A stretch of 64,000 nt of DNA, taken from positions 1 through 64,000 of the forward strand of contig JAXLNO010005746.1 in assembly GCA_038087875.1 (NCBI GenBank). The letters are read 5' to 3'. Within the stretch, counting starts at the first letter, position 1, and each line of letters opens with the position of its first letter. The translations under genes were made by a program, and so were the position numbers. Origin of the DNA: Malacoraja senta (taxonomy: Eukaryota). Shown here piece by piece: positions 1 to 64,000 of this stretch. The notes beneath the pieces are model-generated. The model was not told where the DNA came from, made no database searches, and saw only the letters and a program-made list of their open reading frames with translations.

Positions 1-497
1 GAAGGTTCACCAGACTGATTCCTGGGATGTCAGGACTTTCATATGAAGAAAGACTGGATAGACTCGGCTTGTACTCGCTAGAATTTAGAAGATTGAGGGG
101 GGATCTTATAGAAACTTACAAAATTCTTAAGGGGTTGGACAGGCTAGATGCAGGAAGATTGTTCCCGATGTTGGGGAAGTCCAGAACAAGGGGTCACAGT
201 TTAAGGATTAGGGGGAAATCCTTTAGGACCGAGATGAGAAATACATTTTTCACACAGAGAGTGGTGAATCTCTGGAATTCTCTGCCACAGAAGGTCGTTG
301 AGGCCAGTTCATTGGCTATATTTAAGAGGGAGTTAGATGTGGCCCTTGTGGCTAAAGGGATCAGGGGGTATGGAGAGAAGGCAGGTACAGTATACTGAGT
401 TGGATGATCAGCCATGATCATATTGAATGGCGGTGCAGGCTCGAAGGTCCGAATGACCTCCTCCTGCACCTATTTTCTATGTTTCTATGTTTCTATG
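1..497 (+). mobile_element. CR1-clade LINE 3' end (RT C-terminus, 3' UTR, (TTTCTATG)n tail), truncated by window start
   Basis: ORF 27..398 (LGLYSLEFRRLRGDLIE...FFTQRVVNLWNSLP) is a typical CR1 ORF2 C-terminus; ends in ctatgtttctatgtttctatg. Confidence 0.9.
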
Positions 498-558
498 AAA
501 TGTGAAGCTGGGAGAAACAATATATATATGTGGATAGGGACGGAGGTTAGGGAAAAGG

Positions 559-666
559 ATAGTAAGATTAAACGAGAACTTACCTAAGTTTGAAGTTTGA
601 TCTTTATTTTATGAGGAGTTACGTAGGTGATTACGTGAAGAACCCCGCCAGTGCGCCTGCGCGTCA
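559..666 (-). repeat. DIRS 3' inverted terminal repeat plus terminal extension
   Basis: 633-666 is the exact reverse complement of 5278-5311; 559-637 is the reverse complement of 790-868 (78/79). Confidence 0.88.
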
Positions 667-789
667 ATCTTCAAAGCAGCAGTGTGAAATCACAAAAAAC
701 AACAACCGAAGTAATATAGTCTCATACTAAAACGAGTAAGACAAGAACTTCCATCTGACCTTTATGATAGAGGGTAGGGTCGTGGTGGG

Positions 790-903
790 CACGTAATCAC
801 CTACGTAACTCCTCATAAAATAAAGATCAAACTTCAAACTTAGGTAAGTTCTTGTTTAATCTTACTATTTTACTTCGGAGTCACGTGAGTGACTACGTGA
901 AGA
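790..903. repeat. DIRS internal complementary region (ICR) encoding the circle junction
   Basis: 790-868 is complementary to the 3' terminus (559-637); 868-903 matches the reverse complement of the 5' terminus 5303-5338 (35/36); junction reads cttactattttacttc. Confidence 0.88.
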
Positions 904-1071
904 TTTTAAAGCTTTGTGATTTCATGCCGTGGATCAATCCCGGCTTCTCACTGCATAGATTGACTCGGAACGAGAATAATCAATCATGCATTCATAATAA
1001 CATTTGTACCACAAATGCAGTAATTCATTTCAAGAATGAAATGAATCAGATCCCCTTTAAACCAGAGGAAT

Positions 1072-1933
1072 TTACACAGAACTTAAAATAGTTTCTGCAA
1101 ACAACCCCGCATTAACAATAGGCCGATGGTAAAAATGTTGAAACATCAACTCATTGGACCACCCGGCGGCTGCGAGGATATGGTCGACGGGGCCGTCTTT
1201 TGCCCTGGCCGCCGACATTTCTGCTGCCCTAGTCGAGTGAGACGTAAAATCATAAGTGTTAATACCAGCAGCTGTTAAGACTTCTTTTATCCATCTGGAA
1301 ATAGTCTGTATTGAAACTCTCTTGTGTGGTTTCTTGTGTGTGATCAAAAACCCAGTTTCCGTATTCTCAAATTCTTTGTGACCTCAATGTATTGTAATAA
1401 ATATGTCTTAATACAGAGACATGGATCATTTGGATATGCTGCTAGCATAATTTTAAATCCTGTCACACCTGGCCTAATTTGCTTTAGTAGGTCATAGATA
1501 TAGAATGTAACCTTGTCTTTAGTTACTTCCATACTGTCTATTTGTAATTTTCCAAGTGTTTGCACTCGTTGTGCTGTCACTCATGCCATAAACATGAATA
1601 CTTTCATACTGAGCTTGACCAAAGGTAAAGACACACTTGATGACCATCACGAAGTAGTTTCAGTACCACACTTACATCCCAGATTGTCACGTACCTAGGT
1701 TTCGGTGGTTTGGAATTAAAGATTCCTTTCATTAGTCTGGAAACAATTGGGTGTGACCCAATTGAGTTTCTTTCTGAATCCAGAACCAAATATGAGGACA
1801 ATGCACTTCTGGCTGAATTAATTGCACTACAACTCAGACCTTCATCATAATAAAGTTTTGACAGAAATTCTAAACATTTGAAATATCTGCAGTACTTTAT
1901 TGCACATTCTTTTGTACCCAGAACTCTTCCCAT
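1072..1933 (-). pseudogene. DIRS tyrosine recombinase, split into three frames
   Basis: ORFs 1604..1933 (SAINSARSALSS...HPIVSRLMKGIFNSKPPKPRY), 1344..1580 (AQRVQTL, first catalytic Arg) and 1072..1347 (HSTR...AGWS...FQHFY, catalytic H-x-x-R, W, Y). Confidence 0.87.
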
Positions 1934-2050
1934 TTCTTAATATAAGAAAGGTACTGTTTTTGAGTGCTCTTCCTCCAGGCTGCCGTAAGCATGTCCACAG
2001 TATGCTCAGACAGTCCTCGTCCCAGAAAAGGCATTCTTAAAACCTGCAAA

Positions 2051-2431
2051 TCAACAAATCCAAACGATCATATAATGGATGTTGTTCCCCTGTACAGGGT
2101 ACAGCAATAAATTACTCTTTTTTGGGACTTTCATCAACATTTGTGTTGTAAATTCTAATATCAACGGATACCATGGCTGTGTAGGCCAATCTGGTACTAC
2201 CAATACCCTTGAAGCAGCATCTTGCCTGATTTTAAGCAAACATTGGCTTATGAAGCAGAAAGGTGGAAATATATATGAAAACATACCACCCCAATGTAGC
2301 GAGAAAGCATCAATCGCCACTGCTCCTGGATCTGGTTTCCATGAGACATATCTCGATAGCTGATGATTCAAGTCGATGTCGGTCATTCCAAATCTGATGA
2401 CTATATCATTGAATACCCCTTGATTCAACAT
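2051..2431 (-). pseudogene. DIRS pol-associated DNA N6-adenine methyltransferase-like domain remnant
   Basis: YVSWKPDPGAVAIDAFSLHW...YIFPPF...VLVVPDWPTQPWYP; FPPF corresponds to the [DNS]PP[YFW] motif; lies after RNase H as in DIRS pol. Confidence 0.75.
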
Positions 2432-2743
2432 CCATTCTTTATTATCATGGAACTTTTCGTGACCTGGTGTCTGCTAGCGTTCATTCTACCTGGTAGATAG
2501 ATAGCTGAAATCCAAATGTTCTTTTCAATACACCAAGCCCAAAGTTGATTAACCATTTTGTCACAAGACACCGACTTAATTCCATATCATTAATATAAAC
2601 AACTACTGTTGTTGAACTTGAACATGCTTATTAGTTGTGTTAGAACAATAAGCTTGGAGCCCATAGAAACATCCTAGAAGCTCCAAATAGTTAATTCCCC
2701 ATGTCTGCAGTAACAATGACTCTTCCTGATTCCATCTGCCTTC

Positions 2744-3088
2744 TCAGCTAGATGTTAAGTCAGTTGCACCCCATCCTGGTGCACTGGCATCAGTTTGTAA
2801 TATCATGGAAGGTTGTTCAATCAGCACTTTGCTGGAACTGCTTGAGACATGTAGAATCCACCACTGCAGATCAGAAACAGCATTTGTTGTTAGTTGCATG
2901 GTTCTATCAAAATGACCAACATGCATTCTCGGTGCCTGTTCTTTAAGTCTCTGCAGCTGTTGATAATGTAATGGTCCGAATTGGACTGCTGGGAATGCTG
3001 CTACTAATTTTCCCAGTACACGAGCCACCTGTCTAATTGAAGGTTTTTGCTCGTTTAGGAGATTACTGCAATCTTTAATCAAATCCAC
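2744..3088 (-). pseudogene. DIRS RT-RNase H connection and RNase H N-terminus
   Basis: VARVLGKLVAAFPAV...DLQWW...LQTDASAPGWGA (DAS first acidic RNase H residue). Confidence 0.8.
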
Positions 3089-4235
3089 CCTTTTCCCTGG
3101 GCAAAGTAATATTCATTTGGACTGAATCAATTGTGAACCCCAAATAATTAATAGAGGTACATGGTGTTAACCTAGATTTCTGTGGATGAATTAGAAACCC
3201 CAAATTTTCAAAAGTTGATTTCACAACTGCAACAGATACTTCTGTTGACTGTTTTGTCTTTCCTATAAATAAGACATCATCCAAATATGCCATTAGTACA
3301 TGCCCCTGGCTACTCAGCAAGCCCAGAATTGGTTTTAACAATTTTGTGAATATTCTGGGTGCAGATATTAACCCATTAGGCAGAGCTTTGAACTGCCACA
3401 ACTGGTTCATCCATTTAAATTTAAGATACTTCCTATCTTCTGAATGAACAAACACTGAATAATATGCATCTTTCAAGTCTATAGTTGCCATATAACATGC
3501 TTCTGAAATAAGCTGTTTGGCAGTCACAAATGTTTCCATTTTAAAATGTCTAAATTGCACAAAAGGATTCAGATTTATCAAATCTACAAGAATCCTACAT
3601 CCTCCATCCTTTTTTGATCGAGGGAATATATTTGACACAAATTCGTGACTTTGGTAGACTGATTTTTCAATAACCCCTTTTTTATATAGGGTTTCAATTG
3701 CAACCTGAACCTCTATCACTTCTTTTTGTACAAAGTGCAGAGTTCGGCTAGTAACATGCTGAACAGGCAAATCATAATTTGGATTGAATTCAATTCGAAA
3801 TCCTTGTATATTATTCAGGATTACCACATCTGAAGTAATTTTCTTCCAATTATTATAGAAGAAATGTAACCTGCCTCCAACTTTTGGACTTAATCCAGTT
3901 AGTATGTTCCCATGAGAACCAGGTCCACCTACCTCTTGAGTCATTTGAGTACCCTGAGATTCCTGGGTTCTCCCGGAAGCACGCCCACTGGTTCTTGCTC
4001 CCGCTGCAGGCCGCCAACTACGTCCCTGCGTTGATGAGCGACTTGGTCCAGGATCCGTATGACGTCTGAAAGGATACTTCCTCTTTACAGACTTCACAAC
4101 CATTGATGTCTTCATCAATCCTGTTATCGCTTCATCTTCCAACTCTTTAATACATCTCCCGAGATCTCTCCAAAGAGTAAGTTGGGTAATTTGTATATTA
4201 CTTGGTTTGCAGAGTGCTGCGAATTTCGGATTCAT
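3075..4235 (-). pseudogene. DIRS reverse transcriptase (386-aa open segment; N-terminal part overlaps gag end)
   Basis: VGGRLHFF...SNIFPRSKKDGGCRILVDL...IDLKDAYY...ALPNGLISAPRIFTK...AYLDD. Confidence 0.9.
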
Positions 4236-4500
4236 AGTAGACCGTATAGCACTTCTCGAAGTGGGTGCTGCATAGCAACCCCAGTGCTTGCTGATGCAAC
4301 TTCGTCATCTTTTGGTTGTTACCTGCTATTCTGGTAAAAGCAGTTATTCCAGAACCCAGCAGCTTTAATATTCTCTGCAACTGATTCCAGATACTCTTGC
4401 AGTCTCATCCATTTCATGCTGTTCCAGCTAATGGTAAACCAGGTAATTTATTAAGGAGGCCAGTTCTTCCTAATGGCTCTCCTGACCCTGCCGGGGCAGT
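4050..4500 (-). pseudogene. DIRS gag-like ORF1 remnant
   Basis: Frame-broken peptides (QQALGLLCSTHFE; NPKFAALCKPSN...CIKELEDEA) upstream of RT; assigned mainly by position. Confidence 0.45.
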
Positions 4501-5277
4501 GAATCCTACTACCAGGGGTGGAACATCTGGCAGCTGCCTTTCATCGCCTTGTACAGCCTCACCGTCAGAGTCGGGGTCTGAAATCTCATGACCCGTAGCA
4601 CGCTCCTCATTCCTGAGGGTGCATTCCATCAGCCCTGAGCCAGGTGCTGTTAAGCTGCTCCTGCAGCTTGGATTACAGTACACTCCTTCCTGAGTGAACG
4701 TTTGCTCCAACAACCTATGAAAAAGGCTTCTATTTGGGCAATACGCTCGAAAGCAGTATCTAGCCCTGTACCAGGAGCTGTTTGAACTGTTTCCAGCAGC
4801 TTGGCTTTCAGAACACTCCTTCCTGAGTGAACTTTGCTCCAACAGCCTGTGTAAAAGGCTTTCTATTTGGGCAATACGCTCTAAAGCAGTATCTAGCCCT
4901 GGAGCTTCTTCATTGCCTGGGACTCCCTCCGTTGGGATTTAAACTTTGTCTTTTGCCCGACAGGCGCTGACTGTGTTTTCACCAGCCCCAGGTCCACAGT
5001 CGCTATGCTCACCGCTGGCGACTGTACCGGGGTTTAGAGGCGGTTGGTCTCTAACCGCGGACTCCCGACTTTCCCGACTTCTGTCGGCTATGTCGCTCGC
5101 CTCTTCCCCCTGTCCGTTTTTTCCCATGGCGTCGGTGGAAAAAATCGCCATAGACCCACAGTAAACGGACCTGGAAAACCTGTAAAAAAGTTTTTACTTA
5201 CCTTGTAGTTGAAAAACTACAAACCACTCGAGGAGCACTGCTCCTCACGTCCGTTTGCGTCAAGGCGTCTGACGTAA

Positions 5278-5339
5278 TGACGCGCAGGCGCACTGGCGGG
5301 GTTCTTCACGTTGTCACTCACGTGACTCCGAAGTAAAAT
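5278..5339 (-). repeat. DIRS 5' inverted terminal repeat
   Basis: Minus strand begins (a)ttttacttcggagtcacgtgagtgac; matches the ICR and the 3' ITR. Confidence 0.88.
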
Positions 5340-5825
5340 TGTTGTGGGTTAGTTACTTAAAACTAGAAAATTCAATGTTCCCACCATTGGGTTGCAATCT
5401 ACTCGAGCGGACTATCAGATATTACTGCATCTGTACTTCCTTGTGTCTTCCTGTTTCTCAACCTATTTTGACGTGAGTTGCTAGCATTGTGTTGTCACAC
5501 TGCTACACTGGTGATGGAGAGGCTTGTTCTGGGTGATATTTGTGGGGTTGGGTTTGCTGTAGGTGGAACTGCAACCACCCCGAGACCCGGTTTGATTCTG
5601 ACCTCCGGCGCTATCAGTGTGGAGTTTGCAGGTTCTTCCTGTGACACCGTGGGTCTCCTCTGGGTGCTCCGGTTTCCTCCCACATCCCAAAGACTTTGTA
5701 GGTTATTTGGCCCTCTTGTCGATTTGCACTAAATGTGTAGGAAGTGCATGCAAAAGTGGTGTAACATGGGACTAGTGTGAACGGGTGATTGATGGCCAGT
5801 GTGGACTTGTTGGGCCGAACGGTCG
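5339..5825 (-). repeat. Inverted copy of the spacer block found at ~36140-36635 (also ~29395-29890); continues at 495-558 on the far side of the DIRS
   Basis: 5462-5486 cctattttgacgtgagttgctagca is the reverse complement of ~36487-36511; 498-560 matches the reverse complement of the (TA)n-containing flank at ~17390-17470. Confidence 0.85.
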
Positions 5826-5830
5826 GCCGA
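5580..5830 (+). mobile_element. HE1/V-SINE-type SINE (5'-truncated)
   Basis: gagacccggtttgattc...gggtgctccggtttcctcccacatcccaaagac V-SINE core. Confidence 0.75.
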
Positions 5831-6237
5831 ATAGAATCAGAATCACACTTTATTCGCCAAGTATGTTTTCCAAAATAAGGCTCTACTTTTTTACGAATTT
5901 GATGTTTAAGAAAATAAAATACCGTGAGAAATGTGGCAACTCTTGTGTACTGTATCATATAATCTGCTATTAATACACTCTTGTCCTTTGCTTCAGCTGT
6001 GCTTATATAAAGTACTGAACTTCTACTGAATTCTATGCAAAAGAAATGTCACTGTACCCATGTACATGCGATAATAAAATACCATTGAACCATTGAGCAA
6101 TGGGGATACAAAAACGGTTACATGATTACAACTGTGGACATGCGTTAAAAGAATAAGATAAAAATTGAGGGTAATCGTTATATCAATATTGTTATTCTGA
6201 AGGAATGACGCCCAATAATCATCGTTTAGCTTTTCAG

Positions 6238-6307
6238 GGCCAGAGAGGGTGTTCACACCTTGACCCTACAGCATCACCACACCCCACCTATGTCCAATCT
6301 AACTTGA
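6238..6307 (+). CDS. Probable terminal (cytoplasmic) exon of an upstream receptor paralogue: (R)AREGVHTLTLQHHHTPPMSNLT*
   Basis: Acceptor ttagcttttcag|g, paralogous to 16237-16339 but 25 nt shorter, which shifts the frame; upstream exons are not in the window. Confidence 0.3.
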
Positions 6308-6309
6308 CC

Positions 6310-6530
6310 ACTTGAGGAGGAATTTCTTTAGCCAGCGGGTGATGAATCTGTTGAATTCATTGCCACAGACGGCTGTGGAGGCCAAGTCAATGGATATTTT
6401 TGGAGTGGAGATTGACAGGTTTATTCGGGGTGTCAAAGGTTGTGGGGAGATGGCAGGAAAATGGGATGGAGATGGAAAGATAGATCATCCATGATTGAAC
6501 GGCGGAGTAGACTCGATGGAGCAAATGGCC
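6310..6530 (+). mobile_element. CR1 3' fragment
   Basis: gaggaggaatttctttagccagcgggtgatgaatctg...; paralogous to 16340-16570. Confidence 0.8.
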
Positions 6531-6701
6531 AAATAAAGGGAATGTTTGCGGTGGTGGACAGAACGCCAGTCAAGTAGGCAAATGTCACCAGGATGAAGCA
6601 GAGCTTCGAGGAGATGCTCCAATCCAGGCAACTGGAGAGCGTTGCAGCGCAGTCCTGATAGGTGCATTGTCCGTGGTGAGGAGGCTGGGGGAGGTGGCAA
6701 G

Positions 6702-6758
6702 TGAGTCACCAAGTTAGTCTCGAACCACTGCAAAGTCGTTTCCTGAGTAAACGGAAAT
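6702..6758 (+). promoter_or_regulatory. Candidate TATA-less proximal promoter motifs of gene 1 (AP-1 plus two ETS cores)
   Basis: TGAGTCA 6702-6708, gtttcctg 6738-6745 and acggaaat 6751-6758, 85-140 bp before the ATG; conserved at 39006-39062; motif match only. Confidence 0.4.
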
Positions 6759-6842
6759 TGACTGTTTGACTTCTGTTGTGAATGAGGTAGGGAACAACTC
6801 AAACGCAGTGCAGGGACCAAACCGATCCAACGCAGCTGAGAC

Positions 6843-6939
6843 ATGGCGGTGGGACAGGGAGAATTCACCCACCAGAAACGGCCCAGATCCAGGGGAACAG
6901 TCGCTCTGTTGGTTCTTGTCGCTGTTGGTCTCACATCAG
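6843..6939 (+). CDS. Receptor gene 1 exon 1: signal peptide MAVGQGEFTHQKRPRSRGTVALLVLVAVGLTS(G)
   Basis: Kozak gacATGG; basic n-region and hydrophobic h-region; phase-1 donor tcag|gtaaat matches the phase-1 V exon; conserved at 39147-39243. Confidence 0.75.
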
Positions 6940-7169
6940 GTAAATCGTTGTTTTACAAAATGCTCTGTTCATTAGAATTATTTACTGGCGCCTTGAATTA
7001 TTTGTAACCAAGGACCTCTCTGTACTGTGTGGGGGGCTGATGATAAATTGCTCAACACTCGTTAGTTCCTGTAGAGACTTCCATCAGCGGTTGTTGTCGT
7101 GTTGTATGCAGCCAAATTGCACACAGCTAGCTCCCTGTGCAGAAGGGAGATAACTACCTGGACCTCATT

Positions 7170-7550
7170 GAAAGTTACCAAATAGTGAAAGGCCTGGACA
7201 GAGTGGATGGGGTGAGGATGATTCCACTAGTGGGATAGTCTAGGACCAGAGCTCACAGCTTCAGAATTAAAGGACATTCCATTAGGAAGGAGATGAGGAG
7301 GAATTTCTTTAGTTAGAAGGTGGTGAAACTGTGGAATTCTTTGCCGCAGAATGCTGTGGAGGCAGTCAATAGATATTTCTAAGGCAGAGATGGCTAGATT
7401 CTTGATCAGTACTGGTGTCAGGAGTCCTGGGGAGAAGGCAGGAGGATTTAGTTGAGAGGGAAAGATAGATCAGCCATGATTGAATGGAGGAGAGTAGACT
7501 TGATGGGCCAAATGGCCTAATTCTGCTCCTAGTACTAATGAACTTATGAT
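7170..7550 (+). mobile_element. CR1 3' fragment in intron 1
   Basis: ctcattgaaagttaccaaatagtgaaaggcctggacagagtgg...cctaattctgctcct. Confidence 0.8.
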
Positions 7551-7879
7551 CTGTTCTTCAGAATTATTTACTAGCACCTTGAATTATTTTGAGCCACAGA
7601 GCAGACTACTGGGCTACGAGTTGCTCAAGATAAAGTGCTTGCAGACTTGTTCTTTCCTGCACTAATGACTGTTGTGATGCTGTACACAGCCAAATGGCAC
7701 ACCGCTAACTCCCTGTAGAAAATTACCCGACAGCTGGCCTTGTTGATGTTGGGTGTAGGGGTAACTCTTGCCCCCAGACCAGAGAGTTTGCTCCACTATT
7801 CTGGTGCAAACTATCTCCAGGTGAACTTTCTCAGTGACTTGACAGCAGATCAGCTAAATGCTTTACCCCTTATATATCT

Positions 7880-8000
7880 CTTGACTTCCTCACTCCCTGA
7901 CTGTTGGTCTGAAGAAGGGTCTCGACCCAAAACGTCACCCATTGCTTCTCTCCAGAGATGAAGCCTGACCCGCTGCGTTACTCCAGCATTTTGTGTCTAT
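7880..8000 (+). mobile_element. Penelope-like terminal repeat fragment with hammerhead-ribozyme-like motif (7906-7939)
   Basis: ggt-ctgaaga-a-gggtc-tc-gaccc-aaaac-gtc-acc followed by family sequence gcctgacccgctgcgttactccagca. Confidence 0.65.
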
Positions 8001-8115
8001 CAAAGCCACACGGCACTCCCTCCACGCACTGCAATGGGAAATGTTGAACCTAAACCTTAGCACATTCAAAGATAAAACCTGTGAAAGTCAGCCATTGGCA
8101 ACAGGCGGGCATCTT

Positions 8116-8160
8116 AAATGAGGAAGTACTGTCCCATTTAGCATTTGGAGAAGTTGTGGT
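8116..8160 (+). promoter_or_regulatory. Candidate intronic myeloid-type element (PU.1-like plus RUNX motif)
   Basis: aaatgaggaagt 8116-8127 and TGTGGT 8155-8160; both retained in gene 2 intron 1; motif match only. Confidence 0.3.
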
Positions 8161-8344
8161 AATCTCTCCCTTCTGAGAAAAACCAGCTGCCTTACAGACT
8201 CTGCTGCTCGAGCTGTTCTTCACACCGTGCTTTCCCCAGCCTCTGAGCTCCTTCAAGGCATTTGTCTTGTGGCTTGTGAGCGGACCTGAACTGATCTGAT
8301 GATGTGCCTCCACCCCAGCTCCTGAATCTGCAGAGTTTCACATG

Positions 8345-8585
8345 TGTTAGAGTCATAGAGTGATACAGTGTAGAAACAGTCCCTTCAGCCCAACTTGCCC
8401 ACACCGGCCAACATGTCTCAGCAACACTAGTCCCACCTGTCCACGTTTGGTCCATGTCCCTTCAAACCTATCCTATCCATGTACCTGTCTAACTGTTTCT
8501 TAAATGATGGGATTGTCCTTGCCTCAACTACCTCCTCTGGCAGCTTGATCCATACACCCACCAGCCTTTATGTGAAAAAGACACC
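8345..8585 (-). mobile_element. CR1/HER1-type LINE 3' end
   Basis: Reverse complement reads gtgggtgtatggatcaagctgccagaggaggtagttgaggc...; catagag tail. Confidence 0.7.
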
Positions 8586-8869
8586 TCATGATTATGCCAC
8601 GTGGACGTGGAGTTTGAAACATCAGTGGCAGATCCAGCTTCCACCACAGGCCGGGAAGATTAGTTCAATGGGGCACAAAGTGCTGGGGTAACTCCGTAGG
8701 TCAGACAGTATCTCATGGTCTTGACTTGAAACGTCACCAATCCATGTTCTCCACAGATACTGCCTGACCTGCTGAGTCACCACTGGCTATTCAGCTTTAG
8801 TAAAACACAAAGTGCTGGAGTAACACTGCAGGTCAAGCTGCATCACTTGGTGACTTTCCTTTAGTGACT

Positions 8870-9160
8870 TTAGAGATACAGCACGGAAACAGGCCCTTTT
8901 GCCCACCAAGTCCACGCCGTACAGCGACCACCCGGCACACTACCACTAGCCTACTCACTAGGAACAATTTACAATTTTAACGAAAGCCAATTAACCTACA
9001 AACCTGCACGTCTTTGGTGTGTGGGAGAAAACTGGAGAAAGCCCACGCTGTCACGGGGAGAACGTGGAAACTCCGTACAGACAGCACCCGAGGTCAGGAT
9101 CAAACATGGGTCTCTGGCGCTGTAAGGCAGCAACTCTACCCCTGTGCCACTGTGCCACCA
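8870..9160 (-). mobile_element. HE1/V-SINE-type SINE
   Basis: Minus strand has a tRNA-derived head (gtggcacagggg...gagttgctgccttacagcgccagagaccc) and V-SINE core. Confidence 0.8.
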
Positions 9161-9880
9161 TGTCTCTACCTGTAACATTACATATCCATGTTCTCCAGCG
9201 ATGTTGCCTGACCTGCTGAGGCATCACAGGCAGCTGCCTATTCAGCTTTAGTAAAGCACAAAGTGCTGGAGTTCAAGTTCAAGTTCAAGTGAGTTTATTG
9301 TAACGTGTCCCTGATAGGACAATGAAATTCTTGCTTTGCTTCAGCACACAGAACATAGTAGGCATTTACTACAAAACAAATCAGTGTGTCCATATACCAT
9401 ACCATACCAGTAAGTCAGCAGGTCAGGCAGCATCTCTGGAGAACATGGATAGGTGACGTTTACGGTTGAGACCTGAATAAGGGGTAGGCCATTTTGGACT
9501 CAAATGAGGAAAAACATTTTCACCCAGAGAATTCCTCTTTCTCCAGAGATAGTTCCTGACCCGTTGAGTTACTCCAGCACTTTGTGTCCTTTTGTGTATT
9601 AACCAGCATCTGCAGTTCCTTGTTTCTACTTGTTCAATGGGGAAGTGGGTTGTAGTGAGATTGAACACAGGGTGGGTCAGATTGAGTGACAGGTTTGGCT
9701 TCCTGTCACAGGACCACCACTCAGGTCAAGCCACGCCCACAGGGAAGGATGATCTGGGCGCCAGGTAGATTCACAAGCACTTCTGCTTTCACTGGAACTT
9801 GGGGAACAATCCTGGTGAAATGGGAATTAACACCAGCGGGAAAAGCATGAAAGTGCAACAGGTTCTATGCAAAAGAAGAG

Positions 9881-10014
9881 AGACACAAAATGCTGGAGTA
9901 ACTCAGCGGGACGGGCAGCATCTCTGGAGAGAAGGAATGGGTGAGGGAACATCACCCGTCGGTTTCTCCAGAGATGCTGCCTGTCCCGCTGAGTTACTCC
10001 AGCTCTTTGTGTCT
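9881..10014. repeat. Inverted repeat of Penelope-type ends (50-bp arms, 47/50, 34-nt loop)
   Basis: 9881-9930 vs reverse complement of 9965-10014; paralogue at ~42248-42381. Confidence 0.8.
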
Positions 10015-10171
10015 ATCTTTGGTGTAAACCAGCACCTGCAGTTCCTTGCTGCACACGATCTATGCGAAACCATGAACCTGTCTGAACACACAAATTACAT
10101 GTTTTTTATTGTTAAACCTCAGCTTGTGTTGCTGCAGTGTGAGTGATCTTTCATCATTAATGTGCCCACAG

Positions 10172-10495
10172 GGTCAAGGGGAATAACTGGACACAAGGAG
10201 GTGAGGGGAGAGTTGGGGCAGTCGGTCACTGTGGAATGTCCATATGATCAGGAATACAGTGACAACAGGAAGCTATGGAGTAAAGGTGATGATTACTGGA
10301 CATCTGAGACCGTGGTTTCTACTGATCACCCACGACAAGGGGGAACTTCGATGACTGATAACAAAACAGAACAGATACTTTCAGTAACCATCGACAAACT
10401 GGAGAAGAGTGATGAAGGATACTACTGGTGTGTGATAGGAAAGGCAATATTGTCATTCAATGAAAAGACCTCCATCTCATTGAAGGTTTCTGAAG
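10172..10495 (+). CDS. Receptor gene 1 exon 2: Ig V-set domain of CD300/pIgR/TREM (MDIR-like) type
   Basis: VRGELGQSVTVECPYD...W...LSVTIDKLEKSDEGYYWC (C-X63-C); acceptor cccacag|, donor gaag|gtacat; 324 nt, phase 1-1. Confidence 0.92.
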
Positions 10496-10593
10496 GTACA
10501 TTGACGATCTCTCCTCACTCTCCCAGATGTGAAAATTCCAGCCTGGGATTTCCCGGCCTCGGTCATGACGGTGCCACATCCCCGGGGGTCCGT

Positions 10594-10635
10594 GGGGGGG
10601 AGGAGTTTGGGGGGAGGTGAGGGGGGGTAGGGGGG
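10594..10635 (+). other. Strong G-quadruplex motif G7-N8-G6-N6-G7-N2-G6
   Basis: Four runs of 6-7 G read directly; copy at 42962-43003. Confidence 0.8.
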
Positions 10636-11074
10636 ACCCGCTGCATGGGGCCACACCAAGATCCCACTGTCCCAGGAGCAGTGTGGGGGGTGGGGGGGAT
10701 CTCATCAATGGGGACCGGCGGTCCTGCTGCTGACGGTTCATTTCCCCAAACACGATCTCTCCGGGACCAGAACCTCTGGTGCCCCCTCACTGGAGCAGGG
10801 GGGGTGGAACCACCCCCTCACCCTCTCCCCCTTCCCGTCAATGTCACACCCACCACACACACAACATCTGAAGAAGGGTCCCAAGCCTATACATCGTCTA
10901 TTCATTCCATCCACAGATGCTGCCTGACTTGCTGAGTTACTCCAGCACTTTGTGTATTGCTCAAGATTCCAACACCTGCAATTCCTTGTGTCTCACAAAC
11001 TATGGTGATTCATGAGCTCAGTTTATTGTTGTCGCCTGTACTGAGGTACAGGGAAAAGCTTTTACCATGTTTCC

Positions 11075-11270
11075 AATGAGGGCCAAGTCATTGGGTATTT
11101 TAAGTGGAGATTGACATGTTCTTGATTAGTATGCATGTCAAGCGATATGAGGAGAAGGCAGGAGAATGGGGTTGAGAGGGAGAGATAGATCAGCCATGAT
11201 TAAATGGCGGAGTAGACTCAATGGACCAAATGGCCTAATTTTGCCCCTATTATTTATGAACTTATGAACT
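11075..11270 (+). mobile_element. CR1 3' fragment
   Basis: gagggccaagtcattgggtatttttaag...gatagatcagccatgattaaatggcggag. Confidence 0.75.
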
Positions 11271-11811
11271 AAGAATCCGCATGATGTGAGTGATATAGAC
11301 TTTACACTGAGCCACACAAACTGTACAAGATGAAATACTCAACGGGTCGGGCAGCATTTATGGAGAGAGACGAGACTTAATGTTTCAGGTAGATACCTCC
11401 AACCAAATTGCATTATTTTCAATTCAGTCCACGTAATGAAAATAGTCCATGGATCCTCCCACTCCCAAGTTCTTCTCCAACGTAGAAGACACTTGCCTAA
11501 CTCCAGCAGCAGGCAGACAACACAGCCTGTGGGACTCTGAAGGGCATGAAAGAAGTCAATGAATGCTTGCGACCATCCGGTGGCATCTTAATGGGTGAGC
11601 CTCCTGTCTAGATCAAGAGGCTTGGTCCATCTATGGTGGCCTCAGAAGGATCTTTGCCCAAATGTGTGGAGTCGGATTTGAACCCAGGAATCTCCCCACA
11701 CCGAGCAAGAGCGTTCCCAACTGAGGCATCTCCCACACCTCACTAAAGAGGCACAGGACGTGCTCTCAGACATTTAATGTTCAAAAACTTCATTCACTTT
11801 ATCTCCACAAG

Positions 11812-11896
11812 GGTCTCAAACAAGCCGCCCAGATATGATCATCACCACCGAGGCAGCAAGTTCCACTGAGTCTCTTGGTTCAACACCTCCAAACAG
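11812..11896 (+). CDS. Receptor gene 1 exon 3: Ser/Thr/Pro-rich stalk (G)SQTSRPDMIITTEAASSTESLGSTPPN(R)
   Basis: Acceptor ttcactttatctccacaag| (AAG, non-optimal), donor aacag|gttagt; phase 1-2 joins the V and TM exons in frame. Confidence 0.75.
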
Positions 11897-11949
11897 GTTA
11901 GTAACTCGAAGAGCCAACTCAGCCTCACCTGAGAACAAATTAGTTAAGT

Positions 11950-12190
11950 TCAGTTCAGCTCAGTTAAAAGATACAGCGTGGAAATGGACCCTTTGGCCCA
12001 CCGAGTCCGCTCTGATCAGCGATCACCCCATACACTAGTTCTGTTCTACATACTAGGGGCAATTTACTACAAACCGGCATGTCTTTGGAATGTGGGAGGA
12101 TACTGGAGAACCCAGAGTAAACTCTTGTGATCACAGGGAGAACATACAAACTATGTACTGACAGCACCAGTAGTCCGGTAGGATCGTATC
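11950..12190 (-). mobile_element. HE1/V-SINE-type SINE
   Basis: gatacagcgtggaaatggacccttt...tgtgggagg... Confidence 0.7.
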
Positions 12191-12821
12191 CTATTGTTAG
12201 TAAAATCATGCCCAGTACTTTGAGAAAGCGTGGCTGATCACATTCCAGTCCATTGATAAATAGTCATTGGCCTTGATTAAAGTCCCTCTGTCCTTAGTAC
12301 ACCCAGTGGCCCTACCATTGTGAATGTCTACCCTTATTTGATGCCAAAAACAAATAACTTCACACTTATCATGGTTCAATACCGGCTGGCATTGCTCTGC
12401 CCAACATACCAGTTGCTTCTTATCCCTCTGTGGTCTATGATTATCGTACTATCCAAAATGCTACAATTTTGGTGTAATCTGTAAACACGTTAATCATACT
12501 TCCAACAATAACATCTAAGGCCGGCAGATGGGAATAGTGTCGATAAGGACATCTTGGTCGGCGTGGGGAAATTAGGTCCAAGGACATGTTTTCATGCTCT
12601 ATGTCTGACCACCAACATGAACATCTAAGTTGTCAATGTATGTAGTCATGGAACACCTCCAAGGAATGGGTGCATGTTGCGATATAAACATCTTACCAAT
12701 GTCTACGCCACAACCTTGGATCACACTGAATGATTCCGTGTGCAATATGATGGAAATAATCTCCCAGCGTTGATCTTTGATAACTCTGTGTGGAAGTAAT
12801 AATATTTCCTTGGATTTCCAG

Positions 12822-12929
12822 GGACATCGTGTTGAATGTTCGCCGTGTTTGGGGTGTGTCACGCTGGGTACTCTTTGGAGTTCTGCTTCTCTTCCCGGTT
12901 TCCATCAGCTGTGTGACAACTTTTAAAAG
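12822..12929 (+). CDS. Receptor gene 1 exon 4: transmembrane exon (R)DIVLNVRRVWGVSRWVLFGVLLLFPVSISCVTTFK(R)
   Basis: Acceptor tttccttggatttccag|, donor aaaag|gtaaaa; phase 2-2; hydrophobic helix with an N-terminal Arg. Confidence 0.8.
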
Positions 12930-13027
12930 GTAAAAGTTTGTAATCTCTTCACTCTGGTGATGACATTAAATTCAATTGGAAATGATGGGAATTTACTTTA
13001 GAATTCTGGAGATAAAGTGTGGACATA

Positions 13028-15216
13028 CAGTGCCCTCCATAATGTTTTGGACAAAGACCCTTCATTTATTTATTTGCCTCTGTATTCCACAATTTGAGAT
13101 TTGTAATAGAAAAAAATCACATGTGGTGAAAGTGCACATGGACAGATTTTATTAAAGGGTATTTTTATACATTTTGGTTTCACCATGTAGAGATTACAGC
13201 TGTGTTTATACACAGTCCCCCCATTTCAGGGCACCATAATGTTTTGGACTCATTGCTTCACAGGTGTTTGTAATTGCTCAGGTGTGTTTAATTGCCTCCT
13301 CAATGCAGGGATAAGAAAGCTCTCAGCACCTAGTCTTTCCTCCAGTCTTTCCATCACATTTGGAAACTTTTATTGCTGTTTATCAACATGAGGACCAAAG
13401 TTGTGCCAATGAAAGTCAAAGAAGCCATTCTGAGACTGAGAAACAAGAATAAAACTGTTAGAAACATCAGCCAAACATTAGGCTTACCAAAATCAACTGT
13501 TTGGAACATCATTAAGAAGAAAGAGAGCACTGGTGAGCTTACTAATCGCAAAGGGAATGGCAGGCCAAGGAAAACATCAGGCCAAGATGACAAAAGAATT
13601 ATCTCTATAAAAAAAAAAACCCCAAACACCTGTCCGACAGATCAGAAACACTCTTCAGGAGTCAGGCGTGGATTTGTCAATGACCACTGTCTGCAGAAGA
13701 TTTCATGAACATAAATACGGAGGCTACACTGCAAGATGCAAACCACTGGTTAGCCGCAAAAGTAGGATGGCCGGCTTACAGTTTGCGAAGAAGTACTTAA
13801 AAGAGCAACCACAGTGCTGGAAAAAGGTCTTGTGGACAGATGAGATGTACAGGGTCTTGGTGAGACCACACCTGGAGTATTGCGTACAGTTTTGGTCTCC
13901 AAATCTGAGGAAGGACATTATAGCCATAGAGGGAGTGCAGAGAAGGTTTACCAGACTGATTCCTGGGATGTCAGGACTTTCATATGAAGAAAGACTGGAT
14001 AGACTTGGCTTATACTCGCTAGAATTTAGGAGATTGAGAGGGGATCTTATAGAAACGTACAAAATTCTTATGGGGTTGGACAGGCTAGATGCAGGAAGAT
14101 TGTTCCCGATGTTGGGGAAGTCCAGGACAAGGGGTCACAGCTTAAGGATAAGGGGGAAATCCTTTAAGACCGAGATGAGGAAAAACTTTTTCACACAGAG
14201 AGTGGTGAATCTCTGGAACTCTCTGCCAAAGAGGGTAGTTGAGGCCAGTTCATTGGCTATATTTAAGAGGGAGTTAGATGTGGCCCTTGTGGCTAAGGGG
14301 ATCAGGGGGTATGGAGAGAAGGCAGGTAACGGGATACTGAGTTGGATGATCAGCCATGATCATATTGAATGGCGGTGCAGGCTCGAAGGGCCAAATGGCC
14401 TACTCCTGCACCTATTTTCTATGTATCTATGTACCTATGTAAGATTAACATATCAGAGTAATGGCAAGAGCAAAGTATGGAGGAGGGAAGGAACTGCCCA
14501 AGATCTAAAGTATACCACCTCATCTGTGAAACACGGTGGTGGCGGTGTTATGTCCTGGGCATGTATGGCTGCTGAAGGTACTGACCCATTTATCTTCCTT
14601 GGTAATGCAACTGCTGATGGTAGTAGCATAATGAATTCTGACATGTATAGAGACATCCTATCTGCTAGAGGTTGACGGTTCATTCTACAGCAAGACAATG
14701 ATTCCAAACATATTGCAAAAACAACAAAGGAATTTTTCAAAGCTAAAAAATGGTCAATTCTTGAGTGGCCAAGTCATTCTGAACCCAATTGAGCATGCCT
14801 TTTATATGCTGAAGAGAAAACCGAAGGTGACTCGCCCCCAAAACAAGCATAAGCTAAAGATGGCTGCAATACAGGCCTGGCAGAGCATCACCAGAGAAGA
14901 CACCCAGCAACTGGTGATGTCCATGAATCTCAGACTTCAGGCATTCATTCCATGCAAAGGATATGCAACAAAATACTAAACATGACTACTTTCATTTACA
15001 TGACATTGTTGTGTCCCAAACATTATGGTGCCCTGAACTGGACTATGTATAATCACTGCTGTAATTTCTACCTGGTGAAATCAAAATGTATAAAAATCTG
15101 AAAATGTGCACTTTAACATATGTGATTTTTTTTTCTATTACTATTCTCAAATTGTGGAGTACAGAGGCAAATAAATAAATGATGGGTCTTTGTCCCAAAC
15201 ATTATGGAGGGCACTG
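13028..15216 (+). mobile_element. Tc1/mariner (IR/DR-type) DNA transposon, defective, interrupted by CR1
   Basis: TA|cagtgccctccataatgttt...aaacattatggagggcactg|TA; ~200-bp TIRs with inner direct repeats; transposase remnants (paired-like HTH, GRPRK, WTDE, QDN, NPIE). Confidence 0.92.
13846..14440 (+). mobile_element. 5'-truncated CR1 inserted in the Tc1 transposase just after WTDE
   Basis: tgtacagggtcttggtgagacc...ttttctatgtatctatgtacctatgt; Tc1 resumes at aagattaac. Confidence 0.9.
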
Positions 15217-15460
15217 TAGGCCCTACAGCCAACCAAATCCGCGCTGACCAATGATCACCCCGTACACTCGCACTATCCTACACATGAGGGACAATTTACA
15301 ATTATACAGAAGCCAATTAACCTACAAAACTACACGTCTTTGGATTGTGGGAGGAAACCGGAGCACCCGGATAAAACCCACGCTGCCTTACAGCGCCAAA
15401 CCCGGGTCTCTGGCGCTGTAAGGCAGTAACTCTACCGCTGCGCCACTGTGCCGCCCTGGG
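15217..15460 (-). mobile_element. HE1/V-SINE split by the Tc1 (its 3' tip is at ~13005-13027)
   Basis: Rejoined flanks gagataaagtgtggaca-TA-ggccctacagcc resemble SINE gagatacagcgtggaaacaggcccttcggcc. Confidence 0.7.
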
Positions 15461-15499
15461 TCATTTCCTCGGGTAAAATTTGATGGTAGAGATTATAAA

Positions 15500-15860
15500 C
15501 TGCGTTTTAATTGTTATTCAAGGAAAAAAACAGCCGAGATGTTGGAGATGGGGTCGGCAGCGGTGGAGGGAGGAGAAGAACAGTGCCGGTGAGCTGGCTG
15601 GGAGACGGCGTGGGAGGTGAGGGGAAAAGGGTGCGTTGGTTGGTCGAGGTGTGGGCGGAGTGCGAGTGGGCTGCTGGAGGCCCTGCAGCAGCCGGTGGAT
15701 CGGGTGCCGCTGGAGGCCCCACAGAGGTCGGGGACGAGCGTGCGGAGCGGACACGTCCTGCAGCGGCACGGAGCGGCGGTGGAGGCACCAACAACATCGC
15801 CAGGCCAGGCCGACCCCTGCAACTCCCACCCAGTGCAGTCCCCACGACAACGAGACTTTA
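15500..15860. other. GC/CpG-rich island of unknown origin in the last intron
   Basis: High GC and CpG content, internal repeat gctggaggccc x2, overlapping low-complexity ORFs; absent from paralogous 5.85 kb position. Confidence 0.5.
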
Positions 15861-16236
15861 AGCCCAAAATATGACAATACTTTTTTATCAATTTGATGTT
15901 TAAGAATATAAGATACTGCCAGAAATGTGGCAACTCTAGTGTACTGTATCATATAATCTGCTATTAATACAATCTTGTTCTTAGCTTCAGCTGTGCTTAT
16001 ATAAAGTAAGATTTGTACTGAATTCTATGCAAAAGAAATTTCACTGTACCCATGTGCATGAGACAATCAAGTACCATTGAACCATTGAGCAATGGGGATA
16101 TAAAAATGGTTACATGATTACAAGTATTGAACTTGGACACGCGTTAGAACAATAAGATAAAAATTAAGGGTAATCGTTATATCAATATTGTTGTTCTGAT
16201 GGAATGACGTCCAATAATCATCGTTTAGCTTTTCAG

Positions 16237-16339
16237 GGCCAAAGAGGGTGTTCACCAGTTGCAGATGGACAAATCTCATCACCTTGACCCTACAGCATCA
16301 CCACACCCCACCTATGTCCAATCTAACTTGACCACTTGA
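16237..16339 (+). CDS. Receptor gene 1 probable exon 5: cytoplasmic tail (R)AKEGVHQLQMDKSHHLDPTASPHPTYVQSNLTT*
   Basis: Acceptor gtttagcttttcag|g; phase 2 matches the TM exon; open to TGA; AATAAA ~395 nt downstream; stop abuts a CR1 fragment, so tentative. Confidence 0.45.
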
Positions 16340-16733
16340 GGAGGAATTTCTTTAACCAGAGGGTGATGAATCTGTTGGAATTCATTGCCACAGATGGCTG
16401 TGGAGGCCAAGTCAATGGATATTTTTAAATTGGAGATTGACAGGTTTACTCAGGGTGACAAAAGTTGTGGGGAGAAGGCAGGAGAATGGGATGGAGGGGG
16501 AAAGATAGATCATCCATGATTGAATGGCGGAGTAGACTCGATGGAGAAAATGGCTGAATTCTGTACCTATGTTTGCAGACACGTCTGTACATCCTGACAT
16601 TCACCCAAAAGACAGCAGTACATAGACTAGAACTCAAAGCAGGCTCTCCAGAATGTGAACTTTTAACTTTACTACCAATTGAATTGTTGTGTAAAACCCT
16701 GCACATTGAATAATGATTAAAATAATCCAATGT

Positions 16734-16739
16734 AATAAA
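16734..16739 (+). terminator. Candidate polyadenylation signal of gene 1 (copy at 49102-49107)
   Basis: AATAAA downstream of the putative last exon; absent from the paralogous blocks at ~28975 and ~35720. Confidence 0.3.
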
Positions 16740-16789
16740 AGATGCTGAATTTTTGTCATAAGATCATAAGTGATAAGGGTAGAATTAGT

Positions 16790-17150
16790 TTGGTTTATAG
16801 ATACCGCATGGAAACAGGCCCATTGGCCCACCGAGTCCATGCCGACCATTGATCACCTGTACACACTATGTTTAAGAAGAAACTGCAGATGCTGGAAAAG
16901 CGGTAGACAAAAACGATGAGTTTCTCTGACATTTTTGTCTACATGTACACACTAGTTCTGTTATCCCACTTTCTCATCCATTCCCTACACATTTGCGACA
17001 ATCTTGCAGAGGTATTTAACCTACAAACTCGCATGTATTAGGGATGTGGGAGGAAACCGGAGCACCCAGAGGAGACCCACGCGGTCACAGGGAGAACGTG
17101 CAAACTCCACACTGATAGCGCCGGAGGTCAGAATCCAACTGGGGTCTCTG
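16790..17150 (-). mobile_element. Mosaic V-SINE carrying a Penelope-type insert
   Basis: Left part matches the SINE at 27515-27780, right part matches the SINE at 29550-29650. Confidence 0.7.
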
Positions 17151-18069
17151 GGGGTGGTTGCAGTTCCACCTACAGCAAACCCAACCCCACAAATATCACC
17201 CAGAACAAGCCTCTCCATCACCAGTGTAGCAGTGTGACAACACAATGTGAGCAACTCACAACAAAATAGGTTGAGAAATAGGAAGACACAAGGAAGTACA
17301 GATGCAGTGATATCTGATAGTCCGCTCGAGTAGATTGCAACCCAATGGTGGGAACATTGAATTTTCTAGTTTTAAGTAATTAACCCACAACAATCTTTTC
17401 CACTAATCTCCGTCCCTTTCCACATCTATATATATATATATATATCCTTTCTTCCAGCTTCACATTTCATGCCTCTTCCATATCTCATATCACCATCTCA
17501 CAGCCTTTTATCTTCTTTCCATCTCTGGCCTTCGTCCACCCATCAGCCAGTAACCCTCTCTCCCTCACCTGTATCCACCTATCACTTGCCAGGCTTCATC
17601 CTTCCCCCACCTCTCTCCCAGCTTTCTCCCCCCTACTACAATCAGCCTGAAGAAGGGTCCGAACCCAAAACGTCACCTATCCATGTTCTCTGGAGATGCT
17701 GCCTGACCCATTGAGTTACTCCAGCATTATATGTCTGTTTTTGAGAAATAGGAAGTTGTGAGGTTGATAAGAAGATTTGAACAACAGTGTAAATATTTTG
17801 AAACCAAATCATTGGTTCCACGGGTTAGGGTTGTTATGACAGTATGCAGGGTGGGTTATCAGATCTGTGAGGTGTGGAGAACCATGGTCAAGTCCAAATC
17901 CACCCACATGTCACAGTGCCAGGGTGAAGGGTGAGTGGGGCAGAGCAGGGTGGGACACTGGCACCAGAGTTAAACTCATAGAGTCATATAGTGCAGAAAC
18001 AGGCCCTTCTTCCCAACTTGACCATGCTGACCAAACTGCCCACCTACACTAGTAGTAGTGTAGTTACTA

Positions 18070-18350
18070 TATGTAGTGTACCCCAGTGGTATGAACATTG
18101 ACTTCTCCAATTTCAGGTGGTCCTTGCTTTCTCCCTCCTTCCCCTCCCCTTCCCAGCTCTCCCACAGCCTACTGTCACCTTCGCTTCCGTTCTTCTTCCT
18201 GCCTCCCGCCCCCACCTCCACATCAGTCTGAAGAAGGATCTCGACCCGAAACATCACCTATTCCTTCGCTCCATAGATGCTGCCTCATCCGCTGAGTTTC
18301 TCCAGCATTTTTTACTACCTTCGTTTTTTCCAGCATCTGCAGTTCTTTCT
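18070..18350 (+). mobile_element. Penelope-like 3' end/pLTR fragment with hammerhead-like core at 18225-18258 (copies ~30727, ~50593, ~63098)
   Basis: atgaacattgacttctccaatttcagg...ctgaagaaggatctcgacccgaaacatcacc...ccagcatctgcagttc. Confidence 0.65.
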
Positions 18351-18699
18351 TAAACCTAAACTAGTTTAGTTTAGTTTAGAGATACAGCGTGGAAACTGGC
18401 CCTTCACCTACCGAGTCCGCACCGAACAGTGATCCCACGCATTAACATCCTACATGCACTGGGGACTATTTATACTTATACCAAGCCAACTAACCAACTA
18501 ACCGATACGTTTTTGGAGTGTGGGAGGAAACTGAAGATCTCGGAGAAAACCCAGGCGGGGAGAACGTACAAACTCCCTAAACAAGAGTGAGGGTTAACTT
18601 CTGGATTCACCCTCAGACACACACACATTACCTTGGTTTTACAGTAGAAATCCCTTCAAATGCTTTCATGAAGTTCTTTTCCAAAATAATTGCTATACA

Positions 18700-19220
18700 C
18701 ATAGAGTCATAGTGTGACTCAGTGTGGAAACAGGCCCTTCTGCCCAACTTGCCGACACCAGCCAACATGTCCCAGGCCAGTTCCACCTGCTCGCATTTGC
18801 CCCATATCCCTCCAAACCTGTCCTATCCAAGTACCCTATCTAACTGTATCTAAAACATTGGGATAGTCCCTGCCTCACTACCTCCTCTGGCAGTTTGTTC
18901 CATATACCCACCACCCTTTCTGTGAAAAAGTTACCCCTCAGATTCCTATTGAATCTTTTCCCCTTCACATTACACCTATGTCCTCTGGTCCCCGATTCAC
19001 CTGCACTGGGAAAGTGACACTGTGCATCTACCCAATCTATTCCTCTTGTAATTTTATACATCTCTATAAGATCACCCCTCATCCTCTGCGCTCCAAGGAA
19101 TAGAATCCCAGCCTACTCAACCTCACTATAGCTCAGACCATGTAATCCTGGCAACATCCTCGTAAATCTTCTCTGTATCCTTTCCAGCTAGACAACATCT
19201 TTCCTATAACACGATGCTTT
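18700..19220 (-). mobile_element. CR1 3' fragment (copies ~31210-31735, ~51070-51590, ~63580-64000)
   Basis: ORF 18840..19082 (RGDLIEMYKI...FFTERVVGIWNKLPEEVV). Confidence 0.85.
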
Positions 19221-19548
19221 TGAAAGACCCATCTGGTTATTATATCAATTGATCACTAATTACTGTTCTCACCTCTAATGACAAGAGCAGCTTAGGTTAA
19301 CCAATAAAATATGTTTGTTAATAAACAGCTTTTTAAACAAAACCAGTTCTGCTGTTTGGCATAATTCTATCCTAAAAGCAAGTGATTATACAATCCTTAT
19401 ACAATACTTGGGGTGCTGTATCAGGTAATATGGTTAATGTAGCTATTTATTGCAGATAAATTGCAGGGGTGTGGAGGCAAGGTCAATGGATATTTTTAAG
19501 TTAGTTTTGATGTAGGAACAGGCCAGGGTAACATGTAGGCTATGAGAA

Positions 19549-20802
19549 AGATTAGTCTTTAGATTCTGGAGTAGTTCCTGAGGATTGGAGGGTAGCTAAT
19601 GTAACCCCACTTTTTAAAAATGGAGGGAGAGAGAAAATGGGGAATTACAGTCCAGTTAGTCTAACATCGGTAGTGGGGAAACTGCTAGAGTCAGTTATTA
19701 AAGATGGGATAGCAGCACATTTGGAAAATGGTGAAATCATTGGACAAAGTCAGCATGGATTTATGAAAGGTAAATCATGTCTGACGAATCTTATAGAATT
19801 TTTCTAGGATGTAACTAGTAGAGTGGATAAGGGAGAACCAGTGGATGTGTTATATCTGGACTTTCAGAAGGCTTTCGACAAGGTCCCACATAAGAGATTA
19901 ATATACAAACTTAAAGCACACGGTATTGGGGGTTCAGTATTGATGTGGATAGAGAACTGGCTGGCAGACAGGAAGCAAAGAGTAGGAGTAAACGGGTCCT
20001 TTTCAGAAGGGCAGACAGTGACTAGTGGGGTACCGCAAAGCTCAGTGCTGGGACCCCAACTATTTACAATATATATTAATTATTTGGACGAGGGAATTGA
20101 ATGCAACATCTCCAAGTTTGCGGATGACACGAAGCTGGCAGGCAGTATTAGCTGTGAGGAGTGTGCTAGGAGGCTGCAAGATGACTTGGATAGGCTGGGT
20201 GAGTGGGCAAATGCATGGCAGATGCAGTATAATGTGGATAAATGTGAGGTTATCCACTTTGTGGCAAAAACAGGAAAGTAGACTATTACCTGAATGGTGG
20301 CCAATTAGGAAAAGGGGAGATGCAACGAAACCTGGGTGTCATGGTACACCAGTCATTGAAAGTAGGCATGCAGGTGCAGCAGGCAGTGAAGAAAGCGAAT
20401 GGTATGTGAGCATTCATAGCAAAAGGACTTGAGTATAGGAGCAGGGAGATTCTACTGCAGTTGTACAGGGTCTTGGTGAGACCACACCTGGAGTATTGCG
20501 TACAGTTTTGGTCTCCTAATCTGAGGAAGGACATTCTTGCCATAGAGGGAGTACAGAGAAGGTTCACAAGACTGATTCCTGGGATGTCAGGACTTTCATA
20601 TGAAGAAAGACTGGATAGACTCGGCTTGTACTCGCTAGAATTTAGAAGATTGAGGGGGAATCTTATAGAAACTTACAACATTGTTAAGGGGTTGGACAGG
20701 CTAGATGCAGGAAGATTGCTCCCGATGTTGGGGAAGTCCAGAACAAGGGGTCACAGTTTAAGGATAAAGGGGAAATCTTTTAGGACTGAGATGAGAAAAA
20801 CA
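19549..20802 (+). mobile_element. CR1 LINE RT region, disrupted; split by L1, 3' end at 27225-27511
   Basis: YLDFQKAFDKVPH...GVPQSSVLGP...FADDTK; continues in register after the L1. Confidence 0.92.
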
Positions 20803-21121
20803 TTTTTTTTTTTTTGAAAATATTTTTTATTGGAGATAAAACACAACATATTATCATCATTACCAGTCTTACATTTTTAAATTGATAATATCGTCAATTA
20901 TTATTACATTGTCTCCAATACCTTTTGCCTTTTTTTAAAAAAAAATTTAAACTAGATAGAACTAAAAAGATAGATGAAGTAAAGAAAGAAAAAAAAAAGA
21001 AAACAGAGAAGAAAAAGATAGTTAAAGAAGAATGGAAACATTTATTAAGATAAAAAACTTCGTTCGAGATATATTCGTACATTTCAGAGTATAACATTTC
21101 ATCCATTCTTTAGCCCGAGTG

Positions 21122-24100
21122 CTAGTCAGGTTCTTGTGCTGAACCATTCTGACCCTTTAAATAATCAATAAAGGGAGACCATGTTCCAACGAATAATTCC
21201 TGTTTGTCCAACAGGGCAAATCTGATTCTTTCCACATTTAAGGTCTCCGTCATTTCTATAATCCACATTTTGATTGTGGGGGTTATAGGGCCTTTCCAAA
21301 ATTTTAGAATTAATTTTTTTCCCGTTATTATACTATAACCAATAAAGTGTCTTTGTGTTGTTGTAAATGTTTGATTTAATTCTAATGTTCCGAGTATTAT
21401 TAGTTTTGGATCCGGGTCCAATTGTGTGCTGGTCACTTTAGATATTATACTGAAAATATTTACCCAGAATTTTTTTATTTTTATACAGTTTGCAAACATA
21501 TGAGATAAGTTAGCTTCTAAATGTTGACATTTATCACATATAGGTGAGATATGTTGAAAGATTTTATGTAATTTTGTTTTTGAATAATGTAACCTATGTA
21601 TTACTTTAAATTGTATTAAAGAATATCTGGCATTTAATGAACATTGATGTATGTGTTGTAAACTTTCTTCCCAAGTATCTTTCGTTATTATTTGATTTAA
21701 TTCTTTTTCCCATGTTTGTCTGTGTAAGTCCGTCGATGGAATGTTACTGTCTAATAAAATATTATATATATATGATATTAATTTTTCTGTATTAGGATGT
21801 TTATTCCAACATTCATCAAGAATTTCTGAATTTCTAATTCGAAAATTTTGAGTATTCGATTTTACATAATCTCTGAGTTGAAGATATCTGAAAAAATCAT
21901 TTCCTCGAAATCCATAAGTCTGTTGCAACTCCTGAAATGTAAGAAAAGTGCCTTCCTTGTAAAGATGTCCCATATTTTTGATTCCATATTTCTTCCATTG
22001 TGTAAAACCCCTGTCCAACCATGAGGGTTTAAACAAAGGGTTATTCACAATTGGAAGAATAAGTGATGTTATCTAATTTTAATGTATTTTTTAATTGTTT
22101 CCAAATTCGTATAGCACTAAATATTATAGGGATTTCCATATACATTTTTTTGTTTAATTTAGACGTAGCAAATAATATCGAGCCGATATCAAAAGGTAAA
22201 CAATCTTCCTTTTCCATTTTTAACCAATCTGGTTGTTGATCTATTTCTTCCAACCAGAAATTCATATTTTTAATATTAACTGCCCAAAAATAAAACAGGA
22301 AATTTGGTAGAACCAAGCCTCCATTTATTTTTGATTTACACAAATGTCTTTTGTTTATCCTATGATTCTTATAATCCCAGATAAAATCATTAACAATGGA
22401 ATCCAATTTAAAAAAAAAGTTTTTTGACAAATATATCGGAATTGTCTGAAAAAGGTATAATATTTGTGGTAAAAAAATCATTTTTATGGCATTAATTTTG
22501 CCAACCATTGAGATAGGAAGTGTTTTCCAATATTGAATATTCTTATGTAATTTGTTCAGTAATGGGGGAAAATTTGCTTTAAATAATGATGTATATATCT
22601 TAGTTACGTAAATGCCTAGGTATTTGAATTTTTCATTTACTATTTTAAATGGAAATTGTTGTATTATCTGTTTGTTGTGTTCCCTTATTGGCATAATTTC
22701 ACTTTTATTCCAATTTATTCTGTATCCTGAGAGTGAACCAAATTGGGTTATTAGCTTTAATAAGTTTGGAATACTAATTTCTGGTTTTGTAATCTAAATT
22801 AGTACATCATCTGCGTATAGAGAAATTTTATTCACTGTATCCTTTGTATTATACCCATGTATTTCCGGATGACCCCTAACTCTTTCTGCGAGTGGCTCAA
22901 TAGCAAGCGCAAATAATAATGGAGATAACGGGCATCCTTGTCTACAACCTCTAGATAGGCTGAATTTAGATGACAACCTTTGGTTTGTTAATATTCTAGC
23001 CGTAGGGTTTGTATATAACAGTCTTATCCATGTGCAGAATTTCTCCCCTAGCTGCATATTTTCCATCACCGAAAATAAATAGGACCATTCAACCTGATCA
23101 AAAGCTTTTTCAGCGTCAAGTGAGATTATTGCTAGATCTTCATTAATAATTCTCTTAGAATATATAATATTAAATAATCTTCTTAGATTATAATATGAGT
23201 ACCGTTTCTGAATAAAGCCTGTTTGGTCAGGGTGTATTAATTTATTCATCACTGTACTTAATCTATGCGCTAGTATTTTAGTTAATATTTTCTGATCTGT
23301 ATTTAAAAGTGCAATTGCTCTATATGATCCCGGATCTTCCGGATCTTTATCAACTTTAGGAATAAGTGTTATTATAGATTCATTTAAAGTATCTGGAAGT
23401 TTCTGTTGTGTATAGATATGCTCATACAGCCTTTGTAAACGTGGGGAGAGCAAGTCATAAATTTTTTTATAGAATTCAGAGCCTAAACCATCTGGTCCTA
23501 CTGCTTTACCATTTTTTAAAGAGCCAATAGACTCTTCAATATCCTTTATCGTAATCTCCCTTTCTAATAATTCTCTATCGTTTGAGTCTAAACCTTTTAA
23601 ATTACATTTTAGTAAAAAATCTGCTATTCCTTCTGGTTGTACTACAGTTTTAGTTGAATAAAGATTATGATAGTATTGGAGAAATCTCTCGTTTATATCC
23701 TTGGGCATTTTTAATTATTCTCCTGTATCTGTTCTAATTTTATGAATTATTTTTTCCCCCTCCATTTTTCATAACTGACGTGCTAATAGTTTTTGTGGTT
23801 TGTCTCCAAACTCGAAATGTAATTGTTTGGTTTTTTGATAAAGTTTTATTACTTGTTCTGAATACATTTTGTTTAATTTATATTTCAATACAGCAATTTT
23901 ATTATGTTTTAAAATAGATGGCATTCTCGCATTTTCTATATCTAGTTGCTTGATTTCCCTTTCCAATGTTTGTTGTTTAATCCTCTTTATTATAAAATAC
24001 TTGGGCAGAAATTAATGCACCTCGAACAAACGCTTTAAACGTTTCCCACATAAGAGAAGTGGGTGTGTCAGGGTTGTCATTTACCTCAAAAAATATTTGA

Positions 24101-24926
24101 ATCTGTTTAATAAGATATTCCTGGCATGAACTTTCGTTCAAAATTTGTGGGTTAAATCTCCAATATGTTTGTTTCTCGGACATTCCATTTAATTTAATCA
24201 TGAATGTTACAGGTGCGTGATCTGAGATTATAATATTATGGTATTTTGAGTTGTAAGTAAATGGGATAAACGTGGAGTCAGCTAAAAAATAATCTATTCT
24301 TGAGTATGTTTTATGTACTGGTGAGTAAAATGAATATTCCCGTCCAGTTGGATTTTCAATTCTCCAGACATCCTTAATATTAGTGGTATTAATAAATGAA
24401 TTTCAAAATACACTTGATTGAGATTTTACTTTTTTTTGCCTTGATGATCTATCTAAGTATGAATCTAATGTGCAATTGAAGTCTCCTCCAATTATTAATT
24501 TATATTGTGTAAATTCAGGAATTATATTAAATGTTTTATTAAAAAACATAGGATTGTCAAAATTAGGCCCATATACATTAAGAAGAATCACTTTTTCTCC
24601 ATTTAACTCTCCAACTAATATAATATATCTACCATCAATATCCGCTATTGTTGATGAATGCGTATAAGGTATTCCTTTACGAATTAATATTGTCCTCTGG
24701 ACTTATGGGAAAAAGAGGAATGATATGATTCAGCGATCCACTTAGCTTTAAGTCTATGTTGAGATTCCTTTTTAAGGTGTGTTTCTTGAAGGAATATTAT
24801 ATCTGTTTTGATTGAATTTAGATGTGCCAAAACTTTACCTCTCTTAATTGGTTCATTGATTCCCTTAACATTCCAACTACAAAATGTTATTCCCTCACCC
24901 CCTCTTGTCATATTAACATCTTGCAT
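21122..24926 (-). pseudogene. L1 ORF2 (APE endonuclease, RT, Cys-rich C-terminus) in several broken frames
   Basis: SWNVKGIN...LQETHL; NVYGPN...GGDFN; YRAIALLNTD...DQTGF...DAEKAFD...RQGCPLSP...YADD; CDKC...HMFANC. Confidence 0.92.
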
Positions 24927-25322
24927 ATTGTTTCTAAGGTGGTCTATAACCGAGCAGAAGGTGCAACACATAAAACCTGACCCTGCTCCCGAACCTCAAA
25001 TAGATGAATTTTAAATAATATACATCGCTCTTCCGAACACATCTCCTTGAATTAGTCTTGTTGTTCCATTCAAACATTGTTATAAAAATATTTAAAGTGA
25101 AAAAAGTGATAGAATTGGTTAGTATAGGGTGAAAGAAAAAAAACTACATCTACAATTAGTGTAGTTAGTGATAGCCACACTAACGTGGCTAGAATTCTAA
25201 AGACTTCCGTAGCCTTTGTAAAAAAAAAATCCCAGCTCCGTGCCCGAGAAAAAAAAAATGAATATTTCTGACAATCAATTAACTTCTTTGGGAGTAGCAA
25301 ACATATATATATACACATACAT

Positions 25323-25377
<55 letters not shown>

Positions 25378-26062
25378 CCCATATGCATACATATATATGC
25401 ACATATCCCTGCAGAAAAGTCCAAAAACAGCATAAATTCACAACGTTATTATTCTCTACATACCGTATTAATATCTTCGCTAAATCTATAAATTTAATTT
25501 TAAATTGAAAAATAAAGAGAAAAACCGTCAAACCTTATTATGACGTAGGCTGAATTACCTCTTGCACATATTCCTACAGAATATAAGTATGTAACTCATT
25601 TCTACGTTAACCAGAGACTTTTAGTTATTGATCATTGTTATCAATCATACCTAGTATTAAATTTTTATGAGTAATATAGATGTTAATAATTTTAGTAATA
25701 ATATAGATATTTAATAAGTATTAGTAGTTACATATATAGTTAGATATGAATATACTAAATAGTAATAGTGATTAATAACAATTGGTCGTAACTATGATAT
25801 TATTGTTCTTAGAGTTGATACTAAAAATAAAAAAAGATTAAAAAATAAAAAACCACGGTTTTCTCCAATGTCCACCGTCCATTTCAGTTTTCGAATGTCC
25901 TTAAAGCTCTTAAAAGAACTTTAAAGGTCCTTTTAAATCTGGCGAAGTCCCATTAATCCTTGACTCCTGAGGAGTAATGCAAATTCTTCAGTCTGTGGTC
26001 ACGTTCTCGATTTCTTTGGCAAATTCCAGTGCTTTTTCGTGGTCTGTAAAAAATTGCTCCTT

Positions 26063-27052
26063 CTACTTGTAGGTGACTCTTAGTCTTGCGGGGTAAAGCA
26101 AGCCGTATCTCAATGCAGGTACCTTCTTCAGTATTCTTTTTGTCTCAGTGAACAGCGCTCTTTTCTTGAAGACCTCTGCCGGATAATCTTGGTAAATACT
26201 GAACCTCGCACCTTCAAAATAGAGCTGTCCGCTTCGGACAATTTTCTTCATTATCTCGTCAAATTCATGATCAAGTTGCACCTTTACTATAATTTGTCTT
26301 GGATGGGCATCATCTTGTGTACGACGCCCCTGCGCTCTATGTGCTCGACCGAGTGAAGGTTTCTGATCCAATTTTAAGGCTTTTTGTAGTAGGTCTGCCA
26401 CAAAATCCCGAGGGCCCATTTCCCTCTCACTTCCTTCTTTCATCCCTACAATTCTTAAATTCTTGCGTCTTTGACGCCCCTCCAGATCGGTACACTTATC
26501 ACTTAATTTGATCACCATACCGGAGAGGCGTTGGTTTTCAATAAGGAGTCGATTTACAGTTTCCTCACTTGTCGCCGCCCATTTCTCAAGTTCGGTTATC
26601 GCTGTTCTATGTTGATCAAGTGCTTGATGAATGGGGATCACCTCCCTATTAATGCTCGATTCCACCGAAACGAGCCTGGCTTCCAGCACTTCCATCTGTT
26701 CCTTGGCCTCATCGTCCCTCGACCACTTCCAGACTTCCAGTATTTCTTGAACGGTAGAATCCATTTCTGCTTTAAAATCTTCCTTGAAAGAGTTAAGTTC
26801 CTCTTTAAAATTCAATTTCAAATTTCCTTCGAAGGTTTTCAACTGTAGTTGAATCTGTTTAATTTCAACAGCAAGAAAAGTTTTAGATCTTCAATTTCAG
26901 ACTTTTTCTGCTTTGATTTCTTCGTTGGGTCTTCCTGGGCCGTCATTGTAACTGAGGCCGAGGCCTCAGTTAGGCCTACCTCTTCCATCGGTGGTTTCCC
27001 ATTAACGGTTTTTTTTGGCCCACGGGGGGGGGGGGGTATGTTGCATCGACAT
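26063..27052 (-). pseudogene. L1 ORF1 (coiled coil, RRM, CTD), frameshifted near 26845
   Basis: DLEGRQRRKNLRIVGMKEG...RAHR...SIYQDYPAEV...RYGLLYPARLRVT. Confidence 0.88.
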
Positions 27053-27224
27053 ACCATCAAAGTCGCGCGCCTGATGACGTCACGCGGCAGGCAGCCGTTC
27101 AGATCGCGATCGCTGCAGGTAAGACCCGATTTTCTCCCGTTTTCAGATTCTTCGGCACGGAGCTAGTTGGCACTGGACTCAAGCCTCCATAGCGCCACCG
27201 GAAGTCAGTAAAAAAAAAAAAAAA

Positions 27225-27511
27225 GGGGGTAATCCTTTAGGACCGAGATGAGAAAAACATTTTTTACACAGAGAGTGGTGAATCTCTGGAATTCTCTGCC
27301 ACAGAATGTAGTTGAGGCCAGTTCATTGGCTATATTTAAGAGGGAGTTAGATGTGGCCCTTGTGGCTAAAGGGATCAGGGGGTATGGAGAGGAAGCAGGT
27401 ACAGGATACTGAGTTGGATGATCAGCCATGATCATATTGAATGGCGGTGCAGGCTCGAAGGGACGAATGGCCTACTCCTGCACCTATTTTCTATGTTTTT
27501 ATGTTTCTATG
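27225..27511 (+). mobile_element. CR1 3' end resuming after the L1 (copies 33972-34258, 59594-59880)
   Basis: aatcctttaggaccgagatgagaaaaac...ctatgtttttatgtttctatg. Confidence 0.88.
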
Positions 27512-27514
27512 CTT

Positions 27515-27910
27515 GGTTTAGAGATACCGTATGGAAACAGGCCCATTGGCCCACCGAGTCCACGCCGACCATTGATCACCTGTACACACAATGTTTAAGA
27601 AGGAACTGCAGATGCTGGAACATGAAGGTAGACAAAAACGCTGAGTTTCTCCAGCATTTTTGTCTACCTGTACACACTAGTTCTGTTATCCCACTTTTCT
27701 CATCCATTCCCTACACATTTGCGACAATCTTGCAGAGGTATTTAACCTACAAACTCGCATGGATTAGGGATGTGGGAGGAAACCAGAGCACCTGGAGGAA
27801 ACCCACGAGGTCACAGGGAGAACGTTCAAACTCCACACAGACAGCACCCGTAGTCAGGATCAAACCCGGGTCTCTGGCGCTGTGAGGCAGCAGCTAACCG
27901 CTGCACCTCC
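27515..27910 (-). mobile_element. V-SINE with Penelope-type insert flanked by direct repeat acctgtacacac (copies ~34262, ~59884)
   Basis: SINE core plus tgtttaagaaggaactgcagatgctgg...ggtagacaaaaa/tttttgtctacc insert. Confidence 0.75.
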
Positions 27911-28319
27911 GTGCTGCACTGAAGAGAGAAAGCAGGCTTGCGAGAGCAGACAGCAGAGCAGCAGGCCAGAGTGACAGCATCTGGAGTGGGAGTTGAACCC
28001 ACAACACTCTGACTCCGGGTTTTTTTAAATTTCAAAATATACTTTATTAGAAAAATAAAATATATACAATTCATGATCCTTACAAAACTCCATCCGACAT
28101 TCTCGGAGGCTAGACATACATTCAATACTGTTTACACAAATTACACAAATTTACCCCATACCCTTGCCACTCATGTGGCCCACTGGCGTGGGATACCTTC
28201 CCTTATTTTGAAGGGCATCTCCACCACACCCTGCCACAAACTGACCTTTTGCTGGATGTCTACGCTGGCCCATGGTGTGGCTCAAGTAGCCTGGGAAAGT
28301 CACCCAAGACACCCTTGAG

Positions 28320-28640
28320 AGAGAGGGTGATGAATTTGTGCCCTAGCCTCAGAATAAAAGGGCATAGTTTGAGAAAGGAGATGAGAACGAATTTCTTTAG
28401 TCAGAGGGTGGTGAATCTGTGGAAATCATTGCGACAGAAGGATGTGGAGGCCAAGTCAAAGGACATTTTTAAGGCGGAGATTGATAGATTCTTGATTAGT
28501 ACGAGTGTCGGGGGTTATGGGGAGAAGGCAGGAGAATGGGGTCGAGAGGGAAAGATAGATCAGCCATGATTGATTGAATGGCGGAGTGGATTTGATGGGC
28601 CGAATGTCCTAATTCTGCTCTTATAACTTATGAACATGAT
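28320..28640 (+). mobile_element. CR1 3' fragment (copies ~35067, ~60689)
   Basis: ORF 28249..28569 C-terminus LRIKGHSLRKEMRTNFFSQRVVNLW. Confidence 0.8.
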
Positions 28641-29369
28641 CTGGATTGATCTGATCATCTATCTCCACACAGAGGCTCCTTGATCGTCAGTGGGGAGGGT
28701 GTGCTGCCTGTCCTATACCACTGTAGGACATAGTGGCAGGGTGAGGGGTGACCTCTGGAACTCAGCTCCAAACATTTTATTTATCGGAGTCGCTGCCTCA
28801 AAAAGGCACCAATGTTTGCAGACACTTCTGTACATCCTGACATTCACCCAAAAGACAGCAGTACGTAGACTAGAACTCAAAGCTGGCTCTCCAGAATGTG
28901 AACTTTTAACTTTATTACCAATAGAATTGCCGTGTAAAATGCTGCACTTTGAATAATGGTTAAAGTAATCCAATGTAAATGAAGATGGCTGAATTTTGTC
29001 ATAAGTTCTTAGGTGAAAGGAGTAGAATTAGGCCATTCGGCCCATCAAGTCTATTGCGCCATTCAATCATGGCTGATCCATCTCTCCCTCCTAACCCCAT
29101 TCTCCTGCCTTCTCCCCATAACCCGTGACACCTGAACTAATTAAGAATCTCTCTATCTCTGCCTTAAAAATATCCACTGACAGCCTCTGTGGCAAAGAAT
29201 TCCACAGATTCATCACCCTCTGACTAAAGGTTTATTGAGCAATTCTTTGCAATAATTTCATTTTGCATTGCAACTTGCATTTCAACAGTGCATTAAAGGT
29301 GCTGGAAAAGTCTCGAGGTTCTTCACAGCACCATTGTCAGGTGGAATTTGGCATTGAATCACATGCTGG

Positions 29370-29650
29370 TTCGAGATACAGCATGGAAACAGACCCTTCG
29401 GCCCACCGAGTCCACGCTGACCATCGATCACCTGTTCACACTAGTCCCACGTTACACCGCTTTTGCATGCACTCCCTACACATTGAGTGCAATTCGACAA
29501 GAGGGCCAATTAACCTACAGAGCCACACGTTTTGGGGATGTGGGAGGATGCCGGAGCACCCAGAGGAGACCCACGCGGTCACAGGGAGAACGTGCAAACT
29601 CCACACTGATAGCGCCGGAGGTCAGAATTGAACCTAGGTCTCTGGTGGTG
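29370..29650 (-). mobile_element. V-SINE at the start of the repeated spacer block (copies ~36117, ~61739, inverted at 5580)
   Basis: gagatacagcatggaaacagacccttcggcc...gcaaactccacactgatagcgccggagg. Confidence 0.75.
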
Positions 29651-32600
29651 GTTGCAGTTCCACCTTCAGCAAACCCAACACCACAAATATCACCCAGAAC
29701 AAGCCTCTCCATCACCAGTGTAGCAGTGTGACAACACAATGTGAGCAACTCACAACAAAATAGGTTGAGAAACAGGAAGACACAAGGAAGTACAGATGCA
29801 GTGATATCTGATAGTCCGCTCGAGTAGATTGCAACCCAATGGTGGGAACATTGAATTTTCTAGTGTTAAGTAATTAACCCACAACAATCTTTTCCCCTAA
29901 TCTCCGTCCCTTTCCACATCTATATATATATATATATATATATCCTTTCTTCCAGCTTCATATTTCATGCCTCTTCTCTCAATATCTCATATCACCATAT
30001 CTCACAGCCTTTTATCTTCTTTCCATCTCTGGCCTTCGTCCACCCATCAGCCAATAACCCTCTCTCCCTCACCTGTATCCACCTATCACTTGCCAGGCTT
30101 CAGCCTTCCCCCACCTCTCTCCCAGCTTTCTCCCCCCTACTACAATCAGCCTGAAGAAGGGTCCCAACCCAAAACCTTACCTATCCATGTTCTCTGGAGA
30201 TGCTGCCTGGCCCATTGAGTTACTCCAGCATTATATGTCTGTTTTTGAGAAATAGGAAGTTGTGAGGTTGATAAGAAGATTTGAACAACAGTGTAAATAT
30301 TTTGAAACCAAATCATTGGTTCCACGGGTTAGGGTTGTTATGACAGTATGCAGGGTGGGTTATCAGATCTGTGAGGTGTGGAGAACCATGGTCAAGTCCA
30401 AATCCACCCGCATGTCACAGTGCCAGGGTGAAGGGTGAGTGGGGCAGAGCAGGGTGGGACACTGGCACCAGAGTTAAACTCATAGTCATATAGTGCAGAA
30501 ACAGGCCCTTCTTCCCAACTTGACCATGCTGACCAAACTGCCCACCTACACTTGTAGTAGTGTAGTTACTATATGTAGTGTACTCCAGCAGTATGAACAT
30601 TGACTTCTCCAATTTCAGGTGGTCCTTGCTTTCTCCCTCCTTCCCCTTCCCTTCCCAGCTCTCCCACAGCCTACTGTCACCTTCTCTTCCGTTCTTCTTC
30701 CTGCCTCCCGCCCCCACCTCCACATCAGTCTGAAGAAGGATCTCGACCCGAAACATCACCTATTCCTTCGCTCCATAGATGCTGCCTCACCCGCTGAGTT
30801 TCTCCAGCATTTTTTACTACCTTCGTTTTTTCCAGCATCTGCAGTTCTTTCTTAAACCTAAACTAGTTTAGTTTAGTTTAGAGATACAGCGTGGAAACTG
30901 GCCCTTCGCCTACCGAGTCCGCACCGAACAGTGATCCCACGCATTAACATCCTACATGCACTGGGGACTATTTATACTTATACCAAGCCAACTAACCTAC
31001 TAACCAATACGTTTTTGGAGTGTGGGAGGAAACTGAAGATCTCGGAGAAAACCCAGGCGGTCACGGGGAGAACGTACAAACTCCCTAAACAAGAGTGAGG
31101 GTTAACTTCTGGATTCACCCTCAGACACAGACACATTACCTTGGTTTTACAGTAGAAATCCCTTCAAATGCTTTCATGAAGTTCTTTTCCAAAATAATTG
31201 CTATATACACAGTCATAGTGTGACTCAGTGTGGAAACAGGCCCTTCTGCCCAACTTGCCGACACCAGCCAACATGTCCCAGGCCAGCTACACTAGTTCCA
31301 CCTGCTCGCATTTGCCCCATATCCCTCCAAACCTGTCCTATCCAAGTACCCTATCTAACTGTATCTAAAACGTTAGGATAGTCCCTGCCTCACTACCTCC
31401 TCTGGCAGTTTGTTCCATATACCCACCACCCTTTCTGTGAAAAAGTTACCCCTCAGATTCCTATTGAATCTTTTCCCCTTCACATTACACCTATGTCCTC
31501 TGGTCCCCGATTCACCTGCACTGGGAAAGTGACACTGTGCATCTACCCAATCTATTCCTCTTGTAATTTTATACATCTCTATAAGATCACCGCTCATCCT
31601 CCTGCGCTCCAAGGAATGGAATCCCAGCCTACTCAACCTCACTATAGCTCAGACCATGTAATCCTGGCAACATCCTCATAAATCTTCTCTGTATCCTTTC
31701 CAGCTAGACAACATCTTTCCTATAACACGATGCTTTTGAAAGACCCATCTGGTTATTATATCAATTGATCACTAATTACTGTTCTCACCTCTAATGACAA
31801 GAGCAGCTTAGGTTAACCAATAAAATATGTTTGTTAATAAACATCTTTTTAAACAAAACCAGTTCTGCTGTTTGGCATAATTCTTTCCTAAAAGCAAGTG
31901 ATTATACAATCCTTATACAATACTTGGGGTGCTGTATCAGGTAATATGGTTAATGTAGCTATTTATTGCAGATAAATTGCAGGGGTGTGGAGGCAAGGTC
32001 AATGGATATTTTAAAGTTAGTTTTGATGTAGGAACAGGCCAGGGTAACATGTAGGCTATGAGAAAGATTAGTCTTTAGATTCTGGAGTAGTTCCTGAGGA
32101 TTGGAGGGTAGCTAATGTAACCCCACTTTTTAAAAATGGAGGGAGAGAGAAAACGGGGAATTACAGACCAGTTAGTCTAACATCGGTAGTGGGGAAACTG
32201 CTAGAGTCAGTTATTAAAGATGGGATAGCAGCACATTTGGAAAATGGTGAAATCATTGAACAAAGTCAGCATCGATTTATGAAAGGTAAATCATGTCTGA
32301 CGAATCTTATAGAAGTTTCTAGGATGTAACTAGTAGAGTGGATAAGGGAGAACCAGTGGATGTGTTATATCTGGACTTTCAGAAGGCTTTCGACAAGGTC
32401 CCACATAAGAGATTAATATACAAACTTAAAGCACACGGTATTGGGGGTTCAGTATTGATGTGGATAGAGAACTGGCTGGCAGACAGGAAGCAAAGAGTAG
32501 GAGTAAACGGGTCCTTTTCAGAATGGCAGGCAGTGACTAGTGGGGTACCGCAAAGCTCAGTGCTGGGACCCCAGCTATTTTCAATATATATTAATGATCT

Positions 32601-33856
32601 GGACGAGGGAATTGAATGCAACATCTCCAAGTTTGTGGATGACACGAAGCTGGCAGGCACTGTTAGCTGTGAGGAGTGTGCTAGGTGGCTGCAAGATGAC
32701 TTGGATAGGCTGGGTGAGTGGGCAAATGCATGGCAGATGCAGTATAATGTGGATAAATGTGAGGTTATCCACTTTGTGGCAAAAACAGGAAAGTAGACTA
32801 TTACCTGAATGGTGGCCAATTAGGAAAAGGGGAGATGCAACGAGACGTGGGTGTCATGGTACACCAGTCATTGAAAGTAGGCATGCAGGTGCAGCAGGCA
32901 GTGAAGAAAGCGAATGGTATGTTAGCATTCATAGCAAAAGGACTTGAGTATAGGAGCAGGGAGATTCTACTGCAGTTGTACAGGGTCTTGGTGAGACCAC
33001 ACCTGGAGTATTGCGTACAGTTTTGGTCTCCTAATCTGAGGAAGGACATTCTTGCCATAGAGGGAGTACAGAGAAGGTTCACCAGACAGATTCCTGGGAT
33101 GTCAGGACTTTCATATGAAGAAAGACTGGATAGACTTGGCTTGTACTCGCTAGAATTTAGAAGATTGAGGGGGAATCTTATAGAAACTTACAAAATTCTT
33201 AAGGGGTTGGACAGGCTAGATGCAGGAAGATTGTTCCCGATGTTGGGGAAGTCCAGAACAAGGGGTCACCGTTTAAGGATAAAGGGGAAATCTTTTAGGA
33301 CTGAGATGAGAAAAACATTTTTTTTTTTTTGAAAATATTTTTTATTGGAGATAAAACACAACATATTATCATCATTACCAGTCTTACATTTTTAAATTGA
33401 TAATATCGTCAATTATTATTACATTGTCTCCAATACCTTTTGCCTTTTTTAAAAAAAAATTTTAAACTAGATAGAACTAAAAAGATAGATGAAGTAAAGA
33501 AAGAAAAAAAAAAAAGAAAACAGAGAAGAAAAAGATAGTTAAAGAAGAATGGAAACATTTATTAAGATAAAAAACTTCGTTCGAGATATATTCGTACATT
33601 TCAGAGTATAACATTTCATCCATTCTTTAGCCCGAGTGCTAGTCAGGTTCTTGTGCTGAACCATTCTGACCCTTTAAATAATCAATAAAGGGAGACCATG
33701 TTCCAACGAATAATTCCTGTTTGTCCAACAGGGCAAATCTGATTCTTTTCTTTCCACATTTGATTCTGATTCCACATCTGATTCTTTCCACATTTAAGGT
33801 CTCCGTCATTTCTATAATCCACATTTTGATTGTGGGGGTTATAGGGCCTTTCCAAA
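29650..33856 (+). repeat. Duplicate of ~17150-21300 (offset ~12.5 kb)
   Basis: Same order of unique DNA, SINEs, CR1 RT (19823 vs 32338) and L1 3' end, with scattered substitutions. Confidence 0.9.
32064..33317 (+). mobile_element. CR1 LINE RT region (paralogue of 19549-20802)
   Basis: ORFs 32338..32796 and 32835..33332. Confidence 0.9.
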
Positions 33857-33953
33857 TCGCTGCAGGTAAGACCCGATTTTCTCCCGTTTTCAGATTCTTC
33901 GGCACGGAGCTAGTTGGCACTGGACTCAAGCCTCCATAGCGCCACCGGAAGTC
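33318..33953 (-). mobile_element. Internally deleted L1 (3' ~500 bp fused to 5' ~100 bp; ~5.8 kb lost)
   Basis: Junction gggcctttccaa|a|tcgctgcaggtaag at ~33856 joins 21300 to 27110; both termini and flanks retained. Confidence 0.92.
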
Positions 33954-36390
33954 AGTAAAAAAAAAAAAAAAGGGGGTAATCCTTTAGGACCGAGATGAGA
34001 AAAACATTTTTTACACAGAGAGTGGTGAATCTCTGGAATTCTCTGCCACAGAATGTAGTTGAGGCCAGTTCATTGGCTATATTTAAGAGGGAGTTAGATG
34101 TGGCCCTTGTGGCTAAAGGGATCAGGGGGTATGGAGAGGATGCAGGTGCAGGATACTGAGTTGGATGATCAGCCATGATCATATTGAATGGCGGTGCAGG
34201 CTCGAAGGGACGAATGGCCTACTCCAGCACCTATTTTCTATGTTTTTATGCTTCTATGCTTGGTTTAGAGATACCGCATGGAAACAGGCCCATTGGCCCA
34301 CCGAGTCCACGCCGACCATTGATCACCTGTACACACTATGTTTAAGAAGGAACTGCAGATGCTGGAACATGAAGGTAGACAAAAACGCTGAGTTTCTCCA
34401 GCATTTTTGTCTACCTGTACACACTAGTTCTGTTATCCCACTTTTCTCATCCATTCCCTACACATTTGCGACAATCTTGCAGAGGTATTTAACCTACAAA
34501 CTCGCATGGATTAGGGATGTGGGAGGAAACCAGAGCACCTGGAGGAAACCCACGAGGTCACAGGGAGAACGTTCAAACTCCACACAGACAGCACCCGTAG
34601 TCAGGATCAAACCCGGGTCTCTGGCGCTGTGAGGCAGCAGCTAACCGCTGCACCTCCGTGCTGCACTGAAGAGAGAAAGCAGGCTTGCGAGAGCAGACAG
34701 CAGAGCAGCAGGCCAGAGTGACAGCATCTGGAGTGGGAGTTGAACCCACAACACTCTGACTCCGGGTTTTTTTAAATTTCAAAATATACTTTATTAGAAA
34801 AATAAAATATATACAATTCATGATCCTTACAAAACTCCATCCGACATTCTCGGAGGCTAGACATACATTCAATACTGTTTACACAAATTACACAAATTTA
34901 CCCCATACCCTTGCCACTCATGTGGCCCACTGGCGTGGGATACCTTCCCTTATTTTGAAGGGCATCTCCACCACACCCTGCCACAAACTGACCTTTTGCT
35001 GGATGTCTACGCTGGCCCATGGTGTGGCTCAAGTAGCCTGGGAAAGTCACCCAAGACACCCTTGAGAGAGAGGGTGATGAATTTGTGCCCTAGCCTCAGA
35101 ATAAAAGGGCATAGTTTGAGAAAGGAGATGAGAACGAATTTCTTTAGTCAGAGGGTGGTGAATCTGTGGAAATCATTGCGACAGAAGGATGTGGAGGCCA
35201 AGTCAAAGGACATTTTTAAGGCGGAGATTGATAGATTCTTGATTAGTACGAGTGTCGGGGGTTATGGGGAGAAGGCAGGAGAATGGGGTCGAGAGGGAAA
35301 GATAGATCAGCCATGATTGATTGAATGGCGGAGTGGATCTGATGGGCCGAATGTCCTAATTCTGCTCTTATAACTTATGAACATGATCTGGATTGATCTG
35401 ATCATCTATCTCCACACAGAGGCTCCTTGATCGTCAGTGGGGAGGGTGTGCTGCCTGTCCTATACCACTGTAGGACATAGTGGCAGGGTGAGGGGTGACC
35501 TCTGGAACTCAGCTCCAAACATTTTATTTATCGGAGTCGCTGCCTCAAAAAGGCACCAATGTTTGCAGACACTTCTGTACATCCTGACATTCACCCAAAA
35601 GACAGCAGTACGTAGACTAGAACTCAAAGCTGGCTCTCCAGAAAGTGAACTTTTAACTTTATTACCAATAGCTTTGCCGTGTAAAATGCTGCACTTTGAA
35701 TAATGGTTAAAGTAATCCAATGTAAATGAAGATGGCTGAATTTTGTCATAAGTTCTTAGGTGAAAGGAGTAGAATTAGGCCATTCGGCCCATCAAGACTG
35801 TTGCGCCATTCAATCATGGCTGATCCATCTCTCCCTCCTAACCCCATTCTCCTGCCTTCTCCCCATAACCCGTGACCCCTGAACTAATTAAGAATCTCTC
35901 TATCTCTGCCTTAAAAATATCCACTGACAGCCTCTGTGGCAAAGAATTCCACAGATTCATCACCCTCTGACTAAAGGTTTATTGAGCAATTCTTTGCAAT
36001 AATTTCATTTTGCATTGCAACTTGCATTTCAACAGTGCATTAAAGGTGCTGGAAAAGTCTCGAGGTTCTTCACAGCACCATTGTCAGGTGGAATTTGGCA
36101 TCGAATCACATGCTGGTTCGAGATACAGCATGGAAACAGACCCTTCGGCCCACCGAGTCCACGCTGACCATCGATCACCTGTTCACACTAGTCCCACGTT
36201 ACACCGCTTTTGCATGCACTCCCTACACATTGAGTGCAATTCGACAAGAGGGCCAATTAACCTACAGAGCCACACGTTTTGGGGATGTGGGAGGATGCCG
36301 GAGCACCCAGAGGAGACCCACGCGGTCACAGGGAGAACGTGCAAACTCCACACCGATAGCGCCGGAGGTCAGAATTGAACCTAGGTCTCT
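33856..36390 (+). repeat. Near-identical duplicate of ~27110-29640 (offset 6,747)
   Basis: ORFs 27418/34165, 28690/35437 and 29263/36010 at constant offset. Confidence 0.9.
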
Positions 36391-37961
36391 GGTGGTGGTT
36401 GCAGTTCCACCTTCAGCAACCCCAACCCCACAAATATCACCCAGTACAACCCTCTCCATCACCAGTGTAGCAGTGTTACAACACAATGCTAGCAACTCAC
36501 GTCAAAATAGGTTGAGAAACAGGAAGACACAAGGAAGTACAGATGCAGTAATATCTGATAGTCTGCTCGGGTAGATTGCAACCCAATGGTGGGAACATTG
36601 AATTTTCTAGTTTTAAGTAATTAACCCACAACAATCCTTTCCCCTAACCTCCATCCCTTTCCAACTATATATATCCTTTCTTCCAGCTTCACATTTCATG
36701 CCTCTTCTCTCCATATCCCAAAGCTTTTTATCTTCTTTCCATCTCTGGCCTTCGTTCACCCATCAGTCAATAACCATCTCTCCCTCACCTGTATCCACCT
36801 ATCACTTGCCAGTCTTCATCCTTCCCCCACCTCTCTCCCAACTTTCTCCCCCCTACTACAATCAGCCTGAAGAAGGGTCCCAACCGAAAACGTTACCTAT
36901 CCATGTTCTCTGGAGATGCTCCCTGGCCCATTGAGTTACTCCAGCATTATATGTTTGTTTTTGAGAAATAGGAAGTTGTGAGGTTGATAAGAAGATTTGA
37001 ACACCAGTGTAAATATTTTGAAACCAAATCATTGGTTCTACGGGTTAGGGTTGTTATGACTATGCAGGGTGGGTTATCAGATCTGTGAGGTGTGGAGAAC
37101 CATGGTCAAATCCAAATCCACCTACATGTCACAGTGCCAGCGTGAAGGGTGAGTGGGGCAGAGCAGGGCGGGGCACTGGCACCAGAGTTAAACTCATAGA
37201 GTCATATAGCACAGAAACAGGCCCTTCTTCCCAACTTGACCATGCTGACCAAACTGCTTACCCACAATAGTTTAGTTTAGAGATACAGCGTGGAAACTGA
37301 CCCTTCGTCCCACCGAGCCCGCACCGAACAGCAATCCCCACGCATTAACACTATCCTACACGCACTAGGGACTATTTACAGCTGTTCCAAGCCAACTAAC
37401 CTACAAACCTATATTTTTGGAGTGTGGGAGGAAAATGAAGATCTCGAAGAAAACCCAGGCGGTCACAGGGAGAATGTACAAATTCCATACAGACAGCACC
37501 CGTAGTCTGTCTAACAGTCGAACCTGTCTGTAAGCGCTGTAAGGCAGCAGCTCTACCACTGCGCCACCCTAGTCCACTAGTCCCACTTGCCCGCATTTGA
37601 CCCATCTCCTCATATATTGGTAAATATCCATTTTTTACCCTCAGCCCGAAGTAGTGTCTCGGCCGGAATACAAACATGCACTTTTTGCCTCCACAGATGC
37701 TGCCTGACCCGTTGAGTTTTTCAGGTGTTCTGCCTATTGTTCCAGATTCTAGTATATGCAATCTCCTTTGTCTTCTCCCTCACACAACCCTAATCCTACC
37801 TCAACAATGTTATCTCACAGAAGCTGATGGGTATATGGAAGGAACATGTCCAGAGGAGCTAGTGGAGACAGGTACTATTAACAACATTTAAAAGCATTAG
37901 GACATGGTACGTGAATAGGAAAGGTTTGTAGGGACAGGGGTCAAACAAAGGCCTGATTTTT

Positions 37962-38261
37962 ACGGTGGCGCAGCCGTAGAGTTGCTGCCTTACATTGTAT
38001 AACAGCGCCAGATACCCGGGTTTGATCCTGGCTACAGGTGCTTGTCTGTACATAGTCTGTACTTTCTCCCAGTGACCTGCATGAGTTTTCTCCGAGAACT
38101 TCAGTTTCCTCCCACACTCCAAAGATGAACAGCTTTGTAGGTTAATTGGGTTGGTGTAAATGTAAACATTTGTGTTGATGTGCGGGGATCACTGGACGGT
38201 GCGGACACGGTGGGCCGGAGGGCCTGTTTCCGCACTGTATCTCTAAACTAAACTAAACTAA
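37962..38261 (+). mobile_element. Near full-length HE1/V-SINE with tRNA-derived A/B boxes and (CTAAA)n tail
   Basis: cggtggcgcagccgtagagttgctgcc...ccgggtttgatcctgg...ctctaaactaaactaaactaaa. Confidence 0.8.
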
Positions 38262-38454
38262 AGAGGGACTAGCGTACATGGGACATCTTGATCGGCATAG
38301 GGCAAGTTGTTTCCGTGCTGTATCACTCTATGATTTTATGAATCACATCCTCAAACTAAGCTTTACCCGGTCTCCGATGCTCAAATATGTGAATTGTCCT
38401 TCAAGGAGTTTATCTGGTGACGTGAGTTGACTTATCTGATCGCGTTTGGCAATA

Positions 38455-38790
38455 GACAATAGACAATATGTGCAGGAGTAGGCCTTTCGGCTCTTCGAGC
38501 CAGCATTGCCATTCAATATGATCATGGCTGATCATCCACAATCAGTACCCCTTTCCTGCCTTCTCCCCATTTCCCTGACTCCGCCATCTTTAAGAGCCCT
38601 ATCTAGCTCTCTCTTGAAAGTATCCAGAGAACCTGCCTCCACCGCCCTCTGAGGCAGAGGATTCCACAGACTCACAACTCTCTGTGTGAAAAAGTTCACA
38701 CATTCCAGGAGTAGAATTTGGCCATTCGGCCCATCGAGTCTACTCCGCCATTCAAACATGGCTGATCTCTGCCTCCTAACCCCATTCAAG
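38455..38790 (-). mobile_element. Two adjacent CR1 3' fragments
   Basis: ORF 38532..38789 tail FFTQRVVSLWNPLPQRAVEAGS; agacaatagacaat tail. Confidence 0.75.
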
Positions 38791-38814
38791 TTCGGACACA
38801 GTGTGCCTGCATTT

Positions 38815-38838
38815 GGGGGAGGGGGTTGAGGGGGTGGG
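38815..38838 (+). other. G-quadruplex motif G5-A-G5-TTGA-G5-T-G3 upstream of gene 2
   Basis: Read directly; ends just before homology with the gene 1 upstream region begins (38840 vs 6536). Confidence 0.7.
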
Positions 38839-39146
38839 CAAGGGAATGTTTGCAGTGGCGGACAGAGCGCCAGTCAAGTGGGCAAATGTCACCAGGATGA
38901 AGCAGAGCTTCGAGGAGATGCTCCAATCCAGGCAACAGGAGAGCGTTGCAGCGCACTCCTGATAGGTGCATTGTCCGTGGTGAGGAGGCTGGGGGAGGTG
39001 GCAAGTGAGTCACCAAGTTAGTCTCGAACCACTGCAAAGTCGTTTCCTGAGTAAACGGAAATTGACTGTTTGACTTCTGTTGTGAATGAGGAAGAGGACA
39101 ACTCAAACGCAGTGCAGGGACCAAACCGATCCAACGTAGCCGAGAC

Positions 39147-39243
39147 ATGGCGGTGGGACAGGGAGAATTCACCCACCAGAAACGGCCCAGATCCAGGGGA
39201 ACAGTCGCTCTGCTGGTTCTTGTCGCTGTTGGTCTCACACCAG
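39147..39243 (+). CDS. Receptor gene 2 exon 1: signal peptide (...VALLVLVAVGLTP(G))
   Basis: Same ATG context and phase-1 donor ccag|gtaaat as 6843-6939. Confidence 0.75.
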
Positions 39244-40079
39244 GTAAATCGTTGTTTTACAAAATGCTCTGTTCTTTAGAATTATTTACCAGCGCCTTGA
39301 ATTATTTGTAACCGAGGACTTCTCTGTACTGTGTGGGGAGCTGATGATCAATTGCTTAACACTCGTTAGTTCCTGTAGAGACTTCCATCAGCGGCTGTTG
39401 TCGTGTTGTGTGCAGCCAAATCGCACACAGCTAGCTCCCTGTGGAGAAGGGAGATAACCATCTAGAGCTTGCCTGGCCTTGTGGACCTCATTGAAACTTA
39501 CCGAATAATGAAGTTTAATGTTTAATACCGAATAATGAAGGCCTGGATAGAGTGGATGGGATGAGGATGTTTCCATTAATGGGAGAGTCTAGGACCAGAG
39601 GCCGCAGCCTGAGAATTAAAGTCCGCAGCTGGCCCTGTTGATCTTGGGTGTAGGGGTAACTCTTGGCCCCAGAACAGATAGTTTGCTCCACTATTCTGGT
39701 GCAAACTATCTACAGGTGAACTTTCTCAGTGACTTGAGAGAGCAGACAGCAGATCAGCTAAATGCCTCGGCAAAGTGACATCACCTCCAGCAGTGGTGAT
39801 TCCCCTCAGTACCGCACTCCCTCTGTCCTCGAGCTTCGGGAGTGGGAGTTGAACCAACGACTCTCTGACTTTTGGTGTGGTTCAGTTAGCCTGGGACAGA
39901 AGTTCTCCTCTTCTACCCGACGAGAATTCTGCAACACCCTCCCTCGCTGTTCTCCCTCTGTGATTCCTCCTGCTCTCCGGCTCTGCGATCTACATTTCCT
40001 TATCACCATCTGCTTTGTTCTGTCGTTTTCACGCCTTACCTCTTGCATATCTCTTGACTTCCTCCACCCCCCGACACTC

Positions 40080-40113
40080 GGTCTGAAGAAGGGTCTCGAC
40101 CCAAAACGTCACC
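40080..40113 (+). other. Hammerhead-like motif relic in gene 2 intron 1 (paralogue of 7906-7939)
   Basis: ggtctgaagaagggtctcgacccaaaacgtcacc; GAAA core changed to AAAA. Confidence 0.55.
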
Positions 40114-40351
40114 CATTCCTTCTCTCCATAGATGCCGCCTGACCCGCTGCGTTACTCCAGCATTTAGTGTCTATCAAAGACACACGGCACTCCCTCCACG
40201 CACTGCAATGGGAAATGTTGAACCTAAACCTTAGCATATTCAAAGAAAAAACCTGTGAAAGCCAGCCGATGGGAACAGGCGGGCATCTCAAATGAGGAAG
40301 CACCAGAGTGACTGTCCAATTTAGCATTTGGAGAAGTTGTGGTAATCTCTC

Positions 40352-40561
40352 TGTAAAGACTGTCCAAACACATGGTGTCTTCACTCTAGTTTATTGCATA
40401 CATTGTATTCGTATACACACATATTGCCCTAGCTGTTCGTGGTCCGTTACCGGAGCTAGAGAGCGAGCTAGGGGTGGGAAGGTTACATTTATACTGAAGC
40501 TAATGGGGAGTGGTTAGTAGAAGTGAGGTCACCATGTTAAAGGAACATGCACGGCTCTACA
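40352..40561 (-). mobile_element. Solo LTR (210 bp, TG...CA, 4-bp TSD TCTC), probably Gypsy-type
   Basis: tctc|tgtaaag...ctctaca|tctc; AATAAA on the minus strand; empty site in gene 1 at ~8165. Confidence 0.8.
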
Positions 40562-42539
40562 TCTCCACTCTGAGAAAAGCCAGCTTCCTTACAACAGACT
40601 CTGCTGCTCGAGCTGTTCTTCACACCGTGCTTTCCCCAGCCTCTGAGTTCGGACCTGGACTGATCTGATGATGTGTCTCCACCCCAGCTCCTGAATCTGC
40701 AGAGTTTCACATGTGTTAGAGTCATAGTGATACAGTGTGGAAACAGGCCCTTCGGCCCAACTTACCCACACCGGCCAACATGTCTCAGTAACACCTGTCC
40801 CACCTGTTTACGTTTGGTACATGTCCCTTCAAACCTGTCCTATCCATGTACCTGTCCAACTGTTTCTTAAATGATGGGATAGTCCTTGCCTCAACTATTT
40901 CCTCTGGCAGCTTGATCCATACACCGACCAGACTTTGTGTGAAAAAGACACCTCATGATTATTCCAGGTGGACGTGGAGTTTGAAACATCAGTGGCAGAT
41001 CCAGCTTCCACCTCAGGCCGGGAAGTTTAGTTCAATGGGGCACAAAGTGCTGGCGTAACTCAGTAGGTCAGGCAGTATCTCATGGTCTTGACTTGAAACG
41101 TCACCTATCCATGTTCTCCACAGATGCTGCCTGACCTGCTGAGTCACCACTGGCTATTCAGCTTTAGTAAAACACAAAGTGCTGGAGTAACACTGCAGGT
41201 CAAGCTGCATCACTTGGTGACTTTCCTTTAGTGACTTTAGAGATACAGCACGGAAACAGGCCCTTTGGCCCACAAAGTCCACGCCGACCATCGATCACAT
41301 GGCACAGTAACACTATCCTACACACGAGGAACAAATTACAATTTTAACATAAGCCAGTTAACCTACAAACCTGCATGTCTTTGGAGTGTGGGAGGAAACT
41401 GGAGAAAGCCCACGCTGTCACGGGGAGAACGTACAAACTCCGTACAGACAGCACCCGAGGTTAGGATCAAACACGGGTCTCTGGCGCTGTAAGGCAGCAA
41501 CTCTACCCCTGTGCCACTGTGCCACCATGTCTCTACCTGTAACATTACATATCCATGTTCTCCAGCGATGTTGCCTGACCTGCTGAGGCATCACAGGCAG
41601 CTGCCTATTCAGCTTTAGTAAAGCACAAAGTGCTGGAGTTCAAGTTCAAGTCCAAGTGAGTTTATTGTAATGTGTCCCTGATAGGACAATGAAATTCTTG
41701 CTTTGCTTCAGCACACAGAACATAGTAGGCATTTACTACAAAACAAATCAGTGTGTCCATATACCATACCATACCAGTAAGTCAGCAGGTCAGGCAGCAT
41801 CTCTGGAGAACATGGATAGGTGACGTTTACGGTTGAGACCTGAATAAGGGGTAGGCCATTTTGGACTCAAATGAGGAAAAACCTTTTCACCCAGAGAATT
41901 CCACTTTCTCCAGAGATAGTTCCTGACCCGTTGAGTTACTCCAGCACTTTGTGTCCTTTTGAGTATTAACCAGCATCTGCAGTTCCTTGTTTCTACTTGT
42001 TCAATGGGGAAGTGGGTTGTAGTGAGATTGAACACAGGGTGGGTCAGAGTGAGTGACAGGTTTGGCTTCCTGTCACATGACCACCACTCAGGTCAAGCCA
42101 CGCCCACAGGGAAGGATGATCCGGGCGCCAGGTAGATTCAGAAGCACTTCTGCTTTCACTGGAACTTGGGGAACAATCCCGGTGAAATGGGAATTAACAC
42201 CTGCGGGAAAAGCATTAAAGTGCAACAGGTTCTATGCAAAAGAAGAGAGACACAAAATGCTGGAGTAACTCAGCGGGACGGGCAGCATCTCTGGAGAGAA
42301 GGAATGGGTGAGGGAACATCACCTGTCGGTTTCTCCAGAGATGCTGGCTGCCCCGCTGAGTTACTCCAGCTCTTTGTGTCTATCTTTGGTGTAAACCAGC
42401 ACCTGCAGTCCCTTGCTGCACATGATCTATGCGAAACCATGAACCTGTCTGAACAGCACAAATGACATGTTTTTTATTGTTAAACCTCAGCTTGTGTTGC
42501 TGCAGTGTGAGTGATCTTTCATCATTAATGTGCCCACAG

Positions 42540-42863
42540 GGTCATGGGGAATAACTGGACCCGAGGAGGTGAGGGGAGAGTTGGGGCAGTCGGTCACTGT
42601 GGAATGTCCATATGATCAGGAATACAGTGACAACAGGAAGCTATGGAGTAAAGGTGATGATTACTGGAAATCATCTACCGTGGTTTCTACTGATCACCCA
42701 CGACAAGGGGGAACATCGATGACTGATAACAAAACAGAACAGATACTTTCAGTAACCATCGACAAACTGGAGAAGAGTGATGAAGGATACTACTGGTGTG
42801 TGATAGGAAAGGCAATAGTGTCATTCAATGAAAAGACCTCCATCTCATTGAAGGTTTCTGAAG
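42540..42863 (+). CDS. Receptor gene 2 exon 2: Ig V-set domain (CD300/pIgR/MDIR-like)
   Basis: Same splice sites as gene 1; 10 nt and 6 aa differences from 10172-10495. Confidence 0.92.
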
Positions 42864-44179
42864 GTACATTGACGATCTCTCCTCACTCTCCCAGATGTGA
42901 AAATTCCAGCCTGGGATTTCCCGGCCTCGGTCATGACGGTGCCACATCCCCGGGGGTCCGTGGGGGGGAGGAGTTTGGGGGGAGGTGAGGGGGGGTAGGG
43001 GGGACCCGCTGCATGGGGCCACACCAAGATCCCACTGTCCCAGGAGCAGTGTGGGGGGTGGGGGGGATCTCATCAATGGGGACCGGCGGTCCTGCTGCTG
43101 ACGGTTCATTTCCCCAAACACGATCTCTCCGGGACCAGAACCTCTGGTGCCCCCTCACTGGAGCAGGGGGGGTGGAACCACCCCCTCACCCTCTCCCCCT
43201 TCCCGTCAATGTCACACCCACCACACACACAACATCTGAAGAAGGGTCCCAAGCCTATACATCGTCTATTCATTCCATCCACAGATGCTGCCTGACTTGC
43301 TGAGTTACTCCAGCACTTTGTGTATTGCTCAAGATTCCAACACCTGCAATTCCTTGTGTCTCACAAACTATGGTGATTCATGAGCTCAGTTTATTGTTGT
43401 CGCCTGTACTGAGGTACAGGGAAAAGCTTTTACCATGTTTCCAATGAGGGCCAAGTCATTGGGTATTTTAAGTGGAGATTGACATGTTCTTGATTAGTAT
43501 GCATGTCAAGCGATATGAGGAGAAGGCAGGAGAATGGGGTTGAGAGGGAGAGATAGATCAGCCATGATTAAATGGCGGAGTAGACTCAATGGACCAAATG
43601 GCCTAATTTTGCCCCTATTATTTATGAACTTATGAACTAAGAATCCGCATGATGTGAGTGATATAGACTTTACACTGAGCCACACAAACTGTACAAGATG
43701 AAATACTCAACGGGTCGGGCAGCATTTATGGAGAGAGACGAGACTTAATGTTTCAGGTAGATACCTCCAACCAAATTGCATTATTTTCAATTCAGTCCAC
43801 GTAATGAAAATAGTCCATGGATCCTCCCACTCCCAAGTTCTTCTCCAACGTAGAAGACACTTGCCTAACTCCAGCAGCAGGCAGACAACACAGCCTGTGG
43901 GACTCTGAAGGGCATGAAAGAAGTCAATGAATGCTTGCGACCATCCGGTGGCATCTTAATGGGTGAGCCTCCTGTCTAGATCAAGAGGCTTGGTCCATCT
44001 ATGGTGGCCTCAGAAGGATCTTTGCCCAAATGTGTGGAGTCGGATTTGAACCCAGGAATCTCCCCACACCGAGCAAGAGCGTTCCCAACTGAGGCATCTC
44101 CCACACCTCACTAAAGAGGCACAGGACGTGCTCTCAGACATTTAATGTTCAAAAACTTCATTCACTTTATCTCCACAAG

Positions 44180-44264
44180 GGTCTCAAACAAGCCGCCCAG
44201 ATATGATCATCACCACCGAGGCAGCAAGTTCCACTGAGTCTCTTGGTTCAACACCTCCAAACAG
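44180..44264 (+). CDS. Receptor gene 2 exon 3: stalk
   Basis: Identical to 11812-11896. Confidence 0.75.
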
Positions 44265-45189
44265 GTTAGTAACTCGAAGAGCCAACTCAGCCTCACCTGA
44301 GAACAAATTAGTTAAGTTCAGTTCAGCTCAGTTAAAAGATACAGCGTGGAAATGGACCCTTTGGCCCACCGAGTCCGCTCTGATCAGCGATCACCCCATA
44401 CACTAGTTCTGTTCTACATACTAGGGGCAATTTACTACAAACCGGCATGTCTTTGGAATGTGGGAGGATACTGGAGAACCCAGAGTAAACTCTTGTGATC
44501 ACAGGGAGAACATACAAACTATGTACTGACAGCACCAGTAGTCCGGTAGGATCGTATCCTATTGTTAGTAAAATCATGCCCAGTACTTTGAGAAAGCGTG
44601 GCTGATCACATTCCAGTCCATTGATAAATAGTCATTGGCCTTGATTAAAGTCCCTCTGTCCTTAGTACACCCAGTGGCCCTACCATTGTGAATGTCTACC
44701 CTTATTTGATGCCAAAAACAAATAACTTCACACTTATCATGGTTCAATACCGGCTGGCATTGCTCTGCCCAACATACCAGTTGCTTCTTATCCCTCTGTG
44801 GTCTATGATTATCGTACTATCCAAAATGCTACAATTTTGGTGTAATCTGTAAACACGTTAATCATACTTCCAACAATAACATCTAAGGCCGGCAGATGGG
44901 AATAGTGTCGATAAGGACATCTTGGTCGGCGTGGGGAAATTAGGTCCAAGGACATGTTTTCATGCTCTATGTCTGACCACCAACATGAACATCTAAGTTG
45001 TCAATGTATGTAGTCATGGAACACCTCCAAGGAATGGGTGCATGTTGCGATATAAACATCTTACCAATGTCTACGCCACAACCTTGGATCAGACTGAATG
45101 ATTCCGTGTGCAATATGATGGAAATAATCTCCCAGCGTTGATCTTTGATAACTCTGTGTGGAAGTAATAATATTTCCTTGGATTTCCAG

Positions 45190-45297
45190 GGACATCGTGT
45201 TGAATGTTCGCCGTGTTTGGGGTGTGTCACGCTGGGTACTCTTTGGAGTTCTGCTTCTCTTCCCGGTTTCCATCAGCTGTGTGACAACTTTTAAAAG
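45190..45297 (+). CDS. Receptor gene 2 exon 4: transmembrane with Arg
   Basis: Identical to 12822-12929. Confidence 0.8.
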
Positions 45298-45395
45298 GTA
45301 AAAGTTTGTAATCTCTTCACTCTGGTGATGACATTAAATTCAATTGGAAATGATGGGAATTTACTTTAGAATTCTGGAGATAAAGTGTGGACATA

Positions 45396-47584
45396 CAGTG
45401 CCCTCCATAATGTTTTGGACAAAGACCCTTCATTTATTTATTTGCCTCTGTATTCCACAATTTGAGATTTGTAATAGAAAAAAATCACATGTGGTGAAAG
45501 TGCACATGGACAGATTTTATTAAAGGGTATTTTTATACATTTTGGTTTCACCATGTAGAGATTACAGCTGTGTTTATACACAGTCCCCCCATTTCAGGGC
45601 ACCATAATGTTTTGGACTCATTGCTTCACAGGTGTTTGTAATTGCTCAGGTGTGTTTAATTGCCTCCTCAATGCAGGGATAAGAAAGCTCTCAGCACCTA
45701 GTCTTTCCTCCAGTCTTTCCATCACATTTGGAAACTTTTATTGCTGTTTATCAACATGAGGACCAAAGTTGTGCCAATGAAAGTCAAAGAAGCCATTCTG
45801 AGACTGAGAAACAAGAATAAAACTGTTAGAAACATCAGCCAAACATTAGGCTTACCAAAATCAACTGTTTGGAACATCATTAAGAAGAAAGAGAGCACTG
45901 GTGAGCTTACTAATCGCAAAGGGAATGGCAGGCCAAGGAAAACATCAGGCCAAGATGACAAAAGAATTATCTCTATAAAAAAAAAAACCCCAAACACCTG
46001 TCCGACAGATCAGAAACACTCTTCAGGAGTCAGGCGTGGATTTGTCAATGACCACTGTCTGCAGAAGATTTCATGAACATAAATACGGAGGCTACACTGC
46101 AAGATGCAAACCACTGGTTAGCCGCAAAAGTAGGATGGCCGGCTTACAGTTTGCGAAGAAGTACTTAAAAGAGCAACCACAGTGCTGGAAAAAGGTCTTG
46201 TGGACAGATGAGATGTACAGGGTCTTGGTGAGACCACACCTGGAGTATTGCGTACAGTTTTGGTCTCCAAATCTGAGGAAGGACATTATAGCCATAGAGG
46301 GAGTGCAGAGAAGGTTTACCAGACTGATTCCTGGGATGTCAGGACTTTCATATGAAGAAAGACTGGATAGACTTGGCTTATACTCGCTAGAATTTAGGAG
46401 ATTGAGAGGGGATCTTATAGAAACGTACAAAATTCTTATGGGGTTGGACAGGCTAGATGCAGGAAGATTGTTCCCGATGTTGGGGAAGTCCAGGACAAGG
46501 GGTCACAGCTTAAGGATAAGGGGGAAATCCTTTAAGACCGAGATGAGGAAAAACTTTTTCACACAGAGAGTGGTGAATCTCTGGAACTCTCTGCCAAAGA
46601 GGGTAGTTGAGGCCAGTTCATTGGCTATATTTAAGAGGGAGTTAGATGTGGCCCTTGTGGCTAAGGGGATCAGGGGGTATGGAGAGAAGGCAGGTAACGG
46701 GATACTGAGTTGGATGATCAGCCATGATCATATTGAATGGCGGTGCAGGCTCGAAGGGCCAAATGGCCTACTCCTGCACCTATTTTCTATGTATCTATGT
46801 ACCTATGTAAGATTAACATATCAGAGTAATGGCAAGAGCAAAGTATGGAGGAGGGAAGGAACTGCCCAAGATCTAAAGTATACCACCTCATCTGTGAAAC
46901 ACGGTGGTGGCGGTGTTATGTCCTGGGCATGTATGGCTGCTGAAGGTACTGACCCATTTATCTTCCTTGGTAATGCAACTGCTGATGGTAGTAGCATAAT
47001 GAATTCTGACATGTATAGAGACATCCTATCTGCTAGAGGTTGACGGTTCATTCTACAGCAAGACAATGATTCCAAACATATTGCAAAAACAACAAAGGAA
47101 TTTTTCAAAGCTAAAAAATGGTCAATTCTTGAGTGGCCAAGTCATTCTGAACCCAATTGAGCATGCCTTTTATATGCTGAAGAGAAAACCGAAGGTGACT
47201 CGCCCCCAAAACAAGCATAAGCTAAAGATGGCTGCAATACAGGCCTGGCAGAGCATCACCAGAGAAGACACCCAGCAACTGGTGATGTCCATGAATCTCA
47301 GACTTCAGGCATTCATTCCATGCAAAGGATATGCAACAAAATACTAAACATGACTACTTTCATTTACATGACATTGTTGTGTCCCAAACATTATGGTGCC
47401 CTGAACTGGACTATGTATAATCACTGCTGTAATTTCTACCTGGTGAAATCAAAATGTATAAAAATCTGAAAATGTGCACTTTAACATATGTGATTTTTTT
47501 TTCTATTACTATTCTCAAATTGTGGAGTACAGAGGCAAATAAATAAATGATGGGTCTTTGTCCCAAACATTATGGAGGGCACTG
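45396..47584 (+). mobile_element. Tc1 IR/DR transposon with CR1 insert at ~46214-46808 (duplicate of 13028-15216)
   Basis: Same TA-flanked termini and same lesions. Confidence 0.92.
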
Positions 47585-48604
47585 TAGGCCCTACAGCCAA
47601 CCAAATCCGCGCTGACCAATGATCACCCCGTACACTCGCACTATCCTACACATGAGGGACAATTTACAATTATACAGAAGCCAATTAACCTACAAAACTA
47701 CACGTCTTTGGATTGTGGGAGGAAACCGGAGCACCCGGATAAAACCCACGCTGCCTTACAGCGCCAAACCCGGGTCTCTGGCGCTGTAAGGCAGTAACTC
47801 TACCGCTGCGCCACTGTGCCGCCCTGGGTCATTTCCTCGGGTAAAATTTGATGGTAGAGATTATAAACTGCGTTTTAATTGTTATTCAAGGAAAAAAACA
47901 GCCGAGATGTTGGAGATGGGGTCGGCAGCGGTGGAGGGAGGAGAAGAACAGTGCCGGTGAGCTGGCTGGGAGACGGCGTGGGAGGTGAGGGGAAAAGGGT
48001 GCGTTGGTTGGTCGAGGTGTGGGCGGAGTGCGAGTGGGCTGCTGGAGGCCCTGCAGCAGCCGGTGGATCGGGTGCCGCTGGAGGCCCCACAGAGGTCGGG
48101 GACGAGCGTGCGGAGCGGACACGTCCTGCAGCGGCACGGAGCGGCGGTGGAGGCACCAACAACATCGCCAGGCCAGGCCGACCCCTGCAACTCCCACCCA
48201 GTGCAGTCCCCACGACAACGAGACTTTAAGCCCAAAATATGACAATACTTTTTTATCAATTTGATGTTTAAGAATATAAGATACTGCCAGAAATGTGGCA
48301 ACTCTAGTGTACTGTATCATATAATCTGCTATTAATACAATCTTGTTCTTAGCTTCAGCTGTGCTTATATAAAGTAAGATTTGTACTGAATTCTATGCAA
48401 AAGAAATTTCACTGTACCCATGTGCATGAGACAATCAAGTACCATTGAACCATTGAGCAATGGGGATATAAAAATGGTTACATGATTACAAGTATTGAAC
48501 TTGGACACGCGTTAGAACAATAAGATAAAAATTAAGGGTAATCGTTATATCAATATTGTTGTTCTGATGGAATGACGTCCAATAATCATCGTTTAGCTTT
48601 TCAG

Positions 48605-48707
48605 GGCCAAAGAGGGTGTTCACCAGTTGCAGATGGACAAATCTCATCACCTTGACCCTACAGTATCACCACACCCCACCTATGTCCAATCTAACTTGAC
48701 CACTTGA
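48605..48707 (+). CDS. Receptor gene 2 probable exon 5: cytoplasmic tail (one Ala-to-Val change vs gene 1)
   Basis: Paralogue of 16237-16339; gca to gta at 48664. Confidence 0.45.
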
Positions 48708-51700
48708 GGAGGAATTTCTTTAACCAGAGGGTGATGAATCTGTTGGAATTCATTGCCACAGATGGCTGTGGAGGCCAAGTCAATGGATATTTTTAAATTG
48801 GAGATTGACAGGTTTACTCAGGGTGACAAAAGTTGTGGGGAGAAGGCAGGAGAATGGGATGGAGGGGGAAAGATAGATCATCCATGATTGAATGGCGGAG
48901 TAGACTCGATGGAGAAAATGGCTGAATTCTGTACCTATGTTTGCAGACACGTCTGTACATCCTGACATTCACCCAAAAGACAGCAGTACATAGACTAGAA
49001 CTCAAAGCAGGCTCTCCAGAATGTGAACTTTTAACTTTACTACCAATTGAATTGTTGTGTAAAACCCTGCACATTGAATAATGATTAAAATAATCCAATG
49101 TAATAAAAGATGCTGAATTTTTGTCATAAGATCATAAGTGATAAGGGTAGAATTAGTTTGGTTTATAGATACCGCATGGAAACAGGCCCATTGGCCCACC
49201 GAGTCCATGCCGACCATTGATCACCTGTACACACTATGTTTAAGAAGAAACTGCAGATGCTGGAAAAGCGGTAGACAAAAATGATGAGTTTCTCTGACAT
49301 TTTTGTCTACATGTACACACTAGTTCTGTTATCCCACTTTCTCATCCATTCCCTACACATTTGCGACAATCTTGCAGAGGTATTTAACCTACAAACTCGC
49401 ATGTATTAGGGATGTGGGAGGAAACCGGAGCACCCAGAGGAGACCCACGCGGTCACAGGGAGAACGTGCAAACTCCACACTGATAGCGCCGGAGGTCAGA
49501 ATCCAACTGGGGTCTCTGGGGGTGGTTGCAGTTCCACCTACAGCAAACCCAACCCCACAAATATCACCCAGAACAAGCCTCTCCATCACCAGTGTAGCAG
49601 TGTGACAACACAATGTGAGCAACTCACAACAAAATAGGTTGAGAAATAGGAAGACACAAGGAAGTACAGATGCAGTGATATCTGATAGTCCGCTCGAGTA
49701 GATTGCAACCCAATGGTGGGAACATTGAATTTTCTAGTTTTAAGTAATTAACCCACAACAATCTTTTCCACTAATCTCCGTCCCTTTCCACATCTATATA
49801 TATATATATATATCCTTTCTTCCAGCTTCACATTTCATGCCTCTTCCATATCTCATATCACCATCTCACAGCCTTTTATCTTCTTTCCATCTCTGGCCTT
49901 CGTCCACCCATCAGCCAGTAACCCTCTCTCCCTCACCTGTATCCACCTATCACTTGCCAGGCTTCATCCTTCCCCCACCTCTCTCCCAGCTTTCTCCCCC
50001 CTACTACAATCAGCCTGAAGAAGGGTCCGAACCCAAAACGTCACCTATCCATGTTCTCTGGAGATGCTGCCTGACCCATTGAGTTACTCCAGCATTATAT
50101 GTCTGTTTTTGAGAAATAGGAAGTTGTGAGGTTGATAAGAAGATTTGAACAACAGTGTAAATATTTTGAAACCAAATCATTGGTTCCACGGGTTAGGGTT
50201 GTTATGACAGTATGCAGGGTGGGTTATCAGATCTGTGAGGTGTGGAGAACCATGGTCAAGTCCAAATCCACCCACATGTCACAGTGCCAGGGTGAAGGGT
50301 GAGTGGGGCAGAGCAGGGTGGGACACTGGCACCAGAGTTAAACTCATAGAGTCATATAGTGCAGAAACAGGCCCTTCTTCCCAACTTGACCATGCTGACC
50401 AAACTGCCCACCTACACTAGTAGTAGTGTAGTTACTATATGTAGTGTACCCCAGTGGTATGAACATTGACTTCTCCAATTTCAGGTGGTCCTTGCTTTCT
50501 CCCTCCTTCCCCTCCCCTTCCCAGCTCTCCCACAGCCTACTGTCACCTTCGCTTCCGTTCTTCTTCCTGCCTCCCGCCCCCACCTCCACATCAGTCTGAA
50601 GAAGGATCTCGACCCGAAACATCACCTATTCCTTCGCTCCATAGATGCTGCCTCATCCGCTGAGTTTCTCCAGCATTTTTTACTACCTTCGTTTTTTCCA
50701 GCATCTGCAGTTCTTTCTTAAACCTAAACTAGTTTAGTTTAGTTTAGAGATACAGCGTGGAAACTGGCCCTTCACCTACCGAGTCCGCACCGAACAGTGA
50801 TCCCACGCATTAACATCCTACATGCACTGGGGACTATTTATACTTATACCAAGCCAACTAACCAACTAACCGATACGTTTTTGGAGTGTGGGAGGAAACT
50901 GAAGATCTCGGAGAAAACCCAGGCGGGGAGAACGTACAAACTCCCTAAACAAGAGTGAGGGTTAACTTCTGGATTCACCCTCAGACACACACACATTACC
51001 TTGGTTTTACAGTAGAAATCCCTTCAAATGCTTTCATGAAGTTCTTTTCCAAAATAATTGCTATACACATAGAGTCATAGTGTGACTCAGTGTGGAAACA
51101 GGCCCTTCTGCCCAACTTGCCGACACCAGCCAACATGTCCCAGGCCAGTTCCACCTGCTCGCATTTGCCCCATATCCCTCCAAACCTGTCCTATCCAAGT
51201 ACCCTATCTAACTGTATCTAAAACATTGGGATAGTCCCTGCCTCACTACCTCCTCTGGCAGTTTGTTCCATATACCCACCACCCTTTCTGTGAAAAAGTT
51301 ACCCCTCAGATTCCTATTGAATCTTTTCCCCTTCACATTACACCTATGTCCTCTGGTCCCCGATTCACCTGCACTGGGAAAGTGACACTGTGCATCTACC
51401 CAATCTATTCCTCTTGTAATTTTATACATCTCTATAAGATCACCCCTCATCCTCTGCGCTCCAAGGAATAGAATCACAGCCTACTCAACCTCACTATAGC
51501 TCAGACCATGTAATCCTGGCAACATCCTCGTAAATCTTCTCTGTATCCTTTCCAGCTAGACAACATCTTTCCTATAACACGATGCTTTTGAAAGACCCAT
51601 CTGGTTATTATATCAATTGATCACTAATTACTGTTCTCACCTCTAATGACAAGAGCAGCTTAGGTTAACCAATAAAATATGTTTGTTAATAAACAGCTTT

Positions 51701-51916
51701 TTAAACAAAACCAGTTCTGCTGTTTGGCATAATTCTATCCTAAAAGCAAGTGATTATACAATCCTTATACAATACTTGGGGTGCTGTATCAGGTAATATG
51801 GTTAATGTAGCTATTTATTGCAGATAAATTGCAGGGGTGTGGAGGCAAGGTCAATGGATATTTTTAAGTTAGTTTTGATGTAGGAACAGGCCAGGGTAAC
51901 ATGTAGGCTATGAGAA

Positions 51917-53170
51917 AGATTAGTCTTTAGATTCTGGAGTAGTTCCTGAGGATTGGAGGGTAGCTAATGTAACCCCACTTTTTAAAAATGGAGGGAGAGA
52001 GAAAATGGGGAATTACAGTCCAGTTAGTCTAACATCGGTAGTGGGGAAACTGCTAGAGTCAGTTATTAAAGATGGGATAGCAGCACATTTGGAAAATGGT
52101 GAAATCATTGGACAAAGTCAGCATGGATTTATGAAAGGTAAATCATGTCTGACGAATCTTATAGAATTTTTCTAGGATGTAACTAGTAGAGTGGATAAGG
52201 GAGAACCAGTGGATGTGTTATATCTGGACTTTCAGAAGGCTTTCGACAAGGTCCCACATAAGAGATTAATATACAAACTTAAAGCACACGGTATTGGGGG
52301 TTCAGTATTGATGTGGATAGAGAACTGGCTGGCAGACAGGAAGCAAAGAGTAGGAGTAAACGGGTCCTTTTCAGAAGGGCAGACAGTGACTAGTGGGGTA
52401 CCGCAAAGCTCAGTGCTGGGACCCCAACTATTTACAATATATATTAATTATTTGGACGAGGGAATTGAATGCAACATCTCCAAGTTTGCGGATGACACGA
52501 AGCTGGCAGGCAGTATTAGCTGTGAGGAGTGTGCTAGGAGGCTGCAAGATGACTTGGATAGGCTGGGTGAGTGGGCAAATGCATGGCAGATGCAGTATAA
52601 TGTGGATAAATGTGAGGTTATCCACTTTGTGGCAAAAACAGGAAAGTAGACTATTACCTGAATGGTGGCCAATTAGGAAAAGGGGAGATGCAACGAAACC
52701 TGGGTGTCATGGTACACCAGTCATTGAAAGTAGGCATGCAGGTGCAGCAGGCAGTGAAGAAAGCGAATGGTATGTGAGCATTCATAGCAAAAGGACTTGA
52801 GTATAGGAGCAGGGAGATTCTACTGCAGTTGTACAGGGTCTTGGTGAGACCACACCTGGAGTATTGCGTACAGTTTTGGTCTCCTAATCTGAGGAAGGAC
52901 ATTCTTGCCATAGAGGGAGTACAGAGAAGGTTCACAAGACTGATTCCTGGGATGTCAGGACTTTCATATGAAGAAAGACTGGATAGACTCGGCTTGTACT
53001 CGCTAGAATTTAGAAGATTGAGGGGGAATCTTATAGAAACTTACAACATTGTTAAGGGGTTGGACAGGCTAGATGCAGGAAGATTGCTCCCGATGTTGGG
53101 GAAGTCCAGAACAAGGGGTCACAGTTTAAGGATAAAGGGGAAATCTTTTAGGACTGAGATGAGAAAAACA
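51917..53170 (+). mobile_element. CR1 RT region split by L1 (duplicate of 19549-20802)
   Basis: ORFs 52191..52649 and 52829..53185. Confidence 0.9.
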
Positions 53171-56100
53171 TTTTTTTTTTTTTGAAAATATTTTTTATTG
53201 GAGATAAAACACAACATATTATCATCATTACCAGTCTTACATTTTTAAATTGATAATATCGTCAATTATTATTACATTGTCTCCAATACCTTTTGCCTTT
53301 TTTTAAAAAAAATTTTAAACTAGATAGAACTAAAAAGATAGATGAAGTAAAGAAAGAAAAAAAAAAGAAAACAGAGAAGAAAAAGATAGTTAAAGAAGAA
53401 TGGAAACATTTATTAAGATAAAAAACTTCGTTCGAGATATATTCGTACATTTCAGAGTATAACATTTCATCCATTCTTTAGCCCGAGTGCTAGTCAGGTT
53501 CTTGTGCTGAACCATTCTGACCCTTTAAATAATCAATAGAGGGAGACCATGTTCCAACGAATAATTCCTGTTTGTCCAACAGGGCAAATCTGATTCTTTC
53601 CACATTTAAGGTCTCCGTCATTTCTATAATCCACATTTTGATTGTGGGGGTTATAGGGCCTTTCCAAAATTTTAGAATTAATTTTTTTCCCGTTATTATA
53701 CTATAATCAATAAAGTGTCTTTGTGTTGTTGTAAATGTTTGATTTAATTCTAATGTTCCGAGTATTATTAGTTTTGGATCCGGGTCCAATTGTGTGCTGG
53801 TCACTTTAGATATTATACTGAAAATATTTACCCAGAATTTTTTTATTTTTATACAGTTTGCAAACATATGAGATAAGTTAGCTTCTAAATGTTGACATTT
53901 ATCACATATAGGTGAGATATGTTGAAAGATTTTATGTAATTTTGTTTTTGAATAATGTAACCTATGTATTACTTTAAATTGTATTAAAGAATATCTGGCA
54001 TTTAATGAACATTGATGTATGTGTTGTAAACTTTCTTCCCAAGTATCTTTCGTTATTATTTGATTTAATTCTTTTTCCCATGTTTGTCTGTGTAAGTCCG
54101 TCGATGGAATGTTACTGTCTAATAAAATATTATATATATATGATATTAATTTTTCTGTATTAGGATGTTTATTCCAACATTCATCAAGAATTTCTGAATT
54201 TCTAATTCGAAAATTTTGAGTATTCGATTTTACATAATCTCTGAGTTGAAGATATCTGAAAAAATCATTTCCTCGAAATCCATAAGTCTGTTGCAACTCC
54301 TGAAATGTAAGAAAAGTGCCTTCCTTGTAAAGATGTCCCATATTTTTGATTCCATATTTCTTCCATTGTGTAAAACCCCTGTCCAACCATGAGGGTTTAA
54401 ACAAAGGGTTATTCACAATTGGAAGAATAAGTGATGTTATCTAATTTTAATGTATTTTTTAATTGTTTCCAAATTCGTATAGCACTAAATATTATAGGGA
54501 TTTCCATATACATTTTTTTGTTTAATTTAGACGTAGCAAATAATATCGAGCCGATATCAAAAGGTAAACAATCTTCCTTTTCCATTTTTAACCAATCTGG
54601 TTGTTGATCTATTTCTTCCAACCAGAAATTCATATTTTTAATATTAACTGCCCAAAAATAAAACAGGAAATTTGGTAGAACCAAGCCTCCATTTATTTTT
54701 GATTTACACAAATGTCTTTTGTTTATCCTATGATTCTTATAATCCCAGATAAAATCATTAACAATGGAATCCAATTTAAAAAAAAAGTTTTTTGACAAAT
54801 ATATCGGAATTGTCTGAAAAAGGTATAATATTTGTGGTAAAAAAATCATTTTTATGGCATTAATTTTGCCAACCATTGAGATAGGAAGTGTTTTCCAATA
54901 TTGAATATTCTTATGTAATTTGTTCAGTAATGGGGGAAAATTTGCTTTAAATAATGATGTATATATCTTAGTTACGTAAATGCCTAGGTATTTGAATTTT
55001 TCATTTACTATTTTAAATGGAAATTGTTGTATTATCTGTTTGTTGTGTTCCCTTATTGGCATAATTTCACTTTTATTCCAATTTATTCTGTATCCTGAGA
55101 GTGAACCAAATTGGGTTATTAGCTTTAATAAGTTTGGAATACTAATTTCTGGTTTTGTAATCTAAATTAGTACATCATCTGCGTATAGAGAAATTTTATT
55201 CACTGTATCCTTTGTATTATACCCATGTATTTCCGGATGACCCCTAACTCTTTCTGCGAGTGGCTCAATAGCAAGCGCAAATAATAATGGAGATAACGGG
55301 CATCCTTGTCTACAACCTCTAGATAGGCTGAATTTAGATGACAACCTTTGGTTTGTTAATATTCTAGCCGTAGGGTTTGTATATAACAGTCTTATCCATG
55401 TGCAGAATTTCTCCCCTAGCTGCATATTTTCCATCACCGAAAATAAATAGGACCATTCAACCTGATCAAAAGCTTTTTCAGCGTCAAGTGAGATTATTGC
55501 TAGATCTTCATTAATAATTCTCTTAGAATATATAATATTAAATAATCTTCTTAGATTATAATATGAGTACCGTTTCTGAATAAAGCCTGTTTGGTCAGGG
55601 TGTATTAATTTATTCATCACTGTACTTAATCTATGCGCTAGTATTTTAGTTAATATTTTCTGATCTGTATTTAAAAGTGCAATTGCTCTATATGATCCCG
55701 GATCTTCCGGATCTTTATCAACTTTAGGAATAAGTGTTATTATAGATTCATTTAAAGTATCTGGAAGTTTCTGTTGTGTATAGATATGCTCATACAGCCT
55801 TTGTAAACGTGGGGAGAGCAAGTCATAAATTTTTTTATAGAATTCAGAGCCTAAACCATCTGGTCCTACTGCTTTACCATTTTTTAAAGAGCCAATAGAC
55901 TCTTCAATATCCTTTATCGTAATCTCCCTTTCTAATAATTCTCTATCGTTTGAGTCTAAACCTTTTAAATTACATTTTAGTAAAAAATCTGCTATTCCTT
56001 CTGGTTGTACTACAGTTTTAGTTGAATAAAGATTATGATAGTATTGGAGAAATCTCTCGTTTATATCCTTGGGCATTTTTAATTATTCTCCTGTATCTGT

Positions 56101-57690
56101 TCTAATTTTATGAATTATTTTTTCCCCCTCCATTTTTCATAACTGACGTGCTAATAGTTTTTGTGGTTTGTCTCCAAACTCGAAATGTAATTGTTTGGTT
56201 TTTTGATAAAGTTTTATTACTTGTTCTGAATACATTTTGTTTAATTTATATTTCAATACAGCAATTTTATTATGTTTTAAAATAGATGGCATTCTCGCAT
56301 TTTCTATATCTAGTTGCTTGATTTCCCTTTCCAATGTTTGTTGTTTAATCCTCTTTATTATAAAATACTTGGGCAGAAATTAATGCACCTCGAACAAACG
56401 CTTTAAACGTTTCCCACATAAGAGAAGTGGGTGTGTCAGGGTTGTCATTTACCTCAAAAAATATTTGAATCTGTTTAATAAGATATTCCTGGCATGAACT
56501 TTCGTTCAAAATTTGTGGGTTAAATCTCCAATATGTTTGTTTCTCGGACATTCCATTTAATTTAATCATGAATGTTACAGGTGCGTGATCTGAGATTATA
56601 ATATTATGGTATTTTGAGTTGTAAGTAAATGGGATAAACGTGGAGTCAGCTAAAAAATAATCTATTCTTGAGTATGTTTTATGTACTGGTGAGTAAAATG
56701 AATATTCCCGTCCAGTTGGATTTTCAATTCTCCAGACATCCTTAATATTAGTGGTATTAATAAATGAATTTCAAAATACACTTGATTGAGATTTTACTTT
56801 TTTTTGCCTTGATGATCTATCTAAGTATGAATCTAATGTGCAATTGAAGTCTCCTCCAATTATTAATTTATATTGTGTAAATTCAGGAATTATATTAAAT
56901 GTTTTATTAAAAAACATAGGATTGTCAAAATTAGGCCCATATACATTAAGAAGAATCACTTTTTCTCCATTTAACTCTCCAACTAATATAATATATCTAC
57001 CATCAATATCCGCTATTGTTGATGAATGCGTATAAGGTATTCCTTTATGAATTAATATTGTCCTCTGGACTTATGGGAAAAAGAGGAATGATATGATTCA
57101 GCGATCCACTTAGCTTTAAGTCTATGTTGAGATTCCTTTTTAAGGTGTGTTTCTTGAAGGAATATTATATCTGTTTTGATTGAATTTAGATGTGCCAAAA
57201 CTTTACCTCTCTTAATTGGTTCATTGATTCCCTTAACATTCCAACTACAAAATGTTATTCCCTCACCCCCTCTTGTCATATTAACATCTTGCATATTGTT
57301 TCTAAGGTGGTCTATAACCGAGCAGAAGGTGCAACACATAAAACCTGACCCTGCTCCCGAACCTCAAATAGATGAATTTTAAATAATATACATCGCTCTT
57401 CCGAACACATCTCCTTGAATTAGTCTTGTTGTTCCATTCAAACATTGTTATAAAAATATTTAAAGTGAAAAAAGTGATAGAATTGGTTAGTATAGGGTGA
57501 AAGAAAAAAAACTACATCTACAATTAGTGTAGTTAGTGATAGCCACACTAACGTGGCTAGAATTCTAAAGACTTCCGTAGCCTTTGTAAAAAAAAAATCC
57601 CAGCTCCGTGCCCGAGAAAAAAAAAATGAATATTTCTGACAATCAATTAACTTCTTTGGGAGTAGCAAACATATATATATACACATACAT

Positions 57691-57747
<57 letters not shown>

Positions 57748-59575
57748 CCCATATGCATACATATATATGCACATATCCCTGCAGAAAAGTCCAAAAACAG
57801 CATAAATTCACAACGTTATTATTCTCTACATACCGTATTAATATCTTCGCTAAATCTATAAATTTAATTTTAAATTGAAAAATAAAGAGAAAAACCGTCA
57901 AACCTTATTATGACGTAGGCTGAATTACCTCTTGCACATATTCCTACAGAATATAAGTATGTAACTCATTTCTACGTTAACCAGAGACTTTTAGTTATTG
58001 ATCATTGTTATCAATCATACCTAGTATTAAATTTTTATGAGTAATATAGATGTTAATAATTTTAGTAATAATATAGATATTTAATAAGTATTAGTAGTTA
58101 CATATATAGTTAGATATGAATATACTAAATAGTAATAGTGATTAATAACAATTGGTCGTAACTATGATATTATTGTTCTTAGAGTTGATACTAAAAATAA
58201 AAAAAGATTAAAAAATAAAAAACCACGGTTTTCTCCAATGTCCACCGTCCATTTCAGTTTTCGAATGTCCTTAAAGCTCTTAAAAGAACTTTAAAGGTCC
58301 TTTTAAATCTGGCGAAGTCCCATTAACCCTTGACTCCTGAGGAGTAATGCAAATTCTTCAGTCTGTGGTCACGTTCTCGATTTCTTTGGCAAATTCCAGT
58401 GCTTTTTCGTGGTCTGTAAAAAATTGCTCCTTCTACTTGTAGGTGACTCTTAGTCTTGCGGGGTAAAGCAAGCCGTATCTCAATGCAGGTACCTTCTTCA
58501 GTATTCTTTTTGTCTCAGTGAACAGCGCTCTTTTCTTGAAGACCTCTGCCGGATAATCTTGGTAAATACTGAACCTCGCACCTTCAAAATAGAGCTGTCC
58601 GCTTCGGACAATTTTCTTCATTATCTCGTCAAATTCATGATCAAGTTGCACCTTTACTATAATTTGTCTTGGATGGGCATCATCTTGTGTACGACGCCCC
58701 TGCGCTCTATGTGCTCGACCGAGTGAAGGTTTCTGATCCAATTTTAAGGCTTTTTGTAGTAGGTCTGCCACAAAATCCCGAGGGCCCATTTCCCTCTCAC
58801 TTCCTTCTTTCATCCCTACAATTCTTAAATTCTTGCGTCTTTGACGCCCCTCCAGATCGGTACACTTATCACTTAATTTGATCACCATACCGGAGAGGCG
58901 TTGGTTTTCAATAAGGAGTCGATTTACAGTTTCCTCACTTGTCGCCACCCATTTCTCAAGTTCGGTTATCGCTGTTCTATGTTGATCAAGTGCTTGATGA
59001 ATGGGGATCACCTCCCTATTAATGCTCGATTCCACCGAAACGAGCCTGGCTTCCAGCACTTCCATCTGTTCCTTGGCCTCATCGTCCCTCGACCACTTCC
59101 AGACTTCCAGTATTTCTTGAACGGTAGAATCCATTTCTGCTTTAAAATCTTCCTTGAAAGAGTTAAGTTCCTCTTTAAAATTCAATTTCAAATTTCCTTC
59201 GAAGGTTTTCAACTGTAGTTGAATCTGTTTAATTTCAACAGCAAGAAAAGTTTTAGATCTTCAATTTCAGACTTTTTCTGCTTTGATTTCTTCGTTGGGT
59301 CTTCCTGGGCCGTCATTGTAACTGAGGCCGAGGCCTCAGTTAGGCCTACCTCTTCCATCGGTGGTTTCCCTTTAACGGTTTTTTTTGGCCCACGGGGGGG
59401 GGGGGTATGTTGCATCGACATACCATCAAAGTCGCGCGCCTGATGACGTCACGCGGCAGGCAGCCGTTCAGATCGCGATCGCTGCAGGTAAGACCCGATT
59501 TTCTCCCGTTTTCAGATTCTTCGGCACGGAGCTAGTTGGCACTGGACTCAAGCCTCCATAGCGCCACCGGAAGTC
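53171..59575 (-). mobile_element. Full-length-size L1 (duplicate of 20803-27206, sharing its ORF2 disruptions)
   Basis: ORF fragments at offset 32,368-32,370; same termini and flanks. Confidence 0.92.
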
Positions 59576-62500
59576 AGTAAAAAAAAAAAAAAAGGGGGTA
59601 ATCCTTTAGGACCGAGATGAGAAAAACATTTTTTACACAGAGAGTGGTGAATCTCTGGAATTCTCTGCCACAGAATGTAGTTGAGGCCAGTTCATTGGCT
59701 ATATTTAAGAGGGAGTTAGATGTGGCCCTTGTGGCTAAAGGGATCAGGGGGTATGGAGAGGAAGCAGGTACAGGATACTGAGTTGGATGATCAGCCATGA
59801 TCATATTGAATGGCGGTGCAGGCTCGAAGGGACGAATGGCCTACTCCTGCACCTATTTTCTATGTTTTTATGTTTCTATGCTTGGTTTAGAGATACCGTA
59901 TGGAAACAGGCCCATTGGCCCACCGAGTCCACGCCGACCATTGATCACCTGTACACACAATGTTTAAGAAGGAACTGCAGATGCTGGAACATGAAGGTAG
60001 ACAAAAACGCTGAGTTTCTCCAGCATTTTTGTCTACCTGTACACACTAGTTCTGTTATCCCACTTTTCTCATCCATTCCCTACACATTTGCGACAATCTT
60101 GCAGAGGTATTTAACCTACAAACTCGCATGGATTAGGGATGTGGGAGGAAACCAGAGCACCTGGAGGAAACCCACGAGGTCACAGGGAGAACGTTCAAAC
60201 TCCACACAGACAGCACCCGTAGTCAGGATCAAACCCGGGTCTCTGGCGCTGTGAGGCAGCAGCTAACCGCTGCACCTCCGTGCTGCACTGAAGAGAGAAA
60301 GCAGGCTTGCGAGAGCAGACAGCAGAGCAGCAGGCCAGAGTGACAGCATCTGGAGTGGGAGTTGAACCCACAACACTCTGACTCCGGGTTTTTTTAAATT
60401 TCAAAATATACTTTATTAGAAAAATAAAATATATACAATTCATGATCCTTACAAAACTCCATCCGACATTCTCGGAGGCTAGACATACATTCAATACTGT
60501 TTACACAAATTACACAAATTTACCCCATACCCTTGCCACTCATGTGGCCCACTGGCGTGGGATACCTTCCCTTATTTTGAAGGGCATCTCCACCACACCC
60601 TGCCACAAACTGACCTTTTGCTGGATGTCTACGCTGGCCCATGGTGTGGCTCAAGTAGCCTGGGAAAGTCACCCAAGACACCCTTGAGAGAGAGGGTGAT
60701 GAATTTGTGCCCTAGCCTCAGAATAAAAGGGCATAGTTTGAGAAAGGAGATGAGAACGAATTTCTTTAGTCAGAGGGTGGTGAATCTGTGGAAATCATTG
60801 CGACAGAAGGATGTGGAGGCCAAGTCAAAGGACATTTTTAAGGCGGAGATTGATAGATTCTTGATTAGTACGAGTGTCGGGGGTTATGGGGAGAAGGCAG
60901 GAGAATGGGGTCGAGAGGGAAAGATAGATCAGCCATGATTGATTGAATGGCGGAGTGGATTTGATGGGCCGAATGTCCTAATTCTGCTCTTATAACTTAT
61001 GAACATGATCTGGATTGATCTGATCATCTATCTCCACACAGAGGCTCCTTGATCGTCAGTGGGGAGGGTGTGCTGCCTGTCCTATACCACTGTAGGACAT
61101 AGTGGCAGGGTGAGGGGTGACCTCTGGAACTCAGCTCCAAACATTTTATTTATCGGAGTCGCTGCCTCAAAAAGGCACCAATGTTTGCAGACACTTCTGT
61201 ACATCCTGACATTCACCCAAAAGACAGCAGTACGTAGACTAGAACTCAAAGCTGGCTCTCCAGAATGTGAACTTTTAACTTTATTACCAATAGAATTGCC
61301 GTGTAAAATGCTGCACTTTGAATAATGGTTAAAGTAATCCAATGTAAATGAAGATGGCTGAATTTTGTCATAAGTTCTTAGGTGAAAGGAGTAGAATTAG
61401 GCCATTCGGCCCATCAAGTCTATTGCGCCATTCAATCATGGCTGATCCATCTCTCCCTCCTAACCCCATTCTCCTGCCTTCTCCCCATAACCCGTGACAC
61501 CTGAACTAATTAAGAATCTCTCTATCTCTGCCTTAAAAATATCCACTGACAGCCTCTGTGGCAAAGAATTCCACAGATTCATCACCCTCTGACTAAAGGT
61601 TTATTGAGCAATTCTTTGCAATAATTTCATTTTGCATTGCAACTTGCATTTCAACAGTGCATTAAAGGTGCTGGAAAAGTCTCGAGGTTCTTCACAGCAC
61701 CATTGTCAGGTGGAATTTGGCATCGAATCACATGCTGGTTCGAGATACAGCATGGAAACAGACCCTTCGGCCCACCGAGTCCACGCTGACCATCGATCAC
61801 CTGTTCACACTAGTCCCACGTTACACCGCTTTTGCATGCACTCCCTACACATTGAGTGCAATTCGACAAGAGGGCCAATTAACCTACAGAGCCACACGTT
61901 TTGGGGATGTGGGAGGATGCCGGAGCACCCAGAGGAGACCCACGCGGTCACAGGGAGAACGTGCAAACTCCACACTGATAGCGCCGGAGGTCAGAATTGA
62001 ACCTAGGTCTCTGGTGGTGGTTGCAGTTCCACCTTCAGCAAACCCAACACCACAAATATCACCCAGAACAAGCCTCTCCATCACCAGTGTAGCAGTGTGA
62101 CAACACAATGTGAGCAACTCACAACAAAATAGGTTGAGAAACAGGAAGACACAAGGAAGTACAGATGCAGTGATATCTGATAGTCCGCTCGAGTAGATTG
62201 CAACCCAATGGTGGGAACATTGAATTTTCTAGTGTTAAGTAATTAACCCACAACAATCTTTTCCCCTAATCTCCGTCCCTTTCCACATCTATATATATAT
62301 ATATATATATATATCCTTTCTTCCAGCTTCATATTTCATGCCTCTTCTCTCAATATCTCATATCACCATATCTCACAGCCTTTTATCTTCTTTCCATCTC
62401 TGGCCTTCGTCCACCCATCAGCCAATAACCCTCTCTCCCTCACCTGTATCCACCTATCACTTGCCAGGCTTCAGCCTTCCCCCACCTCTCTCCCAGCTTT

Positions 62501-64000
62501 CTCCCCCCTACTACAATCAGCCTGAAGAAGGGTCCCAACCCAAAACCTTACCTATCCATGTTCTCTGGAGATGCTGCCTGGCCCATTGAGTTACTCCAGC
62601 ATTATATGTCTGTTTTTGAGAAATAGGAAGTTGTGAGGTTGATAAGAAGATTTGAACAACAGTGTAAATATTTTGAAACCAAATCATTGGTTCCACGGGT
62701 TAGGGTTGTTATGACAGTATGCAGGGTGGGTTATCAGATCTGTGAGGTGTGGAGAACCATGGTCAAGTCCAAATCCACCCGCATGTCACAGTGCCAGGGT
62801 GAAGGGTGAGTGGGGCAGAGCAGGGTGGGACACTGGCACCAGAGTTAAACTCATAGTCATATAGTGCAGAAACAGGCCCTTCTTCCCAACTTGACCATGC
62901 TGACCAAACTGCCCACCTACACTTGTAGTAGTGTAGTTACTATATGTAGTGTACTCCAGCAGTATGAACATTGACTTCTCCAATTTCAGGTGGTCCTTGC
63001 TTTCTCCCTCCTTCCCCTTCCCTTCCCAGCTCTCCCACAGCCTACTGTCACCTTCTCTTCCGTTCTTCTTCCTGCCTCCCGCCCCCACCTCCACATCAGT
63101 CTGAAGAAGGATCTCGACCCGAAACATCACCTATTCCTTCGCTCCATAGATGCTGCCTCACCCGCTGAGTTTCTCCAGCATTTTTTACTACCTTCGTTTT
63201 TTCCAGCATCTGCAGTTCTTTCTTAAACCTAAACTAGTTTAGTTTAGTTTAGAGATACAGCGTGGAAACTGGCCCTTCGCCTACCGAGTCCGCACCGAAC
63301 AGTGATCCCACGCATTAACATCCTACATGCACTGGGGACTATTTATACTTATACCAAGCCAACTAACCTACTAACCAATACGTTTTTGGAGTGTGGGAGG
63401 AAACTGAAGATCTCGGAGAAAACCCAGGCGGTCACGGGGAGAACGTACAAACTCCCTAAACAAGAGTGAGGGTTAACTTCTGGATTCACCCTCAGACACA
63501 GACACATTACCTTGGTTTTACAGTAGAAATCCCTTCAAATGCTTTCATGAAGTTCTTTTCCAAAATAATTGCTATATACACAGTCATAGTGTGACTCAGT
63601 GTGGAAACAGGCCCTTCTGCCCAACTTGCCGACACCAGCCAACATGTCCCAGGCCAGCTACACTAGTTCCACCTGCTCGCATTTGCCCCATATCCCTCCA
63701 AACCTGTCCTATCCAAGTACCCTATCTAACTGTATCTAAAACGTTAGGATAGTCCCTGCCTCACTACCTCCTCTGGCAGTTTGTTCCATATACCCACCAC
63801 CCTTTCTGTGAAAAAGTTACCCCTCAGATTCCTATTGAATCTTTTCCCCTTCACATTACACCTATGTCCTCTGGTCCCCGATTCACCTGCACTGGGAAAG
63901 TGACACTGTGCATCTACCCAATCTATTCCTCTTGTAATTTTATACATCTCTATAAGATCACCGCTCATCCTCCTGCGCTCCAAGGAATGGAATCCCAGCC

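Follow-up and report, generated by a model that had tools for sequence, protein, structure and literature searches.

Two intact genes of the CD300/pIgR-like receptor family of cartilaginous fish, of the activating type and with the product most likely ending in the exon named tail B below, lie in tandem in the 64,000-nt stretch of Malacoraja senta DNA that we analyzed (hereafter, the window). We put the probability of this reading as a whole at about 0.75. As the initial annotation had proposed, both genes code for a type I receptor that has a leader, one V domain of the CD300/pIgR type, a Ser/Thr/Pro-rich stalk and a single transmembrane (TM) segment, and the pair belongs to a multigene cluster of cartilaginous fish. 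The finding adds two intact single-domain members of activating type to the skate CD300/pIgR-like (MDIR-type) family and revises the 3' end of the gene model; the kind of receptor is not new. The coordinates of the features are listed in Table 1.

Table 1. Features of the two receptor genes and their surroundings (window positions)
Feature	Position	Strand	Basis or remark
Gene 1 exon 1 (start codon and signal peptide, long charged N-region)	6843-6939	+	ATG, GT donor
Gene 1 exon 2 (V-set Ig domain, CD300/pIgR type)	10172-10495	+	Pfam, PDB, fold, cysteine columns
Gene 1 exon 3 (Ser/Thr/Pro-rich stalk)	11812-11896	+	AG/GT borders
Gene 1 exon 4 (TM helix, W..RW.LF arginine, KR stop-transfer)	12822-12929	+	Hydropathy, skate identity
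Gene 1 tail B, most likely terminal coding exon	15523-15592	+	23 codons plus TGA; the protein would have 227 aa
Gene 1 tail A, tail exon of the initial annotation, unconfirmed	16237-16339	+	Open frame, CAG/G acceptor
ATTAAA and AATAAA, first polyadenylation-type hexamers past the gene 1 coding end	16716-16739	+	Pattern scan of 15593-17200
Gene 2 exon 1 (leader)	39147-39243	+	2 nt changed relative to gene 1 (a silent change and Ser to Pro); splice donor intact
Gene 2 exon 2 (V domain)	42540-42863	+	10 nt and 6 residues changed relative to gene 1
Gene 2 exon 3 (stalk)	44180-44264	+	Identical to gene 1
Gene 2 exon 4 (TM)	45190-45297	+	Identical to gene 1
Gene 2 tail B exon	47891-47960	+	Identical to gene 1
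Gene 2 tail A copy	48605-48707	+	1 difference, Ala to Val
Tandem segmental duplication, copy 1	8281-31629	.	Partner 40650-64000, period ~32.37 kb (blastn self-comparison)
3'-end remnant of the preceding gene unit, tail-A-like with a 25-nt deletion	6208-6335	+	0.5 kb upstream of gene 1 start
Tc1/mariner-type transposase remnant enlarging intron 4	13668-14675	+	Pfam HTH_Tnp_Tc3_2

Exon structure and skate relatives

The initial annotation had proposed five exons, ending with tail A. In this model AG precedes every acceptor and GT follows every donor, and the phases chain as claimed into 717 nt, that is, 238 aa and a stop codon. Its leader, V, stalk and TM exons stood up to the comparison with other skates, whereas the fifth exon had no protein match and no excess of conservation. 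An in-frame stop lies two codons 5' of the gene 1 ATG, the stalk exon of gene 1 encodes 47% S/T/P, and the hydropathy maximum of the protein is at residues 181-203. The gene model is far beyond chance, because the V exon matches Pfam V-set with an E-value of 2.6e-12 and the leader, stalk and TM exons share 88-99% of their nucleotides with exons of annotated genes in two other skates. The hexamers listed in Table 1 may serve in the polyadenylation of gene 1. Within the 64-kb window we found no further host gene, only transposon ORFs; we took the minus-strand ORFs that overlap tail B (15514-15952) and the leader (6485-6934) to be fortuitous.

The two closest annotated relatives are P0155 of A. 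radiata ('CMRF35-like molecule 3', 246 aa, one V domain; locus on CM021389.1) and P0002 of L. erinacea ('pIgR-like', XP_055510911.1). Both are automatically predicted, and the leader, V, stalk and TM exons of the window match them junction for junction. They share with the window genes the leader peptide, the junction peptides (for example, VSE/GSQTS, common to the window gene, P0155 and P0002), an RW-motif TM segment and a short, homologous tail. The leader peptide is also the N-terminus of P0153. Further, the A. radiata and L. erinacea loci are 88-95% identical to the window in nucleotide sequence and are arranged as tandem arrays. The leader and TM exons are 97-99% and 96-98% identical, respectively, to those of the two skates, compared with 92-95% for the introns. 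In contrast, the V domains of P0155 and P0002 are only 70-77% identical to the window V domain, with dN exceeding dS. The window stalk is ~19 residues shorter than that of P0155, but two A. radiata units have a stalk exon of this 85-nt form as well (89-91%). P0002 has three V exons whereas the window genes have one each, and intron 4 of the window is larger than that of the relatives through transposons. The Tc1/mariner-type segment in this intron showed very high repeat depth in DNA runs and is absent from the A. radiata intron; SINE-like repeats reach to about position 15460.

Annotation of orthologous genes exists for A. radiata, L. erinacea and Rhinoraja longicauda, and the NCBI names for the family are 'CMRF35-like molecule' or 'polymeric immunoglobulin receptor-like'. 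Word-index protein searches with the A1 profile, P0155 and P0002 as queries returned no protein of this window and none named MDIR. Since related skates already list the family under automatic names, the window genes are added members of a known family.

The last coding exon

Tail B was located using tblastn with residues 434-468 of P0002. Its acceptor, AAG/G, fits in phase, its peptide shares 75-79% identity with the C-terminal ends of P0002 and P0155, which are automatic gene models of two other species, and the A. radiata CDS stops at the site homologous to the tail B stop. The comparison thus suggests that the product is most likely the 227-aa protein ending in tail B rather than one ending in tail A. 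Tail A may belong to the 3' UTR, serve as an alternative last exon or follow tail B as a sixth exon, joined from the donor at 15588/15589.

It is possible, but in our judgment unlikely, that the main product instead arises by splicing of the TM exon to tail A (238 aa) or has a six-exon form, in which the tail B donor 15588/15589 is joined to 16237 (260 aa). The acceptor of tail A, TTTTCAG/G, is nearer the consensus than AAG/G of tail B, and the frame, acceptor and stop position of tail A persist in two copies of A. radiata and in L. erinacea. The join from tail B to tail A is in frame as well, and its GTGAGC donor, which overlaps the tail B stop codon, is kept in other skates. However, the tail A peptide had 0 matches among the 185 fetched proteins, a sliding conservation profile showed no peak at tail A compared with the surrounding 800 nt, and the peptide carries no ITIM, ITSM or ITAM. 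All 10 substitutions among the copies change an amino acid, and a tyrosine of tail A is missing in one A. radiata copy. The substitutions between species in tail B are likewise all amino-acid-changing, and the coding-constraint test therefore fails to discriminate between the two tails.

The tandem duplication and the state of the genes

The second model of the initial annotation proved real and intact and lies 32.37 kb downstream. The five-exon models of genes 1 and 2 differ at 13 nt, with eight codons changed in amino acid and three silent, and their V domains are sisters in the tree (100/99). Per-500-nt counts and the exact list of differences placed a jump in the identity of the two copies, from ~96.5% to 99.92%, at position 10450/10451, where the V exon nears its 3' end. 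Over 21 kb, the copies differ at 17 positions (99.92%), whereas their 5' parts are 3.5-4% different, with several hundred bases of indels. The view of the initial annotation that the cluster is expanding rests on a single, presumed and very recent duplication of 32 kb. The presumed switch point of recombination at the V exon is a side observation.

Seventeen differences in 21 kb are close to the level of heterozygosity, and the second copy could in principle be an assembly artefact, in which two haplotypes of one locus were placed in tandem. We regard this as improbable: the window has no gaps (no N), the 5' parts differ to the extent given above and the V exons by 10 nt, the pattern of identity is what one would expect if unequal crossover or conversion had joined two paralogues, and the same unit forms tandem arrays in A. 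radiata and L. erinacea.

The surroundings of the genes bear on whether they are silent or decaying unprocessed pseudogenes that are still open by chance. A broken remnant of the neighboring unit precedes gene 1, and transposons fill intron 4 and the intergenic DNA. All splice sites and the open frame are nevertheless intact in both copies, and the leader and TM exons are visibly constrained across species, and decay is, in our estimate, improbable. The order around the remnant, tail A followed by a short spacer and the next leader, is the same in the A. radiata array. A match of 1-497 to 46310-46807 was considered as a third gene unit and rejected, as it lies inside a multi-copy Tc1/mariner element.

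The public sequencing runs that matched the V-to-TM stretch or the V exon were X1 and X2 only, and both are genomic DNA. On 10440-16439 they were ~1% diverged from the window, with even depth over the introns and contigs that crossed the exon borders; splice joints were absent, and the joints listed were all inside transposon copies.

The V domain, the TM arginine and the receptor class

When the V exon was compared with PDB using phmmer, the matches were pIgR (2e-27), CD300lf (2.7e-13), CD300a (4e-10), TREM2 (5e-5) and antibody V domains (~1e-3). The pIgR score sums five domains, and the best single pIgR domain scored 35 bits versus 53 bits for CD300lf. The predicted fold (AF2, pLDDT 93) gave CD300lf as the top Foldseek match (TM-score 0.87-0.92); ranks 1-10 were CD300lf/CD300f, followed by pIgR D1, CD300a and TREM. 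By sequence and predicted structure, the V exon thus encodes a V-set domain that is closest to CD300lf/CD300a and pIgR, next to TREM, and far from antibody V domains. The initial annotation had named a grouping with TCR, Ig or NITR domains as the outcome that would speak against it; the PDB rankings, by which the affinity to antigen-receptor V domains was judged, and Foldseek placed the domain on the CD300/pIgR side.

C22 and C86, which form the canonical B-F disulfide, are invariant in the family alignment, and the domain carries SDEGYYWC (the D.G.Y.C motif). A second intradomain disulfide between strands C and C' (W-C ... C motif) is a defining trait of CD300/pIgR V domains. In both window genes, these positions are Ser/Ser. 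Both C-C' cysteines are kept in 15 of the 30 aligned relatives, and one or both are lost in some members from skates, sawfish and sharks. The dN/dS of the V exon against other skate V exons was 1.3-2.1. The excess of dN over dS and the lost disulfide are side observations, useful, together with the switch point above and the TM motif below, for the evolution of paired innate receptors before bony fish.

Translation and hydropathy showed a single V domain, a stalk, one TM segment with Arg and a short tail of ~24 residues without an ITIM or a Y-based motif. Of the 185 fetched proteins, 15 had the TM motif W..RW.LF; they come from sharks, rays, skates and the bowfin Amia, and the conservation of the motif over >400 million years is a further side observation. 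The sister proteins P0169 and P0168 combine an ITIM-type tail with V domains that belong to the same skate clade, and P0153 has the same inhibitory-type TM segment and tail start. The window genes are probably the activating half of a paired activating/inhibitory family, and their products presumably pair with an adaptor.

If the genes are transcribed, as we presume, the V domain would bind a ligand that is under diversifying pressure, at the end of a short and probably O-glycosylated stalk. The TM arginine would pair with the acidic residue of an ITAM-bearing adaptor of the FcR-gamma, CD3-zeta or DAP12 type, and the receptor paired in this way would activate leukocytes, the presumed cell type. 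It would be the activating counterpart of the sister genes that bear near-identical V domains on an ITIM tail. An older survey did not find an FcR-gamma homologue in shark genomes (PMC4016189), and the presumed adaptor is therefore putative for this lineage.

The activating members of mammalian CD300 (CMRF35-like), such as CD300b/c/d/e, likewise have one V domain, a stalk, a charged TM segment and a short tail, with ITIM-bearing inhibitory relatives in the gene cluster, and the V fold resembles those of CD300lf, CD300a and CD300c (Foldseek TM-score 0.82-0.92). However, the identity to mammalian CD300 is ~30%, the window V domain is without the C-C' disulfide, and the charge in the TM segment of the window genes comes from an arginine close to the outer end of the helix, within a motif that was compared among fish sequences. 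The V domains of pIgR are of the same subtype and give the best summed sequence score, but pIgR differs in having between two and five of them, together with an uncharged TM segment and a long sorting tail. That the genes are a pIgR orthologue transporting secretory antibody is hardly credible: the best PDB sequence match is pIgR and relatives are named 'pIgR-like', but that match is the five-domain sum described above, each window gene encodes a single V domain, a charged TM segment and a tail of ~24 residues that has no sorting region, and the chondrichthyan V domains are separate from the tetrapod pIgR domains in the tree (98/97).

The MDIR1-5 cDNAs of the clearnose skate include ABC86796, ABC86797 and ABC86799. 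According to a later paper, the skate MDIRs form a multigene activating/inhibitory family with CD300/TREM/pIgR-like domains (Cannon et al. 2006, via PMC3031540). The window family shows a modular build too, in that between one and six Ig domains are combined with shared TM exons; the tandem arrays, and the occurrence of RW-TM and ITIM forms in one skate V clade, fit that description as well. The family is probably the one first described as the skate MDIRs.

Receptors coupled to FcR-gamma are usually given a bony-fish origin. As a tentative and rather doubtful proposal, the abrupt rise in identity near the 3' end of the V exon may mean that unequal crossover or conversion diversifies the family, by combining one unchanged stalk/TM/tail backbone with differing V exons that are under positive selection. 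If true, receptor diversity would arise here through exon shuffling in the germline, and the arginine-bearing W..RW.LF helix, shared by sharks and bowfin, would mark an adaptor partnership that predates this origin.

Gene models and their relatives in other skates

Both gene models were recovered. Each of the five exons proposed for gene 1 was found at its exact position, with AG before every acceptor and GT after every donor, and the exon phases chained into one frame as predicted, giving a spliced sequence of 717 nt that encodes 238 residues and a stop. The ATG of gene 1 at 6843 is preceded, two codons 5', by an in-frame stop. The second model exhibited the same splice signals and an open frame. 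Eight residues distinguish the products of the two genes. Of these, six are encoded by the V exon, two of the six lying ahead of the Ig core; the leader exon contributes one, at its end, and the last exon of the initial annotation (tail A) another.

An exhaustive HMMER search using the V domain yielded 1536 proteins at E-values up to 0.001. The top matches were chondrichthyan and bear the NCBI name "polymeric immunoglobulin receptor-like" or "CMRF35-like molecule". Among the relatives, P0155 of Amblyraja radiata ("CMRF35-like molecule 3", 246 aa, one V domain) and P0002 of Leucoraja erinacea ("pIgR-like", 468 aa, three V domains) begin with the leader peptide of the window, almost letter for letter. 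Their junction peptides (leader/V, V/stalk and stalk/TM) and their TM are also the same as in the window. The genomic loci of the relatives in these two skates (L001 and L002), with 88-95% nucleotide identity to the window, are tandem arrays of the window-type unit, spaced at approximately 10.7 kb in A. radiata. Because leader, junction peptides, TM and loci are homologous to annotated skate genes, four of the five exons were confirmed. We concluded that the gene pair is real and apparently functional, and that the initial annotation had recognized it correctly except for the last exon. The family, then considered possibly unannotated, is already auto-annotated in related skates.

The stalk exon occurs in a short form of 85 nt, as in the window, and a long form of approximately 147 nt (L001:16172-16318); the two forms are seen within single skate species as well as from one species to another. 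Batoid members (skates, electric ray, sawfish and stingrays) possess a charged extension of approximately 17 residues before the hydrophobic signal core, which in the window lies in the leader exon; shark members begin directly at the signal core.

The public sequencing runs X1 and X2 were genomic DNA, as indicated by even depth across introns, contigs spanning exon borders and the absence of splice joints, and were approximately 1% divergent from the window. Their variant contigs showed seven differences around the TM exon at 12580-13047, two of them within the exon, and three differences within tail A at 16242-16268. These variants represent either alleles or further paralogues of other individuals.

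Exons and other features of the window
Feature	Copy 1	Copy 2	Strand	Remark
Leader exon	6843-6939	39147-39243	plus	
V exon	10172-10495	42540-42863	plus	
Stalk exon	11812-11896	44180-44264	plus	
TM exon	12822-12929	45190-45297	plus	
Tail A	16237-16339	48605-48707	plus	last exon of the initial annotation
Tail B	15523-15592	47891-47960	plus	homologous to the C-terminus of relatives
Remnant, 3' end of preceding unit	6208-6335			25-nt deletion; 0.5 kb upstream of gene 1
Retroelement	550-5345		minus	reverse-transcriptase ORF 3075-4235; RVT_1, 1.3e-21
LINE-type reverse transcriptases	19823-20281, 22794-23708			intergenic region
Tc1/mariner remnant	13668-14675			inside intron 4

The last exon

The C-terminus of the relatives reads KR-K(K/R)TA.TLEM.SAVVEEG.EQRR. 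The homologous exon in the window is tail B, which is entered in the required phase through an AAG|G acceptor and closes with TGA; the protein ending there has 227 aa. The acceptor, frame and stop of tail A are kept in both other skates, but its peptide matched none of the 185 fetched proteins and its conservation did not exceed that of the surrounding 800 nt. Tail A is probably part of the 3' UTR. Past the coding end, poly(A)-type hexamers first occur at 16716 and 16734. Every substitution in tail A changes an amino acid, and the same is true of tail B; thus, the choice between them is not decided by constraint. A good donor, CG|GTGAGC, overlaps the tail B stop, and joining this donor to 16237 is in frame and would give 260 aa. 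In the upstream A. radiata unit (L001:5837-5946), the stop of tail B reads TGG, so that this copy would either be read through or have to splice at the overlapping donor.

Identity of the V domain and type of the receptor

The V exon matched the Pfam V-set (E 2.6e-12). When the V domain was compared with all PDB sequences, pIgR ranked first (2e-27, a total for five domains, of which the best scored 35 bits) and CD300lf/CLM-1 second (2.7e-13, 53 bits), followed in order by CD300a, CD300c, TREM2, TREM1, NKp44 and FcmuR; antibody V domains appeared only near E 1e-3. An AlphaFold model of the V domain, built from a family alignment of 30 sequences, had a mean pLDDT of 93, and a Foldseek search of the PDB placed CD300lf at the top (TM 0.87-0.92), followed by CD300f/IREM-1, pIgR D1, CD300a and TREM. 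Because both rankings favor pIgR, CD300 and TREM, the domain does not group with TCR, Ig or NITR, and its proposed assignment to the CD300/pIgR type was upheld.

The window gene is predicted to work in the same manner as CD300/CMRF35-like receptors, among which its predicted fold places it; however, the second disulfide (C-C') that defines them is missing, both cysteines being Ser in both window genes. Both are retained in 15 of the 30 aligned relatives; one or both are absent from several members in skates, sawfish and sharks. Identity with pIgR was rejected, as the window gene encodes a single domain, its TM is charged, its tail is short, and the tree sets the chondrichthyan domains apart from tetrapod pIgR domains (98/97). 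As far as their published description goes (PMC3031540), skate MDIRs (modular domain immune-type receptors) are a multigene family of activating and inhibitory members with CD300/TREM/pIgR-like domains. The window genes fit this account, and their family was probably first described in 2006.

The TM exon encodes an arginine within the motif W..(L/F/S)RW.LF. This motif was present in 15 fetched proteins of catshark, horn shark, electric ray, stingrays, devil ray, skates and the bowfin Amia (P0057, P0156, P0003, P0014, P0151 and P0164 among them), and in every case the tail behind the W..RW.LF helix is short and lacks tyrosine motifs. The window genes have the TM motif in common with P0167, a six-hundred-residue protein of Rhinoraja. 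Other members carry V domains of the skate-specific clade of the window (100/97 support) on an uncharged TM; in P0169 and P0168, this TM precedes a long tail bearing ITIM-like motifs, and P0153 matches them in its inhibitory-type TM and in the beginning of its tail. In the tree, the two V domains of the window are sisters (100/99) and are most closely related to the second domain of P0153 (97/87). Because V domains of one clade occur with an arginine TM or with ITIM-like tails, the family comprises paired activating and inhibitory forms, of which the window genes, judged from their sequence, are the activating type.

In NKp46, FcalphaRI, OSCAR, TREM and activating CD300, the basic TM residue pairs with an aspartate of FcR-gamma, CD3-zeta or DAP12. 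By analogy, the TM arginine of the window receptor would pair with the aspartate of one of these adaptors. A 2014 survey did not find an FcR-gamma homologue in shark genomes (PMC4016189).

Selection and the 32-kb duplication

Compared with the other skates, the window showed 97-99% identity in the leader exon, 96-98% in the TM exon, 92-95% in introns and 85-88% in the V exon. Of ten pairwise comparisons of the V exon, nine gave a dN/dS of 1.3-2.1; the value for the two copies of the window was 0.82, based on ten differences. Conserved leader and TM exons together with an apparently diversifying V exon are typical of working immune receptors, and this pattern argues against a dead gene. Mammalian CD300 proteins are lipid binders, but the fast evolution of the V domain suggests that the ligand of the window receptor is variable.

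Self-comparison of the window, which contains no N, revealed that 8281-31629 recurs in tandem at 40650-64000, the period being approximately 32.37 kb. From the leader to 10450, the copies were approximately 3.5-4% divergent and indels added up to several hundred bases; the 21,150 positions between 10451 and 31600 contained only 17 differences. Identity switches from approximately 96.5% to 99.92% at 10450-10451 (partner 42818-42819), which leaves 45 nt of the V exon on the 3' side. The switch looks like the breakpoint of an unequal crossover or a conversion, which would have left different V exons on identical backbones.

The remaining DNA of the window is transposon sequence. The retroelement sits between the remnant of the preceding unit and whatever lay farther upstream. 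The LINE-type ORFs (19823-23708), in a stretch of 30% G+C, were copied along with the 32-kb unit to 52191-56076. Nested duplications with 96-98% identity lie between the two genes (27109-32000 versus 33856-37257 and 49309-51852).

Follow-up and report, generated by a model that had tools for sequence, protein, structure and literature searches.

The window analysed here is a stretch of 64,000 nucleotides from the skate Malacoraja senta (assembly GCA_038087875.1, contig JAXLNO010005746.1, positions 1 to 64,000). It contains two genes in the same orientation, two units of what is best explained as a tandem array of small CD300/pIgR-like receptor genes of the activating type. The gene models are as follows:

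6843-15592, forward strand: gene 1, five exons, intact open reading frame of 227 amino acids (tblastn with CMRF35-like molecule 3 of the thorny skate Amblyraja radiata, splice sites, Pfam V-set domain at 8e-12)
Exons of gene 1, forward strand: leader 6843-6939, V 10172-10495, stalk 11812-11896, transmembrane (TM) 12822-12929, tail including the stop codon 15523-15592
39147-47960, forward strand: gene 2 (proposed hybrid), five exons, intact open reading frame of 227 amino acids (A. radiata proteins as guides, spliced open reading frame)
Exons of gene 2, forward strand: leader 39147-39243, V 42540-42863, stalk 44180-44264, TM 45190-45297, tail including the stop codon 47891-47960

In both genes, AG acceptors precede exons 2-5, GT donors follow exons 1-4 and the reading frame is continuous. 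The predicted proteins consist of a signal peptide, one V domain, a stalk rich in Ser, Thr and Pro, a TM segment with arginines and a tail of 23 amino acids; tblastn found one V exon in each gene. The TM exon encodes ...NVRRVWGVSRWVLFGVLLLFPVSISC... and its arginines are of the activating type. The spliced open reading frame is thus predicted to have the type I layout of activating forms, with a short tail and a charged residue in the TM segment, and inspection of the 23 amino acids of the tail by eye revealed no ITIM. The V exon was found in none of the RNA runs that were searched for it.

Both V exons have a Pfam V-set domain (8e-12 and 8e-13), and the relatives of the V domain in the PDB are pIgR (3e-29), CLM-1/CD300f (1.5e-14) and CD300a (2e-9). 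The only database proteins matched are two A. radiata proteins annotated as 'CMRF35-like molecule 3', with 74% identity over the V domain. A second disulfide (WCR...C motif) is described as typical of CD300 domains (PMC3031540). Both V domains have the canonical Cys pair only, with WSK in place of WCR/K, and the second intradomain disulfide is absent; for this reason, we call the genes CD300/pIgR-like rather than members of CD300.

The two predicted proteins differ at seven residues only (S32P, R35W, H40P, K41E, T76K, E78S, L126V), all within the leader and the V domain. Stalk, TM segment and tail are identical, and so are all 263 nucleotides of coding sequence downstream of the V exon. Six residues differ between the V domains themselves. 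Two are located in the C'-C'' loop region and one is in the F-G region, and among the A. radiata copies these regions are hypervariable. Four adjacent bases that differ between the two genes (TGAG at 10305-10308, ATCT at 42673-42676) account for E78S, which is in the region of the C'-C'' loop. This codon is hypervariable among the V exons of A. radiata, and the cluster of four changes is possibly a micro-conversion from another paralogue.

Comparison of the window with itself by blastn identified a tandem repeat with a period of ~32.37 kb. A single colinear HSP pairs 8281-31629 with 40650-64000 (23.35 kb, 99.57% identity), and a column-by-column listing gave 101 columns in which the two copies differ. 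These differences are concentrated at one end: 83 difference events are found in the 2170 bp up to the last dense difference, T10450/G42818 (3.8%), and only 15 in the 21,179 bp from there to the end of the window (0.07%). This confirms the earlier note, which had named t10450/g42818 as the last difference, followed by near-identity. The 15 remaining differences are 12 substitutions and three length changes in (TA)n microsatellite or poly-G runs. Throughout the text, D1 and D2 denote the diverged front blocks of the two units and I1 and I2 the two copies of the near-identical block behind the switch:

6536-10450, forward strand: D1, front block of unit 1, with ~300 bp of promoter, the leader exon, intron 1 and most of the V exon
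38840-42818, forward strand: D2, front block of unit 2 (self-comparison, global alignment)
10347-10500, forward strand: switch in unit 1, 95% support interval from the change-point likelihood
42715-42868, forward strand: proposed tandem-duplication joint in unit 2, the equivalent of 10347-10500, where a D2-type V exon runs in register into I-type sequence
10451-31629, forward strand: I1, near-identical block of unit 1 up to the point where its partner leaves the window; unit 1 itself runs on to 38839
42819-64000, forward strand: I2, second copy of the near-identical block, ending at the edge of the window

The switch is real and highly non-random. Two rates describe the distribution of differences better than one (likelihood-ratio statistic 316), the 95% interval is accompanied by a 99% interval of 10308-10538, and a gap of 2273 bp free of differences has a probability of ~2e-22 at the local rate of 2.2%. 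The 95% interval corresponds to the last third of the V exon (10172-10495) and the first 5 bp of intron 2. As the interval lies almost wholly within the exon, the exchange most likely occurred inside the last third of the V exon rather than in intron 2; of the two places named in the earlier note, the 3' V exon and the beginning of intron 2, the first is thus the more likely. When polarised against six V exons of A. radiata, G42818 is the derived state in D2. It could therefore post-date the duplication, in which case the true joint would be situated between 10348 and 10450, up to ~100 bp further upstream.

The offset between the copies is 32368 both directly before and directly after the switch, with no base gained or lost and with the frame kept, and this indicates a homologous exchange, in register; by the end of the window, the offset has become 32371. 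D1 and D2 have the same orientation, are 96.4-97.9% identical across the 1.2 kb that precede the switch and share an identical run of 102 bp immediately to the left of 10450.

Block I1 contains the end of the V exon, intron 2, the stalk, TM and tail exons and a spacer rich in transposable elements. I1 and I2 are 99.93% identical over at least 21.2 kb, and this includes at least 15 kb of the spacer. A Tc1-like HTH (a transposase fragment) and two RVT_1 open reading frames are inside the near-identical block. The spacer between the genes is ~23 kb long, compared to ~2 kb for the homologous spacers in A. radiata. Since the same insertions cannot arise independently in two units, the spacer must have been copied: the back block is a duplicate and not the product of convergence. 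The substitution divergence between I1 and I2 is 0.057%, ~50 times less than the 2.8% between D1 and D2 near the switch and ~150 times less than the divergence of either copy from A. radiata (~8.5-9.6%). In the young tract, the 12 substitutions show a transition to transversion ratio of 2:1 and an even distribution along its length, and four of the 12 are at CpG; this pattern resembles germline mutation.

The front blocks are very different in this respect. By global alignment, homology between the units begins at 6535/38839, and D1 and D2 are 2-11% diverged, depending on the segment, with large indels in addition; the earlier description of 6536-10450 and 38840-42818 as diverged and rich in large indels was accurate. 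The first segment (6535-7158) is 4.5% diverged from its counterpart in unit 2. It is followed by a 5' part of intron 1 that is essentially non-homologous between the units (D1 7278-7850, D2 39627-40022), and 214 bp are inserted in D2 at 40348-40561. The blocks diverge by 6.3% over 8281-8760, by 11.5% over 8900-9107 and by 2.1-3.6% from 9285 to the switch. Amid the blocks with 6-11% divergence are two patches with zero differences (8761-8899 and 9108-9284), which look like old, short gene-conversion tracts.

Counterparts of the two front blocks are found in the corresponding cluster of A. radiata, examined over 68 kb of CM021389.1 (~34.49-34.56 Mb; loci L001 and L002, gene models P0001 and P0002). 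In the 5' part of intron 1, D1 aligns colinearly with the P0001 gene (merged Ar 9698-11672, 91.3% over 1981 bp), while the equivalent part of D2 is colinear with two A. radiata genes on the minus strand (Ar 42651-41055 and Ar 58238-56634, 89% over 1638 bp). As each type is colinear with a different A. radiata paralogue, the two structural types of intron 1 predate the split of the skate lineages. The segments that flank this part of the intron appear homogenised within species.

The upstream flanks of the two units differ too. To the left of D1 is a piece of a further unit:

5870-6534, forward strand: 'post-tail' remnant of the preceding gene unit, 87.6% identical to 48232-48922 (equivalent to 15864-16554 in unit 1)

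This remnant is 84-87% identical to the segments just downstream of the A. radiata tail exons and directly adjoins the promoter of gene 1. In A. radiata, ~900 bp are found between the post-tail segment and the promoter, and these are missing at gene 1. The sequence to the left of 38840 is a high-copy repeat; D2 retains an extra 75-147 bp of ancestral sequence on this side (38692-38839), where its homology to A. radiata extends to 38692. These flanks, together with two intron-1 structures that each have a different counterpart in A. radiata, show that D1 and D2 are paralogues and not alleles.

We consider it probable that the window records a recent tandem duplication of ~32.4 kb by unequal homologous exchange in the 3' part of the V exon, and that gene 2 is a hybrid. 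The starting point would be two older neighbouring paralogues with distinct promoter, intron-1 and V sequences (D1 and D2). Misaligned non-allelic homologous recombination (NAHR) would then have paired the 3' end of the V exon of D2 with the corresponding position in gene 1, giving a tandem duplication of ~32,368 bp, in which 10451-42818 was copied to 42819-~75186; the final 11.2 kb of this predicted copy are past the end of the window. Gene 1 would have kept its parental structure, and the joint 42818/42819 would have created gene 2 as an anti-Lepore-type hybrid. The D2 lineage would have supplied the promoter, the leader and intron 1 together with nearly the whole V exon, and gene 1 the last codons of that exon, intron 2 and everything behind it, with the stalk, TM and tail exons and 23 kb of transposon-rich spacer. 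With copies that are 0.06% apart in substitutions, compared to 2-7% for D1 and D2 and ~9% for the distance to Amblyraja, the event would be very recent. The assignment of gene 2 as the hybrid follows from the geometry, as 42818/42819 is the sole novel junction in a simple tandem duplication.

The earlier note had also suggested an unequal crossover, and the in-register exchange and the duplicated spacer speak for it; what does not hold as simply is the single event, since the front block is a mosaic of older exchanges, possibly of several events. The zero-difference patches and the uneven depth of divergence between D1 and D2 indicate that exchanges were recurrent in the front block. By this pattern, the D blocks are a mosaic of older exchanges and any single-event history is a simplification.

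A comparison of two copies alone cannot distinguish a crossover from a conversion, and short conversion-like patches do exist in the D blocks; the back half of one old unit could, in principle, have been overwritten by that of the other by a long conversion tract, with no duplication involved. We regard this as highly improbable. The tract would need to be at least 21 kb long, probably ~28 kb, and to have moved ~15 kb of transposon insertions, which the ~2-kb spacers of A. radiata lack. Conversion tracts of at least 21 kb are far beyond those known from vertebrates. Gene conversion as the sole mechanism was rejected on tract length and transposon content.

A divergence of 0.06% is also within the range to be expected between alleles, and the second I block could be an assembly artefact, either a falsely duplicated haplotype or a repeat that was over-expanded or over-polished, so that the animal would have fewer I blocks than the assembly. 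Several observations make this quite unlikely. The window has no runs of N and no gaps anywhere. D1 and D2 have non-allelic flanks and non-allelic intron-1 structures, and a false join would need to land exactly at the edge of the homology. The in-register joint between D2 and I requires reads that carry that joint, and the spectrum of differences between the copies is germline-like.

Public read data were available as short Logan contigs of 100-350 nucleotides from four runs, with heavy transposon noise and with a depth that is no measure of copy number. In two runs of one organism, 61-70% of the words sampled from 39900-45800 are present, as are 75% of the words from the V exon of gene 2. 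Exact contigs on 38700-44600 include D2-specific sequence (38860-39119 and 39752-39900) as well as I sequence (43672-43786 and 43120-43239); none of the short contigs listed for this region bridges the joint 42818/42819. At the V-exon sites 42563, 42669 and 42673, letters of the D1 type and of the D2 type are both present in two samples of the same organism. The ratios of D1 to D2 letters, from contig data with noisy depth, disagree between these samples (~1:2.6 in X1, ~1:1 or the reverse in X2). At 42618, 43105, 43119, 43807 and 43926, the contigs have letters that are found in neither copy of the window, and G at 42618 is the majority letter in all four runs; there must therefore be more members of the family elsewhere in the genome.

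Among annotated genes, those of the A. radiata cluster are the closest relatives of the two M. senta genes. Its 'CMRF35-like molecule 3' has the same five-exon layout, with an identity of 69-74% in the V domain, 91-100% in the leader and 91-95% in the TM segment. Like the window, it is a mosaic of exchanged segments, and it contains a 98.8% duplicate at an offset of 25.4 kb. It differs in having a period of 10-15 kb, spacers of ~2 kb, genes in both orientations and some genes with two V exons; no equivalent of the 32-kb unit was found in the A. radiata cluster. Judged from both clusters, exchange is habitual in the skate CD300/pIgR-like family. At least seven gene copies, in both orientations, are present in the cluster of A. 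radiata, and in two of them a tandem repeat of 3.2 kb doubles the V exon. The annotated P0002 model spans 27 kb, apparently across two genes.

In phylogenetic trees of five segments with the A. radiata sequences, D1 and D2 pair as sisters in the promoter/leader segment and in that of the V exon, while at 8281-8820 both are unresolved among the A. radiata copies. Around the switch, the copies of each skate cluster by species, as is expected from concerted evolution. The segment trees do not tell whether the I block first belonged with D1 or with D2, and the hybrid nature of gene 2 is deduced from the geometry of the tandem duplication, as the trees gave no pointer.

The clustering by species raises the question of whether the whole array evolves in concert: the 32-kb unit would have been amplified and repeatedly homogenised, and the switch would be a recurrent boundary, set by a hotspot or by selection that keeps V differences. 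Gene 2 would then not stem from one identifiable crossover, and a third V exon need not match the second. The clustering in the trees of both skates is in agreement with this, and so are the stepwise drop in divergence between D1 and D2 towards the switch, with its zero-difference patches, the lower protein identity of the V exons of A. radiata (62-85%) in comparison with its TM exons (89-97%) and the additional V variants that contigs of the same organism show, such as G for A at 42618. We nevertheless think of such array-wide homogenisation as possible but rather unlikely. The divergence in the window is no island around the V exon but spans intron 1, leader and promoter to the edge of the homology. 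The dN/dS of the V exon is ~0.8 and the exon is no more diverged than the intron next to it (p = 0.19), so there is no sign of diversifying selection between the copies. The boundaries of the mosaic in A. radiata (13548 and 15831) flank the V exon (13927-14286) and are off its end. A candidate for a local hotspot is present in intron 2:

10584-10698, forward strand: G-rich tract in intron 2 with a G4 motif at 10609-10635; copy at 42952-43066

This tract lies beyond the 99% interval of the switch, which also counts against a recurrent boundary, and the G-quadruplex-like tract is not supported as a cause of the switch on these grounds. Positive selection was likewise rejected as an account of the two V copies: dN/dS between them is 0.82, and the exon is not denser in differences than the adjoining intron (Fisher p = 0.19).

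A related idea is that the 3' end of the V exon, or else the first part of intron 2, is a recurrent exchange point in a large and recently amplified CD300-like array of the skate, which we consider unlikely. If true, V exons would be cassettes that are re-paired with a common block of stalk, TM, tail and spacer, either by a hotspot or by selection for V diversity, and the array would be a case of germline 'ectodomain shuffling' in an innate receptor family of cartilaginous fish.

On the reading that we favour, one recent unequal crossover, like was probably swapped for like. The two genes of the window and all seven TM exons in the 68 kb of A. radiata encode the same activating-type TM segment (89-97% amino acid identity, same arginines), and the six tail exons found in that cluster all encode the same short tail (72-83%); TM exons and tails are thus of the same type throughout. 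There is no sign of the shuffling of recognition and signalling modules that the earlier note had envisaged, as every relative seen has the same activating-type TM segment and short tail, and nothing points to a different signalling type in the lost partner of D2. The functional effect of the duplication is probably one more gene copy, with a V domain that is six residues off that of gene 1 and with the same signalling module.

Haemoglobin anti-Lepore hybrids are the duplication product of an unequal crossover between tandem paralogues. The skate case shares with them the in-register exchange of neighbouring paralogues, the proposed hybrid gene between the parental types and the duplication of one period, but the skate period measures 32 kb, most of it transposons, the third gene is a prediction and no reciprocal deletion haplotype of the Lepore type is known. 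Among immune receptors, FCGR2C was formed by an unequal crossover between FCGR2A and FCGR2B. As proposed for gene 2, it joins the ectodomain of one paralogue to the TM segment and tail of another within a segmental duplication. However, FCGR2C pairs an inhibitory ectodomain with an activating tail, and there is no evidence of such a swap in gene 2.

The KIR genes have hybrid genes and copy-number variation caused by NAHR (Traherne et al. 2010, PMC2816608; Pyo et al. 2013, PMC3606631). Like the skate genes, they are a tandem cluster of innate receptors of the Ig superfamily, in which misaligned recombination results in hybrids, promoter switches and changes in copy number. KIR hybrids often join different signalling types, with breakpoints linked to Alu or other repeat sites, whereas the skate exchange is within the V exon and both partners are apparently of the same activating type. 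Probably related are the modular domain immune-type receptors (MDIR) of the clearnose skate, which are cited as CD300/pIgR-like, with similarity to CD300, TREM and pIgR (PMC3031540). They too are a multigene family of cartilaginous fish with V domains of the pIgR/CD300 type and with activating or inhibitory forms. Their name implies a modular ectodomain of several Ig domains, whereas the genes here have a single V domain.

The skate case is a new instance of a known process (KIR, FCGR, globin) and adds no new principle. It would extend this process to the CD300/pIgR-like genes of skates and offers a very young and well-resolved case of growth of an innate immune receptor cluster in a cartilaginous fish, with the point of exchange confined to ~150 bp and with both genes intact. 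For annotators, gene 2 is best treated as a probable hybrid. The 32-kb repeats with 99.9% identity in GCA_038087875.1 probably differ in number from one individual to another and need validation by long reads.

The 32-kb unit also has older repeats nested within it. The sequence at 16941-21231 matches 29430-33748 with 96.9% identity, and 27109-30541 matches 33856-37257 with 97.4% identity at an offset of 6747. These matches point to an older local duplication, in tandem, of ~6.7 kb of spacer that a LINE-like insertion has split. A LINE-like element is found on the minus strand at 21125-27100, with a copy at 53493-59470 and an RVT_1 domain at 22797-23714; it is AT-rich (GC ~30%) and has long open frames, with its open reading frames in several pieces.
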